Positions 1 to 64,000 of a stretch of 64,000 nucleotides of DNA are shown here, in pieces (position 1 is the first letter of the stretch; the number at the start of each line of letters is the position of its first letter). The stretch comes from Candidatus Anderseniibacteriota bacterium (GTDB lineage: Bacteria; Patescibacteriota; Andersenbacteria; UBA10190). Made by a program: the position numbers and the translations under genes. The stretch spans positions 66,182 to 130,181 of the forward strand of contig JBBDZC010000008.1 of the NCBI GenBank assembly GCA_040900375.1. The letters run 5' to 3'. The notes below the pieces were generated by a model. That model searched no databases, was not told the DNA's origin, and saw only the letters and a list, made by a program, of their open reading frames with translations.

Positions 1-73
1 CCATTACAGCCAAGAGGCGGCGAACGTGTTCCTCTATTAAAACTAGGGTTTGGGCATCAAAATCTTCAGTCAT
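1..73 (-). CDS. Possible 5' end of an unidentified gene downstream of yidC (partial, runs off the window)
   Basis: An ATG (complement of 71-73) overlaps the yidC stop in an ATGA arrangement. It opens a 24-codon frame with no stop to the window edge. I cannot identify the product. Confidence 0.2.
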   Translation of the reverse strand, partial: MTEDFDAQTLVLIEEHVRRLLAVM

Positions 74-822
74 ATGGTCGAGGGAGTAGTGGTAAGATGG
101 AGTCTCTTTTTAATAATATACTGCTGACCAATTGCCAAGATAGTGGAAACTAACCAGTATAAAGCTAAAGCGGCGGGTAACTGTAAGCTGATAAACACTG
201 TCATCACCGGAAAAATGTACATCATATTGCGCTGCATTGAAGCCATCATTTGCTCACTGCTTTCATTGAGGCCAGGGGAAGATGGGGGGGTGGGAGTAAA
301 GAAGCGCATTTGAATAAATTGGGCGATACCAGCAAGGATGGCTAACAAGAGACTAGGATTCGAGAGAGGGATTCCCAGAAAGGATGACTGGAGCGTGGCG
401 GGTGATGACACGAAGGGATACAAATGTTGAAATGTCTCTGGCCCTAAGCCAATGAAGAAAACTCGGTACAAGGCAAGTAAAATTGGTAACTGGATCAAAA
501 GAGGGAGGCAACCACTGGCAGGATTGATGCCAGATTTTTTGTACAAAGCCATGGTCGCTTCGGCTTTTTTGGCTTTGTCATTCTTATGCTTTTCTTGAAT
601 AACCTTGAGCTCGCGCTGTAAGTCGGCCATTTTTCCCTGATTTTTTTGGAGTTGCTTAGCATGATGCCAGGCCGAGGGTAATAAAATCAGTCGCGTAATA
701 AATGTAACAATAATAATGGCCACTCCCACGCTATGCGTGGGTAATATATTCGTGACGCCCACTAAGAGATTAAAGAGGGGGCGAAAAAGGACCTCATTAT
801 ATAAAAAGGTAAAAATATTCAT
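70..822 (-). CDS. yidC: Membrane protein insertase YidC (short Oxa1-like form)
   Basis: The 250 aa product is multi-TM and has a YidC-like conserved core. Its position in the rnpA-yidD-yidC block supports the call. Confidence 0.85.
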   Translation of the reverse strand: MNIFTFLYNEVLFRPLFNLLVGVTNILPTHSVGVAIIIVTFITRLILLPSAWHHAKQLQKNQGKMADLQRELKVIQEKHKNDKAKKAEATMALYKKSGINPASGCLPLLIQLPILLALYRVFFIGLGPETFQHLYPFVSSPATLQSSFLGIPLSNPSLLLAILAGIAQFIQMRFFTPTPPSSPGLNESSEQMMASMQRNMMYIFPVMTVFISLQLPAALALYWLVSTILAIGQQYIIKKRLHLTTTPSTI

Positions 823-863
823 AAGGCTATATCAGTGATACTCCTGTCAGACATTCTGTCAGC

Positions 864-1187
864 TTATCTCTTAGCCGGATGTCGGCCAGTATTAAGAGAG
901 GTAGCCACGCCGGCGGGCGGGTAGTCAATGCCCCCCGTGGTAAAAGGATGGCAACGCCCTAAGCGTTGTAATCCTAGCCAGAGGCCGGCCCATCCATGGA
1001 GTTTTACTGCGCGGCTCATATATTGTGAACACGTGGGGGTAAAACGACAGACACCGCCGGGAAATAAGCCGCGCAGTAAACCATGATCCGGTGAAAGAGT
1101 GGCTCGGTAAAGAGCCAGCACCCACAAAAGAGCAGTTAAACTGATCGTGGACAGAAAAAAATAGATGGGTCTTTTATTGCGACTCAT
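864..1187 (-). CDS. yidD: Membrane protein insertion efficiency factor YidD
   Basis: The 107 aa product has a Cys-containing YidD-like core (…CRFTPTCSQY…). It lies between rnpA and yidC. Confidence 0.8.
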   Translation of the reverse strand: MSRNKRPIYFFLSTISLTALLWVLALYRATLSPDHGLLRGLFPGGVCRFTPTCSQYMSRAVKLHGWAGLWLGLQRLGRCHPFTTGGIDYPPAGVATSLNTGRHPAKR

Positions 1188-1527
1188 GACGTAATTGTTT
1201 AAGTTGGGGCCAAATCTTCGCTCGTATTGCTTCCAGGGTGGTTGCGTTTTTTATAGCCGGCAACGCAATCCAAACCATATCATACGCCTGATCTTTAAAA
1301 ATATCTCCCAGTGCCTCACCCGCTAACACTCGCAGCCATCGTTGGTAGTGATGACGAACTACTGCCGACTGATCAACCTTACGACCAACAATACAGGCAA
1401 TTCGGGAATAGGCAGCAGAAGAGCTTTTGGCATGGATACGCACCCAAGAGGTCGAAAGAACTCGTCCCTGTCGAATCGTTGCCAGAATATCTTTCTCGCT
1501 CCGCAACCGTCTCGCCGCAGGTAGCAT
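1174..1527 (-). CDS. rnpA: RNase P protein component
   Basis: The 117 aa basic protein sits immediately downstream of rpmH on the minus strand and resembles RnpA. Confidence 0.8.
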   Translation of the reverse strand: MLPAARRLRSEKDILATIRQGRVLSTSWVRIHAKSSSAAYSRIACIVGRKVDQSAVVRHHYQRWLRVLAGEALGDIFKDQAYDMVWIALPAIKNATTLEAIRAKIWPQLKQLRHESQ

Positions 1528-1547
1528 AGAGACACTTAAAAGAGCAT

Positions 1548-1685
1548 TTAGGCTACCGGTGCTAGTCGTTTTCGTCCTTTTTGACGGCGACGGGCGACTA
1601 CTTTCTTTTTGCGTTTGCGGGAGAGAAAACCATGGCGACGAGCACGTCTCCGCTTGCTCGGTTGGTAGGTTCTTTTAGTAGACAT
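1548..1685 (-). CDS. rpmH: 50S ribosomal protein L34
   Basis: I translated the reverse complement by hand. It gives MSTKRTYQPSKRRRARRHGFLSRKRKKKVVARRRQKGRKRLAPVA (45 aa) plus a stop, a typical L34. The ORF track misses it because it is under 60 aa. Confidence 0.85.
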   Translation of the reverse strand: MSTKRTYQPSKRRRARRHGFLSRKRKKKVVARRRQKGRKRLAPVA

Positions 1686-1873
1686 ACACTTAAGCTCTGG
1701 ATAATGCTAAACAGTGGCCTCATAATACTTATTATTTTATTTTTGGTCAATTTATACACACTTTCTTATCATTATCCCCAACTTTTCCCCAAAAAAATGT
1801 TGATATTCCTGTATACACCTGTGGATAACTATGTTACGCTGGGGGGTGCTTTATAAAGACAGTAGGATTTTTC
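1686..1873. promoter_or_regulatory. rpmH-dnaA intergenic region with DnaA boxes (candidate oriC part or dnaA autoregulatory promoter)
   Basis: The region is AT-rich. It contains a perfect box, TGTGGATAA, at 1820-1828 and a one-mismatch box, TTATCCCCA, at 1772-1780. Confidence 0.5.
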
Positions 1874-3277
1874 ATGAATCAAGACCAATTATGGAAGGCA
1901 GCGCTTGGTCAACTTGAGCTACGGGTAAGCCAGGGTAATTTCTTAACGTGGTTTCGTGAGACAAAAATTAAAGAAATTAAATCAGGTACAGCACTGATTG
2001 AAACACCATCAGCCTTTGCTCATGAGTGGTTATCGCGCAAGTATCAACAACCGATTCTGGAAATTCTTCATGATTTAGATGGTGGCGTGCAGCACGTACA
2101 GTTTTGTATCCAGTCGCCTATTAAAATGCATAAGCCACTCAAAAAGAATTCTCGGATCCTCGTGCAGAAAAATCGTCCGGCTACTTTGCCCGATAGAATC
2201 CCAACACCCGTGTCCATGCCCGCCCCACCTACACCGACTCCTAACAGTAAATTTGCCAAGACGCTTAACCCCAAGTATACCTTCGAAACATTCGTGATTG
2301 GTCCTAATAACGAAGTGGCTCATGCTGCCTGTCGGGCCGCTGCCTCTAAGCCGGGCGAAGCCTATAATCCACTCTTTATCTACGGCGGGGTTGGTTTAGG
2401 TAAAACCCACCTTCTCCAAGCAGTAGGCAACGCCATTCTCAAAGAGAAGCCGGGAGCAAGGGTCCTTTATGTTTCTTCAGAAAAATTCATTAATGAGTTT
2501 GTTCAGTCTATCCGGGAACGCAATACACAGAAATTCAAGGAGTATTATCGGGATGTTGATGTTTTAATTATTGACGATGTGCAATTCCTCGCTGGTAAAG
2601 GCAAGACTCAAGAAGAGCTTTTTCATACTTTCAATAGTCTTCATAGCCAAAACCGGCAAATTATTTTAAGTAGCGATCGTTCTCCTAAAGCTATTGCTAC
2701 TTTAGAAGAACGGCTGCGCTCGCGACTAGCAGGGGGAATGCAAGTTGATATCCAACAACCGGATTACGAAACCCGGCTCGCAATTTTAGCAGAAAAAGCC
2801 GAGACTTCTCACGTAAAAATTGACCCCGAATCTCTCGCTTTTATTGCCAAAAATATTCAGAAGAATGTGCGGGAATTGGAAGGGGCTCTTAATCGAGTTA
2901 TTGCTCACTGTGAGCTTAATAATCGCCGGGCAACTTTGGAATATACTGAAAAGGTCTTAGAAGGAATCCTTGATCAACCACAACAACGTACTGTGGACTC
3001 TAAGAAAATCCTTGATGTGGTGAGTGTTTACTATAATTTATCCCTTGATGATTTGTGTGGAAAATGCCGCAAGCAGGAGATTGTTCGTCCTCGTCAAGTA
3101 GCAATGTATCTTCTCCGTAAAGAAAATAATGTTTCTTTTCCCTCGATTGGTGATCAATTTGGTGGGCGAGATCACACAACTGCCATGCATGCTTGTGAAA
3201 AAATACAGAAGCTTCTGGAGCATGACGAGGAGTTACTTCAGGATATTAATTTTATTCGTGAACGACTGTACGCTTAA
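1874..3277 (+). CDS. dnaA: Chromosomal replication initiator DnaA
   Basis: The 467 aa product has an AAA+ Walker A (GGVGLGKTHL) and a C-terminal DnaA-box-binding domain. Confidence 0.95.
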   Translation: MNQDQLWKAALGQLELRVSQGNFLTWFRETKIKEIKSGTALIETPSAFAHEWLSRKYQQPILEILHDLDGGVQHVQFCIQSPIKMHKPLKKNSRILVQKNRPATLPDRIPTPVSMPAPPTPTPNSKFAKTLNPKYTFETFVIGPNNEVAHAACRAAASKPGEAYNPLFIYGGVGLGKTHLLQAVGNAILKEKPGARVLYVSSEKFINEFVQSIRERNTQKFKEYYRDVDVLIIDDVQFLAGKGKTQEELFHTFNSLHSQNRQIILSSDRSPKAIATLEERLRSRLAGGMQVDIQQPDYETRLAILAEKAETSHVKIDPESLAFIAKNIQKNVRELEGALNRVIAHCELNNRRATLEYTEKVLEGILDQPQQRTVDSKKILDVVSVYYNLSLDDLCGKCRKQEIVRPRQVAMYLLRKENNVSFPSIGDQFGGRDHTTAMHACEKIQKLLEHDEELLQDINFIRERLYA

Positions 3278-3560
3278 AATTTAGGTAGTATTCCAGGGGA
3301 TAAAAGTGAGGAAAACGCTGTTAATAAAAGAGGGTTATTTCATATGTTATCCCTACTTACTAGAGGTGGGGTAAGTACTTGGGGATATAGTGGCTATTCA
3401 TCCACTCTTTATCCTAAGAATATCTCCAGACTTACACACAGTTTATCCTCAATATAAGACTAGTAACAAAGCTAATAAATAAGTCTTCCCCCAGATTTAC
3501 TCTTACCTACTACTATCTACTACTACCTTTATTAATTAGATATGTTTAAAGAAGAATTGT
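3278..3560. promoter_or_regulatory. dnaA-dnaN intergenic region, candidate oriC (DnaA-box variants plus AT-rich unwinding element)
   Basis: Four TTATCC(C/T)N variants occur here (GGGGATAAA, TTATCCCTA, TTATCCTAA, TTATCCTCA). A very AT-rich tract lies next to the dnaN start. Confidence 0.45.
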
Positions 3561-4664
3561 ATGAAATTTATTTGCACGAAAGAAAATTTAGTAGAGGGAT
3601 TAAGTAAGGTAGTTCCTTTGGCGGGGCGAAACACTCAACTTCCTATATTACAAAATATTTTACTGCAGTTACGAGATGGAGTTTTACACCTCACTAGTAC
3701 TGATCTTGAGATTGGGATTCATACTGTTGTCCCAGGAAAAATTGAGGATGAGGGATCATGTACGGTCGTAGCTCGAAAATTTATGGAGTATATTCAACAA
3801 TTACCACCACTAAACCCTCTTAAAATTGAACTTAAAGAGAGGCTTATGAATGTTAGCACTACTGGATTTAACGCCCAATTCCCTACAACTGCCGATGATG
3901 ATTTTCCTCTCCTACCTCGTGCCACCTCGTCTCGGGAAATTACTCTTAAAGCTAATAAGTTTTGTCAGGGATTAAATCGGACTATTTTTGCGGCAGCTCG
4001 AGATGATACCCGTCCAGAAATTCACAGTGTCTATACTACAGGCGAAGGTGAGCGTATTTATATTGCGGCGACTGATAGTTTTAGACTAGCGGAAGAGGTG
4101 ATGGGACTAGAGGAGGAAATAGAGTCTTTCTCTTTTTTACTTCCTTTAACTACTGCCCAGGAGGTGGTCCGTCTCTTTACCAACCAAGAGATCATCACTC
4201 TCTTACCACATGATAACTATATTGCTTTTCATGGTGACGGTATTGAACTTTCTTCACGGTTAATTGATGGTAAATATCCTGATTATCGCCAGATTATCCC
4301 TACTAATTTTACTACTACCGGGACGCTTAACCGCCAGGATTTAGTACGAGCCTTGAAGACTTTAGCGGTGTTCTTGCCCCGTGATTCCCGTCGTGTGCAG
4401 ATGGTGGTTCAACCCCAAGCCGGAAAAATAAAATTAGCGGTAGGGGGAAGTGAGTCAGGGGCAGGTACAGTTGATTTAGATTTTACTGGAGAAGGGGAGA
4501 CGTTAGAGATACTCTTTAATATTCAATACCTTTTGGATGGGGTCCAGTATATTCCTGGTGAGGAGTGTGTGGTTAAATTCGTGAGCGCGGTCGATCCGGC
4601 AATGTTTAGTCCTGTGCCTAATTCGACGGTCTATACCTACGTTGTGATGCCTATTCAAGTTTAG
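3561..4664 (+). CDS. dnaN: DNA polymerase III beta sliding clamp
   Basis: The 367 aa product has a three-domain clamp architecture and follows dnaA. Confidence 0.95.
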   Translation: MKFICTKENLVEGLSKVVPLAGRNTQLPILQNILLQLRDGVLHLTSTDLEIGIHTVVPGKIEDEGSCTVVARKFMEYIQQLPPLNPLKIELKERLMNVSTTGFNAQFPTTADDDFPLLPRATSSREITLKANKFCQGLNRTIFAAARDDTRPEIHSVYTTGEGERIYIAATDSFRLAEEVMGLEEEIESFSFLLPLTTAQEVVRLFTNQEIITLLPHDNYIAFHGDGIELSSRLIDGKYPDYRQIIPTNFTTTGTLNRQDLVRALKTLAVFLPRDSRRVQMVVQPQAGKIKLAVGGSESGAGTVDLDFTGEGETLEILFNIQYLLDGVQYIPGEECVVKFVSAVDPAMFSPVPNSTVYTYVVMPIQV

Positions 4665-4667
4665 CCT

Positions 4668-5831
4668 ATGTATATTAAAAACCTTGCCCTCACTAATTTT
4701 CGCAATTTTACCGATGTTGAAGAAATTACTTTTCCCGAGAATTCATTTTTAGTAGCGGCGGCGCCGAATGCTACAGGGAAGACAAATTTTCTGGAGGCGA
4801 TGACAATGTTATTGCGCGGGAAGTCATTTCGGGCCAGCGCCGAGGAGTGTGTCCGATGGGGAGAAGAGAGCTTCTTAGTTCGCGGCCAAGTGGTATCTCA
4901 AGCAGGCGAGGCATCAATTGCGGTCCGCTACTACCTACCTAGTAAAAAGATACGCATTGAAGAAAATAGCGTCCCCGCTTCACCAGTGACGTTTTTCGCG
5001 CACTACCCTTTTGTTCTTTTCTTGCCGGAAGATACTTTTTTGTTTAGCCGCGGCCCAGCGCTCCGTCGTAATTTTCTTAACCACATTTTATTAAGTGCTC
5101 CCACCTATCTGGCGGCACTCGTGCAATACCATCGTGCTTTGAAACAGCGCAATGCTCTCCTTAAAACAGCTCGATCATTTGCTGATGTTGAAGCGTGGAC
5201 ACAACTTCTCATTGAACATAGTGTGATGATCTGGAAACAGCGAGAGGGTTTTGTCAACTACCTTAATACGCATTTAAGCGAGGTATATACTTTATTTGCG
5301 GGGGAAGAATGTGAGCTTCAAGCACGTTTAGTTATGAGCAGCTCGAGTGAGCAGTACCCGGTTAATCTTCAGCAATCCTTTACTCAAGAACAGCGCTATG
5401 GCTACACAATTCATGGCCCACACCGCGATGATCTCGAGGTCACCAGTAAAGATCGTCCCCTCCGGGCAGCGTTGTCCCAAGGACAACTACGAAGCGCGGT
5501 GTTGGCGCTCAAGATTACAGCCTGGCGTTTTTTAAGTACGACGCTGCAAGAACAACCCCTACTCCTTCTGGATGAAGCTTTAAGTGAGTTAGACCATGAG
5601 CGCCAGGGCAGGCTACTTAAAAATTTACCTCCCGCCCAAACTCTCCTTACCTGCACGACTATTCCGCCGATTTTAGAGCAACGTGACAATGTTCATCTGC
5701 TTGATTTACGGTCAATTGCTGCACCGGAAGAAGATTTATCATGGCGGGATAGCCCAGAGCAGGCCGAGGGGCCGGGCGAATTATCTGTGGAAGATGAGGT
5801 AGCTGAAACAGTGTCAACGCCCGTATACTAA
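4668..5831 (+). CDS. recF: DNA replication and repair protein RecF
   Basis: The product has an N-terminal Walker A (APNATGKTNFLEA) and SMC-like signature regions. It carries an acidic C-terminal extension of about 40 aa. Confidence 0.9.
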   Translation: MYIKNLALTNFRNFTDVEEITFPENSFLVAAAPNATGKTNFLEAMTMLLRGKSFRASAEECVRWGEESFLVRGQVVSQAGEASIAVRYYLPSKKIRIEENSVPASPVTFFAHYPFVLFLPEDTFLFSRGPALRRNFLNHILLSAPTYLAALVQYHRALKQRNALLKTARSFADVEAWTQLLIEHSVMIWKQREGFVNYLNTHLSEVYTLFAGEECELQARLVMSSSSEQYPVNLQQSFTQEQRYGYTIHGPHRDDLEVTSKDRPLRAALSQGQLRSAVLALKITAWRFLSTTLQEQPLLLLDEALSELDHERQGRLLKNLPPAQTLLTCTTIPPILEQRDNVHLLDLRSIAAPEEDLSWRDSPEQAEGPGELSVEDEVAETVSTPVY

Positions 5832-5837
5832 ATAAGT

Positions 5838-6107
5838 ATGTTTCATCCTCTTCGGGCACTCTTTCGGCATACTAAGGTTGGCTGGGAAGAGACCGACATT
5901 AAATACTACATCGAGCGGTATTTTCAGAATCGGTTTAAGGCTGGTGTGCTCTACTGCGAAAAAGTTCACGAAGGGGTGGCGGTTATTCGGGTTAATTCTC
6001 CTCTTATCCAACAAGAAGTAGTGCTGTTAGAGTTTGAACTGGCTCGTGAATTACGGAAGCAGACTAACTATATTTTGCGACAATTAATTGTCTATACCTC
6101 ACGATAA
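5838..6107 (+). CDS. DUF721-family protein (the small gene usually found after recF)
   Basis: The 89 aa product has a DUF721-like C-terminal pattern (…GVAVIRVNSPLIQQEVVLLEFELARELRK…). Its position after recF fits. Confidence 0.6.
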   Translation: MFHPLRALFRHTKVGWEETDIKYYIERYFQNRFKAGVLYCEKVHEGVAVIRVNSPLIQQEVVLLEFELARELRKQTNYILRQLIVYTSR

Positions 6108-6131
6108 ATCTTTCCGCGGTCTTAAGGCGGT

Positions 6132-8948
6132 CTATTCAATCGTAATGGTGTGGGCTTCTGTTTGGGTATTATTACCGGTTTTGTCGTAGGCAATGACGAA
6201 GATATAGTATGTACCCGGACCAGGGGAATCAGGCCAAATTACTTCATAGCGATTAGCGGCTGTGGCCGCGGTAGTGCTGGTACGACCAATACGATTAGTA
6301 GTTGTCTGTCCATCTTTCTGATAAAGAACATCTACGAGTTCAATACCGGAATCATCGGTGGCGGTTACCTTAATGGTCTGTGGAAAGTCAGGGGGACTTA
6401 ATTTTTCATTATTGCGGGGAGTGTGAAGCGTGACTCGCGGAGCACTGTCATCAGGATTAATGATGAAGGTTCGGTGGCCGCGGCCAATCAAGTTATTATC
6501 AGTGATAGCTTGAATGAGGAGAGTTTTGCGGCCCGTAAAGTTGCCCGGGAAGGAGAAAGCTGTCTCAAAGGGCTCATCACCGCGGCGGCGAGCAATCTCC
6601 TCACCCTCGAGGAGAAAACGGACTTCGCGGATGGGAAACTTTGAATCAACCTCCACTTTAACAACAACTGGACTACTTTTTAAAATCGAGGTATTGGGTT
6701 CAGTAATGCGCACAATTGGCAAATCAGCGCTACTGGTGATACCACAGGTGGGAGTGGGCAGTGAGCTCGTGTACCGCACCTCGGCCTTTTTCTGATTATG
6801 CTTGTCGCGCCAGGCAGCGACCGCTCCTTCCCAGCGACTAAATTGGGGATCGCTCTCGGCCCGGGCCGGTGGTGGACCTAGGGGCCTACCTTTATTGATA
6901 TAAAACAAAATGCTATGGAGTTCTTTAAAGGTCACCGGTTGGCCAACAGCGACGGGACAGTCAGCGGTGTAAAGGGTCTGGGTCTCTTCTTCCCATTTAC
7001 CTTTCACTTCGGGTAATTCTCCTCGTAAAATGCCGTGAGGAATATCGCGGGAGGGTTCAGGTCGAACAAACTGTTCAATAGCTTTACCAGTGAGAGCGCG
7101 GCGCATAAAAGCGTTCCATAAGGGGGCAGCCGTTAAGCCACTATCAGAGCGGTTGTTCATCGGAGAATTGTCATTGTTACCTACCCATACACCAGCCACG
7201 AGTGAAGGTGTGTAGCCTACGGTCCAACCGTCGCGGAATTCTTGGGTTGTACCTGTTTTAGCGGCCACGGGACGACTACCTAACTGCAAAGGGGTGTTGG
7301 TACCAAAGACAAGGGCGCGGGCGCCATTATCAGAGATGACATTTGTCACTAAACGGGCAATTTGCGCTTCGAGCACTTGCTCGCCGCGTGAGTCTTCATC
7401 TTTAACCTCAAAAATAACGTCAGCTTTATTTTCCACTTTAAGAATAGCGCGGTGGGGATGGCGAATGCCATCGTTAGCAAAGACACCGTAAGCCGAGACC
7501 TCATCCACTAAGCGCACTTCACCGCCGCCGAGCACTAAAGAAAGTCCGTAGCGGTCAGGATCAGACAGTGAGGTCATGCCCAAGCGCTGGGCGAGAGCGG
7601 TTGCTTGCCGGACGCCGACGAGGTAGAGCGTTTGGACGGCGGGAATATTGAGTGAGTTAGCTAATGCTTGCCGCATAGTTACGGGGCCATTCTCGCTTAA
7701 GTTGTAGTTGCGTGGTTTATAACCTTGGCCAAAATCTGTTTCTACATCAACGAGGATGGTCTCGGGGGTAAAACCCGCCTGCCAGGCAGCGGCGTACACC
7801 ACCGGCTTAATCGAAGAGCCCGGGGAACGATGGCGAATTGAGACGTTGACATTACCGTCAATTTCTTCGTTGAAGTAGTCAATCGAACCAGTCATCGCGA
7901 GAATGTTGCCGTTCTTAGGATCGATGGCGACTAAGGCGGCATTGGAAGCTCCGAGCTGGCGCAGTTGTTCTTGTCGCTCTTTAAGCACTTCCTCGGCAAT
8001 CTTTTGGAGCTCGATGTTGAGTGACGTAATCACCTTAAGGCCCCCTTGTTCCACGACGCGCTCGCCATACTCGGCGTCGAGCTGCTCTTTAACATAAAAG
8101 ACAAAATGGGGGGCTTGGATAGATTCTTGGCGAGGCACAAAGACGAGTTCTTCTTTCTTGGCCGCGTCTGCTTCTGCGCGGCTGATCATATTGAGGCCAG
8201 CCATGCGATCTAAAATCAGCTCTTGGCGTTGCTTAAGATCTTCCATGTGCGAGCCATACGGTGAGTAGTAAGTGGGTGCCTGGGGTAAGGCGGCCAGGGT
8301 TGTCGCCTGGGCCAGGCTGACCTCGCTTGCTGGTTTATCAAAAAATGCCTGCGCAGCTGCTTCAATCCCGTACGCTTGGCTGCCGTAAGGGATGTCATTG
8401 AGGTACATCTCAAAAATTTCATCTTTACTAAAGCGCTGTTCTAGCTCGAGGGCGAGCACGGCCTCTTTAACCTTACGGCGGAGCGTGCGTTCGGGGGTGA
8501 GAATAGAGTTTTTAATCAACTGTTGAGTGATAGTCGAGCCGCCTTGGATCCGGCGCCCGGTTAAGGGTTTGAGCACACCGCCGCGCAAAATTCCTTTGAG
8601 ATCAAGTCCGTAGTGTTCATAGAATTGATCATCTTCAGCCGCTAAAGTTGCTTGGCGAATGAAACGGGAAATTTGATCCAACCGCACAGTTGTGCGATGG
8701 ACGTCGCCAATTTCATAGAGAAGATGTTGCCCCGTGGCATCGAAAATTTTTGTCGACTCTGATACACGCCGGGCATCAATATTTTGGGGATTAGGTAGAT
8801 CTTTACTCCACCACAAGACCGTGCCGGCACCCATAAGAAAGAGAACACCGCCGATGGTGAGAAAGAGCGGTAAACCTCGGCGTCCCAAGAGAAGAGGAAG
8901 GGCACGCCAATGGAATTTAGATTGACGGGAAAAGCGCCGCTGGGCCAT
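6132..8948 (-). CDS. Class A penicillin-binding protein (transglycosylase plus transpeptidase) with a C-terminal extension of about 300 aa
   Basis: The product has an N-terminal TM anchor and a GT51 motif (AAEDDQFYEHYG). The transpeptidase motifs SSIK and KTGT are present. The extra C-terminal region is beta-rich. Confidence 0.9.
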   Translation of the reverse strand: MAQRRFSRQSKFHWRALPLLLGRRGLPLFLTIGGVLFLMGAGTVLWWSKDLPNPQNIDARRVSESTKIFDATGQHLLYEIGDVHRTTVRLDQISRFIRQATLAAEDDQFYEHYGLDLKGILRGGVLKPLTGRRIQGGSTITQQLIKNSILTPERTLRRKVKEAVLALELEQRFSKDEIFEMYLNDIPYGSQAYGIEAAAQAFFDKPASEVSLAQATTLAALPQAPTYYSPYGSHMEDLKQRQELILDRMAGLNMISRAEADAAKKEELVFVPRQESIQAPHFVFYVKEQLDAEYGERVVEQGGLKVITSLNIELQKIAEEVLKERQEQLRQLGASNAALVAIDPKNGNILAMTGSIDYFNEEIDGNVNVSIRHRSPGSSIKPVVYAAAWQAGFTPETILVDVETDFGQGYKPRNYNLSENGPVTMRQALANSLNIPAVQTLYLVGVRQATALAQRLGMTSLSDPDRYGLSLVLGGGEVRLVDEVSAYGVFANDGIRHPHRAILKVENKADVIFEVKDEDSRGEQVLEAQIARLVTNVISDNGARALVFGTNTPLQLGSRPVAAKTGTTQEFRDGWTVGYTPSLVAGVWVGNNDNSPMNNRSDSGLTAAPLWNAFMRRALTGKAIEQFVRPEPSRDIPHGILRGELPEVKGKWEEETQTLYTADCPVAVGQPVTFKELHSILFYINKGRPLGPPPARAESDPQFSRWEGAVAAWRDKHNQKKAEVRYTSSLPTPTCGITSSADLPIVRITEPNTSILKSSPVVVKVEVDSKFPIREVRFLLEGEEIARRRGDEPFETAFSFPGNFTGRKTLLIQAITDNNLIGRGHRTFIINPDDSAPRVTLHTPRNNEKLSPPDFPQTIKVTATDDSGIELVDVLYQKDGQTTTNRIGRTSTTAATAANRYEVIWPDSPGPGTYYIFVIAYDKTGNNTQTEAHTITIE

Positions 8949-9024
8949 AGAGAGAGGCGAACTTAACTTTAGATGATTTTAAAACAGTAAGGAAGCAAAG
9001 AGTGGCTACTTCTCGCTATAGGAG

Positions 9025-9033
9025 TTATCCACA
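9025..9033 (+). promoter_or_regulatory. Perfect DnaA-box 9-mer (TTATCCACA) upstream of the PBP gene
   Basis: The 9-mer is an exact match to the consensus. It lies in the intergenic region about 77 nt upstream of the PBP start codon. Confidence 0.4.
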
Positions 9034-9185
9034 GCCGGTCGGCAATAGTAGGTGCCAGGTGAGGCAGGAGTCATGGTAGGTGTACTGTGCCTATTTTGAG
9101 TATGAATGCAAGGGGTCAATAATGATCGCCCCCATCGTGGGGTTTTAGCGGATAATTGTCAAATGGTCTTTAAGACAAGGATGCC

Positions 9186-10502
9186 CTACGTAATTTTACG
9201 CTCGGTGGGCTTAGCGGGATCAACTAAAAAACCTTTGAGATCTCGGCGACCGATAATTGCGTCGTAGTTCATGTGAGAGCGATCGACAATAAAAGCTTGA
9301 GTCTTAATGAGCCGCTCGCGTAGCTTAAGCGTCAATTCAATTACCGGCCGTGTTTGTTCGCCGAGGGCGCCGCGGACGTCTTTATGTTCTAGGATCGAGG
9401 TGTGGAGATTATATTTTTTTGCTAGAGCTTCATCAATAGTCGTGCGGTAGGCACCGGTATCAACTTTCGCTACGATCGCGTGCGCTTGCCCACTGCTGTC
9501 GAAAACTTCGATGGGCTCTTCAATACCGAGGATTGTCCGGCCCGAGATGTCTTCAATCTCTTGTTCAATGTCACTGGCAAATAAGTTCTTGGCGAGCGTT
9601 ACGCCCTTCTCGGGAGTGCTGACTTTCAGGCCTTCCACGCGGCGCAGGCGGGCTTTCAGGGGAGCCATGTTGGCAAACTGAATGCCGAGACCAGGGCGCG
9701 CATTGACTTCTAAAATCATCGGTCCATCATCACGGTCAATGGCGATATCCACGCCCGCGAAGTTAAGCCCGGTGGCCCGCGCGGTGCGTACGGCTAAGAG
9801 GAGAACCTCATTCCAGTGGGGAAGACGAATACCGGATAAGCTCAAGCGCTTCCCGGGCAGGACATCGATAATGCGCCCATGGTGGATGGCCAGCGTGGTC
9901 AGTCCGTGGACGAGATCAATACCCACGCCAATGCCCCCAGAGTGGAGATTAGCCCGGGCACCTGATTCTTCAGAGGGCAAACGCAGCATAGCCATGACGG
10001 GCACGAGGTTGTACACCAGGATGCGAATATCGGGAATGCCGCGGACGCAGTAAGGCTTCAGCTCCGCGTGGTTTTTAATCCGCTGTTCGAAAAAGGCTAC
10101 GTCAGAAATATTACCGAGTGTAAAGCTGCCATCGAGAATATCGAGTACTTGATTTTTAAGCTCGGGAATAAAAACTTCTGTTTTATCAGCTTTGACCCAG
10201 TTGCCTTTTTTATTACGCCCGAAAATTACCGTAATTCCGCCCCCGCCTGATGCGTTATTGGGCTTGAGAACGAAAGAAGAAGGTAGCTTGGTCCAGCGGA
10301 AGCGGCGGAGATCATGGCGTGATGTAATCACCCCGAATAAGCGGGGTGTGGCAATGCCTGCTTTCTGGAGGACTTTTTTTGTGATCAGTTTGTTATTCGC
10401 TGTCCGGGTGGCCGCTGGGGGGTTGACCTTGGTGATGTAATCGAGGGTGCGCGCGTTAAGACCGAGAACGTCTTTAAGATGTTTACCAAGGAAGAGGGCC
10501 AT
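9186..10502 (-). CDS. RimK-type ATP-grasp ligase fused to a C-terminal retropepsin-like aspartic protease domain
   Basis: The ATP-grasp part has SGGGGITV, LEVNARPGL and ATP-grasp N-terminal motifs. The C-terminal 150 aa or so contains VDTGAYRTT, a D-T-G-A aspartic protease signature. Confidence 0.75.
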   Translation of the reverse strand: MALFLGKHLKDVLGLNARTLDYITKVNPPAATRTANNKLITKKVLQKAGIATPRLFGVITSRHDLRRFRWTKLPSSFVLKPNNASGGGGITVIFGRNKKGNWVKADKTEVFIPELKNQVLDILDGSFTLGNISDVAFFEQRIKNHAELKPYCVRGIPDIRILVYNLVPVMAMLRLPSEESGARANLHSGGIGVGIDLVHGLTTLAIHHGRIIDVLPGKRLSLSGIRLPHWNEVLLLAVRTARATGLNFAGVDIAIDRDDGPMILEVNARPGLGIQFANMAPLKARLRRVEGLKVSTPEKGVTLAKNLFASDIEQEIEDISGRTILGIEEPIEVFDSSGQAHAIVAKVDTGAYRTTIDEALAKKYNLHTSILEHKDVRGALGEQTRPVIELTLKLRERLIKTQAFIVDRSHMNYDAIIGRRDLKGFLVDPAKPTERKIT

Positions 10503-10552
10503 AGTAATGTGTCGAAGGTAGCAAATTAGCAGGTATCAGATAGGCTAGGCTG

Positions 10553-12109
10553 TTATTGACCGTAACGGAGCAACTCGCGGAAGCGAATGTATTCGGTGAG
10601 GCGCAGGCCAGTCCAACGACCGAGCAGGATATTAATCGGAATAGCGAGCAACACTATTTCTGGGTACGAGAGCAAAAAGGTTCGCAGGAGCTGCCAGCTA
10701 ACGATGAAGTAGCAAGCAATACTTAGAAAGAGAGTCCAGGCGGTAGTGGTGAGGGCCGTGCGTGCACCCGCTTTAAATTGCACCGCAATAAATTCTTCGG
10801 CGAGGATGGTGAGAATTAAAATGGGGAAGATGGAAAAGGAGAGAGTGGCAGCTCGTTCTGTGACCACGCCGAATCCTAACAGCACCAGAATTGCTAAACT
10901 GGCGTTAGTAAGGACGAGCGCCATCCGGGGCAAGTACAACATCCGGAGTCGCCGCAAAAGAACGCGCGTCAGCGTGCCCGAGAGCAGCACGACGATAAAG
11001 ACGGCTAAGCCGTACTGCAAGCCCATTACCAAGAACGATAGAGTGGTCATGGCGGGCGTGATTAAACCAAAAGCTTTAATCCCAATCACCTGACGAGCAA
11101 AAGAGAGGATGGTGGCAATGACCGGCAACATCAGAATAAGAATAATGTTGTTAATCGGGACGCCACGATTAACAAGAAAGTTGAGGCCGAACGACATAAA
11201 ATTAGTGATGCCTAAGTCGCTGACTGCGCGTTCGCTAAAGGTGCCGAGCAGCCGGTGTTCAATCGGTGATTCAAAGATAATTGTGTGGGCCTGGTCAGCC
11301 GTTGTTGTGCTGTAGAGGAGGCCGAGTGCTTCAGGGCGAGTGAGTAAGACGTAGGCGGGATGGAGTAGTCCGAAGACGGATTGGGCCGTACGGGAGAGCA
11401 CCCCCAGGCGCGTTTCTGAAAGAATGATGATTCCCTTGCTCTCAATCGAGAGGTCAGTGGCGGAGAGGTTGGCGGTTTGTTGCCGTAGATGCTGGGCAAA
11501 CTTTGACAGGACGTTAGGGCCGACGCCGCCGGATGTCCAAGCAACCACGAGGTGAGCTTGCGCTAGCTCATTACGGGCATCGAGGAGTTGTTGTGTGAGT
11601 TCTTCTTCAATTAAAACTTCTGGACCACTGCTGCGGGCTTTGAGCACTAACAATAATAGGCCTTGCTCTGCCGCTTGTTGTTGACTTAACTGCAGTTGGT
11701 CTTCGGAAGCACTGGCATCGGCCAGGAGCACGACTACACGGTCGAAGACACGCACCTCCGTTGTATCTTCGCTTTGTCCCTGGTCAGCGGTAATGGTGAG
11801 TTTGACTTGATAGATGCCTGATTGTTGGTAGGTATGAGTTACCTTATCGCCCGTCGTGCGAATGCCATCGCCAAAGTCCCACAGAACTTCTTGGATTTGT
11901 GTTGCCTCGGGCACTACCGAGAGGGTCGTATCAAAAGTAATTGGTTTATCTACTAGGGTGCTTCGCGCTGAACCAATGACTGCTTGGAGGGGGGGTTGTT
12001 GCTCTGCCTCGTCCTCGGGCGGATTAGCTTGAGCAAAGACTAAGACAGGGAATATGAGTATTCCGGCTATAAAGAGAGCGCAGCTATATTGTAGTCGTTG
12101 AGCGATCAT
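10553..12109 (-). CDS. Secreted PKD-domain protein with a C-terminal 7-TM domain (partner of the ATP-grasp/retropepsin gene)
   Basis: The product has a signal peptide and a PKD motif (WDFGDG…THTYQQSGIYQVKL). The C-terminal 230 aa or so contain about seven hydrophobic helices. Confidence 0.7.
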   Translation of the reverse strand: MIAQRLQYSCALFIAGILIFPVLVFAQANPPEDEAEQQPPLQAVIGSARSTLVDKPITFDTTLSVVPEATQIQEVLWDFGDGIRTTGDKVTHTYQQSGIYQVKLTITADQGQSEDTTEVRVFDRVVVLLADASASEDQLQLSQQQAAEQGLLLLVLKARSSGPEVLIEEELTQQLLDARNELAQAHLVVAWTSGGVGPNVLSKFAQHLRQQTANLSATDLSIESKGIIILSETRLGVLSRTAQSVFGLLHPAYVLLTRPEALGLLYSTTTADQAHTIIFESPIEHRLLGTFSERAVSDLGITNFMSFGLNFLVNRGVPINNIILILMLPVIATILSFARQVIGIKAFGLITPAMTTLSFLVMGLQYGLAVFIVVLLSGTLTRVLLRRLRMLYLPRMALVLTNASLAILVLLGFGVVTERAATLSFSIFPILILTILAEEFIAVQFKAGARTALTTTAWTLFLSIACYFIVSWQLLRTFLLSYPEIVLLAIPINILLGRWTGLRLTEYIRFRELLRYGQ

Positions 12110-12124
12110 GGGGAGATCTTAAAT

Positions 12125-12604
12125 TTAGCGGGCGATTGATAATGATTCTTCGGTTAGGCAGAGTGCGGCCGCGAGCGCGTCGGCGGCATCGTCAGGTTGG
12201 GGGACAGTGGGAAGTTTAAGCCGTCGTGTTACTAACGTCTGAACTTGCTGTTTATCGGCCGCCCCATACCCGGTGAGTCGCGATTTAATTTGGAGAGGCG
12301 TTAAAGTGTGGACGGGAATACGGTGTTGGCGCAGGATATAGAGCAGCACACCACTTGTTTGGGCCGTGATGATAGCCGTCTTGCTATTGGCCCCAAAGAA
12401 GACTGTCTCGACAACAGCATGATCTGGTTTATAGGTTGTTAGTAATGTTGTCAAATCCTGACCAATGGTCCATAACCGATCGGGTGTGGCCTCATGGGAG
12501 GGGGTAGTTAAGCAACCACAGCGTACAAAGGACTGGGCAACGGTGGTGTTAATTACGCCAAACCCCGTGCGGGCAATCCCGGGATCTAAGCCAAGTATCA
12601 CCAT
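12125..12604 (-). CDS. ruvC: Holliday junction resolvase RuvC
   Basis: The 159 aa product begins MVILGLDPGIARTGFGV, an RNase H-like fold with the catalytic Asp. Confidence 0.9.
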   Translation of the reverse strand: MVILGLDPGIARTGFGVINTTVAQSFVRCGCLTTPSHEATPDRLWTIGQDLTTLLTTYKPDHAVVETVFFGANSKTAIITAQTSGVLLYILRQHRIPVHTLTPLQIKSRLTGYGAADKQQVQTLVTRRLKLPTVPQPDDAADALAAALCLTEESLSIAR

Positions 12605-12867
12605 ATCTTAAAGTGTCGTTACCTAAAGAGTGCGAGCTTTCTGGTAGTGTACCTTTCTTTCAGGGTAAGCACCACGACCTTTTAGTGAGTCAGTTTTAAT
12701 AATAGTTAGCATAGACGGCGATTACGTCACTATGTTGTTCGAGGGCGCGCAGTAGCTGATTGACTGCCTGCTTGAGCCGCGAGGGTAATATCTCGTTTTA
12801 CTGTCAGTGGCGGCTTTCTTGTGCTTAATTTGGTGACACTTAGTATGACCTGACATGGCCGGCAGAC

Positions 12868-13617
12868 TTAGGGCGCGCGCAGCGGCCCAAAAATTTCCCG
12901 GACTTCTTGATGACGGGCAGAGACAGTGGTGTTGTGCAGTTGCGCCTTAGCGCCCACGGCTACAACCCCGTCACGCGCTCCGTTAATGCGGCTGTCTATC
13001 AGCTGACAATGATTGGAGGTGGTATACACCCCCACCGAGCCGCGCTGAATCTGCACCGCCTGGGCTGTCACTACACTGTCGGCAAGACAGCTGATTGCCG
13101 GTGAAGCGTCGCTGATATGTACGGCGTCGAGTTGGCCTTCGCTCTGGGCGGTAAATATCAGACCTGACCACGCTTGGTTCTCCGGGTGAACTTCATTGCT
13201 GGCCAGGATTATTGGTTGGGCGCGACTACCGCGCGCTTGGAGTTTACCAGTAATGATTAAGCCAGCAAATTCGTGAAAATATAGTTGGGTTCCGGGCGCG
13301 AGCGTCAACGTCGCGCCGGGAGCGACGTGTGTCTGGCTACTGACTAAGACAGGATTATCGGCGGCGGTGAGAGCTAGGTCTGCCTGGATGACAGGTGGCA
13401 GGTAAGTACCAAGGGCGTGACGAGGGGTGTGGCGGTTAGGCTCTTCTTCTAAGAAAGGAATAGCCAGACGATTTTGCCAGACCTGGGGATGCGCGCGCTC
13501 GAACCAGATGATGCCGGGAATCGAGAGCACGGCGAGTGCTAATAGTAGTGATGTAATAGAGAAGGGGTTTTTAGACATACCATGATAGTTGTCTATAATA
13601 GTATACCGTGCATACAT
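12868..13617 (-). CDS. Hypothetical secreted protein
   Basis: The product has a signal peptide or TM segment (…ITSLLLALAVLSIPGIIWF). The true start is probably an internal Met. I recognise no domain. Confidence 0.4.
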   Translation of the reverse strand: MYARYTIIDNYHGMSKNPFSITSLLLALAVLSIPGIIWFERAHPQVWQNRLAIPFLEEEPNRHTPRHALGTYLPPVIQADLALTAADNPVLVSSQTHVAPGATLTLAPGTQLYFHEFAGLIITGKLQARGSRAQPIILASNEVHPENQAWSGLIFTAQSEGQLDAVHISDASPAISCLADSVVTAQAVQIQRGSVGVYTTSNHCQLIDSRINGARDGVVAVGAKAQLHNTTVSARHQEVREIFGPLRAP

Positions 13618-13779
13618 GCAAAAAATCTTCTACTAATAACTGTAGACATGAGAAGGAAAGTGTCGAGGAACTCTGTCGTGACGAGCACCACAGAAGCCCG
13701 AACTGGGCACAAACCCCACAAAAGCAATGCCTACAGTTATTAATAGAAGAACTCCCTACCTTAGCCTGCCGAGGGGGTA

Positions 13780-14856
13780 GTGTCAACGATGGCAGCGGCA
13801 GGGCGGCGGCAGGGAGTGTATACTAAAACTATGGCTATCGAAGAAGCAAAAATGACAGCCGTGACGCCTATAGCGGCAGACGATGACCGCGCCCTCGATG
13901 CGACGCTGCGGCCCCGCCGTCTCGGGGAGTTTATTGGCCAGGTGCAGCTTAAAAAGTCCTTGAGTATTTTTTTAGCGGCGGCGCGGGAACGCGGGGAGGC
14001 GCTCGAGCATGTGCTCTTGGCCGGCCCCCCAGGGTTGGGGAAGACCAGCTTGGCGCAGATTATTGCCCGTGAACTAGGGACAAATATCCGTGTCACGGCT
14101 GGCCCGGCTTTAACTAAAATTGCCGACCTGGCTGGTATTCTCACTAATTTACAGTCGGGTGATGTTCTCTTTATTGATGAGATGCATCGGCTGCAGCGTT
14201 CCATCGAAGAGGTGCTCTATCCGGCCATGGAAGATTTTGCTTTAGATTTAGTGGTGGGCCAGGGGCCGGGGGCCAAGACGCTGCGACTTGATTTACCGCC
14301 TTTTACGCTGGTGGGCGCAACCACGCGGGTGGGTATGCTCGGCGCGCCGCTCCGTGATCGTTTTGGTATGACGTACCGCTTGTCGTTTTACAGTGAAGAG
14401 GAAATGCAGGCAATTCTCAAACGATCAGCGCAGCTTCTCGGCATTCAAGTGGCGCCAGACGCGCTGCTGGAGATTGCCGGGCGCTGTCGGCGGACGCCGC
14501 GCATTGGCAATCGCTTGCTCAAGCGGGTGCGCGACTACGCCCAGGTTAAAAAGCGCGCCACCATTACTCGTGAGCTGGTTCAGGAGGCCCTCGAGCTCCT
14601 CGAAGTCGACGAGCGCGGGTTAGACATTATTGACCGCCGCGTCCTCCAGGCAATGATCGAGCAGTTTAGCGGCGGGCCGGTGGGGCTGCAAACACTCGCC
14701 GCCGTAACGGCCGAAGAACAACACACGCTAGAAGAGGTTGTTGAGCCTTTTCTGCTGCAGTGCGGCTTCATTCAGCGGACGCCGCGAGGGCGCCTGGTAA
14801 CCCCAGCGGGGTTTGCGCACTTTGATGGCGCTGATCGACCGGGTACGCTGCTGTAG
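13780..14856 (+). CDS. ruvB: Holliday junction branch-migration ATPase RuvB
   Basis: The product contains LRP…GEFIGQ and [11 protein letters not shown] (AAA+). The true start is probably at 13831 or 13852. Confidence 0.9.
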
Positions 14857-14871
14857 TTAGTCAATCAATTT

Positions 14872-15387
14872 ATGGGCTCTCGTTACCGGGTACTGACTGT
14901 TGCCAATATTATTACCCTCGGCCGCCTGGGGTTACTGGGCTGGCTTGTTGTTATGGTGGGGCGGGGTGATGTCCTGGGGGCCGCTGCGGTGTTTCTCGTG
15001 GCCTGGGCGCTCGATGCGGTTGATGGCGCCTTTGCCCGTGCCTGGCGGCAGGAGACAAAAGTCGGCTATCTCTTTGATAAAATTGTTGACCGCTTGCTGC
15101 TCGTGGGTGGCGGGTTGCTGTTTATTAGCGAAGGGTTACTGCCGACGATAGCGCTCCTGCTTTTCACTAAAGATGTGGCGGCGGCGCCGGCCGCGCACAT
15201 TCAAATGAGAGCGGGTGATGACAAAGTCGGGAGCGGCTGGGCAGGTAAGGTGAGTACGCTGCTCCAGGGCTTAAGCATTGTCTGGTTACTTCTTGTTGAT
15301 CGGTATGAATTTTCCGTGATCATAGCCGTCGCGCTCTTTGGCGGCATTGTTGGGACACTGCACTTGTACCGTGTGGTATATAAATAA
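14872..15387 (+). CDS. CDP-alcohol phosphatidyltransferase family protein
   Basis: The motif D-G-x2-A-R-x8-G-x3-D-x3-D is present (DAVDGAFARAWRQETKVGYLFDKIVDR). The protein is multi-TM. Confidence 0.75.
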   Translation: MGSRYRVLTVANIITLGRLGLLGWLVVMVGRGDVLGAAAVFLVAWALDAVDGAFARAWRQETKVGYLFDKIVDRLLLVGGGLLFISEGLLPTIALLLFTKDVAAAPAAHIQMRAGDDKVGSGWAGKVSTLLQGLSIVWLLLVDRYEFSVIIAVALFGGIVGTLHLYRVVYK

Positions 15388-15421
15388 TTTTTGATAGTTA
15401 TGTCGGGACGGTATACTTAAG

Positions 15422-15443
15422 TTATCCACATCCCTGTGGATAA
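15422..15443. promoter_or_regulatory. Inverted pair of perfect DnaA-box 9-mers (TTATCCACA tccc TGTGGATAA)
   Basis: Both 9-mers match the consensus exactly and are separated by 4 nt. They lie 70-150 nt upstream of the LTD/PKD surface-protein gene. Confidence 0.45.
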
Positions 15444-15585
15444 TATTTCTGCGCTATTGACCCCATAGTGATATAGTTAGGAGTAGTTAAAAAACAAACA
15501 TTCAAGTATAAATATGTGGCGAGGTAATCGGTTATTGCGAAGATGCCGGTTAGGGAGGCTCACGGTACAACACTGCCCTAGTTTG

Positions 15586-17550
15586 ATGTTTCGATACGGC
15601 CCGAGTGCCGTATTTTTGTTGCTTGTAGTTTTTGCGCCGGCAGTCCGCGCGGCTGGTACTGGCCCCGTCATTATTAATGAGATTATGTGGGATGGAGTTG
15701 AGTATCTTGAGCTCTTTAATATCACGACTGCCGATATTGTTCTGGCGGGGTGGTCACTCCAACGTCAGCAGCCAGGCGGCGTGCCCAAGACAATTGTGAA
15801 TTTTCCCGCTGGTAGTGTCATCAGCGCCCAGGGGTATTACCTCATCGAGAAACAGGAAGCGGCAACACTGGCAGCGGCTGATCTTGTCGTGCCGGGATTG
15901 ACGCTGCTCAACGCTGGCGAACTGGTAACGCTCCTCCAGGCAGAGGGTAGCACTGTTGATGTTGCTAATCAGCTTGGCAGTTGGTTCGCGGGGGAAAACA
16001 ACGACACGGGCACGGCCATGGAGCGGTCTCGCGCTGCCGACGGCACCGTGGCCGATAACTGGCATACCTCTACTGCCAGTGGTGAACGCGGGGGGACACC
16101 GCGGGCGTCTAATAGTATACCGGTAGTCAATACCGCCCCCACGGCTGTTATTACGGCAGCGGCAACTGGCTTCGTTGGAGAATCTTTAAACTTCTCCGCT
16201 GAAGATTCCAGTGATCCTGAAGCCGATGAGCTTACCTATGACTGGTCGTGGGATGATGGTACTACGGATACGGGAGCCACAGTAATGCACGTGTTCAGCC
16301 AGGCAGGAACTTACACTATCCGGCTCACTGTCAGCGATGGAACAGAAGAAGATGAAGCAGTGCAGAATGTTGTGATTACCACCCCGGTCTATCCCGACAC
16401 GATTGTCATTAATGAATTTTTGCCCAATCCGGTAGGCGCTGATACCGCCGGCGAGTTCATCGAGCTTAAAAATATCGGCTCGGCTGCGGTGGTCCTGGCA
16501 GGCTGGCAACTTGACGATGCCGTCGGCGGCAGTTCAACCTTTACCATCGGTGCGGGCACGAGCTTGGGTGCGGGCGCTATTATTTCGTTGGCGCGGACGG
16601 AGACTAACCTGGCGCTCAACAACACCCAGGATACCGTTCGCCTACTTGATCCTGCGGGAGTAGTTAAATCTTCCTTTACTTACACGAGTGCGCCTGAAGG
16701 GCAGTCATATAATCACACAGGAGTAACATATAGTTTGAGTACCACGGTGACACCCGGACAAGAAAATCGCGTGACGGTCCCGGTAGAGAGTGATGATGAA
16801 GAAGAGGCAGAAGAAGCGGAAGATGGTGACAATCCGGCAGTGGCTGGCCGGGTGGCGGGTGCGGCCGTGAAGACGGTCGCGCTTGCGGATGTGCGCGAGG
16901 AAGAGCCCGGTACGTTGGTGCAGACAGAAGGCGTGGTCAGCGCGCCGCCGGGGATCGTGGGTGCTAAGCTCTTGTACTTAGCAGGCTCGGGTATCCAGGT
17001 CTATTTCACAGCCGGTGATGTACTGGCACTCAAGCTGGGCGATCGAGTAAAACTTACGGGGAGCCTTAGCTCCTACCAGGAGGAGACACGACTGAAAGTC
17101 GCCGGGACAGATATTACGAAAGTACATAGTGGGGAGCCACCGCTACCGCATCAGTTCGAAACGGGCGCGATCGATGAAGCGGCGGAGGGATCCCTGGTGA
17201 TTATCCAAGGCCACGTCACCGAAACTAGCGGTGATACCTTTTATGTTGACGATGGCAGTGGCGAAGTCAAAATTTTCATTCCTAAGACAACGAAAATTGA
17301 TAAGCCACCAATGAAACAGGGAATGGCAGTAACAATTACCGGTGTCGTTTCCCAAACGCGATCAGGCTACCGCATCTTGCCGCGTTTTCAAGAAGATATT
17401 CGGCTTGGTTTAGTGGCGGGGCTGACGACCTTTCCCGCTACTGGTCGGATACCGGCGGGTATGTTGGGCTTGGGCGTTGTTATCTTTTACCTGCTGCAAC
17501 AAGCCCAGCGAGCGCGGGAACCGCTCCTGCCGCGAAGCAGGATTGCGTAA
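15586..17550 (+). CDS. Secreted or membrane-anchored protein with two lamin-tail domains and a PKD domain
   Basis: The product has a signal peptide. Two LTD-like segments are present (VIINEIMWDG…ELFN and IVINEFLPNPVGADTAGEFIELKN), plus a PKD motif (WSWDDGTTDTGATVMHVFSQAGTYTIRLTVSDG) and a C-terminal TM anchor. The ORF track start at 15514 lacks a signal peptide. Confidence 0.7.
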   Translation: MFRYGPSAVFLLLVVFAPAVRAAGTGPVIINEIMWDGVEYLELFNITTADIVLAGWSLQRQQPGGVPKTIVNFPAGSVISAQGYYLIEKQEAATLAAADLVVPGLTLLNAGELVTLLQAEGSTVDVANQLGSWFAGENNDTGTAMERSRAADGTVADNWHTSTASGERGGTPRASNSIPVVNTAPTAVITAAATGFVGESLNFSAEDSSDPEADELTYDWSWDDGTTDTGATVMHVFSQAGTYTIRLTVSDGTEEDEAVQNVVITTPVYPDTIVINEFLPNPVGADTAGEFIELKNIGSAAVVLAGWQLDDAVGGSSTFTIGAGTSLGAGAIISLARTETNLALNNTQDTVRLLDPAGVVKSSFTYTSAPEGQSYNHTGVTYSLSTTVTPGQENRVTVPVESDDEEEAEEAEDGDNPAVAGRVAGAAVKTVALADVREEEPGTLVQTEGVVSAPPGIVGAKLLYLAGSGIQVYFTAGDVLALKLGDRVKLTGSLSSYQEETRLKVAGTDITKVHSGEPPLPHQFETGAIDEAAEGSLVIIQGHVTETSGDTFYVDDGSGEVKIFIPKTTKIDKPPMKQGMAVTITGVVSQTRSGYRILPRFQEDIRLGLVAGLTTFPATGRIPAGMLGLGVVIFYLLQQAQRAREPLLPRSRIA

Positions 17551-17611
17551 GCGGCGGCAAGTCCTCTAGCTTCACATTATATCGCGTTCTTCTCTATACT
17601 GACTGCAATCT

Positions 17612-18658
17612 ATGACTGCGGGTAAAAAAACTGCACTAGCGAAGCCACGAGTGGTGGTCTTGGGTGGCGGCAACGGTACCTCGCGCCTATTGCGGGCCTT
17701 GTTGCCGCGTCTTAATCAGGGCGAATTGGAGTCGCTCTACGCCTTGATTCATATGTCTGACGATGGGGGTTCTACGGGCCGGTTGCGGGAACAGTACGGC
17801 GTGGCGGCTATGGGTGATTTAACGCGGTGTCTGATGGCCTTGAGTACTTTTCAGGGAGACATACGTGGTGATGAATTTTTGCGGGCGCTGGAGTATCGCT
17901 TTACCGCCGGAGATTTTACGGGGCATACACTGCGTAATATTTTTTTAACGGCGCTGGCAATGACGAGTGATATTGATACGGCGCTGGCGACTATGGCGCG
18001 TATTTTACAGGTGCCTAAGTACGCCGGGGCGGTGCCAACCACGCTGACAACCTTAACAGCACAAGCAGTGATTACCTTCGATGGGGCGTCTAATCTCCTG
18101 GGGGAAGGTGAGTACTCAATCGCGCACAAGGTTAACATGCAAGCTGACCCGCGCTGGCAGCCCGGCGCGGTTAAAGTTCAATTTGCTGAAGGTGATGTGC
18201 CGCTCAATCCGCGCGCCGCGGAAATTTTGCGCCACGCGACGCACATTATTGTTGCCCCTGGTCATACCTATGGCACCATCTTACCGACTTTGGCTCTGCC
18301 CGCCTTGCAACGCGCAATTACTGACAGCCCGGCGAAAATCTACGTGGTGATGACGCTCTTGACGACACCGCGGCAGACGGTCGGGTGGAGTGGTGAAGAT
18401 TTTGTGCGGGTTTATGAGTCATACTTAGGGCGGGCCGTCACCGCCGTGATTGCTAACCGCGGCGAGGCCCCGGTTAAACTAGTAGCCGGCCAAGAATGGG
18501 TGACGTTCAAAGAACAAGAACATCCCTATCAACTGCTCCAGGCAGCGGTGGTTAATACGCTGACGCCAACGGAGCAGCCAGGTGACCGGGTGCCGCGGGC
18601 TATAGTTGTCCACGACAGTGCCAAAATTGGCACGCTCTTGGCGCAACTTTTGCAGTAA
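17612..18658 (+). CDS. YvcK/CofD-family (UPF0052) gluconeogenesis-factor-like protein
   Basis: The product contains VVLGGGNGTS…MSDDGGSTGRLR, the YvcK/CofD signature. Confidence 0.8.
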   Translation: MTAGKKTALAKPRVVVLGGGNGTSRLLRALLPRLNQGELESLYALIHMSDDGGSTGRLREQYGVAAMGDLTRCLMALSTFQGDIRGDEFLRALEYRFTAGDFTGHTLRNIFLTALAMTSDIDTALATMARILQVPKYAGAVPTTLTTLTAQAVITFDGASNLLGEGEYSIAHKVNMQADPRWQPGAVKVQFAEGDVPLNPRAAEILRHATHIIVAPGHTYGTILPTLALPALQRAITDSPAKIYVVMTLLTTPRQTVGWSGEDFVRVYESYLGRAVTAVIANRGEAPVKLVAGQEWVTFKEQEHPYQLLQAAVVNTLTPTEQPGDRVPRAIVVHDSAKIGTLLAQLLQ

Positions 18659-18752
18659 TTGCAATTCTGTCAGGCGGCTGCAGAAATGAGTATAGTATAG
18701 GGAGGCGCTTACTGACCGGAAGCGTCAGTTAATCCTTCGTGGGGCTGCCACT

Positions 18753-20432
18753 ATGCCGCGGAAAAAAGATGAGGAAAAAGAAATCAAGCAAGACATCAAA
18801 GCGCGCATGGTGGTGCTCTCGGGTGAGCAAGAAGAGCGCATCGCGCGCCGCCGGGCCGAGACTTTAAACTTGCCCTACATTAGCCTTCAAACTTTCCCAA
18901 CTGATGCAGATGTTTTGGAACTCATCCCGCGCCACTTAGCCGAACAAGCCCACGCTGTCTTATTCCACAAACAAGGGAAAGATGTCCGGGTGGGGGTAGT
19001 TAACCCCTCCCTACCAGCCTTTGCCAAATTTCGCCAGGCTGTCACCAACACGGTGGGCGTTGAACCCCAGCCCTACGTGATCTCCCATCGCAGCTTACAG
19101 GTAGCCCTCTCCCGCTACCGCCGCGAACAGCGCGTGGAGGTGACTCCCCAAGATGAAATGCGCATTACCAGCGAGAGCCTAAGCGCTTTTACCAAGACTA
19201 TCCGCGATCTCCACACTCTCGGGCAGCATATTACGACACTGCCGCCGACGGAGGTATTGGCGACGGTAGTCTCGGGAGCGGTTAAGCTCGGGGCGTCGGA
19301 TGTGCATATTGAACCAAAAGAAAAAGAAGCCCGCTTGCGCTACCGCATTGATGGGGTGTTGCAAGATATAACCGAGTTTGCATTGCCAGGTTGGCAGTTG
19401 TTGCTCTCGCGCGTCAAGGTGCTGGCGAAGCTCAAGCTCAATGTTCACGAGACGCCCCAAGACGGCAGCTTCGTGCTGCGGGTGGGTGAGGCTACGTATG
19501 ATATGCGCGTATCTATCTTGCCGGGTGACTTTGGCGAGAATATTGTCATGCGTATCTTGAACCGCGCGGCGGAAGCGGTGCGGATTACTGACCTCGGCAT
19601 GAAGGAACGTGACTACGCTGTAGTGTTGCGAGAACTGCGTCGGAGTAACGGCATGATTTTAACTACTGGCCCCACCGGCTCCGGCAAAACGACGAGCCTG
19701 GCGTCATTTTTGCGTGAGGTTAATACTCCCGAGTTGAAAATTATCACGCTGGAAGATCCCATTGAGTACCGTCTGTCTGGAGTGGAGCAGACACAGGTGG
19801 ATACCGATGCTGGCTATACTTTTGCCAAAGGGTTACGGGCGATCTTACGCCAAGACCCCGACGTTATTATGGTGGGGGAGATGCGCGATACCGAAACGGC
19901 GGAGACAGCTATGCACGCCGCGCTCACCGGCCACCTGGTCTTTTCCACGTTGCACACCAATGATGCCCCGGGCGCCATCCCGCGTCTCATTGACATGGGT
20001 ATCAAGCCCTTTATTATTGCGCCGGCCGTCAACCTGGTGATTGCGCAGCGCTTGGTACGCGTTGTCTGCAAAAAATGCGCGAAAAAGTATACGCCGGATC
20101 GCGCCATACGCGAGCAAATTGCGGCGGCGATGGAAGGTGTGCGGCGAGAGATTTTTGATCCGCAGGTGGTGCATGACCCCAAGCTTAAACTTGTGCGGGC
20201 GCAGGGCTGCGATCACTGCGCGCAAACCGGCTACAAGGGTAGGCAAGGTGTTTTTGAAATCTTCACTGTCACCGGGGCCATTGAAGAACTGGTACTTAAA
20301 GGCGCGGACAGCAACGCTATTCGAGACGCCGCGCAGAGAGCCGGCATGACGACGATTGCCCAAGACGCCTATCTGAAAGTGCTCGACGGTATAACTACCG
20401 TAGAAGAAGTAGAGCGGATTTCAGAGGAGTAA
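18753..20432 (+). CDS. pilB: Type IV pilus / type II secretion assembly ATPase (PilB/GspE family)
   Basis: The product has an N-terminal GspE_N domain and a Walker A (GPTGSGKTT). A tetracysteine motif is present (CKKCAKKY…CDHCAQTGYKGR). Confidence 0.85.
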   Translation: MPRKKDEEKEIKQDIKARMVVLSGEQEERIARRRAETLNLPYISLQTFPTDADVLELIPRHLAEQAHAVLFHKQGKDVRVGVVNPSLPAFAKFRQAVTNTVGVEPQPYVISHRSLQVALSRYRREQRVEVTPQDEMRITSESLSAFTKTIRDLHTLGQHITTLPPTEVLATVVSGAVKLGASDVHIEPKEKEARLRYRIDGVLQDITEFALPGWQLLLSRVKVLAKLKLNVHETPQDGSFVLRVGEATYDMRVSILPGDFGENIVMRILNRAAEAVRITDLGMKERDYAVVLRELRRSNGMILTTGPTGSGKTTSLASFLREVNTPELKIITLEDPIEYRLSGVEQTQVDTDAGYTFAKGLRAILRQDPDVIMVGEMRDTETAETAMHAALTGHLVFSTLHTNDAPGAIPRLIDMGIKPFIIAPAVNLVIAQRLVRVVCKKCAKKYTPDRAIREQIAAAMEGVRREIFDPQVVHDPKLKLVRAQGCDHCAQTGYKGRQGVFEIFTVTGAIEELVLKGADSNAIRDAAQRAGMTTIAQDAYLKVLDGITTVEEVERISEE

Positions 20433-20510
20433 AGAAAAATCCGCCGAGATGAATTCGGCGGGAGGGGTAACTAACTCTTTTCTCATCGCTCGAGGCTGCC
20501 AAACCAGGAT

Positions 20511-20915
20511 TTACTGGCGCGACTTCTCGGGGGACGTTGGAAAGGTAGGGGGATTATCCCGGCTGTATTTTGCCAAGTCTTGGCGTGTATCCAGGTAGGC
20601 CATCACACTGTTGATAGCAACCGCGGGGCCACATAATATGGCCGTGGTGCTCGCCGGGAGATAGTTGATCGTAATATCGTCGAGCGAGATATGTTCCCGC
20701 ATGACGGTGATACGTTCCTCCATCATTGCCCGGCGGGCTTTAAGGACGAGTGAGACACGCGCCCGCACAGCGGCCAGGCCTTCCTTTGTTATTGCCTGGC
20801 TGACTGTGAGATTGCTGGGTGTTGTTTCAGCAAGATGGCCGGGATCAAATATGACCAATAGAGGTATTCGAGCGGTGTTCTGTGGTGTAGCGGGGTCTAG
20901 TAATGACATCGTCAA
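20511..20915 (-). CDS. Hypothetical protein
   Basis: The 134 aa ORF has no recognisable motif. I kept it only because it is the largest ORF in its gap. Confidence 0.3.
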   Translation of the reverse strand: MTMSLLDPATPQNTARIPLLVIFDPGHLAETTPSNLTVSQAITKEGLAAVRARVSLVLKARRAMMEERITVMREHISLDDITINYLPASTTAILCGPAVAINSVMAYLDTRQDLAKYSRDNPPTFPTSPEKSRQ

Positions 20916-21022
20916 CTCCAGTTTTCTCTAGAGGAGGAGTGTTGGTTAAAAAGAACGTTGACTACAGGTATCCTAGATCATGCGCTATGGCCCAGTCAAA
21001 GATTTTTGCCGCGGCGAGATCT

Positions 21023-22159
21023 TTACGGCAAGATGGCGCGTACTTTATCGAGCGCTTCTTGTTCGGCGTCTTCGAGGGATGTGGCATGGATGCGCACGTG
21101 GAGCAAGCCGTTGTCGCGCTTAGCCTCAAGCTGGGTTTGAATTTCTTGGCGGCGCTGCTGTAAGCCCTTGCCGAGTAGCAGGTACATCATAAAGCCTTCG
21201 CTATTTTCGTGGAGGATAAAGGCGGCGTTAAAGCCGGCGATGTTATTCGCTAGCTCACGCATAGCAGCGGGTACATGCTCCATGGTGGCCCCGCTGTCTT
21301 GAAAGTCCACCGGGCGCAGAATGCTCCAAAATAATTGCATGTGTTCATCAAAGCGCAGACGGGCGTAGAGACGCCCCGCCAATTTAATAAGGTAGAGCGG
21401 CTTGGTTTTAATGAGATGTTGGATTACGGCCTCACGATCGGCCTCGCGTTCCATCAGTTTGGCTGCAATCTGGAATGAACGGGGCGTGGTGGAAGGTTTT
21501 TGGAAGGAGTCAGTGCCGGCCACAATCCCAGCGTAGAGGGCAGTGGCGACTTCGGGGCTAATCTCCTCTCCAAATTTACTAGTAATGAGTTCATACGTGA
21601 CTTCGGCGACAGAGCCGGCAGTGATATCAACAATATTCACTGTGCCGTAGTGTTCGTTGTCAGCGCGGTGGTCAATGTTGATGATCGGGGTGTTGTAGAA
21701 AAAGTCGGTGTGGTCGGTGAAAGTTTTACCCAAGGCCTCGAGGTCGGCCGCGCCTAAGATAATGGCCACGTCGTACGGCAGAGGGCGCACGACCATTTCT
21801 AGTTGATCGCGGGTAATGGTGATACCGGTGGGCAGCGTGAGGTGGAGCCGCAGACCGCCTTGCAGCACCTCTTGGCGAATGGCCTCAATCTTAGTGGGGC
21901 CGGCAATATCCATGATGACGTCAGTTTGCTGGCGCGGCTGCATCTTAATTTGCGAAGAACCAGGTAAAAATTGCAATGGGGGTGGGACGTGCGCAGGACT
22001 GACTGCCTCGACACCGTCTTCTTTATGTGGCTGTAAGGTGAGATAGAGCGCCATCATGGCAGCTAAAGCATCGACCGAGGCGCGCTCCGGCACCATGAGG
22101 AGAATGTGGGCGGAGCGGTCAATGATCGTATGGGCTTGCTTGAGTTCGGGCAAAGCCAT
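21023..22159 (-). CDS. DHH-family phosphoesterase (NrnA-like), with DHR in place of DHH
   Basis: The product has a DHH-family layout (…TPIINIDHRADNEHYG…) and a DHHA1-like C-terminal half. Confidence 0.7.
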   Translation of the reverse strand: MALPELKQAHTIIDRSAHILLMVPERASVDALAAMMALYLTLQPHKEDGVEAVSPAHVPPPLQFLPGSSQIKMQPRQQTDVIMDIAGPTKIEAIRQEVLQGGLRLHLTLPTGITITRDQLEMVVRPLPYDVAIILGAADLEALGKTFTDHTDFFYNTPIINIDHRADNEHYGTVNIVDITAGSVAEVTYELITSKFGEEISPEVATALYAGIVAGTDSFQKPSTTPRSFQIAAKLMEREADREAVIQHLIKTKPLYLIKLAGRLYARLRFDEHMQLFWSILRPVDFQDSGATMEHVPAAMRELANNIAGFNAAFILHENSEGFMMYLLLGKGLQQRRQEIQTQLEAKRDNGLLHVRIHATSLEDAEQEALDKVRAILP

Positions 22160-22394
22160 GCTACGGTAGTAAAGGCGTGATCATAAGCAAATCTCCCTAT
22201 AGTACTTGGCGGCTGGATTTATGGGAAATGTGGAAATGGGGAAAAGGGGTTGAAAAGTTTGTTGAGGGGTTTGAGGAACATGTCATGAAAGACAAAAATT
22301 ATTGCCCGGCGCGGGAGAATTAGTCAGTCGCCACCGCATATTTTTTTCCGACGACATTTTTGCAAAGATAGGGTGTAAACTCTACGCTTACGTG

Positions 22395-23189
22395 ATGGAG
22401 TTGCTGGACATTGTTATTTTAGGGGTTATTCAAGGCTTAACAGAATTTCTCCCGATCAGTTCTAAGGGCCATCTCTTGGCGGCGCGGCTACTTTTTGGGA
22501 TTGACGATAGTGGCGGCTTGGCCTTTGATGCGTTTTTACATCTGGGTACCTTGGCGGCGGTACTGCTGTACTATCGGCGGGTCTGGTGGGGGATGATGCG
22601 GGGCTTGGTGGTGCGCGATACCGAGGGCCGCGACAAGCGAGAACTCTTAGCCAAGCTCTTGGTAGCAACAGTGCCGGCGGCCGCGGTTGGTTACTGGTTC
22701 GAAGATGTTATTGCAGTGTCGCTGCGCAATGAACATTTCTTAAGCCTGGGGTTTCTTTTTACCGCGCTGGCTCTCTGGCTCTTTGATGACCATAGTCCGG
22801 GATCAACTTTGACTCGACCGCGGGCTAGTTTTAAAGATGCGTTGTTCATCGGTGCGGCCCAAGTATTAGCTCTCCTGCCGGGAGTGTCGCGCTCGGGGAT
22901 GACGATGGCCGCGGGTCGCGCGCGCGGGCTGACTCGCACCCAGGCCGCCACCTTTTCATTTTTGCTGTCAGCGCCGATCATTGCGGGGGCGGGACTGGCA
23001 AGTTTATCGAAGCTTACGCATTTAGTTGATTTTACGCCCCTACAACTAGCGATCGGCTTTGGCGTCTCGTTTTTAAGCGGCTTGGCGGCAATATTTATGC
23101 TGCTTAAAATCGTGGAACGGTATTCTTTTAAACCGTTTGTGGGCTATTTAGTTATTATCGCTCTCGTCGTGATATATGCCTCGAGTTGA
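22395..23189 (+). CDS. uppP: Undecaprenyl-diphosphatase
   Basis: The N-terminus reads MELLDIVILGVIQGLTEFLPISSKGHL, typical of BacA/UppP. The protein is multi-TM. The ORF track start at 22302 is probably too far upstream. Confidence 0.85.
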   Translation: MELLDIVILGVIQGLTEFLPISSKGHLLAARLLFGIDDSGGLAFDAFLHLGTLAAVLLYYRRVWWGMMRGLVVRDTEGRDKRELLAKLLVATVPAAAVGYWFEDVIAVSLRNEHFLSLGFLFTALALWLFDDHSPGSTLTRPRASFKDALFIGAAQVLALLPGVSRSGMTMAAGRARGLTRTQAATFSFLLSAPIIAGAGLASLSKLTHLVDFTPLQLAIGFGVSFLSGLAAIFMLLKIVERYSFKPFVGYLVIIALVVIYASS

Positions 23190-23637
23190 GGTACCCACCG
23201 TCGCCGCGACAGCGGCGCTGGCCCAGCAGGTCGCCGCCACTTTACCCAGTGGCGCTCTACTCTTACTTAGTGGAGAGATGGGGACGGGCAAGACAGTCTT
23301 TACCCAAAGCTTAGCGGCTGCCCTGGAGATTAAGGAACCGGTCACCTCGCCCACGTTTACTATTGTGGGCGAGTATGCGGTGCCGGCCCACTCGACTATT
23401 ACTACGTTTGTTCATGTGGATCTCTACCGGCTCTCGCCGGAACAGGCGGTGTCCGATCCGCTCGTGGCGGAGCTTGTAGCCTTGTCTCAAGATCCTCGTC
23501 GGGTAACGGTTATTGAATGGGCCGATAAACTAGGGAGTCCGCCCGCGCATGGCTATAAGCTGCAGTTTGCCCACGCGACGACGGGGCGCGTTATTGATTT
23601 GCCGGATAAGCTTCTGTCTTCGCCCACTTATGGTTAA
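23176..23637 (+). CDS. tsaE: tRNA t6A biosynthesis ATPase TsaE
   Basis: The product contains LLLSGEMGTGKTVFTQ…SPTFTIV, a YjeE-type P-loop. Confidence 0.8.
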   Translation: MPRVEVPTVAATAALAQQVAATLPSGALLLLSGEMGTGKTVFTQSLAAALEIKEPVTSPTFTIVGEYAVPAHSTITTFVHVDLYRLSPEQAVSDPLVAELVALSQDPRRVTVIEWADKLGSPPAHGYKLQFAHATTGRVIDLPDKLLSSPTYG

Positions 23638-23645
23638 ATAAAGGT

Positions 23646-26369
23646 ATGCCACCGAGAATAAAATTAGCGCTCATTGACGCTCATGCGCTCATTCATCGGG
23701 CTTATCATGCGCTGCCGCCGATGAGTACGAGCGCGGGCGTGCCCACACAGGCTGTCTATGGCTTTACCGCGATGCTGCTCAAGGTGCTAACCACTATTAA
23801 GCCGACCCATGTGGTCGCGGCTTTTGATGTCAAAGGGCCGACGTTTCGCCACCACGCCTTTGCCGATTACAAAGCGCACCGGCCAGCTGCGGCGGATGAC
23901 CTGGTAGTCCAATTTGATTTGGTGCGGCAGCTGGTTCAAGCCTTTAATATTCCCATTATTGAAAAACAAGGTTTTGAGGCTGACGACATTATCGGGACGC
24001 TTGCTCGCGGATTGCCCCCGACTATCAAGAAAATTATTGTCACGGGTGATATGGACGCTCTCCAGCTCGTTAATGAATCAACCAGTGTGTTAACGCTCAA
24101 GCGCGGGGCAACCGATACCGTCATGTATAATCCGGCAGCTGTGCGCGAGCGTTTTGGTTTTGCGCCAACGTTGCTGCCTGATTATAAAGGACTGCGGGGT
24201 GATCCCAGTGATAATATTCCCGGCGTGACCGGCATTGGGGAGAAGACGGCGCAGACTTTGGTGTCGCAGTGGGGCCGCCTCGAAGAAATTTATCAACATT
24301 TTGATGAGCTCTCCCCTGGTGTCCGCAGTAAATTAGAAGCCGGACGGACTATGGCGTGGCAAAGCCGGGAGTTAGCGACCATTCGCTGTGATCTTGAGCT
24401 CGATTTTTCTTTACCGGCCGCGCAGCTTTCTGATTACGATGTCCGCGCTGTAGAGAAGCTCTTTGTGCAGCTCGAATTTCGCAGTTTCCTGCAGCGCCTG
24501 CCGCACAGCACGCGCACTACCCAACCACGAACCTTGTTTGCGAAAGCGGCGGCGGACGCTCCCACCATCACCATGCCGGATCACTATCACCTTGTTGTTG
24601 AGGAAAAAGAGCAAGAGAAACTACGGGCGACGTTAAGCCGGCAGGCGATCATCGCTTTTGACACCGAGACCGATCGCCTGGGCGCACGGCAGTATCCGAT
24701 TGTGGGCATGAGTTTTGCGGCCCGCGAGCGGGGTAAGCTCCAGGCCTGGTACGTGCCGGTCACACCCGTGTCTGTGGCAGCGTGGCGCGACTTACTAGAA
24801 AATCCCCGCGTGGGCAAAGCGGGCCATAATCTTAAGTATGACTACAAAGTTTTGCGCCAGTCGGGGATACGGCTCGCCCCAATTGTTTTTGATTCCATGT
24901 TGGCCAGCTACGTGCTCCATCCTGATGCGCGCCAGCACAACTTAGATTGGCTGGCCGCCCAAGAGTTACAGCACCGGACCATCCCGATTACTGATTTAAT
25001 TGGGCAGGGAAAAAACCAGAAGAATGTCTCCGCAGTACCACTGACTGATCTAGCGACCTATGCGGCCGAAGATGCGGAAGTAGCGTGGCGGCTTTATGAG
25101 GTGTTCTCGCCGCAAATCAAAGAACAAGGCTTGGGACGAGTATTTACGGAACTCGAGCTGCCGCTTATCGCGGTGCTGGCCGAGATGGAATTAGCGGGGG
25201 TGAAGCTCGATAGCATGGTGCTCAAGACTATGGGGAAAAAGGTTCAAGCGCGCCTTACAGCGCTGCGAAAAAAGATTTGGCGGGCGGCGGGGGAAGAGTT
25301 CAATGTCAATTCTACTCAACAGCTGCGGCGTATTCTCTATGAAAAGTTGCTCATCCCGACTGAGCGGGTTACGCGGACGCAGACAGGGCACTCCACGGCG
25401 GCGGCCGAACTCGAAAAATTGCGCGCGCTGCACCCGATTATTGCGTTGTTAGAGGAGTATCGCGAATTAGCGAAGCTGCACAATACGTACATCGAGACAT
25501 TGCCTAAGCTTGTCGATAAAAAAACGCAGCGTCTTTATACTTCGTTCAATCAAGCCGTGGCCGCGACGGGCCGGCTGTCCTCTTCCGACCCGAATTTGCA
25601 GAACATCCCGGCCCGGACCGAGCTGGGCCAAGAAATTCGCGCGGCGTTTGTGGCGGAAGCTGGTTACCAGCTTGTGAAGGCAGACTACTCGCAACTGGAA
25701 CTGCGCTTAGCCGCTCATATTTCCCAGGATGAGAAGATGCTCGAGGCTTTTCGCGCCGGCCAGGATATTCACTCCGCCACCGCCGCCTGGGTATACGGCA
25801 TCCCCCTTACTCAAGTGACGGCGCGCGCGCGGCGCGAAGCCAAGACACTCAACTTTGGCGTGCTCTACGGTATGGGGGCTAAGAAATTTGCACAGACTTC
25901 CGGACTTAGCCTTGAACAAGCCCGCTCTTTTATTGAACGCTACAAGGAACAGTACCGCGGGATAACCCGGCTGATTACGGAGACTGTCGCGGCGGCCCAG
26001 CAGTTGGGATATGTCGAGACGGCCATGGGGCGTCGCCGCTACCTCCCCGAAATCAATGCCCAATCGCCCATGCTCCGCGCGCAAGCCGAGCGCATGGCTT
26101 TTAACTTTCCCATTCAGGGGACAGCGGCGGATATTCTCAAGCAAGCGATGATTACCTTGAGTGCAGTGATTGAGCGCCAGTATCCTACTGTGCGGATGGT
26201 ACTCACTGTCCACGATGAGCTGGTGAGTGAGGTACCCGCGGATATAGTGGCCCAATTTGCCCCCGAGATGCAACGAATAATGGAGCGTGTCGTCACGCTT
26301 GATGTCCCGTTGCTGGTGGATGTGGCGGTCGGTAATAATTGGCGCGACACCAAACTGTTTGCTCCCTAA
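23646..26369 (+). CDS. polA: DNA polymerase I
   Basis: The 907 aa product has 5'-3' exonuclease, 3'-5' exonuclease and polymerase domains. Family A polymerase motifs are present (…RRxxKxxNFGxxYG…, …VHDE…). Confidence 0.95.
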   Translation: MPPRIKLALIDAHALIHRAYHALPPMSTSAGVPTQAVYGFTAMLLKVLTTIKPTHVVAAFDVKGPTFRHHAFADYKAHRPAAADDLVVQFDLVRQLVQAFNIPIIEKQGFEADDIIGTLARGLPPTIKKIIVTGDMDALQLVNESTSVLTLKRGATDTVMYNPAAVRERFGFAPTLLPDYKGLRGDPSDNIPGVTGIGEKTAQTLVSQWGRLEEIYQHFDELSPGVRSKLEAGRTMAWQSRELATIRCDLELDFSLPAAQLSDYDVRAVEKLFVQLEFRSFLQRLPHSTRTTQPRTLFAKAAADAPTITMPDHYHLVVEEKEQEKLRATLSRQAIIAFDTETDRLGARQYPIVGMSFAARERGKLQAWYVPVTPVSVAAWRDLLENPRVGKAGHNLKYDYKVLRQSGIRLAPIVFDSMLASYVLHPDARQHNLDWLAAQELQHRTIPITDLIGQGKNQKNVSAVPLTDLATYAAEDAEVAWRLYEVFSPQIKEQGLGRVFTELELPLIAVLAEMELAGVKLDSMVLKTMGKKVQARLTALRKKIWRAAGEEFNVNSTQQLRRILYEKLLIPTERVTRTQTGHSTAAAELEKLRALHPIIALLEEYRELAKLHNTYIETLPKLVDKKTQRLYTSFNQAVAATGRLSSSDPNLQNIPARTELGQEIRAAFVAEAGYQLVKADYSQLELRLAAHISQDEKMLEAFRAGQDIHSATAAWVYGIPLTQVTARARREAKTLNFGVLYGMGAKKFAQTSGLSLEQARSFIERYKEQYRGITRLITETVAAAQQLGYVETAMGRRRYLPEINAQSPMLRAQAERMAFNFPIQGTAADILKQAMITLSAVIERQYPTVRMVLTVHDELVSEVPADIVAQFAPEMQRIMERVVTLDVPLLVDVAVGNNWRDTKLFAP

Positions 26370-26507
26370 CTAAAAACTGACCGGCCGGGAAGTGCCTTGT
26401 CAATTGTCGCTGACGATCTGGGGAAAAATTGTCGCTATCTTTTATTGCGAGTGCCGGCATAAAACCTTATTCTAATAAGATTTACTACTTAATCCTTTAT
26501 TGTTAAC

Positions 26508-27461
26508 TTGTTCAATTTCATGGCAAAAGATTTACGAGTAGGTATTGTTGGCTCTGGGGTGGTGGGGCAAGCGACCGGTCGAGGGTTTTTAGCGCATGGT
26601 TTTCCGGTCACGTTTATTGATACTAATCTCAACACCGTGCAGCGTTTGCGCCACGAGGGATTGAGCGCGTACACGCCGAGTGAGCGGGCGGATCAAGCAC
26701 CTGAATTTGATGTCACCATTCTCACCGTCCCGACACCCACACAGAATGGGGAAATTAATCTTCAATATCTTGAAGCGGCCGCGGTGGATCTGGGTAGACG
26801 CTTTAAGCACGCGGCTCACTACCACGTTGTTGTTGTGCGCAGTACCGTCGTGCCGGGAACTACCGAGAAGGTGGTTATTAGTACTCTTGAGCAATATTCG
26901 GGTAAGAAAGCCGGTCGTGATTTTGGCGTCTGCATGAATCCGGAATACCTGCGGGAGAAGAAATCGACCGAGGATTTTGCGCATCCGTGGATTGTGGTTA
27001 TTGGTCAGTACGACCAGCGTTCAGGCGATACCGTGGCTGCGCTCTACCGTGACTTTCAATGTCCTGTGTACCGACTGTCACTCCAGGAAGCCGAGACGCA
27101 AAAGTATGTCCACAATCTTTTTAATGCCGTGAAGATTACATTCTTTAATGAATTCCGCCAGATTTGTGAAAAAGCGCGAGTTAGTGCTGATGCGATTTTT
27201 CCACTTGTGGCTCAAAGCGCTGAAGGCATGTTTAACCCGGAGTATGGGATTAGAAACTTCGGGCCGTTTGATGGCATGTGTCTGCCGAAAGACACCCAGG
27301 CTTTTTTGTCATGGGCCCGTGCTCACGGCTGGGATATGCCGCTGTTGGCGCAGGCGATCGCGGTTAATAACGAACTCGTCGCTCGCCAATCGCGGCCCGC
27401 GCCAGCGGTTAGACAAGCAGCTCGTGACATGGTCGTGGCCCCAAGCGCCGCCGCGTTTTAA
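26508..27461 (+). CDS. UDP-glucose / GDP-mannose 6-dehydrogenase family protein (short, about 317 aa)
   Basis: The product has an N-terminal Rossmann fold (GSGVVG) and the catalytic Cys motif GMCLPKDT. It appears to lack most of the usual C-terminal nucleotide-sugar-binding domain. Confidence 0.7.
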   Translation: MFNFMAKDLRVGIVGSGVVGQATGRGFLAHGFPVTFIDTNLNTVQRLRHEGLSAYTPSERADQAPEFDVTILTVPTPTQNGEINLQYLEAAAVDLGRRFKHAAHYHVVVVRSTVVPGTTEKVVISTLEQYSGKKAGRDFGVCMNPEYLREKKSTEDFAHPWIVVIGQYDQRSGDTVAALYRDFQCPVYRLSLQEAETQKYVHNLFNAVKITFFNEFRQICEKARVSADAIFPLVAQSAEGMFNPEYGIRNFGPFDGMCLPKDTQAFLSWARAHGWDMPLLAQAIAVNNELVARQSRPAPAVRQAARDMVVAPSAAAF

Positions 27462-27476
27462 CCAAGACAGAATGGA

Positions 27477-30269
27477 GTGGTTGATTATCTCGAACAAGCG
27501 ATCGCACAGTCCTGGCTCTTTATTGTTGCCTATTCTCCCCTCGGCATAATTGGGTTGTGGCGCTGGAGTGTCTGGTTGATTAAGAAAGGTTACGCTCGCC
27601 AGTATCAACCAGCTACGGGAGAATTTACGACCTCGGTTGCTGTCATTACTCCCGTTTACAACGAAAATCCCCAGCTCTTTCGTCGAGCGCTCGACTCGTG
27701 GCGCGCTAACAAGGTTAGTGAAATTATTGCGGTGATTGATTATACTGACACCGCCTGCATTGCGATATTTAAAGAATTTGCGCGCCGCTCCCCTGGGGCG
27801 CGCTTAGTGGTTACGGAAAAGCCAGGGAAACGGCCAGCGCTAGTGGAGGGAATGCAGATGGCACGCAGCGAAATTGTGGCCCTGGTTGATAGTGATACGG
27901 TATGGGATAGGGCGACAAAGCGGCAGGCACTGATTCCTTTCCGCGATCCTAAGATTGGCGGGGTCGCCACGCGGCAGAACGTGCTTAAGCCTAAAACTTT
28001 AGCGCAGCAGATCTTTAACGCTCAATTAAATCTTCGCTACCTGGAGGAGATGCCGTTTATGACGGCGCGCGGGGGGAGTGTCGTTACTTGTCTGTCGGGA
28101 CGCACCGCATTTTATCGCCGGGCGGCGGTCATACCCGTGCTTGATAACTTGCTCCACGAAACTTTTTGGGGTCAACCAGTGATTAGTGGTGATGATAAGT
28201 GCTTAACATACTTAGTCGAAGCCCAGGGGTGGAAAGTTGCTTTTCAACAAACGGCCCGTGTGTTTACCCCCGGCACGCCGACGGTGCGTAATTTTTTACG
28301 ACAGCGGTTGCGCTGGACCCGCAATAGTTGGCGGGCAGATTTACGCACGCTAACCCAAGCGTGGGTGTGGCGCCATCCTCGTTTTGCTTGGTACTTGCTT
28401 GATCGCGTCATCCAACCATTTGCCCAACTACTCTCACCACTCTTCTTTATTGTATCCATCCTGCTCGGGTTGGGGGTGCCCGCGGTGATTTTAGCTGGGT
28501 GGTGGCATGTGGGGCGGTTTTTACGGATGTATCCTCACTTGCGCCGACATCCCCGCGATATCGAATTGATCCCGCTGTACATTGTTCTTAATTTCTACTT
28601 GGCCTTGGTTAAAATTTACGCTCTCCTGACTTTGAATCGCCAGGGGTGGATTACGCGGTGGCACCACAGCCGCTTACCCCACGCGCCGCGGGCGCTGCAG
28701 CAGGTGGCAGCTTATGGACTGACAATGAGTATTGTCGGGACGCTGGGCTTAGGTGTTGGTCTCCACGAGCGCATGGTGTTGCAGGCTGCCCAGCACGATA
28801 CCTTGCAGCAAAGTTTGCGACCGCTGTCAGTGACTCCCGTATCGGCGCACGTGGTGGGGGGACTGTCCACCGGCGCGGCCAGCGGGGCAGTAATTGGGCG
28901 TCACGAAGTCCAGGCCGGGGACACGCTTAGTCGCCTAGCCCTGCACTATGGTCTTGAGCCCGAGGTCTTAGTGGCTCATAATGCCGTGCTCTTACCGAGC
29001 CGCAACTATATCGAACCTGGCTTGGTGATTAGTGTCCCCCCGGTCAATGCGCAGCCATCAGCTCCGGTGCGGTACACCACAACGTACCAAGATCAGGGAC
29101 CGCTACGCATCACGTATAATGCCGGTACTCACACCATTGAGGTGCGGGGCCGGGGTCGTCAGATAACATTAGAGGATATTCGCCAGGCCGTGGGTGAGCG
29201 TTACCTGCGTGAAGTCTCACCCCAGCAGTGGTACTTGACGGCCAATCTTACCTTGAAAGCGGGCGTGAGTTTACGACTTGAGCAACAGGAAGTAGCGTGG
29301 CTTAAACTTAAGAGTGAGCCGCATGATTTTGTGGTTATTACAGCCGAGAGCGGCCACATGTTGATCACCGGTACGAAACTTACTTCCTGGGACGAGACGC
29401 GCCAGAATGTGGACGAGACGCTAGCCGATGGCCGCAGCTATATCGTGGCGCGGGGGCACGCGCGGTTTGATATTTTTTCAGCGGAGCTAGCGTACTTAGG
29501 CTATCCGCCAGAGCCGCAGGGACCGGCGGGGACCACAGGGGTAACATGGAGACTCACCGACCAAGAAGAAGCTTTACTGACTGGGGAAGTACGTAATAGC
29601 CGCTTTCACCATAACTACCACGGGGCGCACATCGCGGGCGGGACGGGTATGGGCTGGTACGATAACCAATTTTATGACAACACCCAAGCCGGTTTAGCTC
29701 TCGATCTTGGCACGAGTCATGCTGTGATTGAGCGCAATACTCTGTCGCGTAATGGGGAACAGGGCATCCTTCTCCGGGCCCAGTCTCGCTATAACCAGAT
29801 CGTGAATAATGAAGTGGCGTACCACCGCGACGGCATTGCGGTGAATGCTGCAGTTGATAACATAATTTCCGGCAATCATCTGCGTGCTAATCAGCGCGGA
29901 TTACATATCGGCCAGCGTGTCCAGCGAACGCTTGTTACTAGTAATCACTTTCACAGTAATGAACACTCGGGGATCTCGGCAGCGGCGACCGCCGGGCATA
30001 ATCGCATTCAGGACAACCTTTTCGAGAAGAACCGTCTCGCCTTGTACTTGGCGGCTTCGAATAATGAGATTAGTGGCAATACCGTGCACGCCAACCAGAT
30101 TGGGATGTACTTACAGTCGCCGGCGAGTAATAATCGCTTATATCAAAACAAAATTGCCGGTAACGAAAGTTACGGGCTTTACATTAAAGCCTTAGCGCAC
30201 GAGATCAATTATGCAGGAAACAATGCCATCAAGGGTAATCGCATCAATGCGGTGGCCGCGGTTCTTTGA
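27477..30269 (+). CDS. Processive GT2 polysaccharide synthase fused to a LysM domain and a C-terminal right-handed beta-helix (C5-epimerase/lyase-like) domain
   Basis: The GT2 part has DSDTVWD and QRLRW (Q-x-x-R-W), with TM helices on either side. A LysM segment follows (VQAGDTLSRLALHYGLEPEVLVAHN). The C-terminus carries repeated NxxxN/G beta-helix units (RFHHNYHGAHIAGG…). Confidence 0.8.
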   Translation: MVDYLEQAIAQSWLFIVAYSPLGIIGLWRWSVWLIKKGYARQYQPATGEFTTSVAVITPVYNENPQLFRRALDSWRANKVSEIIAVIDYTDTACIAIFKEFARRSPGARLVVTEKPGKRPALVEGMQMARSEIVALVDSDTVWDRATKRQALIPFRDPKIGGVATRQNVLKPKTLAQQIFNAQLNLRYLEEMPFMTARGGSVVTCLSGRTAFYRRAAVIPVLDNLLHETFWGQPVISGDDKCLTYLVEAQGWKVAFQQTARVFTPGTPTVRNFLRQRLRWTRNSWRADLRTLTQAWVWRHPRFAWYLLDRVIQPFAQLLSPLFFIVSILLGLGVPAVILAGWWHVGRFLRMYPHLRRHPRDIELIPLYIVLNFYLALVKIYALLTLNRQGWITRWHHSRLPHAPRALQQVAAYGLTMSIVGTLGLGVGLHERMVLQAAQHDTLQQSLRPLSVTPVSAHVVGGLSTGAASGAVIGRHEVQAGDTLSRLALHYGLEPEVLVAHNAVLLPSRNYIEPGLVISVPPVNAQPSAPVRYTTTYQDQGPLRITYNAGTHTIEVRGRGRQITLEDIRQAVGERYLREVSPQQWYLTANLTLKAGVSLRLEQQEVAWLKLKSEPHDFVVITAESGHMLITGTKLTSWDETRQNVDETLADGRSYIVARGHARFDIFSAELAYLGYPPEPQGPAGTTGVTWRLTDQEEALLTGEVRNSRFHHNYHGAHIAGGTGMGWYDNQFYDNTQAGLALDLGTSHAVIERNTLSRNGEQGILLRAQSRYNQIVNNEVAYHRDGIAVNAAVDNIISGNHLRANQRGLHIGQRVQRTLVTSNHFHSNEHSGISAAATAGHNRIQDNLFEKNRLALYLAASNNEISGNTVHANQIGMYLQSPASNNRLYQNKIAGNESYGLYIKALAHEINYAGNNAIKGNRINAVAAVL

Positions 30270-30336
30270 AGAGATTATGACAAATATAGTATTGCCTTTA
30301 TGGTACCGCTACGGTTTACTAAAAAGTAGACAACGT

Positions 30337-31941
30337 ATGCGATCAACTATTTTCCTCGCCAAGGCTCGTGGGGGATTGATGTCTCGGTTAGGGCTTGTAG
30401 CCCTGGTCTTGTTCGTCATCGGGGGATTGGGGGTATTTTCTGCCTCGGCTGCCGCCACGCCTTGTACGAGCACTGATATTCGTTGGGCGAGTTCATCCAA
30501 TACCATCTACATTTTTGGGGAAAACGTTGTGTGTACCCTAATGGACATTGACCAACTGGTACCCAAGGCGAATCTCGCCCTAGTTAATCCGACCGAGCAT
30601 ATCTGGTTTCTGGGTACTAACTTAGTGGTGCAACAAGGGGCCACGTTGCAACTCCATGGCACCAGCATTGGTGGCGATGTGGACTATTTGCGACTCAAGA
30701 GTAACAACACCTCTACTACCCATAGCATTGTCTGGATCCGGGCTGATTGGGGAATAATTGATATCGACACGACCAAAATTACTTCTTGGGATGAGGCCAC
30801 GGGCGAAACCGATAAAGAATATGAACAATATCGGCGATCATTTATCCAAGCCCGGTCACGGTTGGCGCTCGATGGTGTGACCCCTAATGAATCGCACATG
30901 AATATTAAGAATAGTGAAATTGGGTACTTGGGCTACGCGGGGGCGGAAGCTTACGGCCTATCATGGAAGGTCAATGGGAAAGAAGAAAATCTGTTTGATT
31001 TGGTCAATATCTATGGCGAGGTGATTAATAATCGCATTCACCACAACTATTTTGGCGCTTACACCTACGGCGCCGAGGGCATGCACTGGCAAGGCAATGA
31101 ACTTGATAATAACGTGGTCTATGGTCTCGACCCCCACGACAACTCCGATAACTTAGTGATTGAAGATAACGACGCTCACCACAATGGTTCGCACGGTATT
31201 ATCTGCTCGCGTTTCTGTGACCACTTAATCATTCGCAATAACGTGGCGCGGGATAACGGCGGCAACGGCATCATGCTGCATCGGCTCACCGACTTTTCTT
31301 TAATAGAAGGGAATGAAACCTTTAACAACAGTGATTCGGGCATCGCCGTTTTTGACAGCCACCACAACACGATTCGCGGCAATAGAAGCTATGGCAATGC
31401 CAAGGGCATACGCTTCAGCGTGGGCAGTTCGCATAACCTAGTAACCGAAAACCAGATTCACGATAACGATTCTTATGGCCTTTACTTCTATCAGGGCAGT
31501 GACGCCCCCACGAATTCAGGCGACAGCGGGCGGCCCCACGATAATCAGTTCATTAATAATGAAGTCTCGGGCAGCGGCATCTATGGTCTTAAAATGAAGG
31601 AGACTGACGATAACCTCTTTCAAGATAATCACTTTACGGATAACGGCCGATCTCTCTTAATTGAGTTGAGTAGCCACAATCGTTTCGAGAACAATACGAT
31701 TGAAGACAACAGCGAAACGGGGATCGTCTTAAGCGGGGCTTCCGACCACGAACTTGTTGGCAACCTCATTGAACACAACGGTGACGTGGGTATCTATCTG
31801 AAGAAGGAAAGTGACAATGCCGTCATTACCAATAATACTATCCGCCAACACAATAAGTACGGGATTCGGGTAGTGGATAGCGAGGGGGTGACAATCGAGG
31901 ACAACATCTTTGAAGATAATGGTCAGGATATCAGTTCGTAG
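30337..31941 (+). CDS. Secreted right-handed parallel beta-helix protein (AlgG/NosD-like)
   Basis: The product has a signal peptide or TM segment and many beta-helix repeats (…HHNYFGAYTYGAEGMHWQGNELDNNVVYGLDPHDNSDNLVIEDNDAHHNGSHGI…). I chose the start at Met 30337 because the ORF track start at 30211 overlaps the upstream gene. Confidence 0.65.
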   Translation: MRSTIFLAKARGGLMSRLGLVALVLFVIGGLGVFSASAAATPCTSTDIRWASSSNTIYIFGENVVCTLMDIDQLVPKANLALVNPTEHIWFLGTNLVVQQGATLQLHGTSIGGDVDYLRLKSNNTSTTHSIVWIRADWGIIDIDTTKITSWDEATGETDKEYEQYRRSFIQARSRLALDGVTPNESHMNIKNSEIGYLGYAGAEAYGLSWKVNGKEENLFDLVNIYGEVINNRIHHNYFGAYTYGAEGMHWQGNELDNNVVYGLDPHDNSDNLVIEDNDAHHNGSHGIICSRFCDHLIIRNNVARDNGGNGIMLHRLTDFSLIEGNETFNNSDSGIAVFDSHHNTIRGNRSYGNAKGIRFSVGSSHNLVTENQIHDNDSYGLYFYQGSDAPTNSGDSGRPHDNQFINNEVSGSGIYGLKMKETDDNLFQDNHFTDNGRSLLIELSSHNRFENNTIEDNSETGIVLSGASDHELVGNLIEHNGDVGIYLKKESDNAVITNNTIRQHNKYGIRVVDSEGVTIEDNIFEDNGQDISS

Positions 31942-32011
31942 ACTCGGCGCACGACTGCAGACATTTAGCACTCGCCGTATCTCTCCCCCGCTCGCGTGGG
32001 GAGTAATTTTA

Positions 32012-33202
32012 ATGAGCAGCGTGGGGCTGGGTTTCCTGGCTTATAGCGCCGGGCTTTTTCTGGCGTCGCCACTTTTGCTCTCGCTCGCGCACTCGCGCAC
32101 ACTGGAGTCTCTGCCGGCGAGTGTCATACTCTCCACAGAAATAGTAGGGGAAGTACTCCTTGAAGGATCACCGCCCGTGGCGGATATCCAGACGCCCGCT
32201 TTGTTGCCGCCCAGTCTATTGCCAAGTCCGGTGCTTGCCGCCACTATCTTGGTGAGTCCCACTGGTGTGGATGCGCCTGACCGGGGGATAGGTGGTCGTC
32301 CGTTGCGGACTGTATCGCAGGCTCTACAGCGCGCCCGGCCAGGAGATGTGATCGAGGTGCAAGCGGGCGAGTACCAGGAACACATAGTGACCACGACTGC
32401 GGGGCAAGCGCAGCAGCCAATTACGCTCCGGGCGCAGGGTCGCGTGGTTTTCAAGGGTGATCAAAAGCACGGGCGGCTGATGGAGGTACGGCACGACTAT
32501 TACGATATTTCGGGCTTTGAATTTACGAACGCCGATATTCTCCTGTGGCTTGAGGGTGCCAGGTACGCCAAGATTACCAATAACTATTTTCATGAAGCCC
32601 AGGGTGAATGTGTGCGCTTCAAATATCACTCGACGCATAATCTCTTTGCGCATAACCGCGTAGAATTTTGCGGGCGAGAGGATTTTGGCGGCGGCGGTGA
32701 TGGTAAAAATGGCGAGGGCCTCTACCTCGGTACTGCTCCCGAGCAGCTTGATCGCAACCCAACGCCCGAGACTGACCAGACCAACGCGAACACTATTCGC
32801 GCTAATACGTTTAATACCCGGGGGAACGAGTGTGTTGATATTAAAGAAGGAGCGAGCGAGAATGTTGTGGAGTTTAATGACTGTACGGGCCAACGCGATT
32901 CCGAGAGCGGCGGGTTCGACGCCCGCGGCAGCGGTAATATTTTTCGCTACAACACCAGCTACGGTAACCTCGGGGCCGGGATCCGGTTCGGCGGCGATGA
33001 GGAAAGTGATGGTATTAACAACCAGGCCTACGGCAACGAGCTCTACCAGAATGAAAATGTGGCCATAAAAGTAATGCGCTTACCCCAGGGGCTTATTTGT
33101 GGTAACAAAGTTTCTGCAAATGAGAGCGGGTTTTCTAATAACAAGAGTATCCAGAATCCAGCTTGTCCTTTTCCGCTCTCGCCACCAGGCCGGCCTTCTT
33201 AA
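32012..33202 (+). CDS. Secreted pectin-lyase-fold (DUF1565-like) beta-helix protein
   Basis: A signal peptide is followed by RTVSQALQRARPGDVIEVQAGEY, a typical N-terminus for lyase or hydrolase beta-helices. More beta-helix repeats follow. I chose the start at 32012. Confidence 0.6.
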   Translation: MSSVGLGFLAYSAGLFLASPLLLSLAHSRTLESLPASVILSTEIVGEVLLEGSPPVADIQTPALLPPSLLPSPVLAATILVSPTGVDAPDRGIGGRPLRTVSQALQRARPGDVIEVQAGEYQEHIVTTTAGQAQQPITLRAQGRVVFKGDQKHGRLMEVRHDYYDISGFEFTNADILLWLEGARYAKITNNYFHEAQGECVRFKYHSTHNLFAHNRVEFCGREDFGGGGDGKNGEGLYLGTAPEQLDRNPTPETDQTNANTIRANTFNTRGNECVDIKEGASENVVEFNDCTGQRDSESGGFDARGSGNIFRYNTSYGNLGAGIRFGGDEESDGINNQAYGNELYQNENVAIKVMRLPQGLICGNKVSANESGFSNNKSIQNPACPFPLSPPGRPS

Positions 33203-33670
33203 AAAACAATCGTCTTTTTGGTTGACGAATTGCGGGTCGTGGCTCTACAGTGAACTTTGAGTAGAAGAATTGTTGTTCATTTTACGCACCCTATTTACAC
33301 GGGCAAAAAAGTGCCAAGGAGACACGGATGGGAGTCGGCATTGCTATGTCTCGGATCTGCTGTTTTCAGTGCGGCGACTTGCTCTACGCAAGTGCGCAAG
33401 GACACTGGCCACCCGATGGTGATATTCCGCTGATTGGACAGCGGCTCATTTTTTGCTGTTCCTGTTGCACGAAGGAGTCTACGGATGAAGCGACCCAAGA
33501 GGGAACGGTGCCAAGTGCGGTACTTGCCACTAGTAGTACGCCATCGTGTTCTCTACCACTTGTTGGTAGTGCACCGCATGCGGCGCATCCCTCGCTGCTA
33601 ACATTGCAGCAGGCTCGGTACTTTTGGTTGCGGCCGCCTTTAGACAAGTAGACGTCAGAGGCGGTTTCAT

Positions 33671-33713
33671 AGCAGGAAGTTTCTTTTCCAGCAAGGAACT
33701 TCCTGCTTTTTCT
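33671..33713 (+). terminator. Rho-independent terminator candidate (bidirectional hairpin)
   Basis: A perfect 11-bp stem (AGCAGGAAGTT / AACTTCCTGCT) is followed by TTTTT on the plus strand. It lies between convergent genes. Confidence 0.5.
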
Positions 33714-33726
33714 TAAGGTTTCCTTA

Positions 33727-34827
33727 TTACTCAAGGCAGGCGTTAAATTGTTGGACTTGCTGATTGAGGCGTGTCATTAAAGCTTTGGCGGCCTCAATCT
33801 TACTATTTAAAATTGTTACCTGCTCGTTATAGATGCGCTGTTGTTCTTGTAATACTCTCACCGCCTGATTATAGGCAGTTTGTTGCTGCCGCGCTTGATC
33901 AACTAACGCTTCGCCTTCGGCTTGGAGCCGTTGGCCTTCATCCCAATACGGCTGGGCTTGCTCGCGGGAGCCAGTTTCTTGGTAGATTTTATTCCCTTCC
34001 TCTATTTTAGCGTTACCGGCGGCAATCGTTGCCTCGGCTCGGGCGATCAACGCTTCAATTGCAGTCAATTCCTGGGCGAGGCTGTCTTCTTGGCTCTCAA
34101 TTTCTTGCCGCGCCTGGTCGAGGGTGGCACTTAAGGCGGCGGTTTCTGCTTCAATTTGTTCAAGTTGGGTGCGCAGACTTTCATCGGGTAGTGGACAGGT
34201 GCCGAGCGGCAGCGCGAAGGTTTGCACTGCAAGCCACGTGCGCTGGCCCTCGAAGGTGCCGGGAGCGGCGGCAATGCCAATCTCACTAAATTTCTCGTGC
34301 AAAATGTTCTCGCGGTGGCCAGGGCTATCCATCCAGGCTTGGACGAGGGCAACGTCGCTGCCAAAATTGCCGAGCGCCAGATTTTCACCGACGCGAATGT
34401 ACTCATAGCCTACGCCCTCGACCCAATCAGCCGGGCCTTTGCCGTCAGGCCCGACATGTTCGAAATATTGCTGGGCAAACATGTCCTGCAGCTTTTGCGC
34501 GGCGGCGCGATTGAGCAGCGTGTTGGCCGTGAGCGGCGCCTGACCGGCGACTTGTCGGTGTGCATTGGTTTCCTGCAGGATACCGCCCTGGGTGAGCGTA
34601 CCAGCGTGTGGCTGATCAGGGCCCCGCAGGGGTGGGGGCGTTATGATGCGGCGGGGGTCGTCAAGCAATTCGTCGAGGGAGGGCAGCGCCGCTAAGTCAT
34701 CGAGCACTACCCGCTGTTGGGGTGAGGACTGATACCATGTTATGCCGAGGATACTCGCCAAGATGATCAGGGCGATAACTATAACTGCTGCCAGCGGCGT
34801 AATGTATCCCCTTGAAGTCATCAACAT
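33727..34827 (-). CDS. Membrane-anchored CAP/SCP/PR1-like domain protein with a long C-terminal coiled coil
   Basis: The product has an N-terminal TM segment and a CAP motif (…VQAWMDSPGHRENILHEKFSEIGIA…). The C-terminal 170 aa or so are Q/E/A-rich heptad repeats. Confidence 0.7.
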   Translation of the reverse strand: MLMTSRGYITPLAAVIVIALIILASILGITWYQSSPQQRVVLDDLAALPSLDELLDDPRRIITPPPLRGPDQPHAGTLTQGGILQETNAHRQVAGQAPLTANTLLNRAAAQKLQDMFAQQYFEHVGPDGKGPADWVEGVGYEYIRVGENLALGNFGSDVALVQAWMDSPGHRENILHEKFSEIGIAAAPGTFEGQRTWLAVQTFALPLGTCPLPDESLRTQLEQIEAETAALSATLDQARQEIESQEDSLAQELTAIEALIARAEATIAAGNAKIEEGNKIYQETGSREQAQPYWDEGQRLQAEGEALVDQARQQQTAYNQAVRVLQEQQRIYNEQVTILNSKIEAAKALMTRLNQQVQQFNACLE

Positions 34828-34828
34828 G

Positions 34829-34860
34829 TTTTCTAGTATACGTCTTTTCTAGTATACGTC
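34829..34860. repeat. Perfect 16-bp tandem duplication (TTTTCTAGTATACGTC, two copies) immediately upstream of the CAP gene start
   Basis: Both copies were read directly from the sequence. On the coding (minus) strand each copy carries a TATACT -10-like hexamer. Confidence 0.6.
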
Positions 34861-34927
34861 AGATTAAGCTCGGGCACGGGCTGTGCCCCCATAGCTCGCT
34901 GGTAGCCTGCCACTGTTTGCCTCATTA

Positions 34928-34953
34928 CCATATTTCGATATATCGAAATATGG
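34928..34953. promoter_or_regulatory. Perfect 26-bp palindrome CCATATTTCGATA|TATCGAAATATGG (candidate operator)
   Basis: I verified exact dyad symmetry. It lies between the SipW-like gene and the CAP gene. Confidence 0.4.
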
Positions 34954-35005
34954 GCTAAGGGTGATTCTTGGCTCACTGATGGCGTGGGAGTTGGGCCGTG
35001 TGGTT

Positions 35006-36088
35006 TCAGGGTGCGGTGTTGTGGAGATCAACTGAAATATTGATATCTCCAGAAGTTACCGTGCCGCCGGTGGTGTTGTCTTCCGCCGTGTTGCCACCAG
35101 TGGTGGCGTCAACAGTAATAGTGTTGCTGATTTGTGTCTCTGTCGTGCTGGTTATATCGCACTCACTGCTAACTTCGGTATTGTTTTCATTCGTCGAGCC
35201 AGGGCCGGTATTTTCATTGCGCTGCTCAATATTTACATCGAGATCACAGTTTGCAGCGGGTAAGGGAGAAGGTGAAGGACTGACGCTGGGCTCTGGAGAG
35301 GGACTGGGAGAAACTGAAGGCGATGGCTCGGTTGAAGGCGTAGGTGAGGGAGAGGGGAAAATAGCGGACGTGGAAAATTGACTGTTAGTTATAGCTGCGG
35401 AGTCTGAAAAAACTGCTAACGTGGCAGGGACAGTCACCAAAAGAACGGCAAAGGCTGTCGCTCCTTTAAGTAATAAGCGCGGTTGGCGCAGCTGTCGCCA
35501 AGCCTGCTTCATAGCGGCGAGTTCTTGCAGGATAACTAGCGTTGCCGGCAGCAGAATGGCAAGCGTAAAACCGGTTTTAGTGTGGAGCCAGCGCAGTAAG
35601 TATCCTAGATACGGAATAGACATATCGGCTGCGCCGATCACGAAGCCGTGCGGCACTAGTTTAGAATCAGCAACATTATTAGCGTCACCTTGAGTGCGAT
35701 AAGCTAGGCCTTGCTTCGTGGTGACATTCTCAATAATGCGGTGCGTGGTAGTGCCTTTGGCCGAACGAAATGTAATGATGTCGCCGGGGGCATAGGCCAG
35801 CTGCTCTTTCACGGTAATGACGGCACCGGTGGCGATGACGGGCTCCATGCTGCCAGAGCGCACGACGAAGAGTTCGGTAGTACGAACGGTATGCCATATC
35901 CCGGCGCTGGCGGTAATTACTGCTACGAATAGGAAAAATGTTACTACTTGCCTGACGCGGGATTGAGAGGTAGTAGGCAAGCGAATTTGGCTGTGATGTT
36001 GCTGCAACGGGCGAAACTCTGCGTAAGTAATCACGCGTTCGGAAGTTGGCCGTATTTGTGGTGGTTGAATGCTATCCATGAGGGACAA
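35006..36088 (-). CDS. SipW/Sec11-type (archaeal-type) signal peptidase I with a C-terminal substrate-like extension
   Basis: The N-terminus has a TM segment and the SGSMEP catalytic motif, then a second TM. A signal-peptide-like segment follows (MKQAWRQLRQPRLLLKGATAFAVLLVTVPATLAVFSDSAAITNSQFST), then a Pro/Ser linker and one copy of the TGGN…NTTGG…SGD repeat. Confidence 0.75.
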   Translation of the reverse strand: MSLMDSIQPPQIRPTSERVITYAEFRPLQQHHSQIRLPTTSQSRVRQVVTFFLFVAVITASAGIWHTVRTTELFVVRSGSMEPVIATGAVITVKEQLAYAPGDIITFRSAKGTTTHRIIENVTTKQGLAYRTQGDANNVADSKLVPHGFVIGAADMSIPYLGYLLRWLHTKTGFTLAILLPATLVILQELAAMKQAWRQLRQPRLLLKGATAFAVLLVTVPATLAVFSDSAAITNSQFSTSAIFPSPSPTPSTEPSPSVSPSPSPEPSVSPSPSPLPAANCDLDVNIEQRNENTGPGSTNENNTEVSSECDITSTTETQISNTITVDATTGGNTAEDNTTGGTVTSGDINISVDLHNTAP

Positions 36089-36156
36089 GGGCGATTGTTT
36101 TAATCACCCTTGCTGCCTCACCGATTAACCTTTTAGTTAGCAATTATTCGGCTTAT

Positions 36157-36825
36157 TCAAGGGAGGGGTGTTGGTTCGGGTGTTGCTTCAGGTGTGCTCT
36201 GTGTGCCAGTAAACTCGGCATCGAAGTTGACACTTTTATTAGTAGCTTCGCTATTAATATCTAGGGTAGCTGTCATGGTACATCTGGCTTCATCGGAGCC
36301 TTCTCCATCAACTGTGCCGTCGTTCGGCCCAAGTGTGCCAAGGCCACCAGTTGGAATACCGCCATCATTTTCCCAGTCAGACAATGGCTTGGCGTCAACT
36401 GATCCATCTCCCAGAGTCTCACCATCATCACCGACATCGCATGAGAATCCAACGGAAAGATCTTCTTTGATGTCAGTGGAGTTGGCAGGAAGTGTCTGGA
36501 TGTTCTCAATAAGAACGCTAAGATCAAGGCTGACCTCACTTTCAGCGCTGCTATTATTTTTTAGCCAGAATTCAAATTCTGAAGTTTGACCCGGCAGCAT
36601 GTTTTCAACTACAGGACCCTGAATACTATTAAGGTATGCTACAGGGCTATTGCCTTCCTGTGCAATCAGAAGATCTACGTTACCGGTGGCAAATGTGCTG
36701 TTTTCAAGCGTGGCAGTGTCAGAGAAGAGTGCACTTGAGACACCGGCAACTGCTGCAAGTACCGCAAGGATAACAGCGCCGCTTACAAGCAAGCGCATAG
36801 TAGGATGAATATTTGTTAAGGTCAT
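36157..36825 (-). CDS. TasA/camelysin-family (peptidase M73-like) secreted protein with a SipW-cognate signal peptide
   Basis: After the N-terminal hydrophobic region comes …SSALFSDTATLENSTFATGNVDL…, the motif characteristic of SipW substrates. A GGAGGTG ribosome-binding site lies 8 nt upstream. Confidence 0.7.
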   Translation of the reverse strand: MTLTNIHPTMRLLVSGAVILAVLAAVAGVSSALFSDTATLENSTFATGNVDLLIAQEGNSPVAYLNSIQGPVVENMLPGQTSEFEFWLKNNSSAESEVSLDLSVLIENIQTLPANSTDIKEDLSVGFSCDVGDDGETLGDGSVDAKPLSDWENDGGIPTGGLGTLGPNDGTVDGEGSDEARCTMTATLDINSEATNKSVNFDAEFTGTQSTPEATPEPTPLP

Positions 36826-37183
36826 ATCATGTCACCTCCTCTCAAGAAAGTTCTCAAGATCGAGGGTGGCGCACAGGGTGGCAATGGAAAGTGGTGAAAG
36901 AGTTCGGCAGTGTGTTTCACAAAAATAAAAGAAGGATCAGTCACGAGATCCCCCTCATGCCCTCCTGCACTTCTAGTTACTTATTGACTAGCGTATCGCA
37001 TTGCCACAAAAGCACAATGTTTTTGCGTGATGTTGGAGCCTGGCGGAGGGAAGATTCTTTCACTGTTTACGGGGAGAAATTGGTTGTCAGTTCTGGAAAA
37101 GCGGTGTTACACTGATACCACGGGGGCGAACAGGGTGTAATTTAACAAAAGTCGACGTTCATCTGGTAATTGACTGCGAGGAG

Positions 37184-37597
37184 GTGAGTGTAATGCTACA
37201 AAAATTAGCAATGATTCTTGGGGTAGTGCTCCTGGCTCTTGGTATCCTGGGGTATGTGCCCGGAATCACCACTGATGGCATGCTCTTAGGTATCTTTGCC
37301 GTTAACGGACCGCTTAACGTGATTTACTTGATCACTGGTGCCGCTGCCCTCTGGGGGAGCCGATCCAACCTCAAGAATGCGAAGATGTCTCTCCAGGTCT
37401 TGGGCGTAGTCTATGCACTGTTGGCAGTGCTGGGCATCTTCAACATTGAAGGACCGCTCTTAGGGATGCTGGCCCACAACATGGCAGACTTAGTACTCCA
37501 CGTGGTGCTGGCGGCGGTGGCCTTATATGCCGGCTTTGGCATGAAGGCAGCAATGTCGCCCGGGATGAGTTCGAGTCAGACGCCACCCATGGCATAA
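37184..37597 (+). CDS. DUF4383-family small membrane protein
   Basis: The 137 aa product has four TM segments and a DUF4383-like pattern (…LLGIFAVNGPLN…). It has a strong ribosome-binding site (GAGGAGGTG). Confidence 0.65.
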   Translation: MSVMLQKLAMILGVVLLALGILGYVPGITTDGMLLGIFAVNGPLNVIYLITGAAALWGSRSNLKNAKMSLQVLGVVYALLAVLGIFNIEGPLLGMLAHNMADLVLHVVLAAVALYAGFGMKAAMSPGMSSSQTPPMA

Positions 37598-37623
37598 ATT
37601 TCCGGAAATTGATGATGGATATA

Positions 37624-37653
37624 AGAGAGCCTCATGAAGTCATGAGGCTCTCT
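37624..37653 (+). terminator. Strong hairpin (14-bp perfect stem) downstream of the DUF4383 gene; no U-tract
   Basis: The stem is AGAGAGCCTCATGA..TCATGAGGCTCTCT. Confidence 0.3.
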
Positions 37654-37735
37654 GCAGTGGTGGTGCGGATAACTCCCTTGCGTCGGTGAAGTACTCCTGT
37701 ACAGTAAACAATATGTTGAAAGGGGGTGACGACGC

Positions 37736-38362
37736 ATGTCGTTCAAGAATGTAGTGCAATTGTTGTTGCTCGGAACTGTGACGCTTAGCCTGGTTGCAGT
37801 TATCACCCCGAGCGCGGCGGCTTCGCATATTGATTGGGAACAACGTCGCGCACAGCGGGAAGCGGAGCGGGAGGCGCGGCGCCTGGCGCGCGAGAACCCG
37901 AGCCCGACGTGCCGGTGTTCAGCCAGCTTGGGCTTGGCGCGGCCGAGTCTGCAGTTTACTAGTGGCGGGGGCTTAACTTTGACGCCCCGGGTTGATGTCA
38001 GTATTCGCACACGCGGTGATCACGAGGCGCCACCGTGGGTGGCCGAGTTGGCATATAGCGGCACGACCGAGTATGAGTCGGATGATGTGAGTGTGCCGGC
38101 GGGAGTGGCATTTAGCGGGACACAGCAGGTAGCGGCCGGATCATGCGGTGATACGTATACTTTCCGCGGACTGGCGTTACCAGATGTCAGCCTCACTGGC
38201 TTGATCCGCTCCCTGGTGGGTGTAGATCAAGAACTTGAAGGAACGGTGCGGCTGCACGCGACGCTCAATAGCTGCGAGCTGGATGAGGAGCAGCGTCAGT
38301 TTAGCTTCCGGGTACAGGAGTTTGGGAATCTGAAGATAGGCGGGTGGCGGTCGGCGCGGTAA
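37736..38362 (+). CDS. Hypothetical secreted protein
   Basis: The product has a signal peptide (…LVAVITPSAAAS). I recognise no domain. I chose it over the overlapping minus-strand ORF. Confidence 0.45.
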   Translation: MSFKNVVQLLLLGTVTLSLVAVITPSAAASHIDWEQRRAQREAEREARRLARENPSPTCRCSASLGLARPSLQFTSGGGLTLTPRVDVSIRTRGDHEAPPWVAELAYSGTTEYESDDVSVPAGVAFSGTQQVAAGSCGDTYTFRGLALPDVSLTGLIRSLVGVDQELEGTVRLHATLNSCELDEEQRQFSFRVQEFGNLKIGGWRSAR

Positions 38363-38389
38363 CGTCGCACCAGCAGCAAACAAGGGAAG

Positions 38390-38413
38390 TTATCCACAGA
38401 AATCTGTGGATAA
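38390..38413. promoter_or_regulatory. Inverted pair of perfect DnaA-box 9-mers (TTATCCACA gaaatc TGTGGATAA)
   Basis: Both 9-mers match the consensus exactly and are separated by 6 nt. They lie about 220 nt upstream of the repeat-protein gene. Confidence 0.45.
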
Positions 38414-38632
38414 CCATCCTTGCAGGGGGAAGAAGTTGTGGTACGAAGGATACAGGTCGAAAACGTGTTGATTTAGGGGGAGCCAACCTAAGAGGACACG
38501 ATTTCTAAGGAGGGGGACCATTTGATCTTATTGATTACCAAGATCGGTGGAAGAGAATCGTGTTTTTTGTTTATCCGCTTTCACACACAAAACTCGCATG
38601 CACCATGAAGCTATGAGAGGAGGTGAGTACAG

Positions 38633-39748
38633 ATGAAGAATACATTTCGCGCACTCTTTGGCGTATCTGCACTCGCACTCTTACTAGTTGCCGCTCCTGT
38701 GTTGGCAGCAGAAGTAGATGTGACTGCCGAGAACGTCATGACGGGAGCTGATTCTGACAACAACAACGACACTGATGTTGACAACGACTTAGATGTTAAT
38801 GTTGACAACGTTGGCAATGTGAGCAACTCTGCCAGCGCGGCCGTAACCACGGGCAACAATGAGCAGAACGAAAACACCGAAGGCGGTGACGTGGACTCTG
38901 GCGCGGTTGATGCCTCCACTGACTGGGAGAGCATCGTCAATGCCGGGGCGGCTTTGTTGGACAATGGGGATGGCCTAGAAGTGTCTGCTGATTTCAGCAA
39001 CGACACAACGGGCGCTGATTCCGACAACGATAATGATCTCGATGTAGATCATGATGTTGATCTGGACTTACGCAACATCGCTAATATTCTGAACTACTTA
39101 GCATTGTCTGCCAACACTGGCGACAACGAGCAGAACAAGAATACAATGGGCGGCGAGCTCACGACGGGTGATGTAACTGTTGATTCAATGATTGCCAATT
39201 TGGCAAACAATGGCGCCGGTTACGCTAGCCTTGGCACCACCCAGGTGGATGTCAGCGGCAGCAATCACCTCACGGGAGCTGATTCTAACAACAACAACGA
39301 TGTTGATGTTGACAACGACTATGATCTTGATGTTGACAATACTGCCAACCTCACGACAAGCGTTGTGATTAATGCCCATACGGGCGGCAACGAGCAGAAT
39401 CGCAACACTCAGGGCGGCTCTATGACTACGGGCAATGTGGAAGTTTCAACGAAAGTTGAAAACTCTGCTAACAACAATTCCAGCATTGGGATTGGTGGCT
39501 CAAGTCTCGCCGTCACGGTAGAGGCTTCCAATGACACAACCGGTGCTGATTCCGACAATGATAATGATGTAGACGTTGATAACAACGTTGACATCGATGT
39601 CGACAATACCGCTAATGTCTCGAATAATCTGACCGTAAGCGCCAACACTGGCGACAACGAGCAGAACAAGAACACCCAAGGCGGTGGTGTTGAGACTGGT
39701 TCAGTCTCCATCAACTTTGAGGCGTTCAACGAAGTCAACAGCAATTAA
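38633..39748 (+). CDS. Secreted Asp/Asn-rich protein made of four tandem repeats of about 90 aa (unclassified repeat family)
   Basis: The product has a signal peptide (…APVLA|AE). Each repeat reads TGADSDN(D/N)ND-(D/V)x-acidic DxDxD run …NTG(D/G)NEQN(K/R)NT(Q/M)GG…TG(D/N)V. It has a strong ribosome-binding site. Confidence 0.7.
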   Translation: MKNTFRALFGVSALALLLVAAPVLAAEVDVTAENVMTGADSDNNNDTDVDNDLDVNVDNVGNVSNSASAAVTTGNNEQNENTEGGDVDSGAVDASTDWESIVNAGAALLDNGDGLEVSADFSNDTTGADSDNDNDLDVDHDVDLDLRNIANILNYLALSANTGDNEQNKNTMGGELTTGDVTVDSMIANLANNGAGYASLGTTQVDVSGSNHLTGADSNNNNDVDVDNDYDLDVDNTANLTTSVVINAHTGGNEQNRNTQGGSMTTGNVEVSTKVENSANNNSSIGIGGSSLAVTVEASNDTTGADSDNDNDVDVDNNVDIDVDNTANVSNNLTVSANTGDNEQNKNTQGGGVETGSVSINFEAFNEVNSN

Positions 39749-39772
39749 TTTGTCTGTTTGATTTTTGTGCAA

Positions 39773-39796
39773 GGGGGATAAGTTTTGGCTTATCCC
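39773..39796. promoter_or_regulatory. Inverted TTATCC-type pair (GGGGGATAAG ttttgg CTTATCCC) upstream of the large repeat-protein gene
   Basis: I read this directly. It lies about 35-55 nt upstream of the 39830 start. Confidence 0.35.
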
Positions 39797-39829
39797 TCTC
39801 CATGAGCATCATTTAACGTTAGGACTTTT

Positions 39830-42769
39830 ATGAACAATCGTTTGCGCCGCAGTCTGACAAGGATTAAGAAGAGCCTGGTACTCGGAGTAATAGTCTGGTT
39901 GAGCGTGGTAACCCCAGCGGTGACTTTTGCGCAAAGCGTGGATGCAACGGAGGAAACCGCCAGTGCGACTGAATGTACCGGGGCCGGTTGCGGCCAGGGC
40001 AGTGATCAGGGAGTGGATCAGGGAAGTGGCCAGGGTGGCCTGTCGGCCGAGGATCTCGGAGCTGATGAAACGGGTGAATTGCCGGAAGGGGTCATCGATA
40101 CCCGCCAGGGCGCCAGCCAGGGCTCGACTAATGGCGTCACGGCAGCCAACACGAACACTGGTACGAATTCGACAAACACAGCCGGCGTGACAGCGACTAA
40201 TAGTACCACGACTGGTATTGCGAACACGGCTCTGGATACCACGAATGCCGCCGCGACGGGAACAACTGGCGGCAACACGAGTAGTAACAACACGGGGGGC
40301 ACCGGGATTATCACGGGTTCAGCCGGGATTGGTGTTACCCAAGTTAAAAATGATAATACCGCCACGGTGAACGGCACCGCTGGTTTACAGGTAGAAGGCC
40401 ACAACGGCAATTACGTGGGTGATTTGAACTTAGGTTTTGGGGCGGGGACAGCTAATTTATCAGGCGGCAGTTCAATCCGCGCGGTCAATGAGGCGACGGG
40501 GGCGGGCTCAACTAATAACGTGGGCATTGCCACGCGGACAGAAGAGCTCAATGAGGTGCAAAACGATGGGCGGATTGATAATATCTTGGATTTAGCGGCG
40601 ATTACGGGACAAAATGTGGCGAATAAGAATACGGGGGATGCAGTGATCACCACGGGTGATGCAAATGTGGCAGCGACTCTTGTTAATTTGTTAAATACAA
40701 CGGTGATTAATGGCGACTTGTGGATTACGGTGGCAGACATTTTTGGCAACCTCGAAGGCAACATTAATCTGCCTGACTTCTCGAGCTGGGTCGCGGCGCA
40801 TCTCCTGGGGATTGAGGTGGCGAATGAAAACACTGGGACAAACTCAACCAATGCGATTGCGGTTGATGTGTCAGATCGCGCGACCACGACGATTGATAAT
40901 GACGCTGATATTACCACGACGGTAAATGCGGAGGCTGTTACTGGACAAAACGAAACGATGGCTAATACCGGCGGAGCCGAGGTTACCACGGGCGATGCCC
41001 AAGTTTCAGCGGGTGCTATTTCGATCGCCAATACCACCGTAGAAGGCGGCAACTGGGGTTTGGTGATTGTCAACGCGCTCAATCGCTGGCTCGGGTTTTT
41101 AGTGGGCGATAGCGGCGAAGTCCGCGCTTTATCGCAAGACGAGACGTTGCATGAGATTGCCGCGCGTAATACTAATACGGGGGCGGATTCTGATAACACG
41201 ATTGGGGTGGAGGTAGAACGAGAACGTACCACGACGGTTGCCAACGACGCGGTGATTAATAACGAGATCAACGCGCAGGCGATTACTGGCCAGAATGAGG
41301 CGAATAAGAATACGGGTGGGGCGCAGATTGCTACCGGGGATGCCAATGTGCAGGCCACGACGGTGAATATTGCTAATACGACCGTTAAGGACGGCTCACT
41401 CTTTATTGCCGTCGTTAACATTTTTGGCGACTGGCTTGGTGATCTCTTCTATGGCGGCAGCGCTCTGGGCACGACCGCGACTGGGCCCGCGAGTGTGGTG
41501 GTGGCCGAGGCGCGCAGTAGCGAGACGGGGGCGGACTCGGCTAATACCATTGATATCAACTACGATCGCCACCAGGAGACAACCATTGATAATGAAGCTG
41601 ATTTGGCCACGACCCTGAATGCCACGATTGATACAGGCAGCAACCGGGCCAGCCGTAACACCGGCGGGGCGCTGATTGATACGGGGGATGGGGCCCTGGC
41701 GCTGCATGCACGCTCGGCCGCCAACTTGACGGGTATCGCGGGCGCGGCGGGCGTGGGTATCGCGATCCAGGGTTTAAACGAGACGACGGGCGCTAATTCC
41801 CAGAATCGGATCCGGGCGCACATTAATGATGAGCATATTATGACAATTAATAACGACGCTAATGTGAGTACTGTCATTGGTGATCGTCAGGTGCCGGCGA
41901 TGGTTAATACGGGCAATAATGTCGCGAACCAGAATACTCTCGGGGCGATGATTATGACCGGTGATATTGCGGCCGAGGTGGCGATCCATAACCTGGTCAA
42001 TCAAGTCTTGGTTGCTTTAACCGGGCAGGGCATTGTTGTTGACGCCGATTTTGCCAATCGTCTTACGGGGGCGTTGTCGACGAATAGTAATGAGCTGACG
42101 GTTGAACAACAGGCACTGCTGGCAGTGCTCAATCGCGGCCTCGTTGATAATATTATTAACTTGCTCCTGAATACCGGTGGCAATACGGCGAATGAAAACA
42201 CCGGCGGCGGGGCAATTTCAACAGGTGACATTTGTGTTGAGGGTGTGGTGAAAAATGTGGTTAATGACGTGAGCGCCACGGGCGTGGGCGGAGCCTCGCT
42301 TGATCTTGATCAGGAGGCTCATCTGCACACCGCTGCCCAGCTCGGTGCGACCACCGGAAACAACGAGGCTCATCGCAATACGGGCAAGCAGCAGGTGACT
42401 GATGCGGAAGGTATCTGTCCCAAGCTCGCTGTGGTAGTCACCCCGTCACCATCGCCATCACCAACTCCCGCCCCGGAAGAAGGTCAAGGCGGCGGTGAGG
42501 AAGCGGGCGCAGAGGCACATGACGAGGAAGAAGCCCCGGCAGCCGCGGGTGGGGCCGCGGAAGCAGAACCAAGAGTTGCCGCAGCGGTAGAGATGCCACC
42601 CGTAGCCGAGCGGATCTTGCGTCGTTTCCCGGTGGCGGGCGGAGAACAAGCCGCCATGATTTTGCAAGGCAAAAAGCGTCTACCGTGGCCTTTCTTTGTG
42701 GCCATGAGCCTGCTGTTAGTGGGTACAGCGTGGCGCTTTGATATTCGTGCCCGTGCGGCACAGCGGTAG
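39830..42769 (+). CDS. Large secreted surface protein (979 aa) with about 10 copies of the same ~75 aa repeat, a Pro/Ser linker and a C-terminal hydrophobic anchor
   Basis: The product has a signal peptide (…AVTFA|QS). Repeats recur as …A(I/V)TGQNExxxNTGGAx(I/V)xTGDAxVxAxxVNxxNTTV…. The C-terminus reads …TPSPSPSPTPAPEE… then an acidic Ala-rich stretch, WPFFVAMSLLLVGTAW and RFDIRARAAQR. Confidence 0.75.
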   Translation: MNNRLRRSLTRIKKSLVLGVIVWLSVVTPAVTFAQSVDATEETASATECTGAGCGQGSDQGVDQGSGQGGLSAEDLGADETGELPEGVIDTRQGASQGSTNGVTAANTNTGTNSTNTAGVTATNSTTTGIANTALDTTNAAATGTTGGNTSSNNTGGTGIITGSAGIGVTQVKNDNTATVNGTAGLQVEGHNGNYVGDLNLGFGAGTANLSGGSSIRAVNEATGAGSTNNVGIATRTEELNEVQNDGRIDNILDLAAITGQNVANKNTGDAVITTGDANVAATLVNLLNTTVINGDLWITVADIFGNLEGNINLPDFSSWVAAHLLGIEVANENTGTNSTNAIAVDVSDRATTTIDNDADITTTVNAEAVTGQNETMANTGGAEVTTGDAQVSAGAISIANTTVEGGNWGLVIVNALNRWLGFLVGDSGEVRALSQDETLHEIAARNTNTGADSDNTIGVEVERERTTTVANDAVINNEINAQAITGQNEANKNTGGAQIATGDANVQATTVNIANTTVKDGSLFIAVVNIFGDWLGDLFYGGSALGTTATGPASVVVAEARSSETGADSANTIDINYDRHQETTIDNEADLATTLNATIDTGSNRASRNTGGALIDTGDGALALHARSAANLTGIAGAAGVGIAIQGLNETTGANSQNRIRAHINDEHIMTINNDANVSTVIGDRQVPAMVNTGNNVANQNTLGAMIMTGDIAAEVAIHNLVNQVLVALTGQGIVVDADFANRLTGALSTNSNELTVEQQALLAVLNRGLVDNIINLLLNTGGNTANENTGGGAISTGDICVEGVVKNVVNDVSATGVGGASLDLDQEAHLHTAAQLGATTGNNEAHRNTGKQQVTDAEGICPKLAVVVTPSPSPSPTPAPEEGQGGGEEAGAEAHDEEEAPAAAGGAAEAEPRVAAAVEMPPVAERILRRFPVAGGEQAAMILQGKKRLPWPFFVAMSLLLVGTAWRFDIRARAAQR

Positions 42770-42904
42770 CCACTACTTACGAGCTCTCTTGTCAGAGGGC
42801 GGGATAGTTTTTCTTCTTCTCTAATATTTTAGGGTCTGTCTTGATGGTACTTAGCGGCATGACCCTCGCATTTCTATGAATAGTGTGCTATAAAATCTTG
42901 TTCT

Positions 42905-43810
42905 ATGCCGACTGCTCTACCGAAAAAATACCTTGCCCTTGGGGCCGTGCTACTGGTGGCGGTGGCGGGACTCGTCATTGCCAGTTTTATGGTGGCCCAG
43001 CGGTTCAATAAGCAAGCCCTGGCGCAAGAAGCCTGGCTGAAATTGACGGCAGCGCCGAGCTACCATGCCCGCGCGGAATTACTACTCAATCTTCCGGTGC
43101 GCCTGCAAGGGCGCGAGCGCCCACTCAACCAGATTACACTCCGTACCGAAGGCGATGTTGTCCGCGATACCACCGGTGTACCAGAATTCACGGGCACGCT
43201 CTTTACCGAGGCTCGCGGACGAGGGACCGTGTTGTTTGCTGATGGGCAGCTTCGGCTACTGGCCGAGGCTGTTGCCTTTCGTTTGGAGAATTTGCCGGTG
43301 CTGGTTAACCCTACGGGGAGCTTAGTTGAGAAGTGGACTTATGTAGATAGCCGGTTGCTGACAACACGTAACGGCCCCGAGATTCGCCAAGTTTTGAGCG
43401 ACGTTTTTAGCCAGCTGGCGTATCAGGGTAAAGAGCAGGATAATGGCGGGGCGATCTGGCGCTACGCGGGGAGCTTAAGAGCGGAAGATGAAGCCCGGCT
43501 GATCGCTACCTTGCAGCACCAAGTTTCGGGCAATCATGGCTACCATATTATTGCTCGTCTCTTACAAGCCTACGATGTGCAATCGCTGGTGGTTGATGTG
43601 GCGACCGAGACACAGGAGGTGCGGACAATAACGGTGACGTTTGTGATGCCAGAAAGTGCCTCATCGGCGAGTGCGCTCGCGGTCTTGAATTTAGCTTTTA
43701 GTGATTACGGGAAAGCAGTCGTGATTGATCGCCCCGTCAAGCAGTTGACGGTCCGTCCGGAAATTTTTTCTCGCATTGTGGGTACGGGCGAAATTTTGCC
43801 TCAACCATAA
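42905..43810 (+). CDS. Hypothetical membrane-anchored protein
   Basis: The product has an N-terminal TM segment (LALGAVLLVAVAGLVIASF). I recognise no domain. Confidence 0.45.
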   Translation: MPTALPKKYLALGAVLLVAVAGLVIASFMVAQRFNKQALAQEAWLKLTAAPSYHARAELLLNLPVRLQGRERPLNQITLRTEGDVVRDTTGVPEFTGTLFTEARGRGTVLFADGQLRLLAEAVAFRLENLPVLVNPTGSLVEKWTYVDSRLLTTRNGPEIRQVLSDVFSQLAYQGKEQDNGGAIWRYAGSLRAEDEARLIATLQHQVSGNHGYHIIARLLQAYDVQSLVVDVATETQEVRTITVTFVMPESASSASALAVLNLAFSDYGKAVVIDRPVKQLTVRPEIFSRIVGTGEILPQP

Positions 43811-43939
43811 GACGCCTCAAGCTTACGGTGGGCATTGCCTAACAATGCACTCCCGGTCGCTTCCCGCGGACTGCCTCAAGCAGTGGCGGAGAAAACTATA
43901 TATTGAATTTTCACTACCGGGTATACTAAATGCTACTGT

Positions 43940-44425
43940 ATGCCCTTCGCGACTCTGCAGCACCAGTCTGCCGAACAACAGACTCTCATCTTCTCTAATC
44001 CTGAAGAGGCTTTGGCGTTTACCCACGAGCTTCGAAAACGCATCCACCGAGCGCCACGAGGGAGCACACATAGCCTGCGCGATATCGTGGCCCAAGCGGT
44101 AGCCGAGCAATTTGCACAATGGGGCGAGGCGGTCGACAGGGTGCGGGAACCCTGGCAGCACAATCGGGCCGAGCACCAAGAAGCGCAGCGTTTAGTTGAG
44201 GTGGCTTTTGCGCATGACCTACCGACAGCCCTGCGGCGCGCGCGGCAGAGTTCTCATTACCCGCGGAATCTTGATTTATTCCACGATGCCCTCACGGCTG
44301 AACTCTACCGTATCCTCCAGCCGCATCACCCCAACCGCCAGCCACTCGGCAGCTGGAGGCTGACAGCAAGTATGTGCATGGCGGCCGCTACCTTGTTGAT
44401 AGTTTTGTTGTTCATTGCCGCCTAG
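43940..44425 (+). CDS. Hypothetical protein with a C-terminal TM segment
   Basis: The ORF fills the gap upstream of the ATPase gene. The evidence for it is weak. Confidence 0.3.
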   Translation: MPFATLQHQSAEQQTLIFSNPEEALAFTHELRKRIHRAPRGSTHSLRDIVAQAVAEQFAQWGEAVDRVREPWQHNRAEHQEAQRLVEVAFAHDLPTALRRARQSSHYPRNLDLFHDALTAELYRILQPHHPNRQPLGSWRLTASMCMAAATLLIVLLFIAA

Positions 44426-45980
44426 TATGTCGCCAGCCTTATTTTCTGCCTTGATCTTTCTGGGGGCCGGCGCGGTGGGGGTCATGCTGTGGCTGGTGGC
44501 GCGCAGCCTGCGCGAGTACCTACGGATGCGCCTCCCGCTTGATCAACAGAGGCTGCCGTCGCGAGATACCAGTCAGGAGCCTTCGACCAAAGCTATCAAG
44601 GGATCGATGGCGCCGCCTGGCTTGCCGACCGAGGGGGTTGGACTTGGTCACAATGTATACGGCGGAAAAGAGACTCCGATTTATTTGACGGAAGCTGATC
44701 GTCGGCGGCATTTGTATCTTATCGGCCAACCCGGCACGGGGAAGAATAATCTATTCTTCAACATGATTTTACAAGATATGCGCGCCGGCCGCGGCGTCGG
44801 CGTAGTTGATCCGCGGGGAGAACTGATTGAAGATCTCTTGCTCCATGTACCGCCGGCGCGGCGCCAGGATGTGATCCTTTTTGATCCCCAAGATACCCAG
44901 CGTCCGCTCGGGTTTAATGTGCTGACGGTGCGCGACGAGGCCGAAAAAGAGATAGTGATTAATGAAGTGGTCAAGATTTTGCATCAGCTCGCCATGAGGC
45001 TTAGTCCGGAGTCGAAGGGATCAGCCTTCACGCGTTACCTGGATCACGCGCTGTTGGCGGTGATGGAAGATCGGCAAGCGACTTTGCTTGATGTACCTCG
45101 TCTATTTATTGACAGGGATTTTCGGGCAGCGATTGTTGCCCACAGCCATAATCCGGTCCGGCGACAGTTTTGGGAGCAAGAGTTTGAGCGGGCACACCCG
45201 GGGCAATTAGTGGTTGACCGGCTACGCTATGTGATGAGCAAGCTGGGCCGGTTTATGAACAACAGCGTGATGCGCAACATTATCGGCCAGGAGAACTCGC
45301 CGTTTGATCTTCAGGAAATTATGGATCAGCAAAAGATTCTCTTAGTTAATCTCGCCCCGCGCAGTTTAGGTAATATTAATTCTGATTTATTAGGCGCTGT
45401 CTTAGTCGCCAAAATGCAAATGGCGGCAGGCAAGCGGGCTAGTTTGCCCGAGTCGGCTGGTGCTACCTTCTATCTCTACCTTGATGAGTGGCAAAATTTT
45501 ACTACTGACAGCATGACAGCAGTCTTATCAGGGGCTGGTCAGTATCCTTTAAGTCTTAATTTAACGCATCAGTTTACCCAGCCGCTCGACGCACCGGTGC
45601 AAAAAGCGATTTTTGACAACGTGGGGACAATTGTTAGTTACCAGGTTGGTGAACAAGATGCGACCGCGCTGGCGCCGCTATTTGCCCCAATCTTTTCCGA
45701 GTATGACCTGTTAAATTTAGAGCGCTTTACGGCCTATGTTCGCCTGCTGGTGAAGGGAGTGCCGCAGCCACCGTTTAGTTTGCGCCCGCCACTGCCACCA
45801 GCTTATGGGGATGCCGCGGGCCGCGATGCGATTCGGATGCATTCGCGTACTATCTACGGGCGGCTGCACTCGCAGGTAGAAGAAGAAATCTTGCAGCGAT
45901 TGCAGCTCGGGGCAACCCGACTGCACCACACTTCATTACCAGAGCCGCAGGCAGCAGCGTCATCCGTGCAGGTGCGCTAA
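44415..45980 (+). CDS. TraD/TraG/VirD4-like (FtsK/HerA superfamily) coupling-protein-type ATPase
   Basis: The product has an N-terminal TM segment and a Walker A (GQPGTGKNN). It contains VVDPRGE (compare DPKGE in type IV coupling proteins) and a Walker B (YLYLDEWQNF). Confidence 0.65.
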   Translation: MPPSMSPALFSALIFLGAGAVGVMLWLVARSLREYLRMRLPLDQQRLPSRDTSQEPSTKAIKGSMAPPGLPTEGVGLGHNVYGGKETPIYLTEADRRRHLYLIGQPGTGKNNLFFNMILQDMRAGRGVGVVDPRGELIEDLLLHVPPARRQDVILFDPQDTQRPLGFNVLTVRDEAEKEIVINEVVKILHQLAMRLSPESKGSAFTRYLDHALLAVMEDRQATLLDVPRLFIDRDFRAAIVAHSHNPVRRQFWEQEFERAHPGQLVVDRLRYVMSKLGRFMNNSVMRNIIGQENSPFDLQEIMDQQKILLVNLAPRSLGNINSDLLGAVLVAKMQMAAGKRASLPESAGATFYLYLDEWQNFTTDSMTAVLSGAGQYPLSLNLTHQFTQPLDAPVQKAIFDNVGTIVSYQVGEQDATALAPLFAPIFSEYDLLNLERFTAYVRLLVKGVPQPPFSLRPPLPPAYGDAAGRDAIRMHSRTIYGRLHSQVEEEILQRLQLGATRLHHTSLPEPQAAASSVQVR

Positions 45981-46061
45981 AGGCCGCCGCCGGAGCGTCT
46001 AGTAATTTTATTCCCGTACCTGGTATACTCTGGAATACGTATTTAGAATCACTGATTATCT

Positions 46062-47273
46062 ATGCCTGATACTTCATCTACCCCGCAGCTCCAGCCCGTG
46101 CCGGGACCCAGTAGTACCGCCCAGCCGGCGCGTGTTGGCGGCCCCCAGCCGCTCAAGAAGCTGCCGCGCTGGAACCGTAAGAAAATAACGATTATTGCAG
46201 GCGTTGTCACCCTGGTACTGTTGGGTGTCATTGGCGGGTATACAGCGTGGCGTTCATTTGCCTCGGTCAGCGAGGATTCAGGAGTTTTTGGTAACCTGCC
46301 GTTTGCTGAAGATCGCGCGGCGCAACTTGCAGAAGAGCGTAAGGCGACGATGAGCGGCTTGTCCGGGGTCGCGTGTGCGCATCCTGACCGGCGGGCGATT
46401 GGCGTAATGCTGGCAGGGGATCCTATTAATCGTCCCATGTCTGGTTTTTCCCAGGCTGATATGGTGTGGGAGCTGCCGGTGTTAACGAGTAATGTGACGC
46501 GCTTGCTGGCGGTGTATCAGTGTGGCGAGCCGGCAGATGTCGGCTCGGTGCGTTCTGCTCGCCATGACTATCTTTTTCTCGCGGATGGCATTGATGCAAT
46601 CGTGGCCCATTGGGGCGGGAGCTACCATGCCCTCAACCGCATCGCGGTCGGGGAGTTTCAGACGCTGAATGCGCTCACTAATCCCCATAATGCGTTCTTC
46701 CGTAAAAGCCATCTGCCGGCTCCCTATAACGGCTTCACGACGTACGAGCGTTTGTGGAATGCTCTGCAGCAACTAGGTTACCGCACGACCACTAACTTCA
46801 AGGGCTATGATTTTAAAGATGATATTCCCGCGAGCGAACGGATTGCCGGCGGCAAGCTATCAGTTGGTTGGCCCGGCCAATACCAAGTAAGCTACGAGTA
46901 TGATCCGGCGACCAATCGATACGTTCGGTACTGGGCGGGGGTGCGGCAAGTAGATGAGGCCGATAAGCAAATAGTGGCGCCGAGCGCAGTCGCAATTGCG
47001 CGCGCGCCGAACCAGTTTGCTGATGGGCCGGGCGGGTACAACGAGGTAGGGATTGAAGGTGAAGGCGCCCTCGAAGTTTACCAAGACGGCAAGATGATTA
47101 AAGGGACCTGGAAGAAAAATCCCCTCGATCCGAAAGATCCTGTTCATTTCTTAAATGAACAAGGTGAGCCGATTATTTTTACGCGAGGCCAAGTGTGGGT
47201 GATGACACCGGATACCACGATTGCGGTGATCTGGGAACCCCACCAGATAGGAGTGCCGGCGACGCCTGGCTAA
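46062..47273 (+). CDS. DUF3048-family (YerB-like) membrane-anchored protein
   Basis: The product has a TM anchor and a DUF3048-like block (…AIGVMLAGDPINRPMSGFSQADMVWELPV…LLAVYQ). Confidence 0.6.
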   Translation: MPDTSSTPQLQPVPGPSSTAQPARVGGPQPLKKLPRWNRKKITIIAGVVTLVLLGVIGGYTAWRSFASVSEDSGVFGNLPFAEDRAAQLAEERKATMSGLSGVACAHPDRRAIGVMLAGDPINRPMSGFSQADMVWELPVLTSNVTRLLAVYQCGEPADVGSVRSARHDYLFLADGIDAIVAHWGGSYHALNRIAVGEFQTLNALTNPHNAFFRKSHLPAPYNGFTTYERLWNALQQLGYRTTTNFKGYDFKDDIPASERIAGGKLSVGWPGQYQVSYEYDPATNRYVRYWAGVRQVDEADKQIVAPSAVAIARAPNQFADGPGGYNEVGIEGEGALEVYQDGKMIKGTWKKNPLDPKDPVHFLNEQGEPIIFTRGQVWVMTPDTTIAVIWEPHQIGVPATPG

Positions 47274-47301
47274 GGCTTAGGGCTGCCAGGAAGCGCGCAT
47301 C

Positions 47302-48225
47302 ATGATTAGTTATTTTTACGGAGAAGATACATATCGAGCCCACGGCGCGATTGCCGCGATAGCGGAAAAACAAACAGCGCGGATTTATTGGCTGACTCGC
47401 GGTGACCTCGAAGCCCGCCCCCTGGCAGAAATACTTAGCCAAGGCAGCAGTCTGTTTGGACAGTACTTGTTTGTGATCCAAGATGCCGCGGCCTTTCCTT
47501 TACCCTTGCAGGAAGCGGTGATAGCGGCGAGTCAGGGGACAGCTGCCGGTATTGTGTGGGATCGCGGGGCGCCTGATAAGCGCTCGCGCTTGTTTCGACA
47601 TTTTAAAAAAAATGCCCGGGAATTTGTCTACCCCTCACCACCGGTGATGGTGGAATGGTTGGCGCGTGAAGTGAGTCAGCGCGGAGGGGTACTCGAGGAA
47701 GCGGCCGGGATGGTGCTGCTGACACGAGTCGGTTACGATGGCTGGCGGTTACTCAACACGGTGGATCAATTGCTACTCACCCATGATCGGCTCACCACGC
47801 GCGTGGTGAGCGACGCGCTGCCAGTGAAAGGCGAAGCAGAAATTTTTGCTGCCTTGCAAGCGGTGGCGCAGGGGAATGAGCACCATGCCTTACACCACAT
47901 TGAAGGCCTGTTGCAGGCCGGCAGCAGTGAGTTCTACATTATCTCGATGCTGGCCTATCAGCTGCGGACGCTGGTGCTGATTCGCCGAGGCCTGGCGCGC
48001 CAGCTGACTGCGCCCGCGATTGCGCAGGAGCAGGGGCTTCATCCTTATGTTGTTCAGAAAAATATGGCGCTGGCGCGGCAGTTTTCTCCAACTGTGCTGC
48101 TCGATAATCTCACCAAGATCTTGGCAACTGATTTTGCGATTAAACAAGGAAAAGTCGACCCGCGAACGGGGCTTTATATGTTGGTTATTGCTCTTCTGCA
48201 ACCAGCCCGAGTCGCAGCCGCTTGA
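47302..48225 (+). CDS. holA: DNA polymerase III delta subunit
   Basis: The N-terminus (MISYFYGEDTYRAHGAI…) and length are HolA-like. The gene lies next to rpsT, as is common. Confidence 0.6.
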   Translation: MISYFYGEDTYRAHGAIAAIAEKQTARIYWLTRGDLEARPLAEILSQGSSLFGQYLFVIQDAAAFPLPLQEAVIAASQGTAAGIVWDRGAPDKRSRLFRHFKKNAREFVYPSPPVMVEWLAREVSQRGGVLEEAAGMVLLTRVGYDGWRLLNTVDQLLLTHDRLTTRVVSDALPVKGEAEIFAALQAVAQGNEHHALHHIEGLLQAGSSEFYIISMLAYQLRTLVLIRRGLARQLTAPAIAQEQGLHPYVVQKNMALARQFSPTVLLDNLTKILATDFAIKQGKVDPRTGLYMLVIALLQPARVAAA

Positions 48226-48238
48226 ACGGGCGCAGTCC

Positions 48239-48505
48239 TTACGCGGCTAATTTGTTGATTGCTGCCTGGAGCCGTGATTTTTTGCGGGCGGCGGCGCGCT
48301 TGGTCAAGATGTGGTGGCGGACAGAGCGGTCGAGTGTTTTTTGCGCGGTGGTGAAAGCGCCTTGGGCCGATTCTTTTTTCCCACTAGTAATAGTATGGCG
48401 AAGTTCTTTAAGGCTCGCTCGGAGCTTACGACGCCAACGATCATTAATAGCCCGGCGGCGTTGACTGACTCGGAGCGCTTTTTTTGCAGCTGATGTTTGC
48501 GGCAT
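48239..48505 (-). CDS. rpsT: 30S ribosomal protein S20
   Basis: The 88 aa basic protein reads MPQTSAAKKALRVSQRRRAINDR…. Confidence 0.9.
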   Translation of the reverse strand: MPQTSAAKKALRVSQRRRAINDRWRRKLRASLKELRHTITSGKKESAQGAFTTAQKTLDRSVRHHILTKRAAARKKSRLQAAINKLAA

Positions 48506-48612
48506 GCCGTTTAAAGTTTTAGGTAAGAGGCCCGCTGGCGAGAAAGCTTTGAGCTATCGTAGCGGATAGCAGGTAGCTTAGGGGGTGGGGCCGGAAAAGT
48601 CAAAAGCGGCCT

Positions 48613-49506
48613 TTAGAGTATCTTGTGCGGCGAGAGGGTGGCGGACGGCGGGTGGAAGTGACCAATGCCGATAAGATCCCCGTGAGAATCTAGGAGGGCA
48701 AGGGGACTATCTGGCGTTAGGGGATGATTGAGGGAAGACCACGGAATACTTCTCCCCTGCTTTAATTGTGCGACGTTATCTGGCGTAAGGGTGAGGGCGG
48801 GCAAATGTTCGACAAGGACGCGACTTGGTTGTAACAACTGGGGGAAGTTGTGGGCTGTTACTTGCGCCAGCGGCGGCGAATTTTGCACGGTAAATTTGCC
48901 GATTTTTGTCCGCCGCAGCGTCTTTAGGTAGGCGCCGGTCTCCAGGCTTTGTCCGATATCCCGAGCGAGGGCGCGGATATACGTGCCGCGCCTACTGACG
49001 ACCCGTATATCTATATAAGGATAGTGGTAGTGAATAAGTTCGAGCGTCTCAATCGTGACTGGCCGCGGCAGCCGCGGGATGTTCTCCCCTGCCCGGGCGT
49101 ATACATAGAGCCGCTTCCCCTGCCGCTTGAGAGCGGCATATGCCGGGGGCACCTGTTGGATTGGGCCGACAAATTGTTGGAGCGTGGCGGCAACGAGATC
49201 GCGCTGGGGTTGCCGCGCTGATTGAGGCGTGATTTTTCCGGTACCATCATCAGTATCGCTCGTGGCGCCTAAAACAACCGTCGCCTCGTAGGTTTTGGCC
49301 AAGTCATGGGCGTGCTCGGCAAGGCGAGTCGCGCTGCCGACAACCAGGAGGAGGAGGCCGGTAGCAAAAGGATCGAGTGTGCCGGTGTGGCCGATGCGCC
49401 GGATGCCGGTAATGCGGCGCATGGCCGCCACGGCATCATGAGAGGTAATACCGGCTGGTTTATCAATGGCTATGACGCCAGCGATAGTTGGGGGGTGTTT
49501 GGACAT
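48613..49506 (-). CDS. truB: tRNA pseudouridine(55) synthase
   Basis: The product contains IDKPAGITSHDAV…GHTGTLDPFATGLL with the catalytic Asp. Confidence 0.9.
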   Translation of the reverse strand: MSKHPPTIAGVIAIDKPAGITSHDAVAAMRRITGIRRIGHTGTLDPFATGLLLLVVGSATRLAEHAHDLAKTYEATVVLGATSDTDDGTGKITPQSARQPQRDLVAATLQQFVGPIQQVPPAYAALKRQGKRLYVYARAGENIPRLPRPVTIETLELIHYHYPYIDIRVVSRRGTYIRALARDIGQSLETGAYLKTLRRTKIGKFTVQNSPPLAQVTAHNFPQLLQPSRVLVEHLPALTLTPDNVAQLKQGRSIPWSSLNHPLTPDSPLALLDSHGDLIGIGHFHPPSATLSPHKIL

Positions 49507-49587
49507 GTCGCTTACTATACGTTAAATTGGCTGTATTATTAATTATTCTTAAGTGTTCTTAAGAAGGCCAGCACCGCACGTTATTTT

Positions 49588-50586
49588 ATGGCAAAACATG
49601 CATTAATCACCGGCATTACCGGTCAAGATGGTTCTTATTTAGCAGAGTTCCTGCTGGAGAAAGGCTATAAGGTTTATGGCCTGGTCCAGCGCCAAGCGAC
49701 TGATCCGTTTGACAACATTCGGCATATTTTAAACGATGTTGAGATTTTTGCCGGCGACCTCGGTGATTCATCGTCGTTACTTAGAGCGGTGGACGTCTCC
49801 CGCCCTGATGAAATTTATAACTTGGCGGCGCAGTCATTTGTTAAAAGTAGCTTTGAACTGCCCGAGATGACGGGCGAGGTGACGGGCGTGGGGGTGACGC
49901 GTCTGCTGGAAGCCATGCGGACGGTGAAGCCAGATGCGCGCTTTTACCAAGCTTCTAGTTCGGAAATGTTTGGTAAGGTGCAAGAAACGCCGCAACGTGA
50001 GACCACTCCCCTATATCCGCGTAGTCCGTACGGTGTGGCGAAGGCGTATGGTCACTACATGACCATAAACTATCGCGAGAGCTACGACTTATTTACCTGT
50101 TCGGGCATTCTCTTTAATCACGAGTCGCCGCGCCGAGGCTATGAATTCGTTACCCAGAAAATTGCCAGCACGGCCGCGTATATCAAGGAGGGTTTAGTGA
50201 AGCAGTTGATCCTGGGGAATCTCGAGGCGCAGCGTGACTGGGGATTTGCTGGGGACTACGTGGAAGCGATGTGGCTTATGCTGCAGCAAGACACGGCTGA
50301 TGATTATGTGGTGGGGACGGGCGAGACGCATTCAGTCCGCGAATTTCTCGATGTTGCGTTTCAGCACCTGGATTTGGATTGGCACGATTACGTGCGCAGT
50401 GACGAGCGGTTCATGCGCCCGGCGGAAGTGGATATTTTAATCTCCGATCCCACCAAGGCGCGTCAGCAATTAGGCTGGCAAGCCAAGGTCAGGTTTCCGG
50501 AGTTAGTCAAGATAATGGTAGAAGCAGCGCGTGAACGCATCGCCCGCATTAAAGCTGGGGAAATTCCTGCCTTACCAATTGCTTAA
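49588..50586 (+). CDS. gmd: GDP-mannose 4,6-dehydratase
   Basis: The N-terminus reads [23 protein letters not shown], typical of Gmd. YxxxK is present. Confidence 0.9.
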
Positions 50587-50631
50587 GGGGCGGTGGCGCC
50601 TTGATCTTCTCCGATTGAAGACACAAAGCTC

Positions 50632-51609
50632 ATGCCCACGAGTAGCACCATTCTGATCACCGGCGGCGCGGGTTTTGTCGGCCGTCATCTCATTCAGGAG
50701 CTACAGCGCTACCAGCCAGATGTTCGCCTCGTAGTGTGGGATCAAACTCTTGCCGGCTTACCGGCTGGAGTTACGGGCGAGATGATTGATATTACGCAAC
50801 CACGCTCGTATCAAGTAAGTTTAGCGCAGCACCGGCCGGACTGGGTGATTCATCTGGCGGCGGTCAGTGCCGTGGGTGAGAGCCTGCGCGATCCCGGGCG
50901 CGCGCGGCAGATAAATTTTGAAGCCAGCTGTGCCCTGCTGGCAACGGTCGCAGAGGAGAGTCCACCGAGTAAATTGCTGGTGGTCAGTACTGCAGATATT
51001 TATGGTCAAGGGGCGGCCACTCCCCTGCCAGAATTACCGCTCGCGCAAGCCCACCCGCGTAATCCTTACGGACAGACGAAATGGGAAATGGAACAACATG
51101 TTGAGCAGCACTACCTTGATCGGGTGATTCGCGTTCGGCCTTTTCCCCATATTGGTCCCGGGCAGCGCCCTGGTTTTGTGACGGCTGACTTTGCCTCACA
51201 AATTGCTGCGATTGAAGCGGGGCAGCAAGAGCCGGTAATGGCAGTCGGTAATTTGACAGCGCAGCGTGATTTCACGGATGTGCGTGATGTGGTGCGGGCG
51301 TATCGGTTACTTCTGCGCCACGGCGTGATGGGTGAGGTTTACCATGTTGCCTCGGGCCAGGCGGTGAGTATCAAAACAATACTCGATGAGTTCCTCGAAC
51401 TTACGACTGCCACCATTACTGTGGCGCAAGATCAAGAGCGCCTGCGCCCAGTTGATGTGCCGATTCTCGTGGGTGACGCGAGTAAACTTAAGGCGGTAAC
51501 TCACTGGCAGCCAGCGATACCGCTTCAGCAATCACTGCACGACATTCTTGAGTGGTGGCGTCATACCCCACCGTCTTACAAATCTAGGGGAACTTCGGCG
51601 ACTCGGTAA
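50632..51609 (+). CDS. NAD-dependent epimerase/dehydratase family protein (likely GDP-4-keto-6-deoxymannose reductase or a related enzyme)
   Basis: The N-terminus is a Rossmann fold (ITGGAGFVGRHL). It lies immediately downstream of gmd. Its 3' end overlaps the convergent membrane gene by about 34 nt. Confidence 0.7.
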   Translation: MPTSSTILITGGAGFVGRHLIQELQRYQPDVRLVVWDQTLAGLPAGVTGEMIDITQPRSYQVSLAQHRPDWVIHLAAVSAVGESLRDPGRARQINFEASCALLATVAEESPPSKLLVVSTADIYGQGAATPLPELPLAQAHPRNPYGQTKWEMEQHVEQHYLDRVIRVRPFPHIGPGQRPGFVTADFASQIAAIEAGQQEPVMAVGNLTAQRDFTDVRDVVRAYRLLLRHGVMGEVYHVASGQAVSIKTILDEFLELTTATITVAQDQERLRPVDVPILVGDASKLKAVTHWQPAIPLQQSLHDILEWWRHTPPSYKSRGTSATR

Positions 51610-53249
51610 ACGCTATAATCCTGTTCGGTCAAAAGCCGTGGATAGTGTTGATCGAACCAGGGTTTATTAGCACCATTTTGGAGTTCGGGGGGGCCGATCA
51701 CGACAATGGTAATGTTATTTTTTTGCAGTAAGGTGGCGGTCGTGGTCCCCCCACTAAAAATTTCCCGACTATCGCGAAGGCGCTCCTCGTATTTTCCTTG
51801 CCAGCCTTGACTCCAAAGCCAGCCTTCATAGGCGAGAAAACTGGGTCGGCCGGCATATACAAAAACGGGGTGGTTAAAACTCGGGGCGGTGAGCACAACA
51901 TCATTGGGTTGAGTTAGAGAGCGCACCGCCGCGCCGATTTTTTCGTCAGTGGGCGTGGTGAGGAGCAAGGGGGTTGTCCGGTGGCTCACCGCGCGCATGA
52001 TTTCTAATCCGCCGGATAGACCAAGCACGGGGAGAAGCAGCATGACTGCTAGCTTGCCTCCCCAGTTTTTTTGCTGCCACCAACTGCCGAGTAATGTTCC
52101 CACGGCGATGGCAATGATCAGCCACCCCGGGGCGAAAATTTTAGTGTTGTCCCAATCCCACGGCGCAAAGCGGAAAAGGTTAGCGGCGACAAAAGGCGTG
52201 AGGCTGCTTAAGACAAGCGCTGCCAGAGGGCGATTGTTTTTAAGTAACAGTACCGTAGCGACGGGGGCCAGCAGTATATAGAGACCAATATTTTTAAACC
52301 AGAATATGGGCCAAGTACTATTGGGGGCGAGCCACCCTGGGTGAAGGCCGAGACTAGCGGCACCGGCGCTTGGTTGGAGCAGGCTGATGATGTACCAGCC
52401 GCCTAAGCCGATTGCTAAAGCCGCGCCCGCGATCCACGCCAGCTCCCGCTTAGTGTAGGCACTGGCATGTAGCAGCAGCATCCACCCGAGCCACGACAGC
52501 CAGATGAGCAGGAAAGCGGCCCACGTAAAAGGGTGCAGGAAAGCGAGGAGCAAGCCGCCGATAATAATACTGACGAGGGCATAGTACGATTTCTCTAAGA
52601 AGAATCGCCAACTGACATATAGTAGTCCGACAAAGAGGGGAAAACCGAGTAGATATGCCCGTTGGTGCAGCATCATAATGAAGGGATTGAGAATGACCAT
52701 GTCGGCCTCATGCCACGCGGTAACGCCGTGAGGTAAATTGCGCAAGGCGAGAGTCCAGGCGGTCGGGGCAGCGCGTAGTTCAGCCAAGATCAACCAACCG
52801 CTTAACCCGCCAAAACTGACAAAGAGCAGGGTACTGATGATGGCCGCGGCCCACGACTTGGTCATTTTCCACACGAGCCATTCACAGAGTCCAACGAGCA
52901 ACATCGCGAGGACGATAGTTGGTAGGGAGAAGGCGGCAGCTGTTGGCAGGCCGAGGCGCCATAACCAACCCGAGAGCAAATCAGCAGCAAAGGCATAGCC
53001 CACTGATTCACCAGACAGGACAAAACTTTCTTGGGGCCACCACCCCTGTTCGGCCAAAAATGTACCCACGCGAATATGAAAAAATAAATCTCCCCAGCCT
53101 GTTGTCAGGGCTGTGACGGTGTTATGAGAGGCATCTTGCCAGATGGCGTAGGAGGCCAGATAGCCGGCACCAATGAGGAGCGCTAGGGTGCCGGCTATAG
53201 GCAGCAATGCTCGGAAAGAAAAATGGAAGGGCGGCCGTGCGAGTCGCAT
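51576..53249 (-). CDS. Large polytopic membrane protein, putative GT-C-fold glycosyltransferase
   Basis: The 557 aa product has at least 11 TM helices and a C-terminal soluble domain. Its general architecture is GT-C/PMT-like. I found no firm motif. Confidence 0.5.
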   Translation of the reverse strand: MRLARPPFHFSFRALLPIAGTLALLIGAGYLASYAIWQDASHNTVTALTTGWGDLFFHIRVGTFLAEQGWWPQESFVLSGESVGYAFAADLLSGWLWRLGLPTAAAFSLPTIVLAMLLVGLCEWLVWKMTKSWAAAIISTLLFVSFGGLSGWLILAELRAAPTAWTLALRNLPHGVTAWHEADMVILNPFIMMLHQRAYLLGFPLFVGLLYVSWRFFLEKSYYALVSIIIGGLLLAFLHPFTWAAFLLIWLSWLGWMLLLHASAYTKRELAWIAGAALAIGLGGWYIISLLQPSAGAASLGLHPGWLAPNSTWPIFWFKNIGLYILLAPVATVLLLKNNRPLAALVLSSLTPFVAANLFRFAPWDWDNTKIFAPGWLIIAIAVGTLLGSWWQQKNWGGKLAVMLLLPVLGLSGGLEIMRAVSHRTTPLLLTTPTDEKIGAAVRSLTQPNDVVLTAPSFNHPVFVYAGRPSFLAYEGWLWSQGWQGKYEERLRDSREIFSGGTTTATLLQKNNITIVVIGPPELQNGANKPWFDQHYPRLLTEQDYSVYRVAEVPLDL

Positions 53250-53296
53250 CTTTGCAGTATACCAGTCTGTTTTTAATGGCGAAGGGGTAAAAGCTT

Positions 53297-54613
53297 ATGC
53301 TACAGTGGCGACGTATGGTTAGCAAAGCTCTATCACTGGTGTGGCCTAGTCGTCCCTTTCTCATCCTTGTGTCGTGGTTATTACTGGTCCTGGTGCTGAC
53401 TATACTCGTGACCCAGGCTTATCATCCTTCCTGGCGCTCTCATTTACAGGTAGATGTGGTGGTTTTTCAGATGCGGGCACTACACTTTTTACAGCAAGGC
53501 ACGTGGGCCAACGTTGGCTATAACGAGTATCAACCGGGGGCACTATGGTTCTTTGCTTGGCTGGCGTGGCTCACTCCGACCCCGTTTAACTTCGATGCCT
53601 ACTTAACGGTCGTGGTGCTGGTGAACCTAGGATTGATTCTTGCTCATGGGTATTTTTTTAGTCGCTATGGGCATCGGTATGCCCTGCTCTTCTTTGCTAT
53701 TCTCGTGGGGGCGATGGGACCAATCCTCTTCTACCGCTTCGAGCTTATTGTCTCGCTGCTGGTACTAATTGCCTGGAGGTTTTTCCAGAAAAAAAACTTT
53801 CCGCTTGCGGCGACGCTGCTTGGCTTAGCCTGCGCGATAAAAGTTTATCCCGTTATTTTACTACCTTTGTTTATGGCGGAAGCGGTTGCCCGCCGACAGA
53901 TGCGCAATATCATCTGGACGGTCGAGTTTTTTGCTCTCGGTCTAGTGCTACCGGTGGTGTTATTTATTGCCCTCGGGGGATCATTATCAGAGACGTTAAC
54001 GTCAGTTAATGTCCATCAGCTCAAACCGGTCGGTTTAGAGGGTCTATGGGGGACCCTGATTACCCTCGGTCAACAGATCGCGGGGATTCCCTTGCGCATC
54101 ACTCCGAGCTACGGCGTCCATGGGTTCACCCCTGATCTCCCCGGGCTGACCACTGGGTTTTTGAATAATTTTTGGTTGCTACCGTATGGTGTAACCTTGG
54201 CCTATATCTATTGGCGGGGACGCCAGCGGGGTTATAGCGATGCTGGTTTAGCTTTTATGTTAATCCTGGTGTTTGTTTTTTTCTCCAAAGTATTAAACCC
54301 GCAGTATTTGTGGTGGTATATTTCTTTTTTACCTCTCGTGCCTTTGGCTTGGTATGACCGCGGCCGTTGGTCGCTGATCATCCTCACTGCCTGTTTAAGC
54401 CTCGTCATTACCCAAGTTATCTACCCGGTGCGTTACTCGGAGTTTTTGGATTGGTTTAATGGTCGTGGTAGCAATCCGGCAACATTTTACTTAAGCATCC
54501 TGCGCAATGTCCTGATCCTTATCCTAGGCTTGTTTGCTGGCGATGGTATCTGGCGGCACTACCAGAGGACTCGCCACCAACAGCGGGAAGTGTTTACTCC
54601 CGAGGTTACCTAA
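53297..54613 (+). CDS. Polytopic membrane protein, DUF2029/GT87-like putative glycosyltransferase
   Basis: The 438 aa product has many TM helices and a DUF2029-like pattern. Confidence 0.5.
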   Translation: MLQWRRMVSKALSLVWPSRPFLILVSWLLLVLVLTILVTQAYHPSWRSHLQVDVVVFQMRALHFLQQGTWANVGYNEYQPGALWFFAWLAWLTPTPFNFDAYLTVVVLVNLGLILAHGYFFSRYGHRYALLFFAILVGAMGPILFYRFELIVSLLVLIAWRFFQKKNFPLAATLLGLACAIKVYPVILLPLFMAEAVARRQMRNIIWTVEFFALGLVLPVVLFIALGGSLSETLTSVNVHQLKPVGLEGLWGTLITLGQQIAGIPLRITPSYGVHGFTPDLPGLTTGFLNNFWLLPYGVTLAYIYWRGRQRGYSDAGLAFMLILVFVFFSKVLNPQYLWWYISFLPLVPLAWYDRGRWSLIILTACLSLVITQVIYPVRYSEFLDWFNGRGSNPATFYLSILRNVLILILGLFAGDGIWRHYQRTRHQQREVFTPEVT

Positions 54614-56601
54614 AGTTTATTTTTCTTACCGGCATTATGCAGCTGGCGAATCATATCACGTAATTCTGCCGCTCGTTCAAATTCTAAGTTGCGCGCGGCT
54701 AATTCCATTTTGCTCGACAGCTCCTTAAGGGCTCGCTTGCGTTCGTCAGGGGGAATGTCGTCCAGGGATGGCATCTCGTACTCTTCGCGGCGCTTGCCGG
54801 CGAGGCGACTATCGCGAACGGCTTTCACAATGGAGCGAGGGGTGATGCCATGGTCTTGGTTGAACTGCTGTTGTACGGCCCGCCGCCGCTCTGTTTCCTC
54901 GATGGCGACCTTCATCGAACCCGTAATTTTATCGGCGTACATGAGCACTCGGCCATCAAGATGGCGAGCGGCGCGACCCATGATCTGCACCAGCGAGGTA
55001 CTGCTGCGTAAATACCCTTCTTTGTCGGCATCCATAATCGCGATGAGGGATACTTCGGGTAGATCAAGGCCTTCTCGCAAAAGGTTAATACCGACTAGGA
55101 CATCGTACGTGCCAAGGCGCAATTCGCGTAAAATTTCTAGGCGTTCAAAGGTGTCAATATCCGCGTGGAGATATGTCGCTTTCTTACCCATTTCTACGAG
55201 GTACGTTGCCAACTCCTCGGCCATGCGTTTCGTCAACGTGGTGACGAGCACACGCTGCTGTTTGTTAATGCGCTGCTCAATTTCATCAATGACATCGTCA
55301 ATTTGGCCCTGGGTCGGGCGCACTTCTACTTGGGGATCAAGTAAGCCGGTGGGCCGGACAATTTGCTCGACCACCTGGCGCCCGGTGGCGCGCTCATAAT
55401 CAGCGGGGGTCGCGGAAACAAAAATAGTCTGGGAAATTTTGTCTTCAAACTCATTAAATTTAAGCGGCCGGTTATCCAAAGCGCTTGGTAGGCGAAAACC
55501 GTGCTCAATTAATACTGCCTTACGCGCTTTATCGCCAGCATACATGCCCCCGATCTGGGGGATGGTCATATGAGATTCGTCAATAAAAGTGAGGAAATTA
55601 TTGCCGAAAGCATACCGGAAGTAATCCAGTAATGTAGCGCTGGGTTGGCCTGGAGCGCGGCCATCTAAATGACGAGAATAATTTTCAATCCCCGAGACAA
55701 AGCCCAGCTGCTCGATCATTTCCAAATCATAGGTGGTTCTTTCCTGAATTCGTTGGGCTTCGAGCAGTTTTCCTCGGGCGGTGAAGTGGTTAATCTGTTC
55801 TTTAAGCTCGGCCTGGATATTACCGAGAGCGGCTTGCATGCTGGCGGGTGAGGTAATGTAAAATGTGGCGGGAAAGATAGCGGCCTGCTCCACGGAACGG
55901 ATGACTTCGCTGGTCAGGTGATCAAGGTAGTGGAGTTGTTCGAGGCGCGGGCCAAAAAATTCGAGACGTAAAATAGTTTCTTCGCCGGCAGGATGAATAT
56001 CCACGACATCGCCACGCACGCGGAATGTGCCGCGGGTTAAATCAGTATCATTGCGAGTGTATTGGAGTCGGGTTAAATGCCGCAGCAGCTCTGCTCGTCC
56101 CAGCGTCTGGCCCCTAACAACGGCCAGGCGTGATTCCAAGTAGTCACGGGGCGCGCCGATGCCATAGATGCAGGAGACGGAGGCCACCACGATGACGTCG
56201 CGACGGGTCAGTAAGGACTCCATAGCGGCGTGCCGCAGGCGATCAATCTCTTCATTGATATTGGCATCCTTAGCAATGTACGTATCGGTGCGGGGAATAT
56301 AGGCTTCGGGCTGGTAGTAGTCATAGTATGAGACAAAGTACTCTACGGCATTATCAGGAAAGAACTCTTTGAACTCGGCGGCCAATTGGGCGGTGAGAGT
56401 TTTGTTGTGGCTCATCACCAGTGTGGGTTTCTGCAGGGCAGCAATCACATTGGACATGGTGAAAGTCTTCCCCGAGCCAGTCGTGCCCATGAGAGTTTGC
56501 CGGCTATCTCCCCGGCGAAGACCAGCCACCAGCTGCGCAATAGCTTGCGGTTGGTGCCCGGCTGGCTGGTAGGGGGCTTGGAGAGTGAATTTTTTTGGCA
56601 C
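54610..56601 (-). CDS. uvrB: Excinuclease ABC subunit B
   Basis: The 663 aa product has helicase motifs (GTTGSGKTFT, DESH), a beta-hairpin and a C-terminal UvrB/C interaction domain. Confidence 0.95.
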   Translation of the reverse strand: MPKKFTLQAPYQPAGHQPQAIAQLVAGLRRGDSRQTLMGTTGSGKTFTMSNVIAALQKPTLVMSHNKTLTAQLAAEFKEFFPDNAVEYFVSYYDYYQPEAYIPRTDTYIAKDANINEEIDRLRHAAMESLLTRRDVIVVASVSCIYGIGAPRDYLESRLAVVRGQTLGRAELLRHLTRLQYTRNDTDLTRGTFRVRGDVVDIHPAGEETILRLEFFGPRLEQLHYLDHLTSEVIRSVEQAAIFPATFYITSPASMQAALGNIQAELKEQINHFTARGKLLEAQRIQERTTYDLEMIEQLGFVSGIENYSRHLDGRAPGQPSATLLDYFRYAFGNNFLTFIDESHMTIPQIGGMYAGDKARKAVLIEHGFRLPSALDNRPLKFNEFEDKISQTIFVSATPADYERATGRQVVEQIVRPTGLLDPQVEVRPTQGQIDDVIDEIEQRINKQQRVLVTTLTKRMAEELATYLVEMGKKATYLHADIDTFERLEILRELRLGTYDVLVGINLLREGLDLPEVSLIAIMDADKEGYLRSSTSLVQIMGRAARHLDGRVLMYADKITGSMKVAIEETERRRAVQQQFNQDHGITPRSIVKAVRDSRLAGKRREEYEMPSLDDIPPDERKRALKELSSKMELAARNLEFERAAELRDMIRQLHNAGKKNKL

Positions 56602-56678
56602 GCTTCGAGCTTACTGGGGCAGCCGCCAGCCTTCAAGTCTAGGTAGCTTCGACTAGTTTTTTGCCGTACGCTACAGAT

Positions 56679-57257
56679 ATGATTGCGCGATTGACCGGCC
56701 AGGTCTTAGAGCAAGAAGCCAAAGCCCTCATTGTTGATGTCCAGGGCATAGGCTACCGAGTAATGGTCCTCAAAACTCTGCACGAAAAGGCGCAAGTGGG
56801 TGCGGTAGTCAACCTTTATACCCACCACCAGGTTACAGATGAGTCACAGGCGCTCTACGGTTTTATCAGCCGGGAAGAACTGCAGTTTTTTGAGCTGCTA
56901 CTGATTGTGCCTTCCGTGGGGCCGCGCACTGCCATGAGTATTTTAGAAATAGCGCCGCCCGCAACCCTCGCCCAGGCTGTTCATAACAATGATACGGTGT
57001 TGCTGACGCGCGTCTCGGGGATTGGCCGTAAAACTGCGGAACGAATTGTGGTGGAATTGCGGGGAAAGTTACCGCAGCTGGCTGGGGCGGGAGTAGCGGG
57101 TAGGATTCAGCACGAGACTATCACCGCGCTCACCGGTATTGGCTACTCACCGGCTGTCGCGCGGGAGTTAGTGAAAAAGTTACCGTCAGACATTACCAGC
57201 GTCGAAGCTGCGGTGCGCGCGGTGCTCAAGGAAAAAGTCGCGCATAATGCCCGGTAA
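56679..57257 (+). CDS. ruvA: Holliday junction branch-migration protein RuvA
   Basis: The N-terminus reads MIARLTGQV…VDVQGIGYRV, followed by HhH motifs. I chose the ATG at 56679. Confidence 0.85.
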   Translation: MIARLTGQVLEQEAKALIVDVQGIGYRVMVLKTLHEKAQVGAVVNLYTHHQVTDESQALYGFISREELQFFELLLIVPSVGPRTAMSILEIAPPATLAQAVHNNDTVLLTRVSGIGRKTAERIVVELRGKLPQLAGAGVAGRIQHETITALTGIGYSPAVARELVKKLPSDITSVEAAVRAVLKEKVAHNAR

Positions 57258-57260
57258 ACT

Positions 57261-58280
57261 ATGGTGAGAAGTCTCGGGGAGCTTAACCCGCAAACTTGGA
57301 ATGATTTTGTTGCCGCGCAGCCGCGAGCATCTTTTTTGCAATCGTGGGAGTGGGGTGACATGCAGCAGTCTGCCGGACTATCGCGGTGGCGCCTGGTAAC
57401 CCTTGCCCAGCAGCAGTTGCAGGGAGTCGCTCTTGTCCTCAAACGGGCTTTGCCCGGCGGGTACTCGTGGCTGTATGTTCCCCGCGGCCCCGTGTTTGCC
57501 GGATCACTTCCGACAGCGGCAGTGTGGCTTAATTTAGAAAAGCAACTGATCCAGCTCGCCCAGACAGAGGCCGCGATGTTTGTCCGGGTGGAGCCGCTCT
57601 GGTCAGCGGCGCAGACCCAGCTCTTGCAACGCCACCAGTGGCGAGGAGCGGAGCATGATGTGCAGCCACGCCACACGTTGCTACTTGATCTTAGGCAAAC
57701 AGCTTCCGCCTTACTGGCGGCGATGCACCATAAAACCCGTTACAATATTCGTTTGGCCGAGAAGCGAGGTGTCCAGGTACGTTTTTCTACCGCTCCTGCT
57801 GACCTCGAAACCTTTATTCGACTCTCTTACGACGTGGAAGAGCGTTCCGTTTTTCGGTACCATCCACCCGACTACTACCGCGCGATGCACAACGCTCTCT
57901 CGCCGAGCGGGCTGTTTGCAATAGCAATTGCCGAGCTGGCGGGGACAACGTTAGCTGCCCACATTCTGATCAGTTTTGGGGATACCGTAACCTATGTTCA
58001 TGGTGCTAGTAGTTCCCATGAGCGACAATCTATGGCGCCGCACCTGCTCCAGTGGGCATCCATTCAGTGGGCCCAAGCGGCCGGTAAGGCGACCTATGAT
58101 TTTTTTGGGGTGGCGCCACCGGGCGCCCCTAGCGATCATCCCTGGGCAGGCATTACTCGTTTTAAGGAAAGTTTTGGCGGACGGCGGGTGAGTTACCTTG
58201 GAGCCTACGACTATGTTGTGCAGCCGCAGCACTACTCGGCCTTTACACTTGCGAGGCGCCTGCGTAGATTGTGGCGATGA
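57261..58280 (+). CDS. FemAB-family peptidoglycan aminoacyltransferase
   Basis: The product contains FLQSWEWGDMQ plus GNAT-like halves typical of FemAB/FemX. Confidence 0.75.
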   Translation: MVRSLGELNPQTWNDFVAAQPRASFLQSWEWGDMQQSAGLSRWRLVTLAQQQLQGVALVLKRALPGGYSWLYVPRGPVFAGSLPTAAVWLNLEKQLIQLAQTEAAMFVRVEPLWSAAQTQLLQRHQWRGAEHDVQPRHTLLLDLRQTASALLAAMHHKTRYNIRLAEKRGVQVRFSTAPADLETFIRLSYDVEERSVFRYHPPDYYRAMHNALSPSGLFAIAIAELAGTTLAAHILISFGDTVTYVHGASSSHERQSMAPHLLQWASIQWAQAAGKATYDFFGVAPPGAPSDHPWAGITRFKESFGGRRVSYLGAYDYVVQPQHYSAFTLARRLRRLWR

Positions 58281-59464
58281 GCAGGTGGCAACAACTCAAG
58301 AATATCTACCACTTCGGTCAGGCCCAAGCGTGGCGTTGGTGGTATGGTCGCCCGGACCGGGGGTTACATCTCTATGGCATTACGGGCACCAATGGCAAAA
58401 CAACAACTTCGTATATCTTGGCCAGCATATTGGCGGCGGCGTATGGTCGAAAGCACGTGGGGCTGCTGACCACCGTAGCTTTTTGGGTGGGAGAGGACGA
58501 GATTATTAATGCAACAAAAATGACGACGCTGCCGAGTCGCCTCATCTTTTTTTATCTGTGGCGTATGCGCCGGGCAGGTGTTAGCCACGTCGTGATGGAA
58601 ATCACTTCTCACGCACTGGATCAGCATCGGCTGGCAGGCGTCTTGCTGGCGGGTGGGATTGTTCTCAATATTAGCCGTGAGCACTTAGACTACCACCGCA
58701 CGATGACGGCCTACGCCGCGGCGAAAGAGCGTCTCCTCAACTACTTGGCAGATGGCGCCCCCTTGGTTGGCAAAGAAGATGATCCGTACGTCAGCCGAAT
58801 TTTGACTGCCGCGCGTGAGAGCAGCCGGCAAGTTATTCCTTTTACGGCTGTCCAAGCCCACGCGGTGGCAACTCCCTTGCCGGGAGAGGTTAATCGCGAA
58901 AATGCCTTAGCCGCGACGCTCTTGGCCCAAGCTTGCCGCGTGCCGGCGGCGGCAATTGCGGCAGGCATAGCGGCGGTAAAAAATGTGCCTGGCCGGATGG
59001 AGTGGTTGGCGCTTAAGAATGGCGTGCAGGTGCTGATTGATTATGCGGTAACCCCGGGTGCCTTGACCGCTCTCTACCGCGATGTGCGGGCGACAACCAA
59101 GGGAAAAATCTATGCGGTCTTAGGGGCGGCGGGGCAGCGTGATCGAGGCAAGCGCCCCGCGATGGCGGCAGCTGTGGCTACGTATGCGGACGAAATTGTG
59201 TTGACGCGCGAAGATCCTTGGCGGGAAAATGAGGAACAGATTTTTTCTGATTTAGAGCGAGGCTTACAGACTACTGATAAGTCCTGGCGGCGCATTGTGG
59301 ATCGCACGGCGGCGCTGCGGTATTGTCTGCAGCGAGCCCAGGCCGGTGATGTGATCGTGGCGACGGGCAAGGGGGCAGAGCGCGGCATGGGTATTGGGAG
59401 CAAGGTCATACCGTGGCATGAGAAAACCGTGATCGGACAATTAGCGGAAGAACTGGGACAGTAA
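58271..59464 (+). CDS. Mur ligase family protein (MurE-like, lacking the usual N-terminal domain)
   Basis: The P-loop GITGTNGKTTTS lies near residue 40. Mur ligase central and C-terminal domains are present. Confidence 0.7.
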   Translation: MAMSRWQQLKNIYHFGQAQAWRWWYGRPDRGLHLYGITGTNGKTTTSYILASILAAAYGRKHVGLLTTVAFWVGEDEIINATKMTTLPSRLIFFYLWRMRRAGVSHVVMEITSHALDQHRLAGVLLAGGIVLNISREHLDYHRTMTAYAAAKERLLNYLADGAPLVGKEDDPYVSRILTAARESSRQVIPFTAVQAHAVATPLPGEVNRENALAATLLAQACRVPAAAIAAGIAAVKNVPGRMEWLALKNGVQVLIDYAVTPGALTALYRDVRATTKGKIYAVLGAAGQRDRGKRPAMAAAVATYADEIVLTREDPWRENEEQIFSDLERGLQTTDKSWRRIVDRTAALRYCLQRAQAGDVIVATGKGAERGMGIGSKVIPWHEKTVIGQLAEELGQ

Positions 59465-59471
59465 CTCCTCT

Positions 59472-59861
59472 ATGTTGTCGTCTACCCCCTCATGGATTTT
59501 AGTGCTTGATACCTCGCGGCCCGAAGCGCAAGTTATGTTGCTTAAAGATAATCAGATCATCGGTGAGCGGCACTGGGAAAATACCCGGGCTCTGGGGCGT
59601 CAGCTGCTGGCGCAGATTGATAGTCTTCTGCGCGAGCACCAACTAGTCTTATCTGATCTGCAGCGCATTGCGGTGGTGCGTGGCCCCGGTCATTATTCAG
59701 CTGTCCGCGTCGGGGTGGTGACAGCGACGATGCTGGCGTATGCCCAGGGTGTTCCCCTGCTTGCCCTCACCAGCCAAGATCAGACACTATTATTACAGCA
59801 GGTGGTCACTGCCGAGCCTGTTGACCATGTTCAGCCAGTCTATAAGCCTTATCGCTCATGA
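59472..59861 (+). CDS. tsaB: Truncated-type TsaB (YeaZ), N-terminal ASKHA half only
   Basis: The product reads ILVLDTSRPEAQVML…VVRGPGHYSAVRVGVVTATMLAYAQGVPLL. Confidence 0.6.
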   Translation: MLSSTPSWILVLDTSRPEAQVMLLKDNQIIGERHWENTRALGRQLLAQIDSLLREHQLVLSDLQRIAVVRGPGHYSAVRVGVVTATMLAYAQGVPLLALTSQDQTLLLQQVVTAEPVDHVQPVYKPYRS

Positions 59862-59909
59862 TTTTCTGTACTGACCAGTCTTTAAGTGTAGCCCTGCTGA
59901 CTCATTTTC

Positions 59910-59939
59910 TTGACAACATCGCTGATTGTCCTCTATAAT
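59910..59939 (+). promoter_or_regulatory. Sigma-70-type promoter (TTGACA-N18-TATAAT) for rpoBC, with a leader of about 260 nt
   Basis: TTGACA is at 59910-59915 and TATAAT at 59934-59939. Confidence 0.5.
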
Positions 59940-60208
59940 TTTCTTTATCGTCTTAGACGAGCTCGATTTGTGTGCATCAACCATATATTTCAGTACACCA
60001 TCATAACGGCAGGGCAGTCTTTTTAAGCCCTGTTGAGAGGATATTTCTCCGCTATGCTGTGTGGTACTGATAGTGACCAAAGTTTTCCACAAGACTTTTG
60101 CATGAATAACATTGGCGCCTCTGTTACCTATTGTCGTAATGACAATAGGTTGCCTGTGGTGAAGCGGCCCTATTGAGTTTTACTTTAAGTAGGGACTTAT
60201 TTTTGTTT

Positions 60209-63200
60209 ATGGCAAAAGCAAATTCACGCAAACTGATCAATTTGCGAGAACGTAAAACTTTCTCTGACGACGCGACTAGCTTTATCGAAACTCCCGATCT
60301 TTTGACGGCCCAGCTTGAATCCAATGCCTGGTTTTTTGAAGATGGTTTAGGCGAGCTCTTTGCGGAAATTTCCCCGATCGAAGACTACGGGGGCAACCTT
60401 GAGCTTCATTTTCTCGATCACTATTTAGATGCACCTAAGCATACCGAAGAAACTGCCCGGGATCGCAATGCTACCTATGAAGCACCGATTCGTTGTGCGG
60501 TGCGCCTGATTAACAAGAAAACTGGCGAGGTGAAAGAGCAGGAAGTGTACTTAGGTGAATTTCCTGTGATGACTCCCCGGGGAACCTTTATTATCAATGG
60601 AGTTGAACGAGTTGTTATTTCCCAATTAATTCGCTCGCCGGGCGTATTTTTCACGGCGACATATGCTAAGGGACGCAGCTGGTACGGCGCGAAAGTTATT
60701 CCCAATCGGGGCGCCTGGCTCGAAATTGAAACGGCCACAGACGGTGCTCTCTATGTCAAAATTGATCGCAAGCGCAAAGTGGCGGTGACGTCTCTCTTGC
60801 GCGCGATGGGCGTCGAGACCAACGAGAAGATCAAGGAATTATTTGCGGATCTTGATGTTGATCCCGAGGTTTCGTATCTCCAGGCTACGTTGGCCAAGGA
60901 CGCAGCCACCACGCAGGCGGAGGGACTTAAAGAGGTCTACAAACGTCTCCGCCCTGGTGATATGGCCACTGTTGATAATGCGCGCCAAATGATTCACGAC
61001 ATGTTTTTTCGTTTTGATCGCTATGACTTTGGCAAAGTCGGTCGCCATCGTCTCAATCAACGTTTGAATTTACAGGTTTCAGAAGAGCCGGCCCACCGCA
61101 CCCTGCGGGTTGAGGATTTAGTGGCGGTGATCCGCGAAGTGATTCGTTTGAATCGCAGCCAAGAAGAGGCTGATGATATTGATCACTTAGGCAATCGCCG
61201 CGTCCGCGCGATTGGCGAGCTGATTCAGAACAAGTTTCGGGTGGGGCTCATGCGCATGGAGCGCATCGCCAAAGACCGGATGAGCACGCTCGACTTGGAA
61301 CAGGTTACGCCGTCCCAACTTATTAACGCCCGGCCCATTATCGCGGCGATCAAGGAATTCTTTGCGAGCTCCCAGTTATCGCAGTTCATGGATCAAACGA
61401 ATATTCTCTCCGAGGTTGAGCACAAGCGTCGTCTTTCGGCGATGGGTCCGGGTGGACTCGACCGCAACCGCGCCGGTTTTGAAGTGCGGGACGTCCACCG
61501 CAGCCACTATGGCCGCATTTGTCCGATTCAGACGCCGGAGGGGCCGAACATTGGCTTGGTCGGACACATGGCGCTCTACGCCCGGCTCAACGAGTATGGT
61601 TTTCTCGAAACACCATACCGCAAAGTGGTGCAGGGGCGCGTAACTGGTACCGTGGAATATCTCGATGCCTACCAGGAAGACAAAATGATTATTGCCCACG
61701 CGGGTGAACCTCTTAATGATGACGGCACCTTTGTGCACGAGCGGGTAGAGGTGCGTGAGCAAGGCCAGTTTGCCGAGGTGCCGGCCGAGCGCGTCAACTA
61801 TATGGATGTCTCGACCCAGCAGGCCGTGAGCGTGGCGGCGAGCCTCATTCCATTTATTGAGCACGACGATGCCCAGCGTTCACTGATGGGATCAAACATG
61901 CAACGTCAGGCAGTGGCTTCAGTGAAGCCAGAGGCGCCCCGGGTGGGTACGGGAATGGAAGCCCGGGCGGCAAAAGATTCAGGACGTGTCGTCGTCTCAA
62001 CGACTGACGGGACAGTGGCGGAGGTTGATGCCGGGCATATTACAATTGTGCCGAAAACGGGCGACAAAAAGATTTACCGTCTTCACAGCTTTGAGCGGTC
62101 TAATGCCTCAACTGCCATGACGCAACATCCGTTGGTGGAAAAAGGACAAACGGTGGTTGCCGGTCAGGTGATTGCTGATGGCTCATCCACTGACAAGGGG
62201 GAAATTGCCCTAGGGCAAAACTTAGTAGTGGCGTTTGTCCCCTGGTACGGCGGTAATTTTGAGGATGCTATTGTGGTTTCTGAACGCGTGGTGCAGCAGG
62301 ATCGCTACAGCTCGATCCACATTGAAGACTTTGTGCTGGACGTGCGAGATACAAAACTTGGTCCGGAAGTTATTACGCGCGATATTCCTAATGTCGGTGA
62401 AGAAAAGTTACGCAACTTAGGTGAAGATGGAATTGTCCGCATTGGCGCCGAGGTGCGGTCGGGCGATATTTTAGTTGGTAAGGTGACGAATAAAGGGGAA
62501 ACTGATTTGACGGCAGAAGAACGCCTGCTGCGGGCGATTTTTGGGGAGAAGGCTAAAGACGTCAAGGACACGTCGCTGTATCTACGCCACGGCGAGATGG
62601 GTAAAGTGATTGACCTCAAGACGTTTGCCCGCGAAGAGGGTGATAAACTGCCGAGTGGCGTAATCAAACAGGTGCAAGTGGGCGTAGCCCAACTGCGCAA
62701 ACTCCAAGTTGGTGATAAGTTTGCCGGACGTCACGGTAATAAAGGTGTCATCTCAAAGATCATGCCGGTTGAAGACATGCCCTACTTAGCTGATGGGACT
62801 CCAGTGGATATCGTGCTCAACCCCATGGGGGTGGCGAGCCGCATGAACATTGGCCAGATTCTGGAAACTCATCTCGGGATGGCGGCATACAAGATGGATT
62901 ACTTTGTAGCTTCGCCGCCTTTTGCGGGTGTGCCGGAAGAGCAGGTACGACAGCAGCTTCAGCAAGCCGGTTTGCCGGAGCATGGCAAAATTGAGGTCTT
63001 TGATGGTTTATCGGGCGAAAAATTTGATAATCCGGTAACAGTGGGGGTGATGTACATCTTAAAACTCCACCACTTAGTGGAAGATAAGATTCATATGCGG
63101 TCGACTGGCCCATACTCCTTAGTGACCCAACAGCCCTTAGGCGGCAAAGCCCAGTTTGGCGGCCAGCGTTTTGGCGAGATGGAAGTCTGGGCGCTCGAGG

Positions 63201-63475
63201 CCTATGGCGCCGCGTATAGTCTCCAAGAAATGCTGACGATTAAGTCCGATGATGTCTTTGGCCGCAGCAAGACGTATGAAGCAATTGTGAAGGGCGAAGA
63301 GATTACACCACCCCACGCGCCGGCGGCTTTTGATGTCTTAGTCCAAGAACTTAAAGGTTTAGCCCTCGACGTGGAACTCGTGGGTCAAAAGAAAGCGGGC
63401 GAAGCAATTCAGACAGAGCACGTGGGGGCCGAGCGCGCGCTCTCCCCGCGGCATAAGCGAGTGCGGATTCGTTAA
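60209..63475 (+). CDS. rpoB: DNA-directed RNA polymerase beta subunit
   Basis: The product is about 1,090 aa. Rif-cluster and catalytic regions are present (…GPNIGLV…). I chose the ATG at 60209; the ORF track start is a TTG at 60173. Confidence 0.95.
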
Positions 63476-63480
63476 TTTAG

Positions 63481-64000
<520 letters not shown>

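Follow-up and report, generated by a model that had tools for sequence, protein, structure and literature searches.

Signal peptidases are normally described as cutting separate pre-proteins. An open reading frame in the DNA analysed here (a stretch of 64,000 nucleotides, called the window in the following) raises the question of whether such an enzyme can carry a substrate within its own chain. The original prediction took it to encode a SipW/Sec11-type signal peptidase fused to what looks like its own substrate. A large, conserved enzyme family whose members each include a cleavable substrate would represent a new organisation of protein export, in which the signal is internal and each enzyme may be obliged to cleave itself once. 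Were self-processing true, this protein would also be the first member of S26 known to act on a substrate within its own molecule.

The reading frame and its peptidase half

The frame occupies positions 35006..36088 of the (-) strand, stop codon included, and encodes 360 amino acids from a TTG at 36088. An identical protein is held at NCBI as 'MAG: signal peptidase I [Candidatus Andersenbacteria bacterium]', with the start placed at the ATG at 36079 (357 aa). The gene proved to be a true in-frame fusion, in which a SipW/Sec11-type peptidase is followed by a segment that shows all the sequence features of a SipW-type pre-protein.

The ER/archaeal-type signal peptidase I domain covers residues 47-189 (35522..35950, (-) strand), as defined by TIGR02228 (sigpep_I_arch, 85.8 bits; cutoff 51.85), by invariant alignment columns and by similarity to SEC11A/C. 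The TIGR02228 score and the SGSMEP motif bear out the proposed archaeal/eukaryotic-type SPase I. When checked by alignment, the catalytic Ser and His were both present, as S80 (codon 35849-35851) and H116 (35741-35743). Together with D135 (35684-35686) and D141 (35666-35668), likewise encoded on the (-) strand, they are invariant in alignments of 17, 111 and 150 sequences. The motifs SGSMEP, THR and GDAN..D do not vary among the homologues and match those of human SEC11A in an alignment that includes its C-terminal TM; Ser, His (not Lys) and two Asp show Sec11-like spacing. SEC11A/C, 7P2P and 7P2Q are the best sequence and fold matches of the peptidase. Judged by these residues, the peptidase half looks catalytically active. 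With the Bacillus SipW equivalog NF046067 the protein scores 102.8 bits, below the cutoff of 190; orthologue-level membership in Bacillus SipW was therefore rejected, and we call the protein SipW-like only.

Two membrane segments flank the catalytic region. TM1, the N-terminal membrane anchor, comprises residues 48-68 (35885..35947, (-) strand) according to hydropathy and an AF2 helix at 42-70 (pLDDT >80). TM2, the C-terminal TM typical of SipW/Sec11, comprises residues 172-192 (35513..35575, (-) strand) and is seen in hydropathy, in the SEC11A alignment and as a second AF2 helix (residues 171-201, pLDDT >90). Hydropathy alone places the segments at 42-58 and 168-185 in the 357-aa numbering, that is, at about 45-61 and 171-188 in the 360-aa numbering. 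In the full-length AF2 model, built from the 17-sequence alignment, the peptidase half has pLDDT >90 and most residues after 205 are below 50. In its SGSMEP / HR / GD.N..D motifs, their spacing and its N- and C-terminal TM the protein resembles Sec11, the SPC catalytic subunit (MEROPS S26B; TIGR02228). Sec11 lacks a C-terminal extension and acts as part of a complex of several subunits, and we know of no Sec11 or SipW member that carries its own substrate.

An error in sequencing or assembly might have joined sipW to a small downstream gene, or Met193 (codon 35510-35512, (-) strand) might start a nested gene. A Met does occupy this position, and of the 13 closest relatives about 8 have one there too. 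In the wider family, however, it is replaced by Ile, Leu or Val, and the n-region of the internal signal has no conserved Met; moreover, no Shine-Dalgarno (SD) sequence was found upstream of Met193 or before the fusion gene itself, whereas a strong SD (GAGAGGAGGTGA) precedes the TasA-like gene and the 371-aa gene nearby. Across the family the basic loop that contains Met193 can be as short as 12 aa or exceed 100 aa, and it has no stop codon. The nested or separate gene considered in the original prediction is thus not borne out. We also looked for the same fusion among relatives, and 17 homologues aligned end to end without a stop. A profile search of 1.84 billion representatives, from which the top 150 clusters at 50% identity were examined, extended this to at least 150 such clusters, nearly all of 250-900 aa and nearly all with the fusion architecture. 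Since an uninterrupted frame is common to more than 150 independent clusters from many samples and the architecture is conserved family-wide, we rejected an assembly artefact or frameshift, and we regard the artefact or two-gene reading, which has hardly any probability left, as effectively refuted.

The fusion is conserved in a large family of related bacteria, with hundreds of members. Those with a named source come from Andersenbacteria, Microgenomates, Shapirobacteria, Gottesmanbacteria, Dojkabacteria and the 'Patescibacteria group', the only non-CPR source being one MAG labelled Clostridia (P0015). CPR bacteria are tiny, mostly uncultured and episymbiotic. The named members are annotated merely 'signal peptidase I', a label that conceals the second half of the protein in thousands of database entries. 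Literature searches on SipW or signal peptidase in CPR bacteria, Patescibacteria and Parcubacteria, on fusions, on the lamin tail domain and on TIGR04088 retrieved no paper describing the fusion, in agreement with the claim that it is undescribed. The peptidase-substrate fusion is a variant of the SipW/TasA system for which we found no earlier description in the literature.

The internal signal and its predicted cleavage site

Behind TM2 we found the pre-protein-like segment as it had been described, with n-region, hydrophobic core, motif, linker and module. The SipW-type signal is internal (residues 193-244) and does not form the N-terminus of a separate pre-protein. Its n-region is the basic cytoplasmic loop of residues 193-204, MKQAWRQLRQPR (35477..35512, (-) strand), in keeping with an enrichment of K/R at -18..-30 throughout the family. 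The h- and c-regions follow at residues 205-225 with the core LLLKGATAFAVLLVTVPATLA (35414..35476, (-) strand), as delimited by the family-wide site profile. Cleavage is predicted after Ala225, between 35414 and 35413, in PATLA↓VFSDSAAITNSQF (arrow, cleavage site), which has Ala at -1, Thr at -3 and Pro at -5. The overall layout is KQAWRQLRQPR / ATAFAVLLVTV / P-A-T-L-A ↓ VFSDSAAITNSQFSTSA, i.e. a basic n-region, an h-region, small residues at -3/-1 and a start of the type xF(S/T)D...N.F.A. The predicted mature product begins with a TasA/TapA-type strand-like N-terminus, residues 226-244, VFSDSAAITNSQFSTSAIF (35357..35413, (-) strand), which was assigned from a TIGR04088 match below the cutoff and from co-variation with the neighbour. 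The C-terminal product would accordingly measure about 135 aa (residues 226-360) instead of the roughly 110 aa first estimated.

The internal segment scores 13.6-14.6 bits (E 0.03-0.06; cutoff 19) with TIGR04088 (cognate_SipW), the only NCBIfam model that matches it when tested alone. The SipW-cognate motif of the original prediction is present as a residue pattern, but the segment of the window stays under the cutoff of the model. Among ten internal segments tested, four passed it (P0018, P0014, P0041 and P0044, with 22.6-28.2 bits). Within the 64-kb window the motif occurs in just two frames, the fusion and the adjacent TasA-like one.

The cleavage region was profiled by locating the site with an HMM built from positions +2..+19 only; 148 of 221 long members reached the motif threshold and 73 did not. 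In these 148 members the (-3,-1) rule is obeyed: Ala (79%) and Ser (16%) together account for 95% of the residues at -1, and T/S/A/G/C for 93% at -3. Position -2 is occupied by bulky residues, and P/G is overrepresented at -5. The h-region of the family is about 11-14 residues long and is preceded by an enrichment of K/R, and downstream of the site D at +4 (86%) and N at +11 (91%) are conserved family-wide. Conservation runs 17-19 residues past the cleavage site.

Distal module and neighbouring genes

The strand-like segment leads into a Pro/Ser-rich linker, residues 245-277 (35258..35356, (-) strand), and a C-terminal module, residues 278-360 (35009..35257, (-) strand), with two conserved Cys (C281 and C310) and one repeat of about 75 aa of the pattern NxNTGxGSTN...TGGN...NTxGGxxxxGD. 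Matches to TonB or ClfB were rejected as low-complexity Pro/Ser hits far under the cutoff. Pairwise comparison with the 371-aa and 979-aa proteins encoded nearby confirmed the proposed single repeat of the neighbour type: the module corresponds to one full repeat copy of these proteins, with 35-40% identity and E values of 1e-6 to 1e-8. The Pfam model for TasA/camelysin, PF12389 (Peptidase_M73), gave no match in the fusion of the window. In another member (P0305), a Peptidase_M73/TasA-like domain lies directly behind the internal signal (residues 207-265, 26.8 bits). The cargo varies widely. A Pfam scan of 111 members identified an LTD (lamin-tail domain) in 67 and RTX, LysM, fn3, dockerin or CBM domains in a few, and among 240 collected members about 28 carry the repeat unit and about 122 an LTD. 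Such interchangeable cargo is what would be expected behind an export signal.

Directly upstream of the fusion lies a gene for a TasA/camelysin-like protein of 222 aa (36157..36825, (-) strand) with the SipW-type signal ..VSSA↓LFSDTATLENSTFATG... Scores above cutoff for both Peptidase_M73 (PF12389, 26.6 bits) and TIGR04088 (19.7 bits) uphold its designation as a TasA-like protein with a SipW-type signal, and we presume that it is the major fibre subunit. A TasA-like gene with such a signal is found directly upstream of the fusion in the window and in 11 other loci, in most of them with Peptidase_M73. Downstream of the fusion a CAP/SCP-domain protein of 366 aa is encoded (33727..34827, (-) strand); its gene adjoins the fusion also in loci L005 and L007 and is nearby in L003. 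The repeat proteins are encoded on the (+) strand. One is a secreted protein of 371 aa with four repeat copies and a predicted all-beta solenoid fold (38633..39748), the other a 979-aa protein with at least seven copies, an N-terminal signal and, at its C-terminus, a sorting-signal-like FPVAG, a TM and a basic tail (39830..42769). For both, prediction gives a beta-solenoid fold, with structural matches of the curli and RTX types. A conserved secreted protein of 208 aa (37736..38362, (+) strand) and a conserved membrane-anchored protein of 301 aa (42905..43810, (+) strand) belong to the same syntenic cluster and have orthologues in L002. The six-gene cluster of the window is syntenic in L002 and L007.

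Either the TasA-like protein or the repeat proteins could be the partner of the fused segment. Between positions +1..+17 of the segment and the mature N-terminus of the TasA-like neighbour there are 8/17 identities in the window. In a comparison of only 11 loci, uncorrected for phylogeny, the segment shares on average 6.9/17 identities with its own TasA-like neighbour versus 3.5/17 with non-cognate ones (permutation p<5e-5); the cognate neighbour ranks first in just three of the 11. The conserved F(+2) and F(+13) fall at or beside the TasA donor-strand positions F29 (+2) and F39 (+12) (PMC9674648). These data point more strongly to the TasA-like neighbour than to the repeat proteins as the partner of the fusion, although the tracking could equally reflect shared recognition by one peptidase instead of strand complementation.

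A candidate fibre initiator and its alternatives

The arrangement recalls the B. subtilis tapA-sipW-tasA operon, where TapA gives an N-terminal strand to TasA and needs no more than its residues 44-57 for function, and where translational coupling links tapA to sipW, both being of similarly low abundance (PMC10151520, PMC9674648). As in B. subtilis, the gene for an ER-type Ser/His peptidase adjoins one for a TasA/camelysin-like protein, and the substrates share a signal and N-terminus of the type A↓xF(S/N)D...N.F.A. Unlike in the B. subtilis operon, an accessory strand, a linker and a module are covalently fused behind TM2 through an internal signal peptide, the order is tasA-like to sipW::accessory, and the host is a CPR bacterium. 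The fused segment would resemble TapA as a minor accessory in which the first ~14 mature residues, mimicking a donor strand, suffice and a separate domain comes after them; where TapA has an Ig domain, the fusion has a solenoid repeat unit or an LTD as its distal module. Neither the whole fusion nor its C-terminal half has a Pfam or NCBIfam match to the TapA/YqxM family, and the resemblance would be functional only.

By analogy with this system we propose that the tail of the protein is cut off by its own peptidase and that the piece set free, composed of donor strand, linker and module, serves the TasA-like fibre as a TapA-like initiator or adaptor; we put the probability of this reading at about one half. 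Topology in the membrane, cleavage, its occurrence in cis or in trans, and a function like that of TapA are all inferences. The precursor would be a polytopic protein with three TM segments. Residues 1-192 would contribute TM1, TM2 and between these a catalytic domain that lies outside the membrane, TM2 returning the chain to the cytoplasm, and the basic loop and the third hydrophobic segment would act as an internal SipW-type signal peptide that re-exports the rest of the chain. A cut after Ala225 (PATLA↓VFSDSAA), made by the peptidase domain of the same or of a neighbouring molecule, would leave an enzyme of 225 residues to which the spent signal remains attached. The released product would comprise a strand of 17-19 residues mimicking the TasA-like protein, a Pro/Ser spacer and one beta-solenoid repeat unit. 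By analogy with B. subtilis TapA, its strand could complement a TasA-like subunit as a donor strand placed in the acceptor groove and would thus initiate or cap the fibre, whose end the distal module would link to the layer of repeat proteins. The distal module of most relatives is a lamin-tail domain and would couple the fibre end to something else.

More tentatively, and in line with the self-processing in cis considered in the original prediction, we suggest that each molecule cuts its own copy of the substrate in cis at membrane insertion and frees the initiator where the TasA-like pre-proteins mature. Initiation would then be coupled to the peptidase both stoichiometrically and spatially, and the spent signal would stay behind as a third TM. 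The expression logic speaks for an initiator, since the TasA-like and 371-aa genes have a strong SD and the fusion has none. On the other side, the below-cutoff TIGR04088 score of the window's own segment and the 73 long members under the motif threshold count against cleavage and release, as does the prospect that a tethered spent signal might hinder turnover of the enzyme; we know of no precedent for a spent signal peptide that stays tethered to the enzyme. The lack of an evident retention mechanism for the released product and of sequence homology to TapA likewise weighs against an initiator.

The third hydrophobic segment might instead be a permanent anchor, so that stalk and module stay on the peptidase at the cell surface. 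The distal domain could then keep the enzyme at a given place in the envelope, or it could fasten the fibre or the repeat layer, at its base, to the membrane; the FSD motif would be left over from the gene that was fused or would serve as a docking strand close to the membrane. A TM followed by a long Pro/Ser spacer and a distal domain is a common stalk-and-head layout, the LTD, LysM, CBM and dockerin cargoes resemble binding or anchoring modules, and donor-strand insertion would probably not strictly require a free N-terminus. Yet the h-region is short and has a Pro/Gly breaker like that of cleavable signals, the catalytic residues are invariant, and small residues at -3/-1 (~93-96%) next to a bulky -2 have been kept in a family that is only 25-45% identical, which makes selection for signal-peptidase cleavage hard to avoid. 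We therefore consider permanent display unlikely. Far less probable still, and in our view a marginal option, is that the internal signal and the FSD segment fill the substrate groove as a pseudo-substrate until the TasA-like pre-protein or an envelope cue displaces them, with the distal domain acting as a sensor. Self-cleaving or self-occupying regulation does occur in the same protease clan, with LexA and UmuD as structural neighbours. LexA, UmuD and lambda cI (S24, clan SF) share with the fusion the protease fold and a cleavage site in the same chain; they are cytoplasmic, regulatory proteins with a Ser/Lys dyad, not membrane-bound and without a signal-peptide substrate. Also in favour of this option, Terra et al. 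are said to have found in 2012 that B. subtilis SipW has a second, non-catalytic function in its C-terminal region. The variable loop and the interchangeable cargo, however, argue against a finely tuned intramolecular switch.

In a version of the priming suggested by the original prediction, the single repeat, whether set free or kept on display, would add to one end of the 371-aa or 979-aa solenoid, like CsgB on CsgA, and the TasA-like strand would merely be a signal for export and cleavage. This would account for a module that equals one full repeat of the neighbours, for the predicted solenoid folds and their curli/RTX-like matches, and for the synteny of the six-gene cluster, and it is compatible with a TapA-like initiator. 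The parallel with nucleation of CsgA by CsgB is entirely inferential, as there is no sequence homology and the secretion route differs. Moreover, the idea does not generalise to a family in which the LTD far outnumbers the repeat unit. In L005 the fusion is of the LTD type despite adjoining genes for 375-aa and 1049-aa proteins, likened to the repeat proteins by size and order only, and L001 has a repeat-type fusion and no repeat protein on its contig of ~9 kb. The 17-19 conserved residues, which exceed what the peptidase needs and track the TasA-like neighbour, also count against it, and we judge such priming of the repeat proteins to be rather improbable, slightly more so than permanent display.

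A released, TapA-like initiator would have counterparts outside Bacillus. In the archaeal bundling pili AbpA/AbpB of Pyrobaculum, which are homologues of TasA, a TasA-fold subunit polymerises by donor-strand complementation, AbpB is the proposed minor protein that supplies the first strand and has distal domains, and TasA homologues have been noted in Patescibacteria (PMC9245690). Unlike the locus described here, the Abp operon has neither a dedicated peptidase nor a fusion. If true, self-processing in cis with release of an initiator would make the protein a 'Rosetta-stone' fusion and the SipW-TapA partnership ancient and widespread in CPR bacteria. The fusion would lend independent genetic support to the debated model in which a minor protein that donates only a short N-terminal strand starts TasA-type fibres, and also to a close cooperation of this initiator with SipW. 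The TasA-like subunit, the peptidase-initiator fusion and the solenoid repeat proteins may together form a candidate CPR surface-fibre system, possibly with sortase anchoring in view of the C-terminal sorting-like signal, that is open to testing with recombinant proteins.

A link between the signal-peptidase fold and surface fibres has a parallel in the third-best structural match of the peptidase, SipA/LepA of Streptococcus pyogenes (4N31). SipA is a signal-peptidase homologue that is needed for pilus polymerisation; without catalytic residues, it functions as a chaperone. The fusion would resemble it in tying this fold to the assembly of a surface fibre, but retains all catalytic residues.

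A signal peptidase fused to a pre-protein-like segment

The fusion is encoded on the minus strand at 35006..36088, as originally described, and comprises 360 amino acids when read from a TTG codon. NCBI has an identical protein, annotated as 'MAG: signal peptidase I [Candidatus Andersenbacteria bacterium]', with the start placed three codons further in, at the ATG at 36079. Against TIGR02228 (archaeal/ER-type signal peptidase I; cutoff 51.85), residues 47-189 reach 85.8 bits, in agreement with the archaeal or eukaryotic-type enzyme that had been predicted, while the score against the Bacillus SipW equivalog model is 102.8 bits, under the cutoff of 190. In alignments of 17, 111 and 150 relatives, Ser80 (SGSMEP), His116 (THR), Asp135 (GDAN) and Asp141 are invariant, i.e. 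the catalytic Ser and His are both present, and they have their counterparts in the catalytic motifs of human SEC11A. Within the AF2 model, the confidently predicted residues 40-200 (pLDDT >90) resemble SEC11C and SEC11A most closely. By sequence, the peptidase half belongs to the ER/archaeal-type signal peptidase family and is not a Bacillus SipW equivalog.

Behind the second transmembrane segment (TM2, residues 172-192) the chain runs on in frame into five segments, namely MKQAWRQLRQPR, LLLKGATAFAVLLVTVPATLA, VFSDSAAITNSQFSTSAIF, a Pro/Ser linker of 33 residues and a C-terminal module of 83 residues. As had been noticed, this module corresponds to a single, complete unit of the repeat that the large neighbours contain, four times in the 371-aa protein and at least seven times in the 979-aa protein (35-40% identity, pairwise E 1e-6 to 1e-8). 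As to the SipW-cognate motif proposed for the fusion, TIGR04088, the SipW-cognate signal model, is the sole NCBIfam match of the isolated internal segment, but its 13.6-14.6 bits lie below the cutoff of 19. The cutoff is passed by 4 of 10 homologous internal segments, with 22.6-28.2 bits.

A first homology search retrieved relatives of 241-563 aa with the parts in identical order, and a profile search matched 4,819 of 1.84 billion cluster representatives at E<=1e-30. We inspected the best 150 of these, each a separate 50%-identity cluster. Nearly all measure 250-900 aa and nearly all share one layout, in which the peptidase and TM2 are followed by a basic loop, a third hydrophobic segment, an A-x-(F/Y)-(F/S)-(S/D) motif, a Pro/Thr/Ser linker and finally another domain. 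Where named, the proteins are called only 'signal peptidase I' and come from Andersenbacteria, Microgenomates, Shapirobacteria, Gottesmanbacteria, Dojkabacteria and the 'Patescibacteria group', with one MAG labelled Clostridia. The search in related genomes that the original prediction had called for thus recovered the fusion, and we reject an assembly artefact, given this layout in nearly all of the 150 clusters. The second reading offered at the outset, a nested gene starting at Met193, is rejected as well, because the loop that leads from TM2 to the third hydrophobic segment is free of stops at lengths ranging between 12 and >100 residues across the family, the family profile has no conserved Met in this loop, and Met193 is not preceded by a Shine-Dalgarno (SD) sequence, such as the GAGAGGAGGTGA of both the TasA-like and the 371-aa gene. 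We are nearly certain (probability about 0.97) that the fusion is real.

Predicted internal cleavage and exchangeable cargo

To avoid circularity, the cleavage site was placed by an HMM built from positions +2..+19 only, and the upstream residues were read afterwards. The site could be located in 148 of 221 long family members, among which position -1 is Ala (79%) or Ser (16%), 93% have Thr, Ser, Ala, Gly or Cys at position -3, position -2 is bulky or variable, and -5 is enriched in Pro/Gly. In the window protein it reads P-A-T-L-A | V-F-S-D. The fuller family profile has about 14 hydrophobic residues upstream of the site with Lys/Arg ahead of them, and downstream +2 Phe/Tyr, +4 Asp (86%), +11 Asn (91%), +13 Phe (66%), +15/+16 Ala-Ala and +19 Phe, followed by the linker. 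The positive-inside rule predicts a consistent topology, in which the N-terminus and, between TM2 and TM3, the basic loop face inward, while the catalytic domain between TM1 and TM2 and everything beyond TM3 face outward, which would place the cleavage site on the same membrane face as the active site. Cleavage at the predicted internal site is likely. The fused half behaves like a SipW-cognate pre-protein, although it departs from what that family implicitly requires, since its signal is not at the N-terminus of a protein of its own.

Across the family, the cargo that follows the linker is interchangeable. In a Pfam census of 111 long members, 67 carry a lamin-tail domain (LTD), two carry RTX repeats, and one each has LysM, fn3, dockerin, CBM_4_9 or Big_13; the remainder, including the window protein, have no Pfam-annotated cargo. 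Among 240 collected sequences, a regex found the un-annotated repeat unit of the window type in about 28. In a single member, P0305 (649 aa; locus L013, 6001-7950), a Peptidase_M73/TasA-like domain lies directly behind the internal signal (residues 207-265, 26.8 bits) and is followed by an LTD, with a second TasA-like gene just upstream; by its domain content, this member is a SipW joined outright to a TasA-like substrate. Of the TasA-like protein, most members retain no more than the signal, the initial ~17-19 mature residues and a linker. In a close metagenomic relative of the window protein (P0048, 512 aa), dockerin-like GDTDHDGDVDNVD repeats lie inside the Pro/Ser linker, ahead of the repeat unit. 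The C-terminal module of the fusion in Parcubacteria group bacterium Gr01-1014_38 (L006, 7815-8768) is apparently frameshifted or truncated, with repeat-like sequence running on in another frame, which could reflect decay or an assembly error.

The TasA-like neighbour and a tentative role for the product

Directly upstream of the fusion, at 36157-36825 on the minus strand, lies a TasA/camelysin-like gene whose Peptidase_M73 (26.6 bits) and TIGR04088 (19.7 bits) scores both exceed the cutoffs, which confirms the predicted TasA-like protein with a SipW-type signal. Such a gene occupies the same position in the loci with homologous fusions L001, L002, L003/4, L005, L006, L007, L009, L010, L011, L012 and L013, with two copies in L003/4 and L010; in most loci it belongs to the Peptidase_M73 family. 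Across 11 loci, residues +1..+17 of the fused segment share 6.9/17 identities with the mature N-terminus of the cognate neighbour versus 3.5/17 with non-cognate ones (BLOSUM 31.4 versus 11.4). Permutations, with kinship ignored, reached the observed identity in 0/20,000 and the observed BLOSUM score in 1/20,000 cases; the own neighbour is the top-ranked match in only 3/11 loci. Fusion and neighbour have lineage variants in common in L002 (AFISNSVTI.. / AFTTNQVTI..), L007 (LLNTNTV.. / LLQTNNV..) and L012 (both ..SN.V.L..NNLV). Co-variation of this strand with the neighbour would also be expected from shared recognition by one peptidase.

In B. subtilis TasA, the first 11 mature residues (28-38; F29, I32, F39) form a donor strand that completes the next subunit, and the N-terminus of TapA resembles this strand and is predicted to complement TasA (PMC9674648). 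Biofilm formation requires no more of TapA than residues 44-57; TapA and SipW are equally scarce, and tapA and sipW are translationally coupled (PMC10151520). A similar proposal exists for the archaeal homologues of TasA, in which a minor protein that carries distal domains would donate the first strand, and TasA homologues have been noted in Patescibacteria (PMC9245690). The fused product lacks TapA homology but follows the TapA logic of a strand (with conserved Phe at +2/+13), a spacer and a distal module, and for this reason we propose the following mechanism. The precursor would insert into the membrane with three transmembrane segments and be cut after Ala225; the product of ~135 aa would initiate or cap the TasA-like fibre by strand complementation, and its distal module would link this end of the fibre to another partner. 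Being fused to the peptidase, the initiator would be kept at a low dose of one per enzyme and positioned at the site of subunit maturation, and the weak or absent SD of the fusion versus the strong SD of the TasA-like gene fits such a dose. That the released product acts like TapA is a tentative analogy. A problem for this model is that the spent signal stays attached to the enzyme and might compete with incoming substrates.

Uncleaved surface display or anchoring by the fused segment is possible, but the conservation at -3/-1 speaks against it. The initial idea that the product primes repeat-protein assembly is compatible with the clade of the window protein; it does not extend to the whole family, since most members carry an LTD. 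For regulation by a tethered pseudo-substrate we found no specific support. We regard the fusion as a new form of the known SipW/TasA/TapA system. A full-text literature search, whose incomplete coverage makes a prior description possible, returned no account of SipW, or of a signal peptidase, joined to a substrate, to an LTD or to a fibre system of candidate-phyla-radiation (CPR) bacteria. The arrangement should surprise specialists in signal peptidases and biofilm fibres, and it is directly testable, the key step being the putative cleavage.

The surrounding gene cluster

Six window genes recur in L002 (TasA-like, fusion, 208-aa, 371-aa, 979-aa and 301-aa). L007 shares the cluster core, and its TasA-like gene, fusion and CAP gene (in the window at 33727..34827, minus strand) are adjacent; L005, with an LTD-type fusion, has a gene set comparable by size and order. 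The strong ribosome-binding context is common to the TasA-like gene (36826-36865) and the 371-aa gene (38593-38632) and missing from the fusion and the 979-aa gene, which is consistent with major versus minor components.

The repeat proteins (38633-39748 and 39830-42769) form a family without a Pfam or NCBIfam model; the relatives that bear a name are all called 'hypothetical protein' and come from Andersen-, Berkel-, Staskawicz- and Levybacteria and from a 'Patescibacteria group' MAG. The fold predicted by AF2 is an all-beta solenoid, with SufD, RTX and curli as nearest PDB folds. At the C-terminus of the 979-aa protein (42626-42769), FPVAG is followed by a hydrophobic stretch and then a basic tail, and the L002 orthologue (1030-4092) ends in LAPTG, a transmembrane segment and a basic tail, with a sortase gene nearby. 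These C-termini and the sortase gene suggest that the solenoid protein is anchored to the CPR cell wall by sortase. The 208-aa (37736-38362) and 301-aa (42905-43810) proteins, conserved in L002 (5487-6167 and 104-1033), have N-terminal signal or anchor sequences and no family match. In LTD-type loci an RTX (HemolysinCabind) repeat protein of ~330-370 aa is encoded directly downstream of the fusion (L005 7072-8055, L009 2651-3634, L010 7038-8153), its start often overlapping the fusion's stop; it may be a further component of the system.

The 178-bp gap between the fusion stop and the CAP gene start contains a perfect 24-bp palindrome (CATATTTCGATATATCGAAATATG, 34929-34952), which could be an operator or terminator stem. 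A tandem direct repeat of 2 x 16 nt at 34829-34860 (GACGTATACTAGAAAA on the minus strand) stops a single base short of the CAP gene's ATG and looks like a candidate regulatory site. Upstream, at 27477-33202, lies a polysaccharide-type cluster that encodes a 930-aa GT2 + LysM + NosD/beta-helix protein together with two more proteins of the right-handed beta-helix type, and a UDP-glucose dehydrogenase-like gene precedes them; the cluster probably serves envelope glycan synthesis beside the fibre cluster.

Follow-up and report, generated by a model that had tools for sequence, protein, structure and literature searches.

This locus raises the question of whether two adjacent genes on the minus strand of a 64-kb window (the whole stretch of DNA that was analysed) encode the subunit and the processing enzyme of a TasA-type surface filament. 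A first-pass annotation had placed a TasA/camelysin-like protein with a SipW-type signal directly upstream of a peptidase, and this reading holds: on sequence grounds the pair very probably consists of a TasA-family subunit and a SipW-like signal peptidase, both relevant profile models are matched above their cut-offs by the first gene, and the NCBI names of both members agree with a TasA/SipW-type system. The two genes are presumably co-transcribed. The features of the first gene are as follows.

36157–36825, minus strand: TasA-superfamily secreted subunit of 222 aa, assigned from PF12389, its NCBI name, an AF2 model, Foldseek and hhalign
36832–36840, minus strand: Shine-Dalgarno sequence AGGAGGTGA of the TasA-like gene, read from the sequence
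36730–36825, minus strand: SipW-type signal peptide, residues 1–32, scoring 19.7 bits against the NCBIfam model TIGR04088 cognate_SipW (cut-off 19)
36670–36729, minus strand: mature N-terminal strand motif LFSDTATLENSTFATGNVDL, residues 33–52, kept across 17 homologues

The open reading frame starts with ATG and its coordinates are exact; an equally long NCBI protein from a Candidatus Andersenbacteria MAG, named "TasA family protein", is 100% identical to it, and 16 homologues with 35–65% identity argue against a chance ORF. Antisense ORFs such as that at 36194–36589 on the plus strand were discarded as shadows of the coding strand. The ribosome-binding site is strong, as had been claimed, with the GGAGG core of AGGAGGTGA lying 9 nt upstream of the ATG at 36825, and the 5' leader of the gene has no unusual RNA structure (z = 0.56).

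A HMMER comparison with Pfam Peptidase_M73 (PF12389), the check originally proposed, gave 26.6 bits over residues 15–136 (cut-off 22.5), and at E<=0.01 only 3 of 17 close relatives of the subunit match this family. When the first 52 residues were removed, the M73 match was absent by HMMER in all ten family members so treated. Profile alignment by hhalign of the subunit family with 111 TasA/CalY sequences, N-termini included, gave 90% probability (E 1.6e-6, Q15-128/T10-114), while the bodies alone gave 57 collinear columns with P = 0.002 and a probability of only 13%; the similarity thus extends, narrowly, beyond the signal motif. It ends at residue 128, and no similarity to TasA is detectable in the C-terminal half (residues 129–222), which carries a conserved Cys pair. 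By these comparisons the subunit appears strongly similar to TasA only in its signal peptide, N-terminal strand and first ~75 body residues, and divergent from it in the C-terminal half. Searches of PDB sequences with the single protein and with the family profile found no TasA chain; weak matches to avidin and spidroin were set aside as noise.

Signal cleavage is predicted at VSSA|LFSD, about Ala32|Leu33. This region aligns in register with TWA|AFND...FASGTLDL of TasA, the mature N-terminus of which is visible in structure 8AUR. The strand motif that follows the predicted site aligns to TasA residues 28–46, donor strand included (hhalign; PMC9674648), and is the presumed donor strand of the subunit.

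The second gene encodes an enzyme with a long C-terminal extension. Its core is described by two features.

35006–36079, minus strand (ORF 35006–36088 from TTG): 357-aa signal peptidase I of SipW/SEC11 type, extended by a fused C-terminal tail, assigned from TIGR02228, invariant residues and a SEC11 fold
35510–35947, minus strand: peptidase core (TM1, catalytic domain and TM2), residues 45–190, AF2 pLDDT 84–97

The protein scores 85.8 bits against TIGR02228, the archaeal-type signal peptidase I (S26B) model (cut-off 51.85), and Ser77, His113 and Asp132/138 are invariant or nearly so in alignments of 12, 22 and 50 sequences. Its Foldseek matches include human SEC11C/A (7p2q_A, E 3.6e-6; 7p2p_A, E 1.9e-5), and phmmer relates it to SEC11A with E 1.5e-4. 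Against the Bacillus SipW equivalog NF046067 it reaches 102.8 bits, under the cut-off of 190; it differs in this from B. subtilis SipW and is therefore SipW-like but not an orthologue in NCBI's strict sense. Another Foldseek match is 4N31, the SipA/LepA-type protein of Streptococcus pyogenes, which has a signal-peptidase fold, is encoded in a pilus operon and is needed for fibre assembly. However, SipA is catalytically inactive whereas the Ser, His and Asp of the present peptidase are intact, and assembly here is not sortase-based as it is in the S. pyogenes pilus.

The spacer between the two genes had been described as 68 bp long and as containing an imperfect hairpin. The hairpin was recovered; the length is right for the TTG start at 36088, but becomes 77 bp with the ATG at 36079, which is the NCBI start of the 357-aa protein.

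36074–36125, minus strand: intercistronic stem-loop, supported by its MFE, by shuffling and by homologous loci

An inner stem of 12 bp with two G-U pairs and a 5-nt loop (36085–36113) is lengthened by outer stems of 6 and 3 bp, and the whole has an MFE of -34.4 kcal/mol (z -4.6; as good in 1 of 200 shuffles). Its outer stem pairs GUGAGG with CCUCAU and takes in the first two letters (A, U) of the peptidase start codon at 36079, and the peptidase gene start has no RBS. A stem-loop lies at the same position in six of eight loci, including L001, L002, L003, L005 and L006, and is missing between the two genes in L007 and L008; the hairpin of L005 shows a compensatory G-C to A-T change and also keeps the start-codon pairing by the outer stem. 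Rfam has no family in the 64-kb window. The suggestion that this hairpin sets the stoichiometry of subunit and peptidase is plausible; the start codon of the peptidase is sequestered in it.

The same structure may instead be a partial transcription terminator, or may stabilise the mRNA 3' end of the subunit transcript, rather than mask translation, a possibility to which we give rather less than an even chance. It is located just past the subunit stop codon, the equivalent stem in L006 is followed by a T-run, and hairpins of this kind are common at the ends of major-subunit genes in pilus operons. However, the stem in the window has no T-run behind it (CCCTCATGGATAGC stands there) and was not called by the terminator scan, and the direct pairing of the outer stem with the peptidase start codon, here and in L005, also speaks against a terminator. 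The two roles are not mutually exclusive and can coexist.

The peptidase tail was overlooked in the first-pass annotation. It can be divided into four parts.

35414–35509, minus strand: internal signal peptide, residues 191–222, with n-region KQAWRQLRQPRLLLKG and h-region ATAFAVLLVTVPATLA
35357–35413, minus strand: second TasA-type cleavage site and strand motif, TLA|VFSDSAAITNSQFSTSAIF, residues 223–241, found by HMM and homologue alignment
35252–35356, minus strand: Pro/Ser-rich linker, residues 242–276, read from the sequence
35009–35251, minus strand: one NTG repeat module with two Cys, residues 277–357, found by BLASTP to the repeats of neighbouring proteins

An HMM built from TasA-like N-termini alone finds the tail motif and has no other match among the 371 ORFs of the window, so the motif of the subunit occurs a second time within its own peptidase. 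With TIGR04088 the tails of three peptidases all fell under the cut-off (best 13.3 bits), and we therefore built our own HMMs and ran them with reversed-sequence controls. Of the 150 closest SipW-type clusters (50%-identity), 50 have the tail architecture, compared with 0 of 150 reversed controls, and the clusters bearing it span CPR bacteria and Clostridia. A hydrophobic h-region is present in all 50 tail-bearing homologues and a net-positive n-region in 43 of them; among 43 independent sequences, position -3 is T, S or A and position -1 is A, S or G in every case, with D at +4 in 38 and N at +11 in 40. Judged from sequence only, the tail of the window peptidase likewise has the make-up of a cleavable type I signal peptide, with five basic residues in KQAWRQLRQPRLLLKG, the hydrophobic stretch ATAFAVLLVTVPATLA and small -3/-1 residues at T-L-A|V.

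What follows this signal varies among homologues: an NTG module, a lamin-tail (LTD) domain, RTX, dockerin or a TasA-like domain, one fused tail being a Peptidase_M73 protein itself. The NTG module of the window is conserved in P0019–P0021, L001 and L006, and matches the repeats of the 371-aa and 979-aa neighbours with BLASTP E values of 1e-6 to 1e-8. At locus L009 there is an unfused counterpart, in which the same motif and an LTD domain are found in a free-standing protein of 299 aa that has an N-terminal signal of its own, beside a 176-aa SipW. Matching of tail strand to subunit strand within loci was marginal over eight loci (P = 0.053) and is not used as evidence. A SipW with a C-terminal extension, fusion or lamin-tail domain was not described in the literature searched, which included few subscription-journal papers; the fusion of peptidase and tail is common and, as far as found, undescribed.

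We consider cleavage of the tail slightly the better bet. The alternative is that the third hydrophobic segment is a permanent anchor, with the motif acting in cis as a pseudo-substrate that regulates the active site, or as the base of a stalk displaying the NTG or LTD domain. We regard this as unlikely, at about one chance in four in our judgement. An AF2 model of the whole peptidase, confident in the core and poor in the tail (pLDDT 45–60), shows the motif, with low confidence, as short strands close to the catalytic domain, and predicts no helix for the third hydrophobic segment. For B. subtilis SipW, moreover, a second, non-catalytic role dependent on the C-terminus has been reported (Terra et al. 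2012, cited in PMC9674648). Against a permanent anchor stand the small residues at -3 and -1 without exception in the 43 independent sequences, n- and h-regions typical of cleavable signals, and the L009 module, which is free-standing behind its own signal beside a short SipW and so fits poorly with regulation in cis as the only role.

Whether the 222-aa protein polymerises is a separate matter. Its AF2 model is a beta-sandwich (pLDDT 85), and its best Foldseek matches in the PDB are donor-strand pilins, namely the chaperone-usher type 1 pilin FimA (E 1e-4) and the archaeal cannula subunit 9h8b (probability 0.91); TasA is absent from the top 50 PDB matches of this model. Cannulae have been placed inside the TasA superfamily, with sub-domain matches to FimA/PapA noted (bioRxiv 2024.12.30.630787). 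The archaeal TasA-superfamily filaments (AbpA, AbpX, CanX cannulae) are like the present system in having divergent jelly-roll/Ig-like subunits, which in the archaea are joined by donor-strand complementation and are often encoded beside a gene for signal peptidase I (bioRxiv 2024.12.30.630787). The present system differs in being bacterial (CPR), and the likeness is one of fold and arrangement rather than of direct sequence comparison. FimA is likewise an Ig-like subunit completed by the N-terminal strand of its neighbour, but the present system lacks a chaperone, an usher and an outer membrane, and TM-scores are low (0.3–0.45); the relationship is likely at most deep, or convergent.

Instead, the subunit could stay monomeric, as a beta-sandwich protein (an adhesin or one that binds matrix, for example) that is secreted or associated with the wall, uses a SipW-type export signal and does not polymerise, although we judge the chance of this to be not much above one in five. 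The concentration of detectable TasA similarity in the signal and N-terminal region, and the absence of TasA from the top Foldseek matches, count in favour of such a protein; LTD, RTX and dockerin passengers share the same signal, and since so many passengers do so, a fibre does not follow from the signal by itself. However, the best fold matches are all subunits of strand-exchange filaments, and the N-terminal strand is conserved well beyond the cleavage site (as far as T47/G48/L52) and aligns to the TasA donor strand. In addition, the subunit gene is the first cistron, presumably highly expressed from its RBS, ahead of a peptidase that appears translationally masked, an arrangement typical of major structural subunits. 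A camelysin-type metalloprotease, suggested by the Pfam family name Peptidase_M73 alone, is extremely improbable, because the predicted mature protein (residues 33–222) has no His and no HEXXH or other zinc site, the sole His being residue 7 in the signal peptide, and because TasA, the type member of the family, is a structural fibre protein (PMC9674648).

We return to the filament reading, and propose that the 222-aa protein is probably the subunit of surface filaments of the TasA type, dependent on Sec and SipW, in a Candidatus Andersenbacteria (CPR) bacterium. Sec would export the protein and the SEC11/SipW-type peptidase encoded immediately downstream would remove its signal peptide at about Ala32|Leu33, whereupon the exposed N-terminal strand (LFSDTATLENSTFATG...) would enter the beta-sandwich of the next subunit and the subunits would polymerise by donor-strand exchange as in TasA. 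Fibre formation by this route seems to us somewhat favoured by the data. High subunit and low peptidase output would be promoted by the consensus RBS of the subunit gene together with the stem-loop hiding the RBS-less peptidase start. The amyloid-like character ascribed to such fibres in the first-pass annotation has to be given up, as TasA fibres are donor-strand-exchange polymers (PMC9674648).

Nor does the operon logic of Bacillus tapA-sipW-tasA carry over as it had been proposed. The likenesses to the B. subtilis system (8AUR/5OF1) are a secreted beta-sandwich subunit with the N-terminus A|(A/L)F(N/S)D...F..G..DL, an operon that includes a dedicated signal peptidase of the ER/archaeal type, a look-alike of the N-terminal strand on a minor component, and a monoderm-type envelope. 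However, the subunit gene precedes the peptidase gene, where Bacillus has sipW ahead of tasA, and a free tapA is lacking; the sole other TasA-type signal in the 64-kb window lies inside the peptidase itself, where a TapA-like strand appears to be fused to the C-terminus. The C-terminal half of the subunit, with its Cys pair, is unrelated in sequence to that of TasA, and the surrounding cluster adds NTG-repeat proteins, a CAP protein and two proteins of no known family. The sipW-tasA-calY (camelysin) locus of Bacillus cereus shares the PF12389 family and the SipW-dependent signal, but the window lacks a paralogous calY, whereas L006 has two subunit paralogues, and no factor of the CapP/BC1280 type was seen in the window.

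In TapA, fibres are nucleated by an N-terminus that is similar to the donor strand of TasA (PMC9674648; PMC10151520). By analogy, the tail may be a substrate built into the SipW-type enzyme and do the work of TapA, as a strand-only minor component giving the first donor strand, and its NTG module would link the fibre to NTG-repeat surface proteins from the conserved cluster. That a TapA-like initiator or anchor is here joined to the enzyme that processes it is a tentative proposal that we hold at roughly one chance in three. More speculatively still, many SipW-type peptidases, including that of the window and about a third of the 150 closest clusters, might be self-processing polyproteins. The enzyme would then carry in cis a cognate signal peptide, a TasA-type donor strand and a variable passenger; cleavage would free a strand-only initiator or cap where subunits are processed, nucleating the fibre, and the passenger domain would fix it to the cell surface. 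If this is true, the functions of TapA and SipW are merged in one gene.

Taken alone the gene pair is routine, being one more divergent TasA-family subunit with a SipW-like peptidase in a phylum where such genes have already been counted, and it is the fused tail that could matter. Nucleation and anchoring of TasA-type fibres are still debated, even in B. subtilis. A widespread natural fusion of the processing enzyme to a strand that may be TapA-like would say that both functions act at the same place, and it offers a simple experimental handle, with one protein, one catalytic serine and one predicted neo-N-terminus.

A conserved cluster surrounds the pair, which had also been passed over. Its further members, and the hairpin that closes the minus-strand unit, are the following.

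33727–34827, minus strand: CAP/YkwD-domain protein with coiled-coil C-terminus, last gene of the minus-strand unit (PF00188, E 4.9e-14)
33671–33707, no strand assigned: 15-bp hairpin with T/A runs on its flanks, 20 nt past the CAP stop, likely terminator of the minus-strand unit
37736–38362, plus strand: conserved 208-aa secreted protein of no known family, divergently transcribed, identified by its orthologues
38633–39748, plus strand: 371-aa secreted protein with four NTG repeats (orthologues 54–60% identical)
39830–42769, plus strand: 979-aa NTG-repeat protein with C-terminal membrane anchor (orthologues in L005 and L007, 50–55% identical)
42905–43810, plus strand: conserved 301-aa protein of no known family (orthologues in L005 and L007, 42–43% identical)

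The locus had been thought to lie beside a replication origin and to be unexpected in a small-genome organism, but dnaA-dnaN-recF is 31 kb away and TasA (PF12389) homologues have been reported earlier in Patescibacteria (PMC9245690), so that neither point makes its presence surprising. The 208-aa protein matches nothing in Pfam or NCBIfam and the 301-aa protein nothing in Pfam, while the 371-aa protein and the NTG-repeat family that it forms with the 979-aa protein, whose repeats match the peptidase tail, have no match in Pfam, NCBIfam or PDB sequences. A profile scan of genome contigs with a pattern from the 12-sequence alignment found a single locus, L008, in a Parcubacteria MAG, while the 22-sequence alignment offered no stretch conserved enough for such a pattern. 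The taxonomic breadth of the system is therefore judged from a few source names (Andersenbacteria, Saccharimonadales, Clostridia).

For CPR bacteria, which spend their lives attached to other cells and have for the most part not been cultured, the seven-gene cluster offers a concrete candidate for a surface structure other than a type IV pilus. It also includes the two abundant-looking repeat proteins; if the proposal is true, docking through NTG modules would give host-dependent, ultra-small cells of the Andersenbacteria type an attachment organelle. The order of TasA-like gene then peptidase is kept in all eight loci examined, and the seven cluster genes of the window recur (33–60% identity) in full in L005, with six in L007 and five in L006. 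Orthologues of the 208-aa protein (33–51% identity) occupy the same position in these three loci. The CAP orthologue lies directly behind the peptidase in L005, and in L006 it follows later in the same gene string, past an extra 192-aa NTG-repeat gene.

A TasA/camelysin-like protein beside a SipW-like peptidase, the core reading of the first-pass annotation, is correct but ordinary: the pair is a new, divergent example of a familiar type, to which automatic annotation had already assigned it. The subunit in the window is identical to a 222-aa NCBI entry, "TasA family protein", of a Candidatus Andersenbacteria MAG (142-kb contig), which places the window in a CPR/Patescibacteria genome. The elements of the pair are:

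36157-36825, minus strand: TasA-like subunit ORF, ATG start, 222 codons
36832-36840, minus strand: Shine-Dalgarno sequence of the subunit gene, consensus AGGAGGTGA, GGAGG core 9 nt 5' of the start
36085-36113, minus strand: intercistronic stem-loop, inner stem of 12 bp including two G-U pairs, 5-nt loop
out to 36074-36125, minus strand: outer stems of the same hairpin (6 bp and 3 bp), from folding
35006-36079/36088, minus strand: SipW-like peptidase ORF

The position, strand and strong ribosome-binding site of the subunit gene are thus as had been described. Its product scores above the cut-offs for Pfam Peptidase_M73 (PF12389; 26.6 bits against 22.5 with HMMER, residues 15-136) and for the NCBIfam model of SipW-dependent signal peptides, TIGR04088 (19.7 bits against 19), which bears out the proposed SipW-cognate motif. 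Judged by conservation the ORF is a real gene and chance is excluded, because 16 homologues at 35-65% identity share its N-terminus and a Cys pair (C129 and C182). The 5' leader has no unusual structure overall and no Rfam match; it includes a terminator-like hairpin with a T-run (36929-36956, minus strand) that could be a leader attenuator.

The peptidase is an ER/archaeal-type (S26B), SipW-like enzyme, scoring 85.8 bits against TIGR02228, the archaeal-type signal peptidase I model (cut-off 51.85). It is of the same S26B type as Bacillus SipW, but its 102.8 bits against that equivalog model fall under the 190-bit cut-off. Ser77, His113 and Asp132/138 vary little or not at all in alignments of 12, 22 and 50 homologues, the catalytic core is modelled at pLDDT 84-97, and the closest PDB entries are two human catalytic subunits, SEC11C and SEC11A (Foldseek E 3.6e-6, phmmer E 1.5e-4).

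This enzyme runs on for 167 residues past its second membrane helix, in the order basic loop KQAWRQLRQPRLLLKG, hydrophobic segment ATAFAVLLVTVPATLA, VFSDSAAITNSQFSTSAIF, Pro/Ser linker and an 81-residue two-Cys module, the last being one copy of the NTG repeat found in two neighbouring genes (BLASTP against the neighbours, E 1e-6 to 1e-8). Within this tail TLA/VFSDSAAITNSQFST mirrors SSA/LFSDTATLENSTFAT of the subunit, and an HMM built solely from the N-termini of 17 subunit homologues detects the tail position in peptidases, with no other match among the 371 ORFs of the window. The tail is present in 8/8 loci. Scanning all 1.84 billion cluster representatives showed the motif behind the catalytic domain in 50/150 of the closest SipW-type peptidases (threshold at least 7 bits with the tail HMM; reversed-sequence control 0/150). 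By these sequence criteria the motif duplication is real. The passengers that it carries comprise a lamin-tail domain (LTD) in 13/50, RTX repeats, a dockerin and Peptidase_M73 once each, and otherwise no identified domain. One related locus, L009 (1-2575), encodes a TasA-like protein, then a free-standing 299-aa pre-protein (MRIIFLLMTICVISIDLTNA/SFFDTEITNGNVIKAGVW..., strand motif, FN3-like domain and LTD domain), then a 176-aa SipW that stops directly past its second helix, and from its gene content is the natural split counterpart of the SipW-LTD fusions. Because the passengers vary and L009 has this unfused version, the tail appears to behave as an independent SipW substrate repeatedly fused to the enzyme.

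A cleavable type I signal peptide combines n-, h- and c-region features with the -3/-1 rule, and the C-terminus of SipW is cytoplasmic, so that the topology of the tail fits such a signal. Among 43 sequences outside HMM training, the predicted cleavage site has T/S/A at -3 and A/S/G at -1 in all 43, followed by Asp at +4 in 38 and Asn at +11 in 40; a hydrophobic core precedes the site in 50/50 and a net-positive region precedes the core in 43/50. Such features are those expected of a cleavable signal of this type, and they count against the main rival, in which the tail stays uncleaved and serves as a stalk or as a pseudo-substrate in cis. As caveats on the role proposed below, the tail is poorly modelled in the peptidase structure prediction, scores below cut-off for TIGR04088 in the peptidases tested, and matches the subunit strand within its own locus only marginally (P = 0.053).

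In B. subtilis, TasA residues 28-38 form the donor strand, and the look-alike N-terminus of TapA is the proposed supplier of the first strand (PMC9674648; PMC10151520). In contrast to the Bacillus tapA-sipW-tasA operon, to which the locus had been likened, the window has no tapA, and apart from the subunit a TasA-type strand occurs solely on the tail of the peptidase, which lacks an acceptor body; for these reasons we propose the tail as a TapA equivalent. The catalytic domain attached to it, or a neighbouring one, would cut the tail, which would donate its strand to the first subunit, and its NTG module would tie the fibre to the proteins made of NTG repeats, of which one is membrane-anchored. 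Cleavage, polymerisation and docking are proposals, and we regard SipW polyproteins that process themselves, nucleate and anchor TasA-type fibres as a tentative and rather unlikely generalisation. The fused peptidase-substrate architecture was not found described in the searchable literature, of which coverage is incomplete; together with a conserved CPR cluster bearing an unknown repeat family, it represents a variant of a known system that is worth a short follow-up.

Similarity of the subunit to TasA beyond the signal motif, on which the first-pass annotation depended, is found in part. M73 is matched at E<=0.01 by only 3/17 full-length family members and by 0/10 once the first 52 residues are removed (HMMER, even at E<=10), and the family profile finds no TasA chain among PDB sequences. 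Against 111 TasA/CalY proteins retrieved with B. subtilis TasA (query checked against PDB 8AUR), full-length profile-profile comparison gives 90% probability (E 1.6e-6, subunit 15-128 against TasA 10-114); the bodies alone retain a 57-column match in the same register, centred on the PG(D/Q)...F.F..N.S strands (P = 0.002), although the probability there is just 13%. AlphaFold confidently predicts a beta-sandwich (pLDDT 85, pTM 0.77). Foldseek places it nearest in the PDB to pilins of FimA (E 1e-4 to 1e-3) and to 9h8b, a cannula subunit of Pyrodictium (probability 0.91), with low TM-scores (0.3-0.45), and the top 50 do not include TasA. Cannula proteins have been assigned to the TasA superfamily, FimA and PapA matching at the sub-domain level (bioRxiv 2024.12.30.630787), and the fold matches are compatible with that placement. 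Our reading is that the subunit is homologous to TasA/camelysin in its N-terminal half and has a divergent elaboration as its C-terminal half, making it a distinct family inside the superfamily. The main rival is a secreted protein that does not polymerise; the missing TasA matches speak for it, the pilin and cannula neighbours against it. A metalloprotease is rejected because the mature sequence has no histidine.

The imperfect hairpin reported between the two genes is present (MFE -34.4 kcal/mol, z -4.6; 1/200 shuffles equally stable); no T-run follows the stem and it was not called in the terminator scan. Its outer stem pairs GUGAGG with CCUCAU, so that the A and U of the peptidase start codon (AUG, 36079) are buried in it; no separate Shine-Dalgarno sequence serves this codon. 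Stem-loops are also present at the corresponding intercistronic position in L001, L002, L003, L005 and L006, though not in L007 or the Parcubacteria locus L008, and the L005 hairpin is recognisably homologous, with one compensatory G-C to A-T change and one G-U to A-U. The suggested control of stoichiometry is reasonable, and we infer that the hairpin may reduce peptidase output relative to subunit; translational masking, possibly plus transcript stabilisation, is the mechanism that we favour.

The description of the locus as next to the replication origin is loose, because the origin-proximal dnaA, dnaN and recF (1874-5831, plus strand) are 31 kb away; nor is it unexpected, since PF12389 homologues have already been reported in Patescibacteria (PMC9245690). 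The pair belongs to a cluster of seven genes on two divergent strands, with subunit, peptidase and CAP-domain protein on one and proteins of ~300, ~950 (repeat), ~370 (repeat) and ~215 aa on the other. Its conserved synteny is a notable feature, with orthologues at 33-60% identity: L005 keeps 7/7 genes, L007 6/7 (the CAP gene is absent after the peptidase) and L006 5/7 (the ~300-aa gene was not seen there, and the ~950-aa position holds an 857-aa gene that reaches the locus end and stands outside the comparison). The neighbouring features are:

26508-33202, plus strand: UDP-glucose dehydrogenase, GT2-LysM-beta-helix protein, two beta-helix/NosD proteins; block flanked by PolA and the CAP gene
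33671-33707: 15-bp hairpin 20 nt past the CAP stop, T-run after it on the plus strand, A-run before
33727-34827, minus strand: CAP/YkwD-domain protein with long coiled-coil C-terminus, directly after the peptidase in the window and L005
37736-38362, plus strand: 208-aa secreted four-Cys protein ending GGWRSAR, unknown family, orthologues in the same positions of related loci
38633-39748, plus strand: secreted NTG-repeat protein, 371 aa, about 4 repeats
39830-42769, plus strand: secreted NTG-repeat protein, 979 aa, about 8 repeats
42905-43810, plus strand: 301-aa protein with N-terminal membrane helix, unknown family, orthologues in the same positions of related loci

The NTG unit (~90 aa, core A.TG.N.A..NTGG....TGD) recalls curlin repeats by eye. 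Neither NTG-repeat protein is matched in Pfam, in NCBIfam or among PDB sequences; orthologues at 50-60% identity are found in L005, L006 and L007. A 24-nt tandem repeat (2.2 copies, 39288-39339) in the 371-aa gene encodes part of an acidic D/N-rich stretch. The 979-aa protein (C-terminus at 42600-42769) and the L005 protein at 2636-5554 (minus strand) end alike, with a conserved 'RFPVAGGE' motif that is separated by about 15 residues from a membrane helix and its basic tail. This arrangement might act in sorting or anchoring; in L007 the cluster closes with a sortase gene. In L006 (4977-7498) two tandem TasA-like paralogues lie 5' of the peptidase; 3' of it comes an additional NTG protein (192 aa, two repeats), beyond which the CAP gene follows in the same gene string. 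The hairpin past the CAP gene is likely a bidirectional terminator ending the minus-strand unit, and the 26508-33202 block has the look of an insertion with a polysaccharide or surface function, because PolA directly adjoins CAP in L006.

Follow-up and report, generated by a model that had tools for sequence, protein, structure and literature searches.

The window analyzed here is a 64-kb stretch of DNA from Candidatus Andersenbacteria. Two open reading frames on its forward strand encode protein A (371 aa; 38633..39748) and protein B (979 aa; 39830..42769), both present as given in the original prediction. Alignment of their units reveals one repeat of about 88 to 116 aa that is common to A, B and the C-terminal tail of a SipW-like peptidase. 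The consensus is xxNxxTGADSxNxNxxxVx7VxNxAx3Nx3AxAxTGxNEANxNTGGGxIxTGDxxV, in which T-G..S.N and T-G.N....N-T are invariant. Protein A contains four units, as had been claimed, and they recur about every 88 aa. For protein B the proposed number of about 10 is too high; we count seven full units, with periods of 87 to 116 aa, and a C-terminal half unit. Leave-one-out profiles were built on the units of one protein and run against the 528 ORFs of the window. A profile of B units only recovers protein A (E 9e-54) and the SipW tail (1e-11), one of A units only recovers protein B (3e-50) and the same tail (2e-11), and neither matched any further ORF among the 528. The repeat core was said to occur once in the peptidase C-terminus, and these values bear this out, with one full unit at aa 289-360 (35009..35224, reverse strand).

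Judged from its sequence, protein A is a very acidic, unanchored and secreted protein. A Sec signal peptide (aa 1-26, cleaved between VLA and AE) is followed by exactly four units, at aa 34-121, 122-209, 210-298 and 299-371. In its mature form it has 66 acidic residues against 5 basic ones, with a pI of about 4.05, and possesses neither a cysteine nor an anchor. The acidic D/N block that had been noted in each unit of A is not a feature of the repeat as such; it is confined to protein A and its orthologues, and B has T/N/V at this place. The block does raise the idea that the repeats bind Ca2+ as RTX-like beta-rolls, or bind ice or minerals as solenoids, with a role in ion or surface binding and not in structure; RTX, antifreeze and ice-binding proteins are indeed found among the weak structural neighbors of the models discussed below. 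However, HemolysinCabind (PF00353), the RTX beta-roll model, has no match in A or B, the GGxGxD nonapeptide is missing from both, and neither B nor the consensus of the family has the acidic block. We regard this explanation as extremely improbable.

Protein B begins with a signal peptide (aa 1-34), and the low-complexity G/Q/S/T segment that comes next contains CTGAGC as a conserved motif. Its repeat array (aa 105-865; 40142..42424, forward strand) comprises full units at 40142-40480, 40481-40816, 40817-41161, 41162-41509, 41510-41770, 41771-42052 and 42053-42319 and the half unit at 42320-42424. The first four units are of a long type, in which an additional hydrophobic insert of the form (V/I)NxFGxWxG is conserved (WITVADIFGNLEGN, WGLVIVNALNRWLGFL, LFIAVVNIFGDWLGD). 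After the array, a disordered PSPSPSP/acidic linker leads to an end that resembles a sorting signal (42626..42766, forward strand), as suggested by motif conservation and by a helix in the AlphaFold2 model (aa 953-978). In this segment a spacer of 13 aa separates RFPVAG (aa 932-937) from a hydrophobic helix (about aa 951-970), after which comes the basic tail DIRARAAQR. To our knowledge, FPVAG has not been documented as a motif for sortase. It is kept in most orthologues of B, others having LAPTG, LADTG, LAATG, LAYTG or FPTAG, and distant relatives carry the canonical LPSTG, LPLTG, LPMTG or LPITG. In one family member (P0035) the motif abuts the transmembrane segment directly, in contrast to the spaced arrangement in the window. 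In 9 of the 23 loci (L011-L018, L020) a sortase gene lies next to the cluster. No sortase gene was detected in L001-L008, nor in the 64-kb window by Pfam and by phmmer with three sortase seeds, the latter being the only check of window ORFs 14872-15387, 15514-17550, 17612-18658, 18753-20432 and 60173-63475.

Neither A nor B has a match in Pfam or NCBIfam at E<=0.1, and searches of the PDB with the repeat proteins, by sequence and by profile, were empty. By these searches the repeat is a member of no described family, as the original prediction held. A faint resemblance to DUF11 had been noted there together with the absence of a match, and this absence is confirmed: DUF11 (PF01345)/TIGR01451 matches neither A, nor B, nor the repeat profile in Pfam or NCBIfam, and the Cna-B and Big domains are likewise without a match. 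Both DUF11 and the present repeat occur in large bacterial surface proteins, but DUF11 is a beta-sandwich, whereas the repeat is modeled as a solenoid. A DUF11 domain is present in 1 of 64 family members (P0355, a distant one), as an extra module, and dockerin and collagen are further extracellular modules that co-occur in other members. The HMM of the right-handed parallel beta-helix (PF13229, Beta_helix/NosD) matched neither A nor B, in a search that did detect this family in three upstream genes (27477-33202). The family comprises 2,864 clusters at 50% identity, and all of its named members are Patescibacteria (Andersenbacteria, Berkelbacteria, Levybacteria, Staskawiczbacteria, the Parcubacteria group and the Patescibacteria group). 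We read A and B as belonging to this large family of extracellular proteins, which is undescribed and restricted to Patescibacteria. The surface proteins of these ultra-small bacteria (Patescibacteria/CPR) have hardly been studied so far.

AlphaFold models of both proteins are confident and all-beta, with a pLDDT of 80 for A and of 85-97 for the array of B. The repeat, at about 90 aa, is predicted by these models to stack into a beta-solenoid rod. The fold check suggested earlier thus returned all-beta models whose sole structural neighbors are generic beta-solenoids (SufB/D, RTX, curli, RsaA, PfbA). Since Foldseek found no significant match in the PDB and the TM-scores were very low, the exact geometry of the solenoid is uncertain. 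Signal peptides were found on both proteins, as expected if they are secreted, and together with the all-beta models this makes a surface structure the most natural reading. One such structure would be an S-layer, a two-dimensional lattice coating the cell, with B as its anchored and A as its co-lattice subunit. The likeness to RsaA, however, is only that of a generic beta-helix, no SLH/CWB2-type or other S-layer anchoring module is present in A or B, in which no Pfam domain at all was detected, and uncapped rod-like solenoids more often stack end to end. We think the S-layer reading doubtful.

The genes for A and B lie within a conserved core cassette, hyp208-A-B-hyp301. The first gene, hyp208 (37736..38362, forward strand), is identified by its conserved position directly 5' of A (L001, L002, L004-L008, L018, L019). 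Its product has a hydrophobic segment at the N-terminus, followed by a charged helical stretch (EQRRAQREAEREARR) and then a domain with conserved cysteines that ends in GxWRxxR, with three invariant cysteines and a fourth in most orthologues. The last gene, hyp301 (42905..43810, forward strand), occupies a conserved position directly 3' of B (L001-L010, L018, L019) and encodes an N-terminal transmembrane anchor and an extracytoplasmic domain without cysteine. Neither hyp208 nor hyp301 has a Pfam or PDB match. Among orthologues that are 39-65% identical, the order of the cassette and the numbers of units (4 in A; 7-8 in B) are fixed, and A is strictly co-inherited with B. These data bear on the idea that B is a sortase-anchored fibrillar adhesin by which an epibiont attaches to its host or to a surface, with A as a secreted accessory or decoy and not a co-polymer. 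The sorting-signal-like end of B, the link of the family to sortase, the beta-helical adhesins PfbA, EtpA, UpaB and SRRP among the structural neighbors and the dockerin or collagen modules of some relatives would all fit such a role. Adhesin stalks vary rapidly, however, whereas here the unit number is invariant and the identity is comparable to that of neighboring housekeeping genes; no distinct tip or ligand-binding domain is seen, and the strict co-inheritance of A also speaks against this idea, which we consider unlikely.

The third protein with the repeat is a SipW-type (archaeal/ER-type) signal peptidase I with a substrate-like tail (35006..36088, reverse strand). It scores 85.8 bits against TIGR02228 (cut-off 51.85) and contains the SGSMEP and THRI boxes. 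With the equivalog model for Bacillus SipW it reaches 102.8 bits, below the cut-off of 190, and we therefore speak of a SipW-like enzyme and not of an equivalog. TM1 (aa 48-66), a catalytic domain (SGSMEP...THRI...GDAN), TM2 (174-192) and a 16-aa basic loop come first; a third hydrophobic segment (209-227) then leads through VFSDSAAITNSQFST and a Pro/Ser linker to the repeat unit, which contains a Cys pair conserved in homologous tails. Comparison of the junctions indicates that aa 209-240 (35369..35464, reverse strand) combine a segment like an internal signal peptide with a TasA-type N-terminus: GATAFAVLLVTVPATLA followed by VFSDSAAITNSQFST mirrors AVAGVSSA followed by LFSDTATLENSTFAT in the TasA-like protein, and by eye the segment shows the SipW-cognate signal feature (...A followed by xFSD or FND). 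Tails of one unit are present on further SipW proteins as well (P0363-P0367, P0370). The TasA-like protein, of the TasA/camelysin family, is encoded in an operon with the peptidase (222 aa; 36157..36825, reverse strand) and has a SipW-cognate signal peptide; it matches PF12389 (26.6 bits, cut-off 22.5, E 6e-6) and TIGR04088 (19.7 bits, cut-off 19).

The three repeat genes had been described as adjacent. They are not contiguous, for the peptidase gene lies 2.5 kb away on the opposite strand, and the TasA-like gene, a DUF4383 gene and hyp208 intervene between it and A. SipW and TasA are neighbors of the cluster in 7 of the 23 loci and are absent from 16. The divergent layout of the window is seen also in L018 and L019, as are SipW-tail fusions, and variants occur in L001, L002, L005 and L021; a stand-alone one-unit protein is present in L021, and in L001, L005 and L021 the peptidase tail bears a lamin-tail domain in place of the repeat unit. 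It has been proposed that all of this forms one system, and in its strongest version A and B would be SipW substrates, building a single matrix-fiber system of SipW/TasA type with the TasA-like protein. The recurring layout, the adjacency conserved in those seven loci and the repeat unit on the peptidase tail in the window, in L018 and in further SipW homologues are consistent with a link. But TIGR04088, the model for the cognate signal, matches the TasA-like protein and neither A nor B, whose signal peptides are of the ordinary AxA type and give no sign of processing by SipW, and neither SipW nor TasA accompanies the A/B cassette in the majority of loci. The link to SipW/TasA goes beyond adjacency in a single genome; that A and B are SipW substrates in one such dedicated system is very unlikely. 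With 7 of 23 loci for SipW/TasA against 9 of 23 for sortase, and with the sortase-like signal on B, sortase anchoring appears to be the more general partner.

Operators of TTATCC type were also said to be shared upstream of these genes. The short spacers that precede hyp208, A and B, three in all, do contain six copies, but the TasA-SipW operon is preceded by none and the motif is not enriched across the window (35 found against 27.9+/-5 expected). The copies upstream of A are supplied by a perfect palindrome between hyp208 and A, GTTATCCACAG-AAAT-CTGTGGATAAC (38389..38414, on neither strand in particular), which consists of two inverted TTATCCACA 9-mers and as RNA would fold with -24 kcal/mol (z -8.4). 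TTATCCACA matches the DnaA-box consensus; it is kept upstream of A orthologues in five of seven loci examined. A and B are separated by a spacer of 81 bp, in which TTATCC copies form the arms, GGGGGATAAG and CTTATCCCTC, of a stable stem-loop (39772..39799, forward strand). The whole spacer yields -25.7 kcal/mol (z -3.8), and its stem-loop may set the ratio of A to B expression.

On balance we favor, with moderate confidence, the reading that wall-anchored B and secreted A form a beta-solenoid surface assembly with a logic like that of chaplins or curli; the anchoring chemistry, the co-assembly of A with B, the self-cleavage of the peptidase tail and its adaptor role are what we infer. B would be exported by Sec and held at the surface by a sortase-type signal, namely a Pro/Ser linker that may span the wall, FPVAG, the hydrophobic helix and the basic tail, ending up covalently attached to peptidoglycan or, at minimum, anchored in the membrane. 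A would be a free, acidic, four-unit solenoid without visible end caps, secreted probably in excess and joining B through solenoid-on-solenoid contacts to yield a surface fiber or coat. The membrane-anchored obligate partners hyp208 and hyp301 are candidate assembly or anchoring factors. The tail of the peptidase resembles the enzyme's own substrate, with its signal-like helix, TasA-type N-terminal strand, linker and one solenoid unit, and in this genome it might be cleaved off to serve as an adaptor that ties a TasA-like fiber to the solenoid structure. As SipW and TasA are absent from 16 loci and lamin-tail variants exist, this adaptor idea cannot be general. A bolder and rather improbable version would be a Patescibacteria-specific fiber in which B templates the end-to-end polymerization of A, while the SipW-type peptidase cuts off its own C-terminal extension and frees an adaptor, made of a TasA-type donor strand and one solenoid unit, that links TasA-like fibers to the solenoid scaffold. 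If true, an ultra-small, monoderm bacterium would have arrived anew, by way of an unrelated repeat, at nucleation of the curli/chaplin type.

Among known systems, the chaplins of Streptomyces offer a comparable logic. Their domain is about 40 aa long, hydrophobic and amyloid-forming; the long ChpA-C are anchored by LAxTG and SrtE, the short ChpD-H are secreted, and together they build a surface fiber layer. Both systems would pair a long sortase-anchored and a short secreted paralogue with one beta-rich module, and some B orthologues have motifs of the LAxTG type; there is, however, no homology in sequence or domain, the unit here is a polar, Asn/Thr/Gly-rich solenoid of about 90 aa, and the phylum is another. 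The relation of B to A may similarly be likened to that of nucleator and subunit in curli (CsgB/CsgA). Unlike the functional-amyloid beta-solenoids CsgA, CsgB and FapC, however, A and B have no Pfam match to the curlin repeat (Curlin_rpt, PF07012), and their repeat has about four times the length; their host is a monoderm, secretion by CsgG/E/F is lacking, and polymerization of A and B is a proposal. TasA, TapA and SipW form the biofilm-fiber system of Bacillus (PMC9674648, PMC10151520, PMC9245690). Here too an archaeal-type signal peptidase and a TasA/camelysin protein with a cognate signal adjoin the cassette, and the peptidase tail, like TapA, starts with a TasA-like N-terminal segment, but A and B are not jelly-rolls and lack the cognate signal. 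For the Bacillus system we found no description of a peptidase fused to a substrate-like passenger, be it a repeat unit or a lamin-tail domain. Finally, PfbA of S. pneumoniae and SRRP of L. reuteri are sortase-anchored beta-helical adhesins without detectable sequence similarity to A or B; each is a single enzyme-like beta-helix with no secreted paralogous partner, whereas B is composed of eight modular units.

Both proteins that the original prediction placed at 38633-39748 (+; 371 aa, hereafter A) and 39830-42769 (+; 979 aa, hereafter B) are encoded there as described. B is 100% identical to the hypothetical protein WEA04_01915 of a Candidatus Andersenbacteria MAG, and A corresponds to WEA04_01910. 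Regular expressions and alignment define a repeat that starts with N-x-x-T-G-A-x-S-x-N, followed by about 25 residues of alternating pattern up to N-x-A-x-x-x-N; the second half reads T-G-x-N-x-A-x-x-N-T-G-G-x-x-I-x-T-G-D and is followed by a strand closing with N-x-x-N. There are four units in A, each of about 88 aa. The estimate of some ten units in B was too high, as alignment gives seven full units of 87-116 aa, with half a unit more at the C-terminus. Units 1-4 of B have in addition a hydrophobic hairpin, of the type (V/I)NxFGxWxG, that is highly conserved. A Ca2+/RTX-like function is one rival reading of A and B; an acidic DxDxD block is limited to A and its orthologs. One complete unit is also present at the end of a SipW-like peptidase ORF (35006-36088, -). 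A profile of all units matched exactly these three ORFs of the window, and profiles built from the units of B only or A only recovered the remaining two proteins with E values of 1e-11 to 1e-54 and none of the others among 528 window ORFs. Since these leave-one-out searches retrieve A, B and the SipW-like ORF alone, the repeat is real and common to the three genes, as had been proposed. The tail unit of the peptidase does not correspond to any particular unit of A or B, with pairwise scores of 117-131 against the A units, 79-120 against the full B units and 42 against the half unit B8. At 40411-41421 the opposite strand has an ORF of 336 aa, which we regard as a shadow ORF arising from the repetitive coding sequence.

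Neither A nor B matched any entry in Pfam-A or NCBIfam, even at E≤0.1, and in 64 diverse relatives Pfam detected no domain over the repeat region. Among these relatives extra modules occur sporadically (dockerin twice, collagen twice and DUF11 once). Searches of PDB sequences, using phmmer with A and B and a search with the repeat profile, were empty or returned noise, in which we include weak matches of B to T-cell receptors (E 0.016). Together these searches bear out the claim that the repeat lies outside described families, and a literature search found no description of it. When 1.84 billion cluster representatives (clusters at 50% identity) were scanned in full with HMMER, the repeat profile matched 2,864 proteins at E≤1e-3, of which 1,709 remained at E≤1e-10. 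The matched proteins have 3 to 10 units each. The source names that could be recovered are all from Patescibacteria: Andersenbacteria, Berkelbacteria, Levybacteria, Staskawiczbacteria, the Parcubacteria group and the Patescibacteria group. The repeat family is new, large and statistically robust, and has so far been seen in CPR alone; now defined, it comprises some 2,900 clusters (50% identity) and is absent from Pfam and NCBIfam. Two MAGs (those of loci L013 and L015) are labeled “uncultured Gammaproteobacteria”. These labels are probably wrong, because the cluster of repeat genes and sortase is the same as in a Levyibacteriota MAG (L014) and because one contig is 785 kb long.

When supplied with family alignments, AlphaFold2 returned all-beta models for both proteins, with a pLDDT of 80 for A and 77 for B. 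The repeat array of B is modeled at pLDDT 85-97 over its full length; a Gly/Gln-rich N-terminal segment and a Pro/Ser-acidic C-terminal linker are disordered in the model, and terminal helices are predicted. Foldseek gave no match at E≤0.001, the best being the FapC amyloid (E 0.014), and TM-scores were below 0.1. Taken with this outcome, the all-beta models lead us to a predicted fold class, the beta-solenoid, that is without a close solved relative and is distinct from the beta-sandwich of DUF11, Cna-B and Big.

In the window, PBP1, FemAB and a Mur ligase represent the peptidoglycan enzymes, which marks the organism, a member of the CPR/Patescibacteria, as a monoderm with a cell wall. The signal peptide of A is of the standard kind (cleavage VLA|AE). 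Its mature form is Cys-free and has a pI of about 4.05, with 66 acidic versus 5 basic residues; both of its ends are repeat strands, without a capping element or anchor. In B, the signal peptide is followed by the predicted solenoid and a PSPSPSP/acidic linker; next come RRFPVAG, a spacer of 13 residues, a hydrophobic helix and, at the C-terminus, DIRARAAQR. Tested as a sorting signal, its FPVAG is non-canonical; this motif is kept in most orthologs of B, others having LAPTG, LADTG, LAATG, LAYTG or FPTAG at the same position, and in one ortholog (P0035) the hydrophobic segment follows FPVAG directly. In more distant clusters, the C-termini of small family members of 2-3 units consist of a canonical LPSTG, LPLTG, LPMTG or LPITG, then a TM segment, then a basic tail. 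Next to the repeat-gene cluster, a sortase gene (PF04203) is present in 9 of the 23 related loci compared (L011-L018 and L020), and another locus, L009, has a weak sortase-like ORF. Sortases have been recorded in CPR (PMC4736985). Family-wide, the LPxTG- and LAxTG-type ends and the adjoining sortases point to wall anchoring of the sortase type. No sortase gene was found in the 64-kb window, and B is likely held at the surface by at least its C-terminal helix. Third or fourth repeat genes occur in L017, L020, L021 and L022, with members of 2-3 units that carry canonical LPxTG beside a sortase, and L021 encodes a separate 112-aa protein of one unit with a Cys pair (6068-6406). From the one-unit protein and the LPxTG members we conclude that, outside Andersenbacteria, the clusters are multi-paralog and resemble pilus loci.

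A and B are flanked by hyp208 (37736-38362, +) and hyp301 (42905-43810, +). The order hyp208-A-B-hyp301 was found wherever the flanks are visible in 12 loci of the Andersenbacteria type (L001-L010, L018, L019); A there invariably comprises 4 units, and B 7-8. The proteins of these loci share 39-65% identity, similar to that of flanking housekeeping genes. In hyp208, a hydrophobic segment at the N-terminus is followed by a charged helix and then by a domain whose Cys residues are conserved; hyp301 combines a TM anchor with a domain that is free of Cys. Profile searches of Pfam and PDB detected no relative of either; the best PDB matches for the pair, LprG (E 1.3) and an uncharacterized protein (E 0.64), are insignificant. 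A large part of bacterial diversity belongs to the Patescibacteria/CPR, the majority of which appear to live attached to other cells. A and B might be read as an adhesin for host attachment, and if the family were an ordinary wall-anchored adhesin, the gain would be limited to a new domain family. The fixed architecture of the cassette is, however, unlike that of a fast-evolving adhesin and argues for a structural assembly.

Several other genes lie nearby. The cassette is accompanied by a protein (33727-34827, -) that joins a CAP/SCP domain to a long coiled coil at its C-terminus; it is near the cassette in L001, L002, L004-L006, L019 and L021. At 27477-33202 (+), a 930-aa fusion of GT2 glycosyltransferase, LysM and NosD-like beta-helix precedes secreted beta-helix proteins of 576 and 430 aa; this group, partly syntenic beside the cassette in L004 and L005, may be a module for exopolysaccharide synthesis or modification. 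Downstream of the cassette, at 43940-45980 (+), are hyp161 and a 521-aa P-loop protein (GQPGTGKN), neither of which has a Pfam match; both are conserved at that place in L001-L006. The P-loop ortholog in those loci sits in an open frame (stop to stop) of about 830 aa, and so the copy in the window may be shorter or have another start. Farther away, at 9186-12109 (-), a PKD and 7TM_transglut membrane protein is partnered by an ATP-grasp protein of the sugar-transfer-associated type, which has matches to the Zn_protease and aspartyl-protease families as well, and the two form a conserved, poorly understood two-gene system.

The pair at 35006-36825 (-) comprises an archaeal-type signal peptidase (TIGR02228, 85.8 bits), annotated in the database as “signal peptidase I”, and a TasA/camelysin protein with a SipW-cognate signal. 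TasA homologs have been recorded in Patescibacteria (PMC9245690). The divergent layout of the window (TasA-like, SipW-tail / hyp208, A, B, hyp301) is reproduced in L018 and L019, with an additional sortase gene in the former and a CAP protein in the latter. The pair had been considered dedicated to A and B, and export of A and B might be truly SipW-dependent. Against this, the signal peptides of A and B are ordinary, neither protein matched TIGR04088, the SipW-cognate signal, and SipW and TasA adjoin the repeat cluster in only 7 of 23 loci. SipW/TasA is an associated module and not the core of the system.

The peptidase itself is unusual. Its usual second TM segment is followed by a basic loop of 16 residues, a third hydrophobic stretch and TLA|VFSDSAAITNSQFST, the last of which parallels the adjoining TasA-like protein at its cleavage region and mature N-terminus (SSA|LFSDTATLENSTFAT); beyond VFSDSAAITNSQFST, a Pro/Ser linker leads to the single repeat unit, which has a conserved Cys pair. 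The repeat unit is also fused to a SipW-type peptidase in P0363, P0364, P0365 and P0370, and in P0366 and P0367, which are cut short, its start is present. A lamin-tail passenger (PF00932) follows the same signal-like junction in L001 (5811-7559), L005 (6355-7863) and L021 (3570-4814), and in many relatives, one of them labeled Clostridia; the passenger in L002 is an RTX-like Gly/Asp repeat region. The junction, an internal signal-peptide-like segment with a TasA-like “A|xFSD/YTD”, is shared by the window, L001, L005, L021 and P0369-P0379. Because such fusions recur in several loci, a peptidase with a substrate-like passenger is a recurrent theme, the repeat unit being one of several passengers. 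These arrangements suggest self-processing peptidase-substrate fusions. A literature search found no description of SipW-passenger fusions, and this combination, with the repeat unit here and the lamin-tail in relatives, is a separate testable oddity.

TTATCC, invoked earlier as a common upstream operator, is not enriched window-wide. In the spacer upstream of A, two inverted TTATCCACA 9-mers form a perfect palindrome with an 11-bp stem (38389-38414), and a near-identical perfect palindrome of inverted TTATCCACA lies at 15421-15444, the pair itself spanning 15422-15443; they are 36 kb and 13 kb, respectively, from dnaA. TTATCCACA matches the DnaA-box consensus. The window includes the chromosomal origin region (yidC (-), dnaA, dnaN and recF, 1-5831), with a cluster of DnaA-box-like sites just upstream of dnaA (1696-1828). 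TTATCCACA occurs upstream of A orthologs in 5 of the 7 loci examined (L001, L002, L006, L007, L008). As RNA, the palindrome upstream of A would fold with -24 kcal/mol; because the sequence itself, and not merely the pairing, is conserved, a candidate protein-binding site is suggested. The palindromes could be operators of DnaA or of another regulator, or hairpins. No tRNA gene or Rfam family was found in the window, and these intergenic TTATCC palindromes are thus not known RNA elements. The 81-bp spacer between A and B forms a stem-loop that is predicted to be stable (-25.7 kcal/mol, z -3.8) but lacks a U-tract, which would be compatible with partial attenuation yielding more A than B.

The function of the A/B system can only be inferred. 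We propose that the wall, or at a minimum the membrane, would carry B with its solenoid of 8 units directed outward, and that secreted A would dock onto B and onto further copies of A through solenoid stacking, with the help of hyp208 and hyp301. Where they occur, the unit borne by the peptidase and the TasA-like fiber would join this scaffold. An S-layer lattice is a rival arrangement for A and B. To our knowledge, the proteins of the CPR envelope, S-layer and attachment structures are almost entirely unknown, and the A/B family is a concrete lead into the biology of the patescibacterial cell surface. With its solenoid prediction, fixed four-gene cassette and surface-placing sorting signals, it is a concrete candidate for cryo-ET, metaproteomics and heterologous assembly. 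A system with surface-anchoring signals and a predicted beta-solenoid is not mechanistically unprecedented. Closest in logic are the chaplins, with long LAxTG-anchored and short secreted paralogs, and the curli proteins CsgB/CsgA; closest in anchoring and fold are sortase-anchored beta-helical adhesins. A and B are not homologous to any of these.
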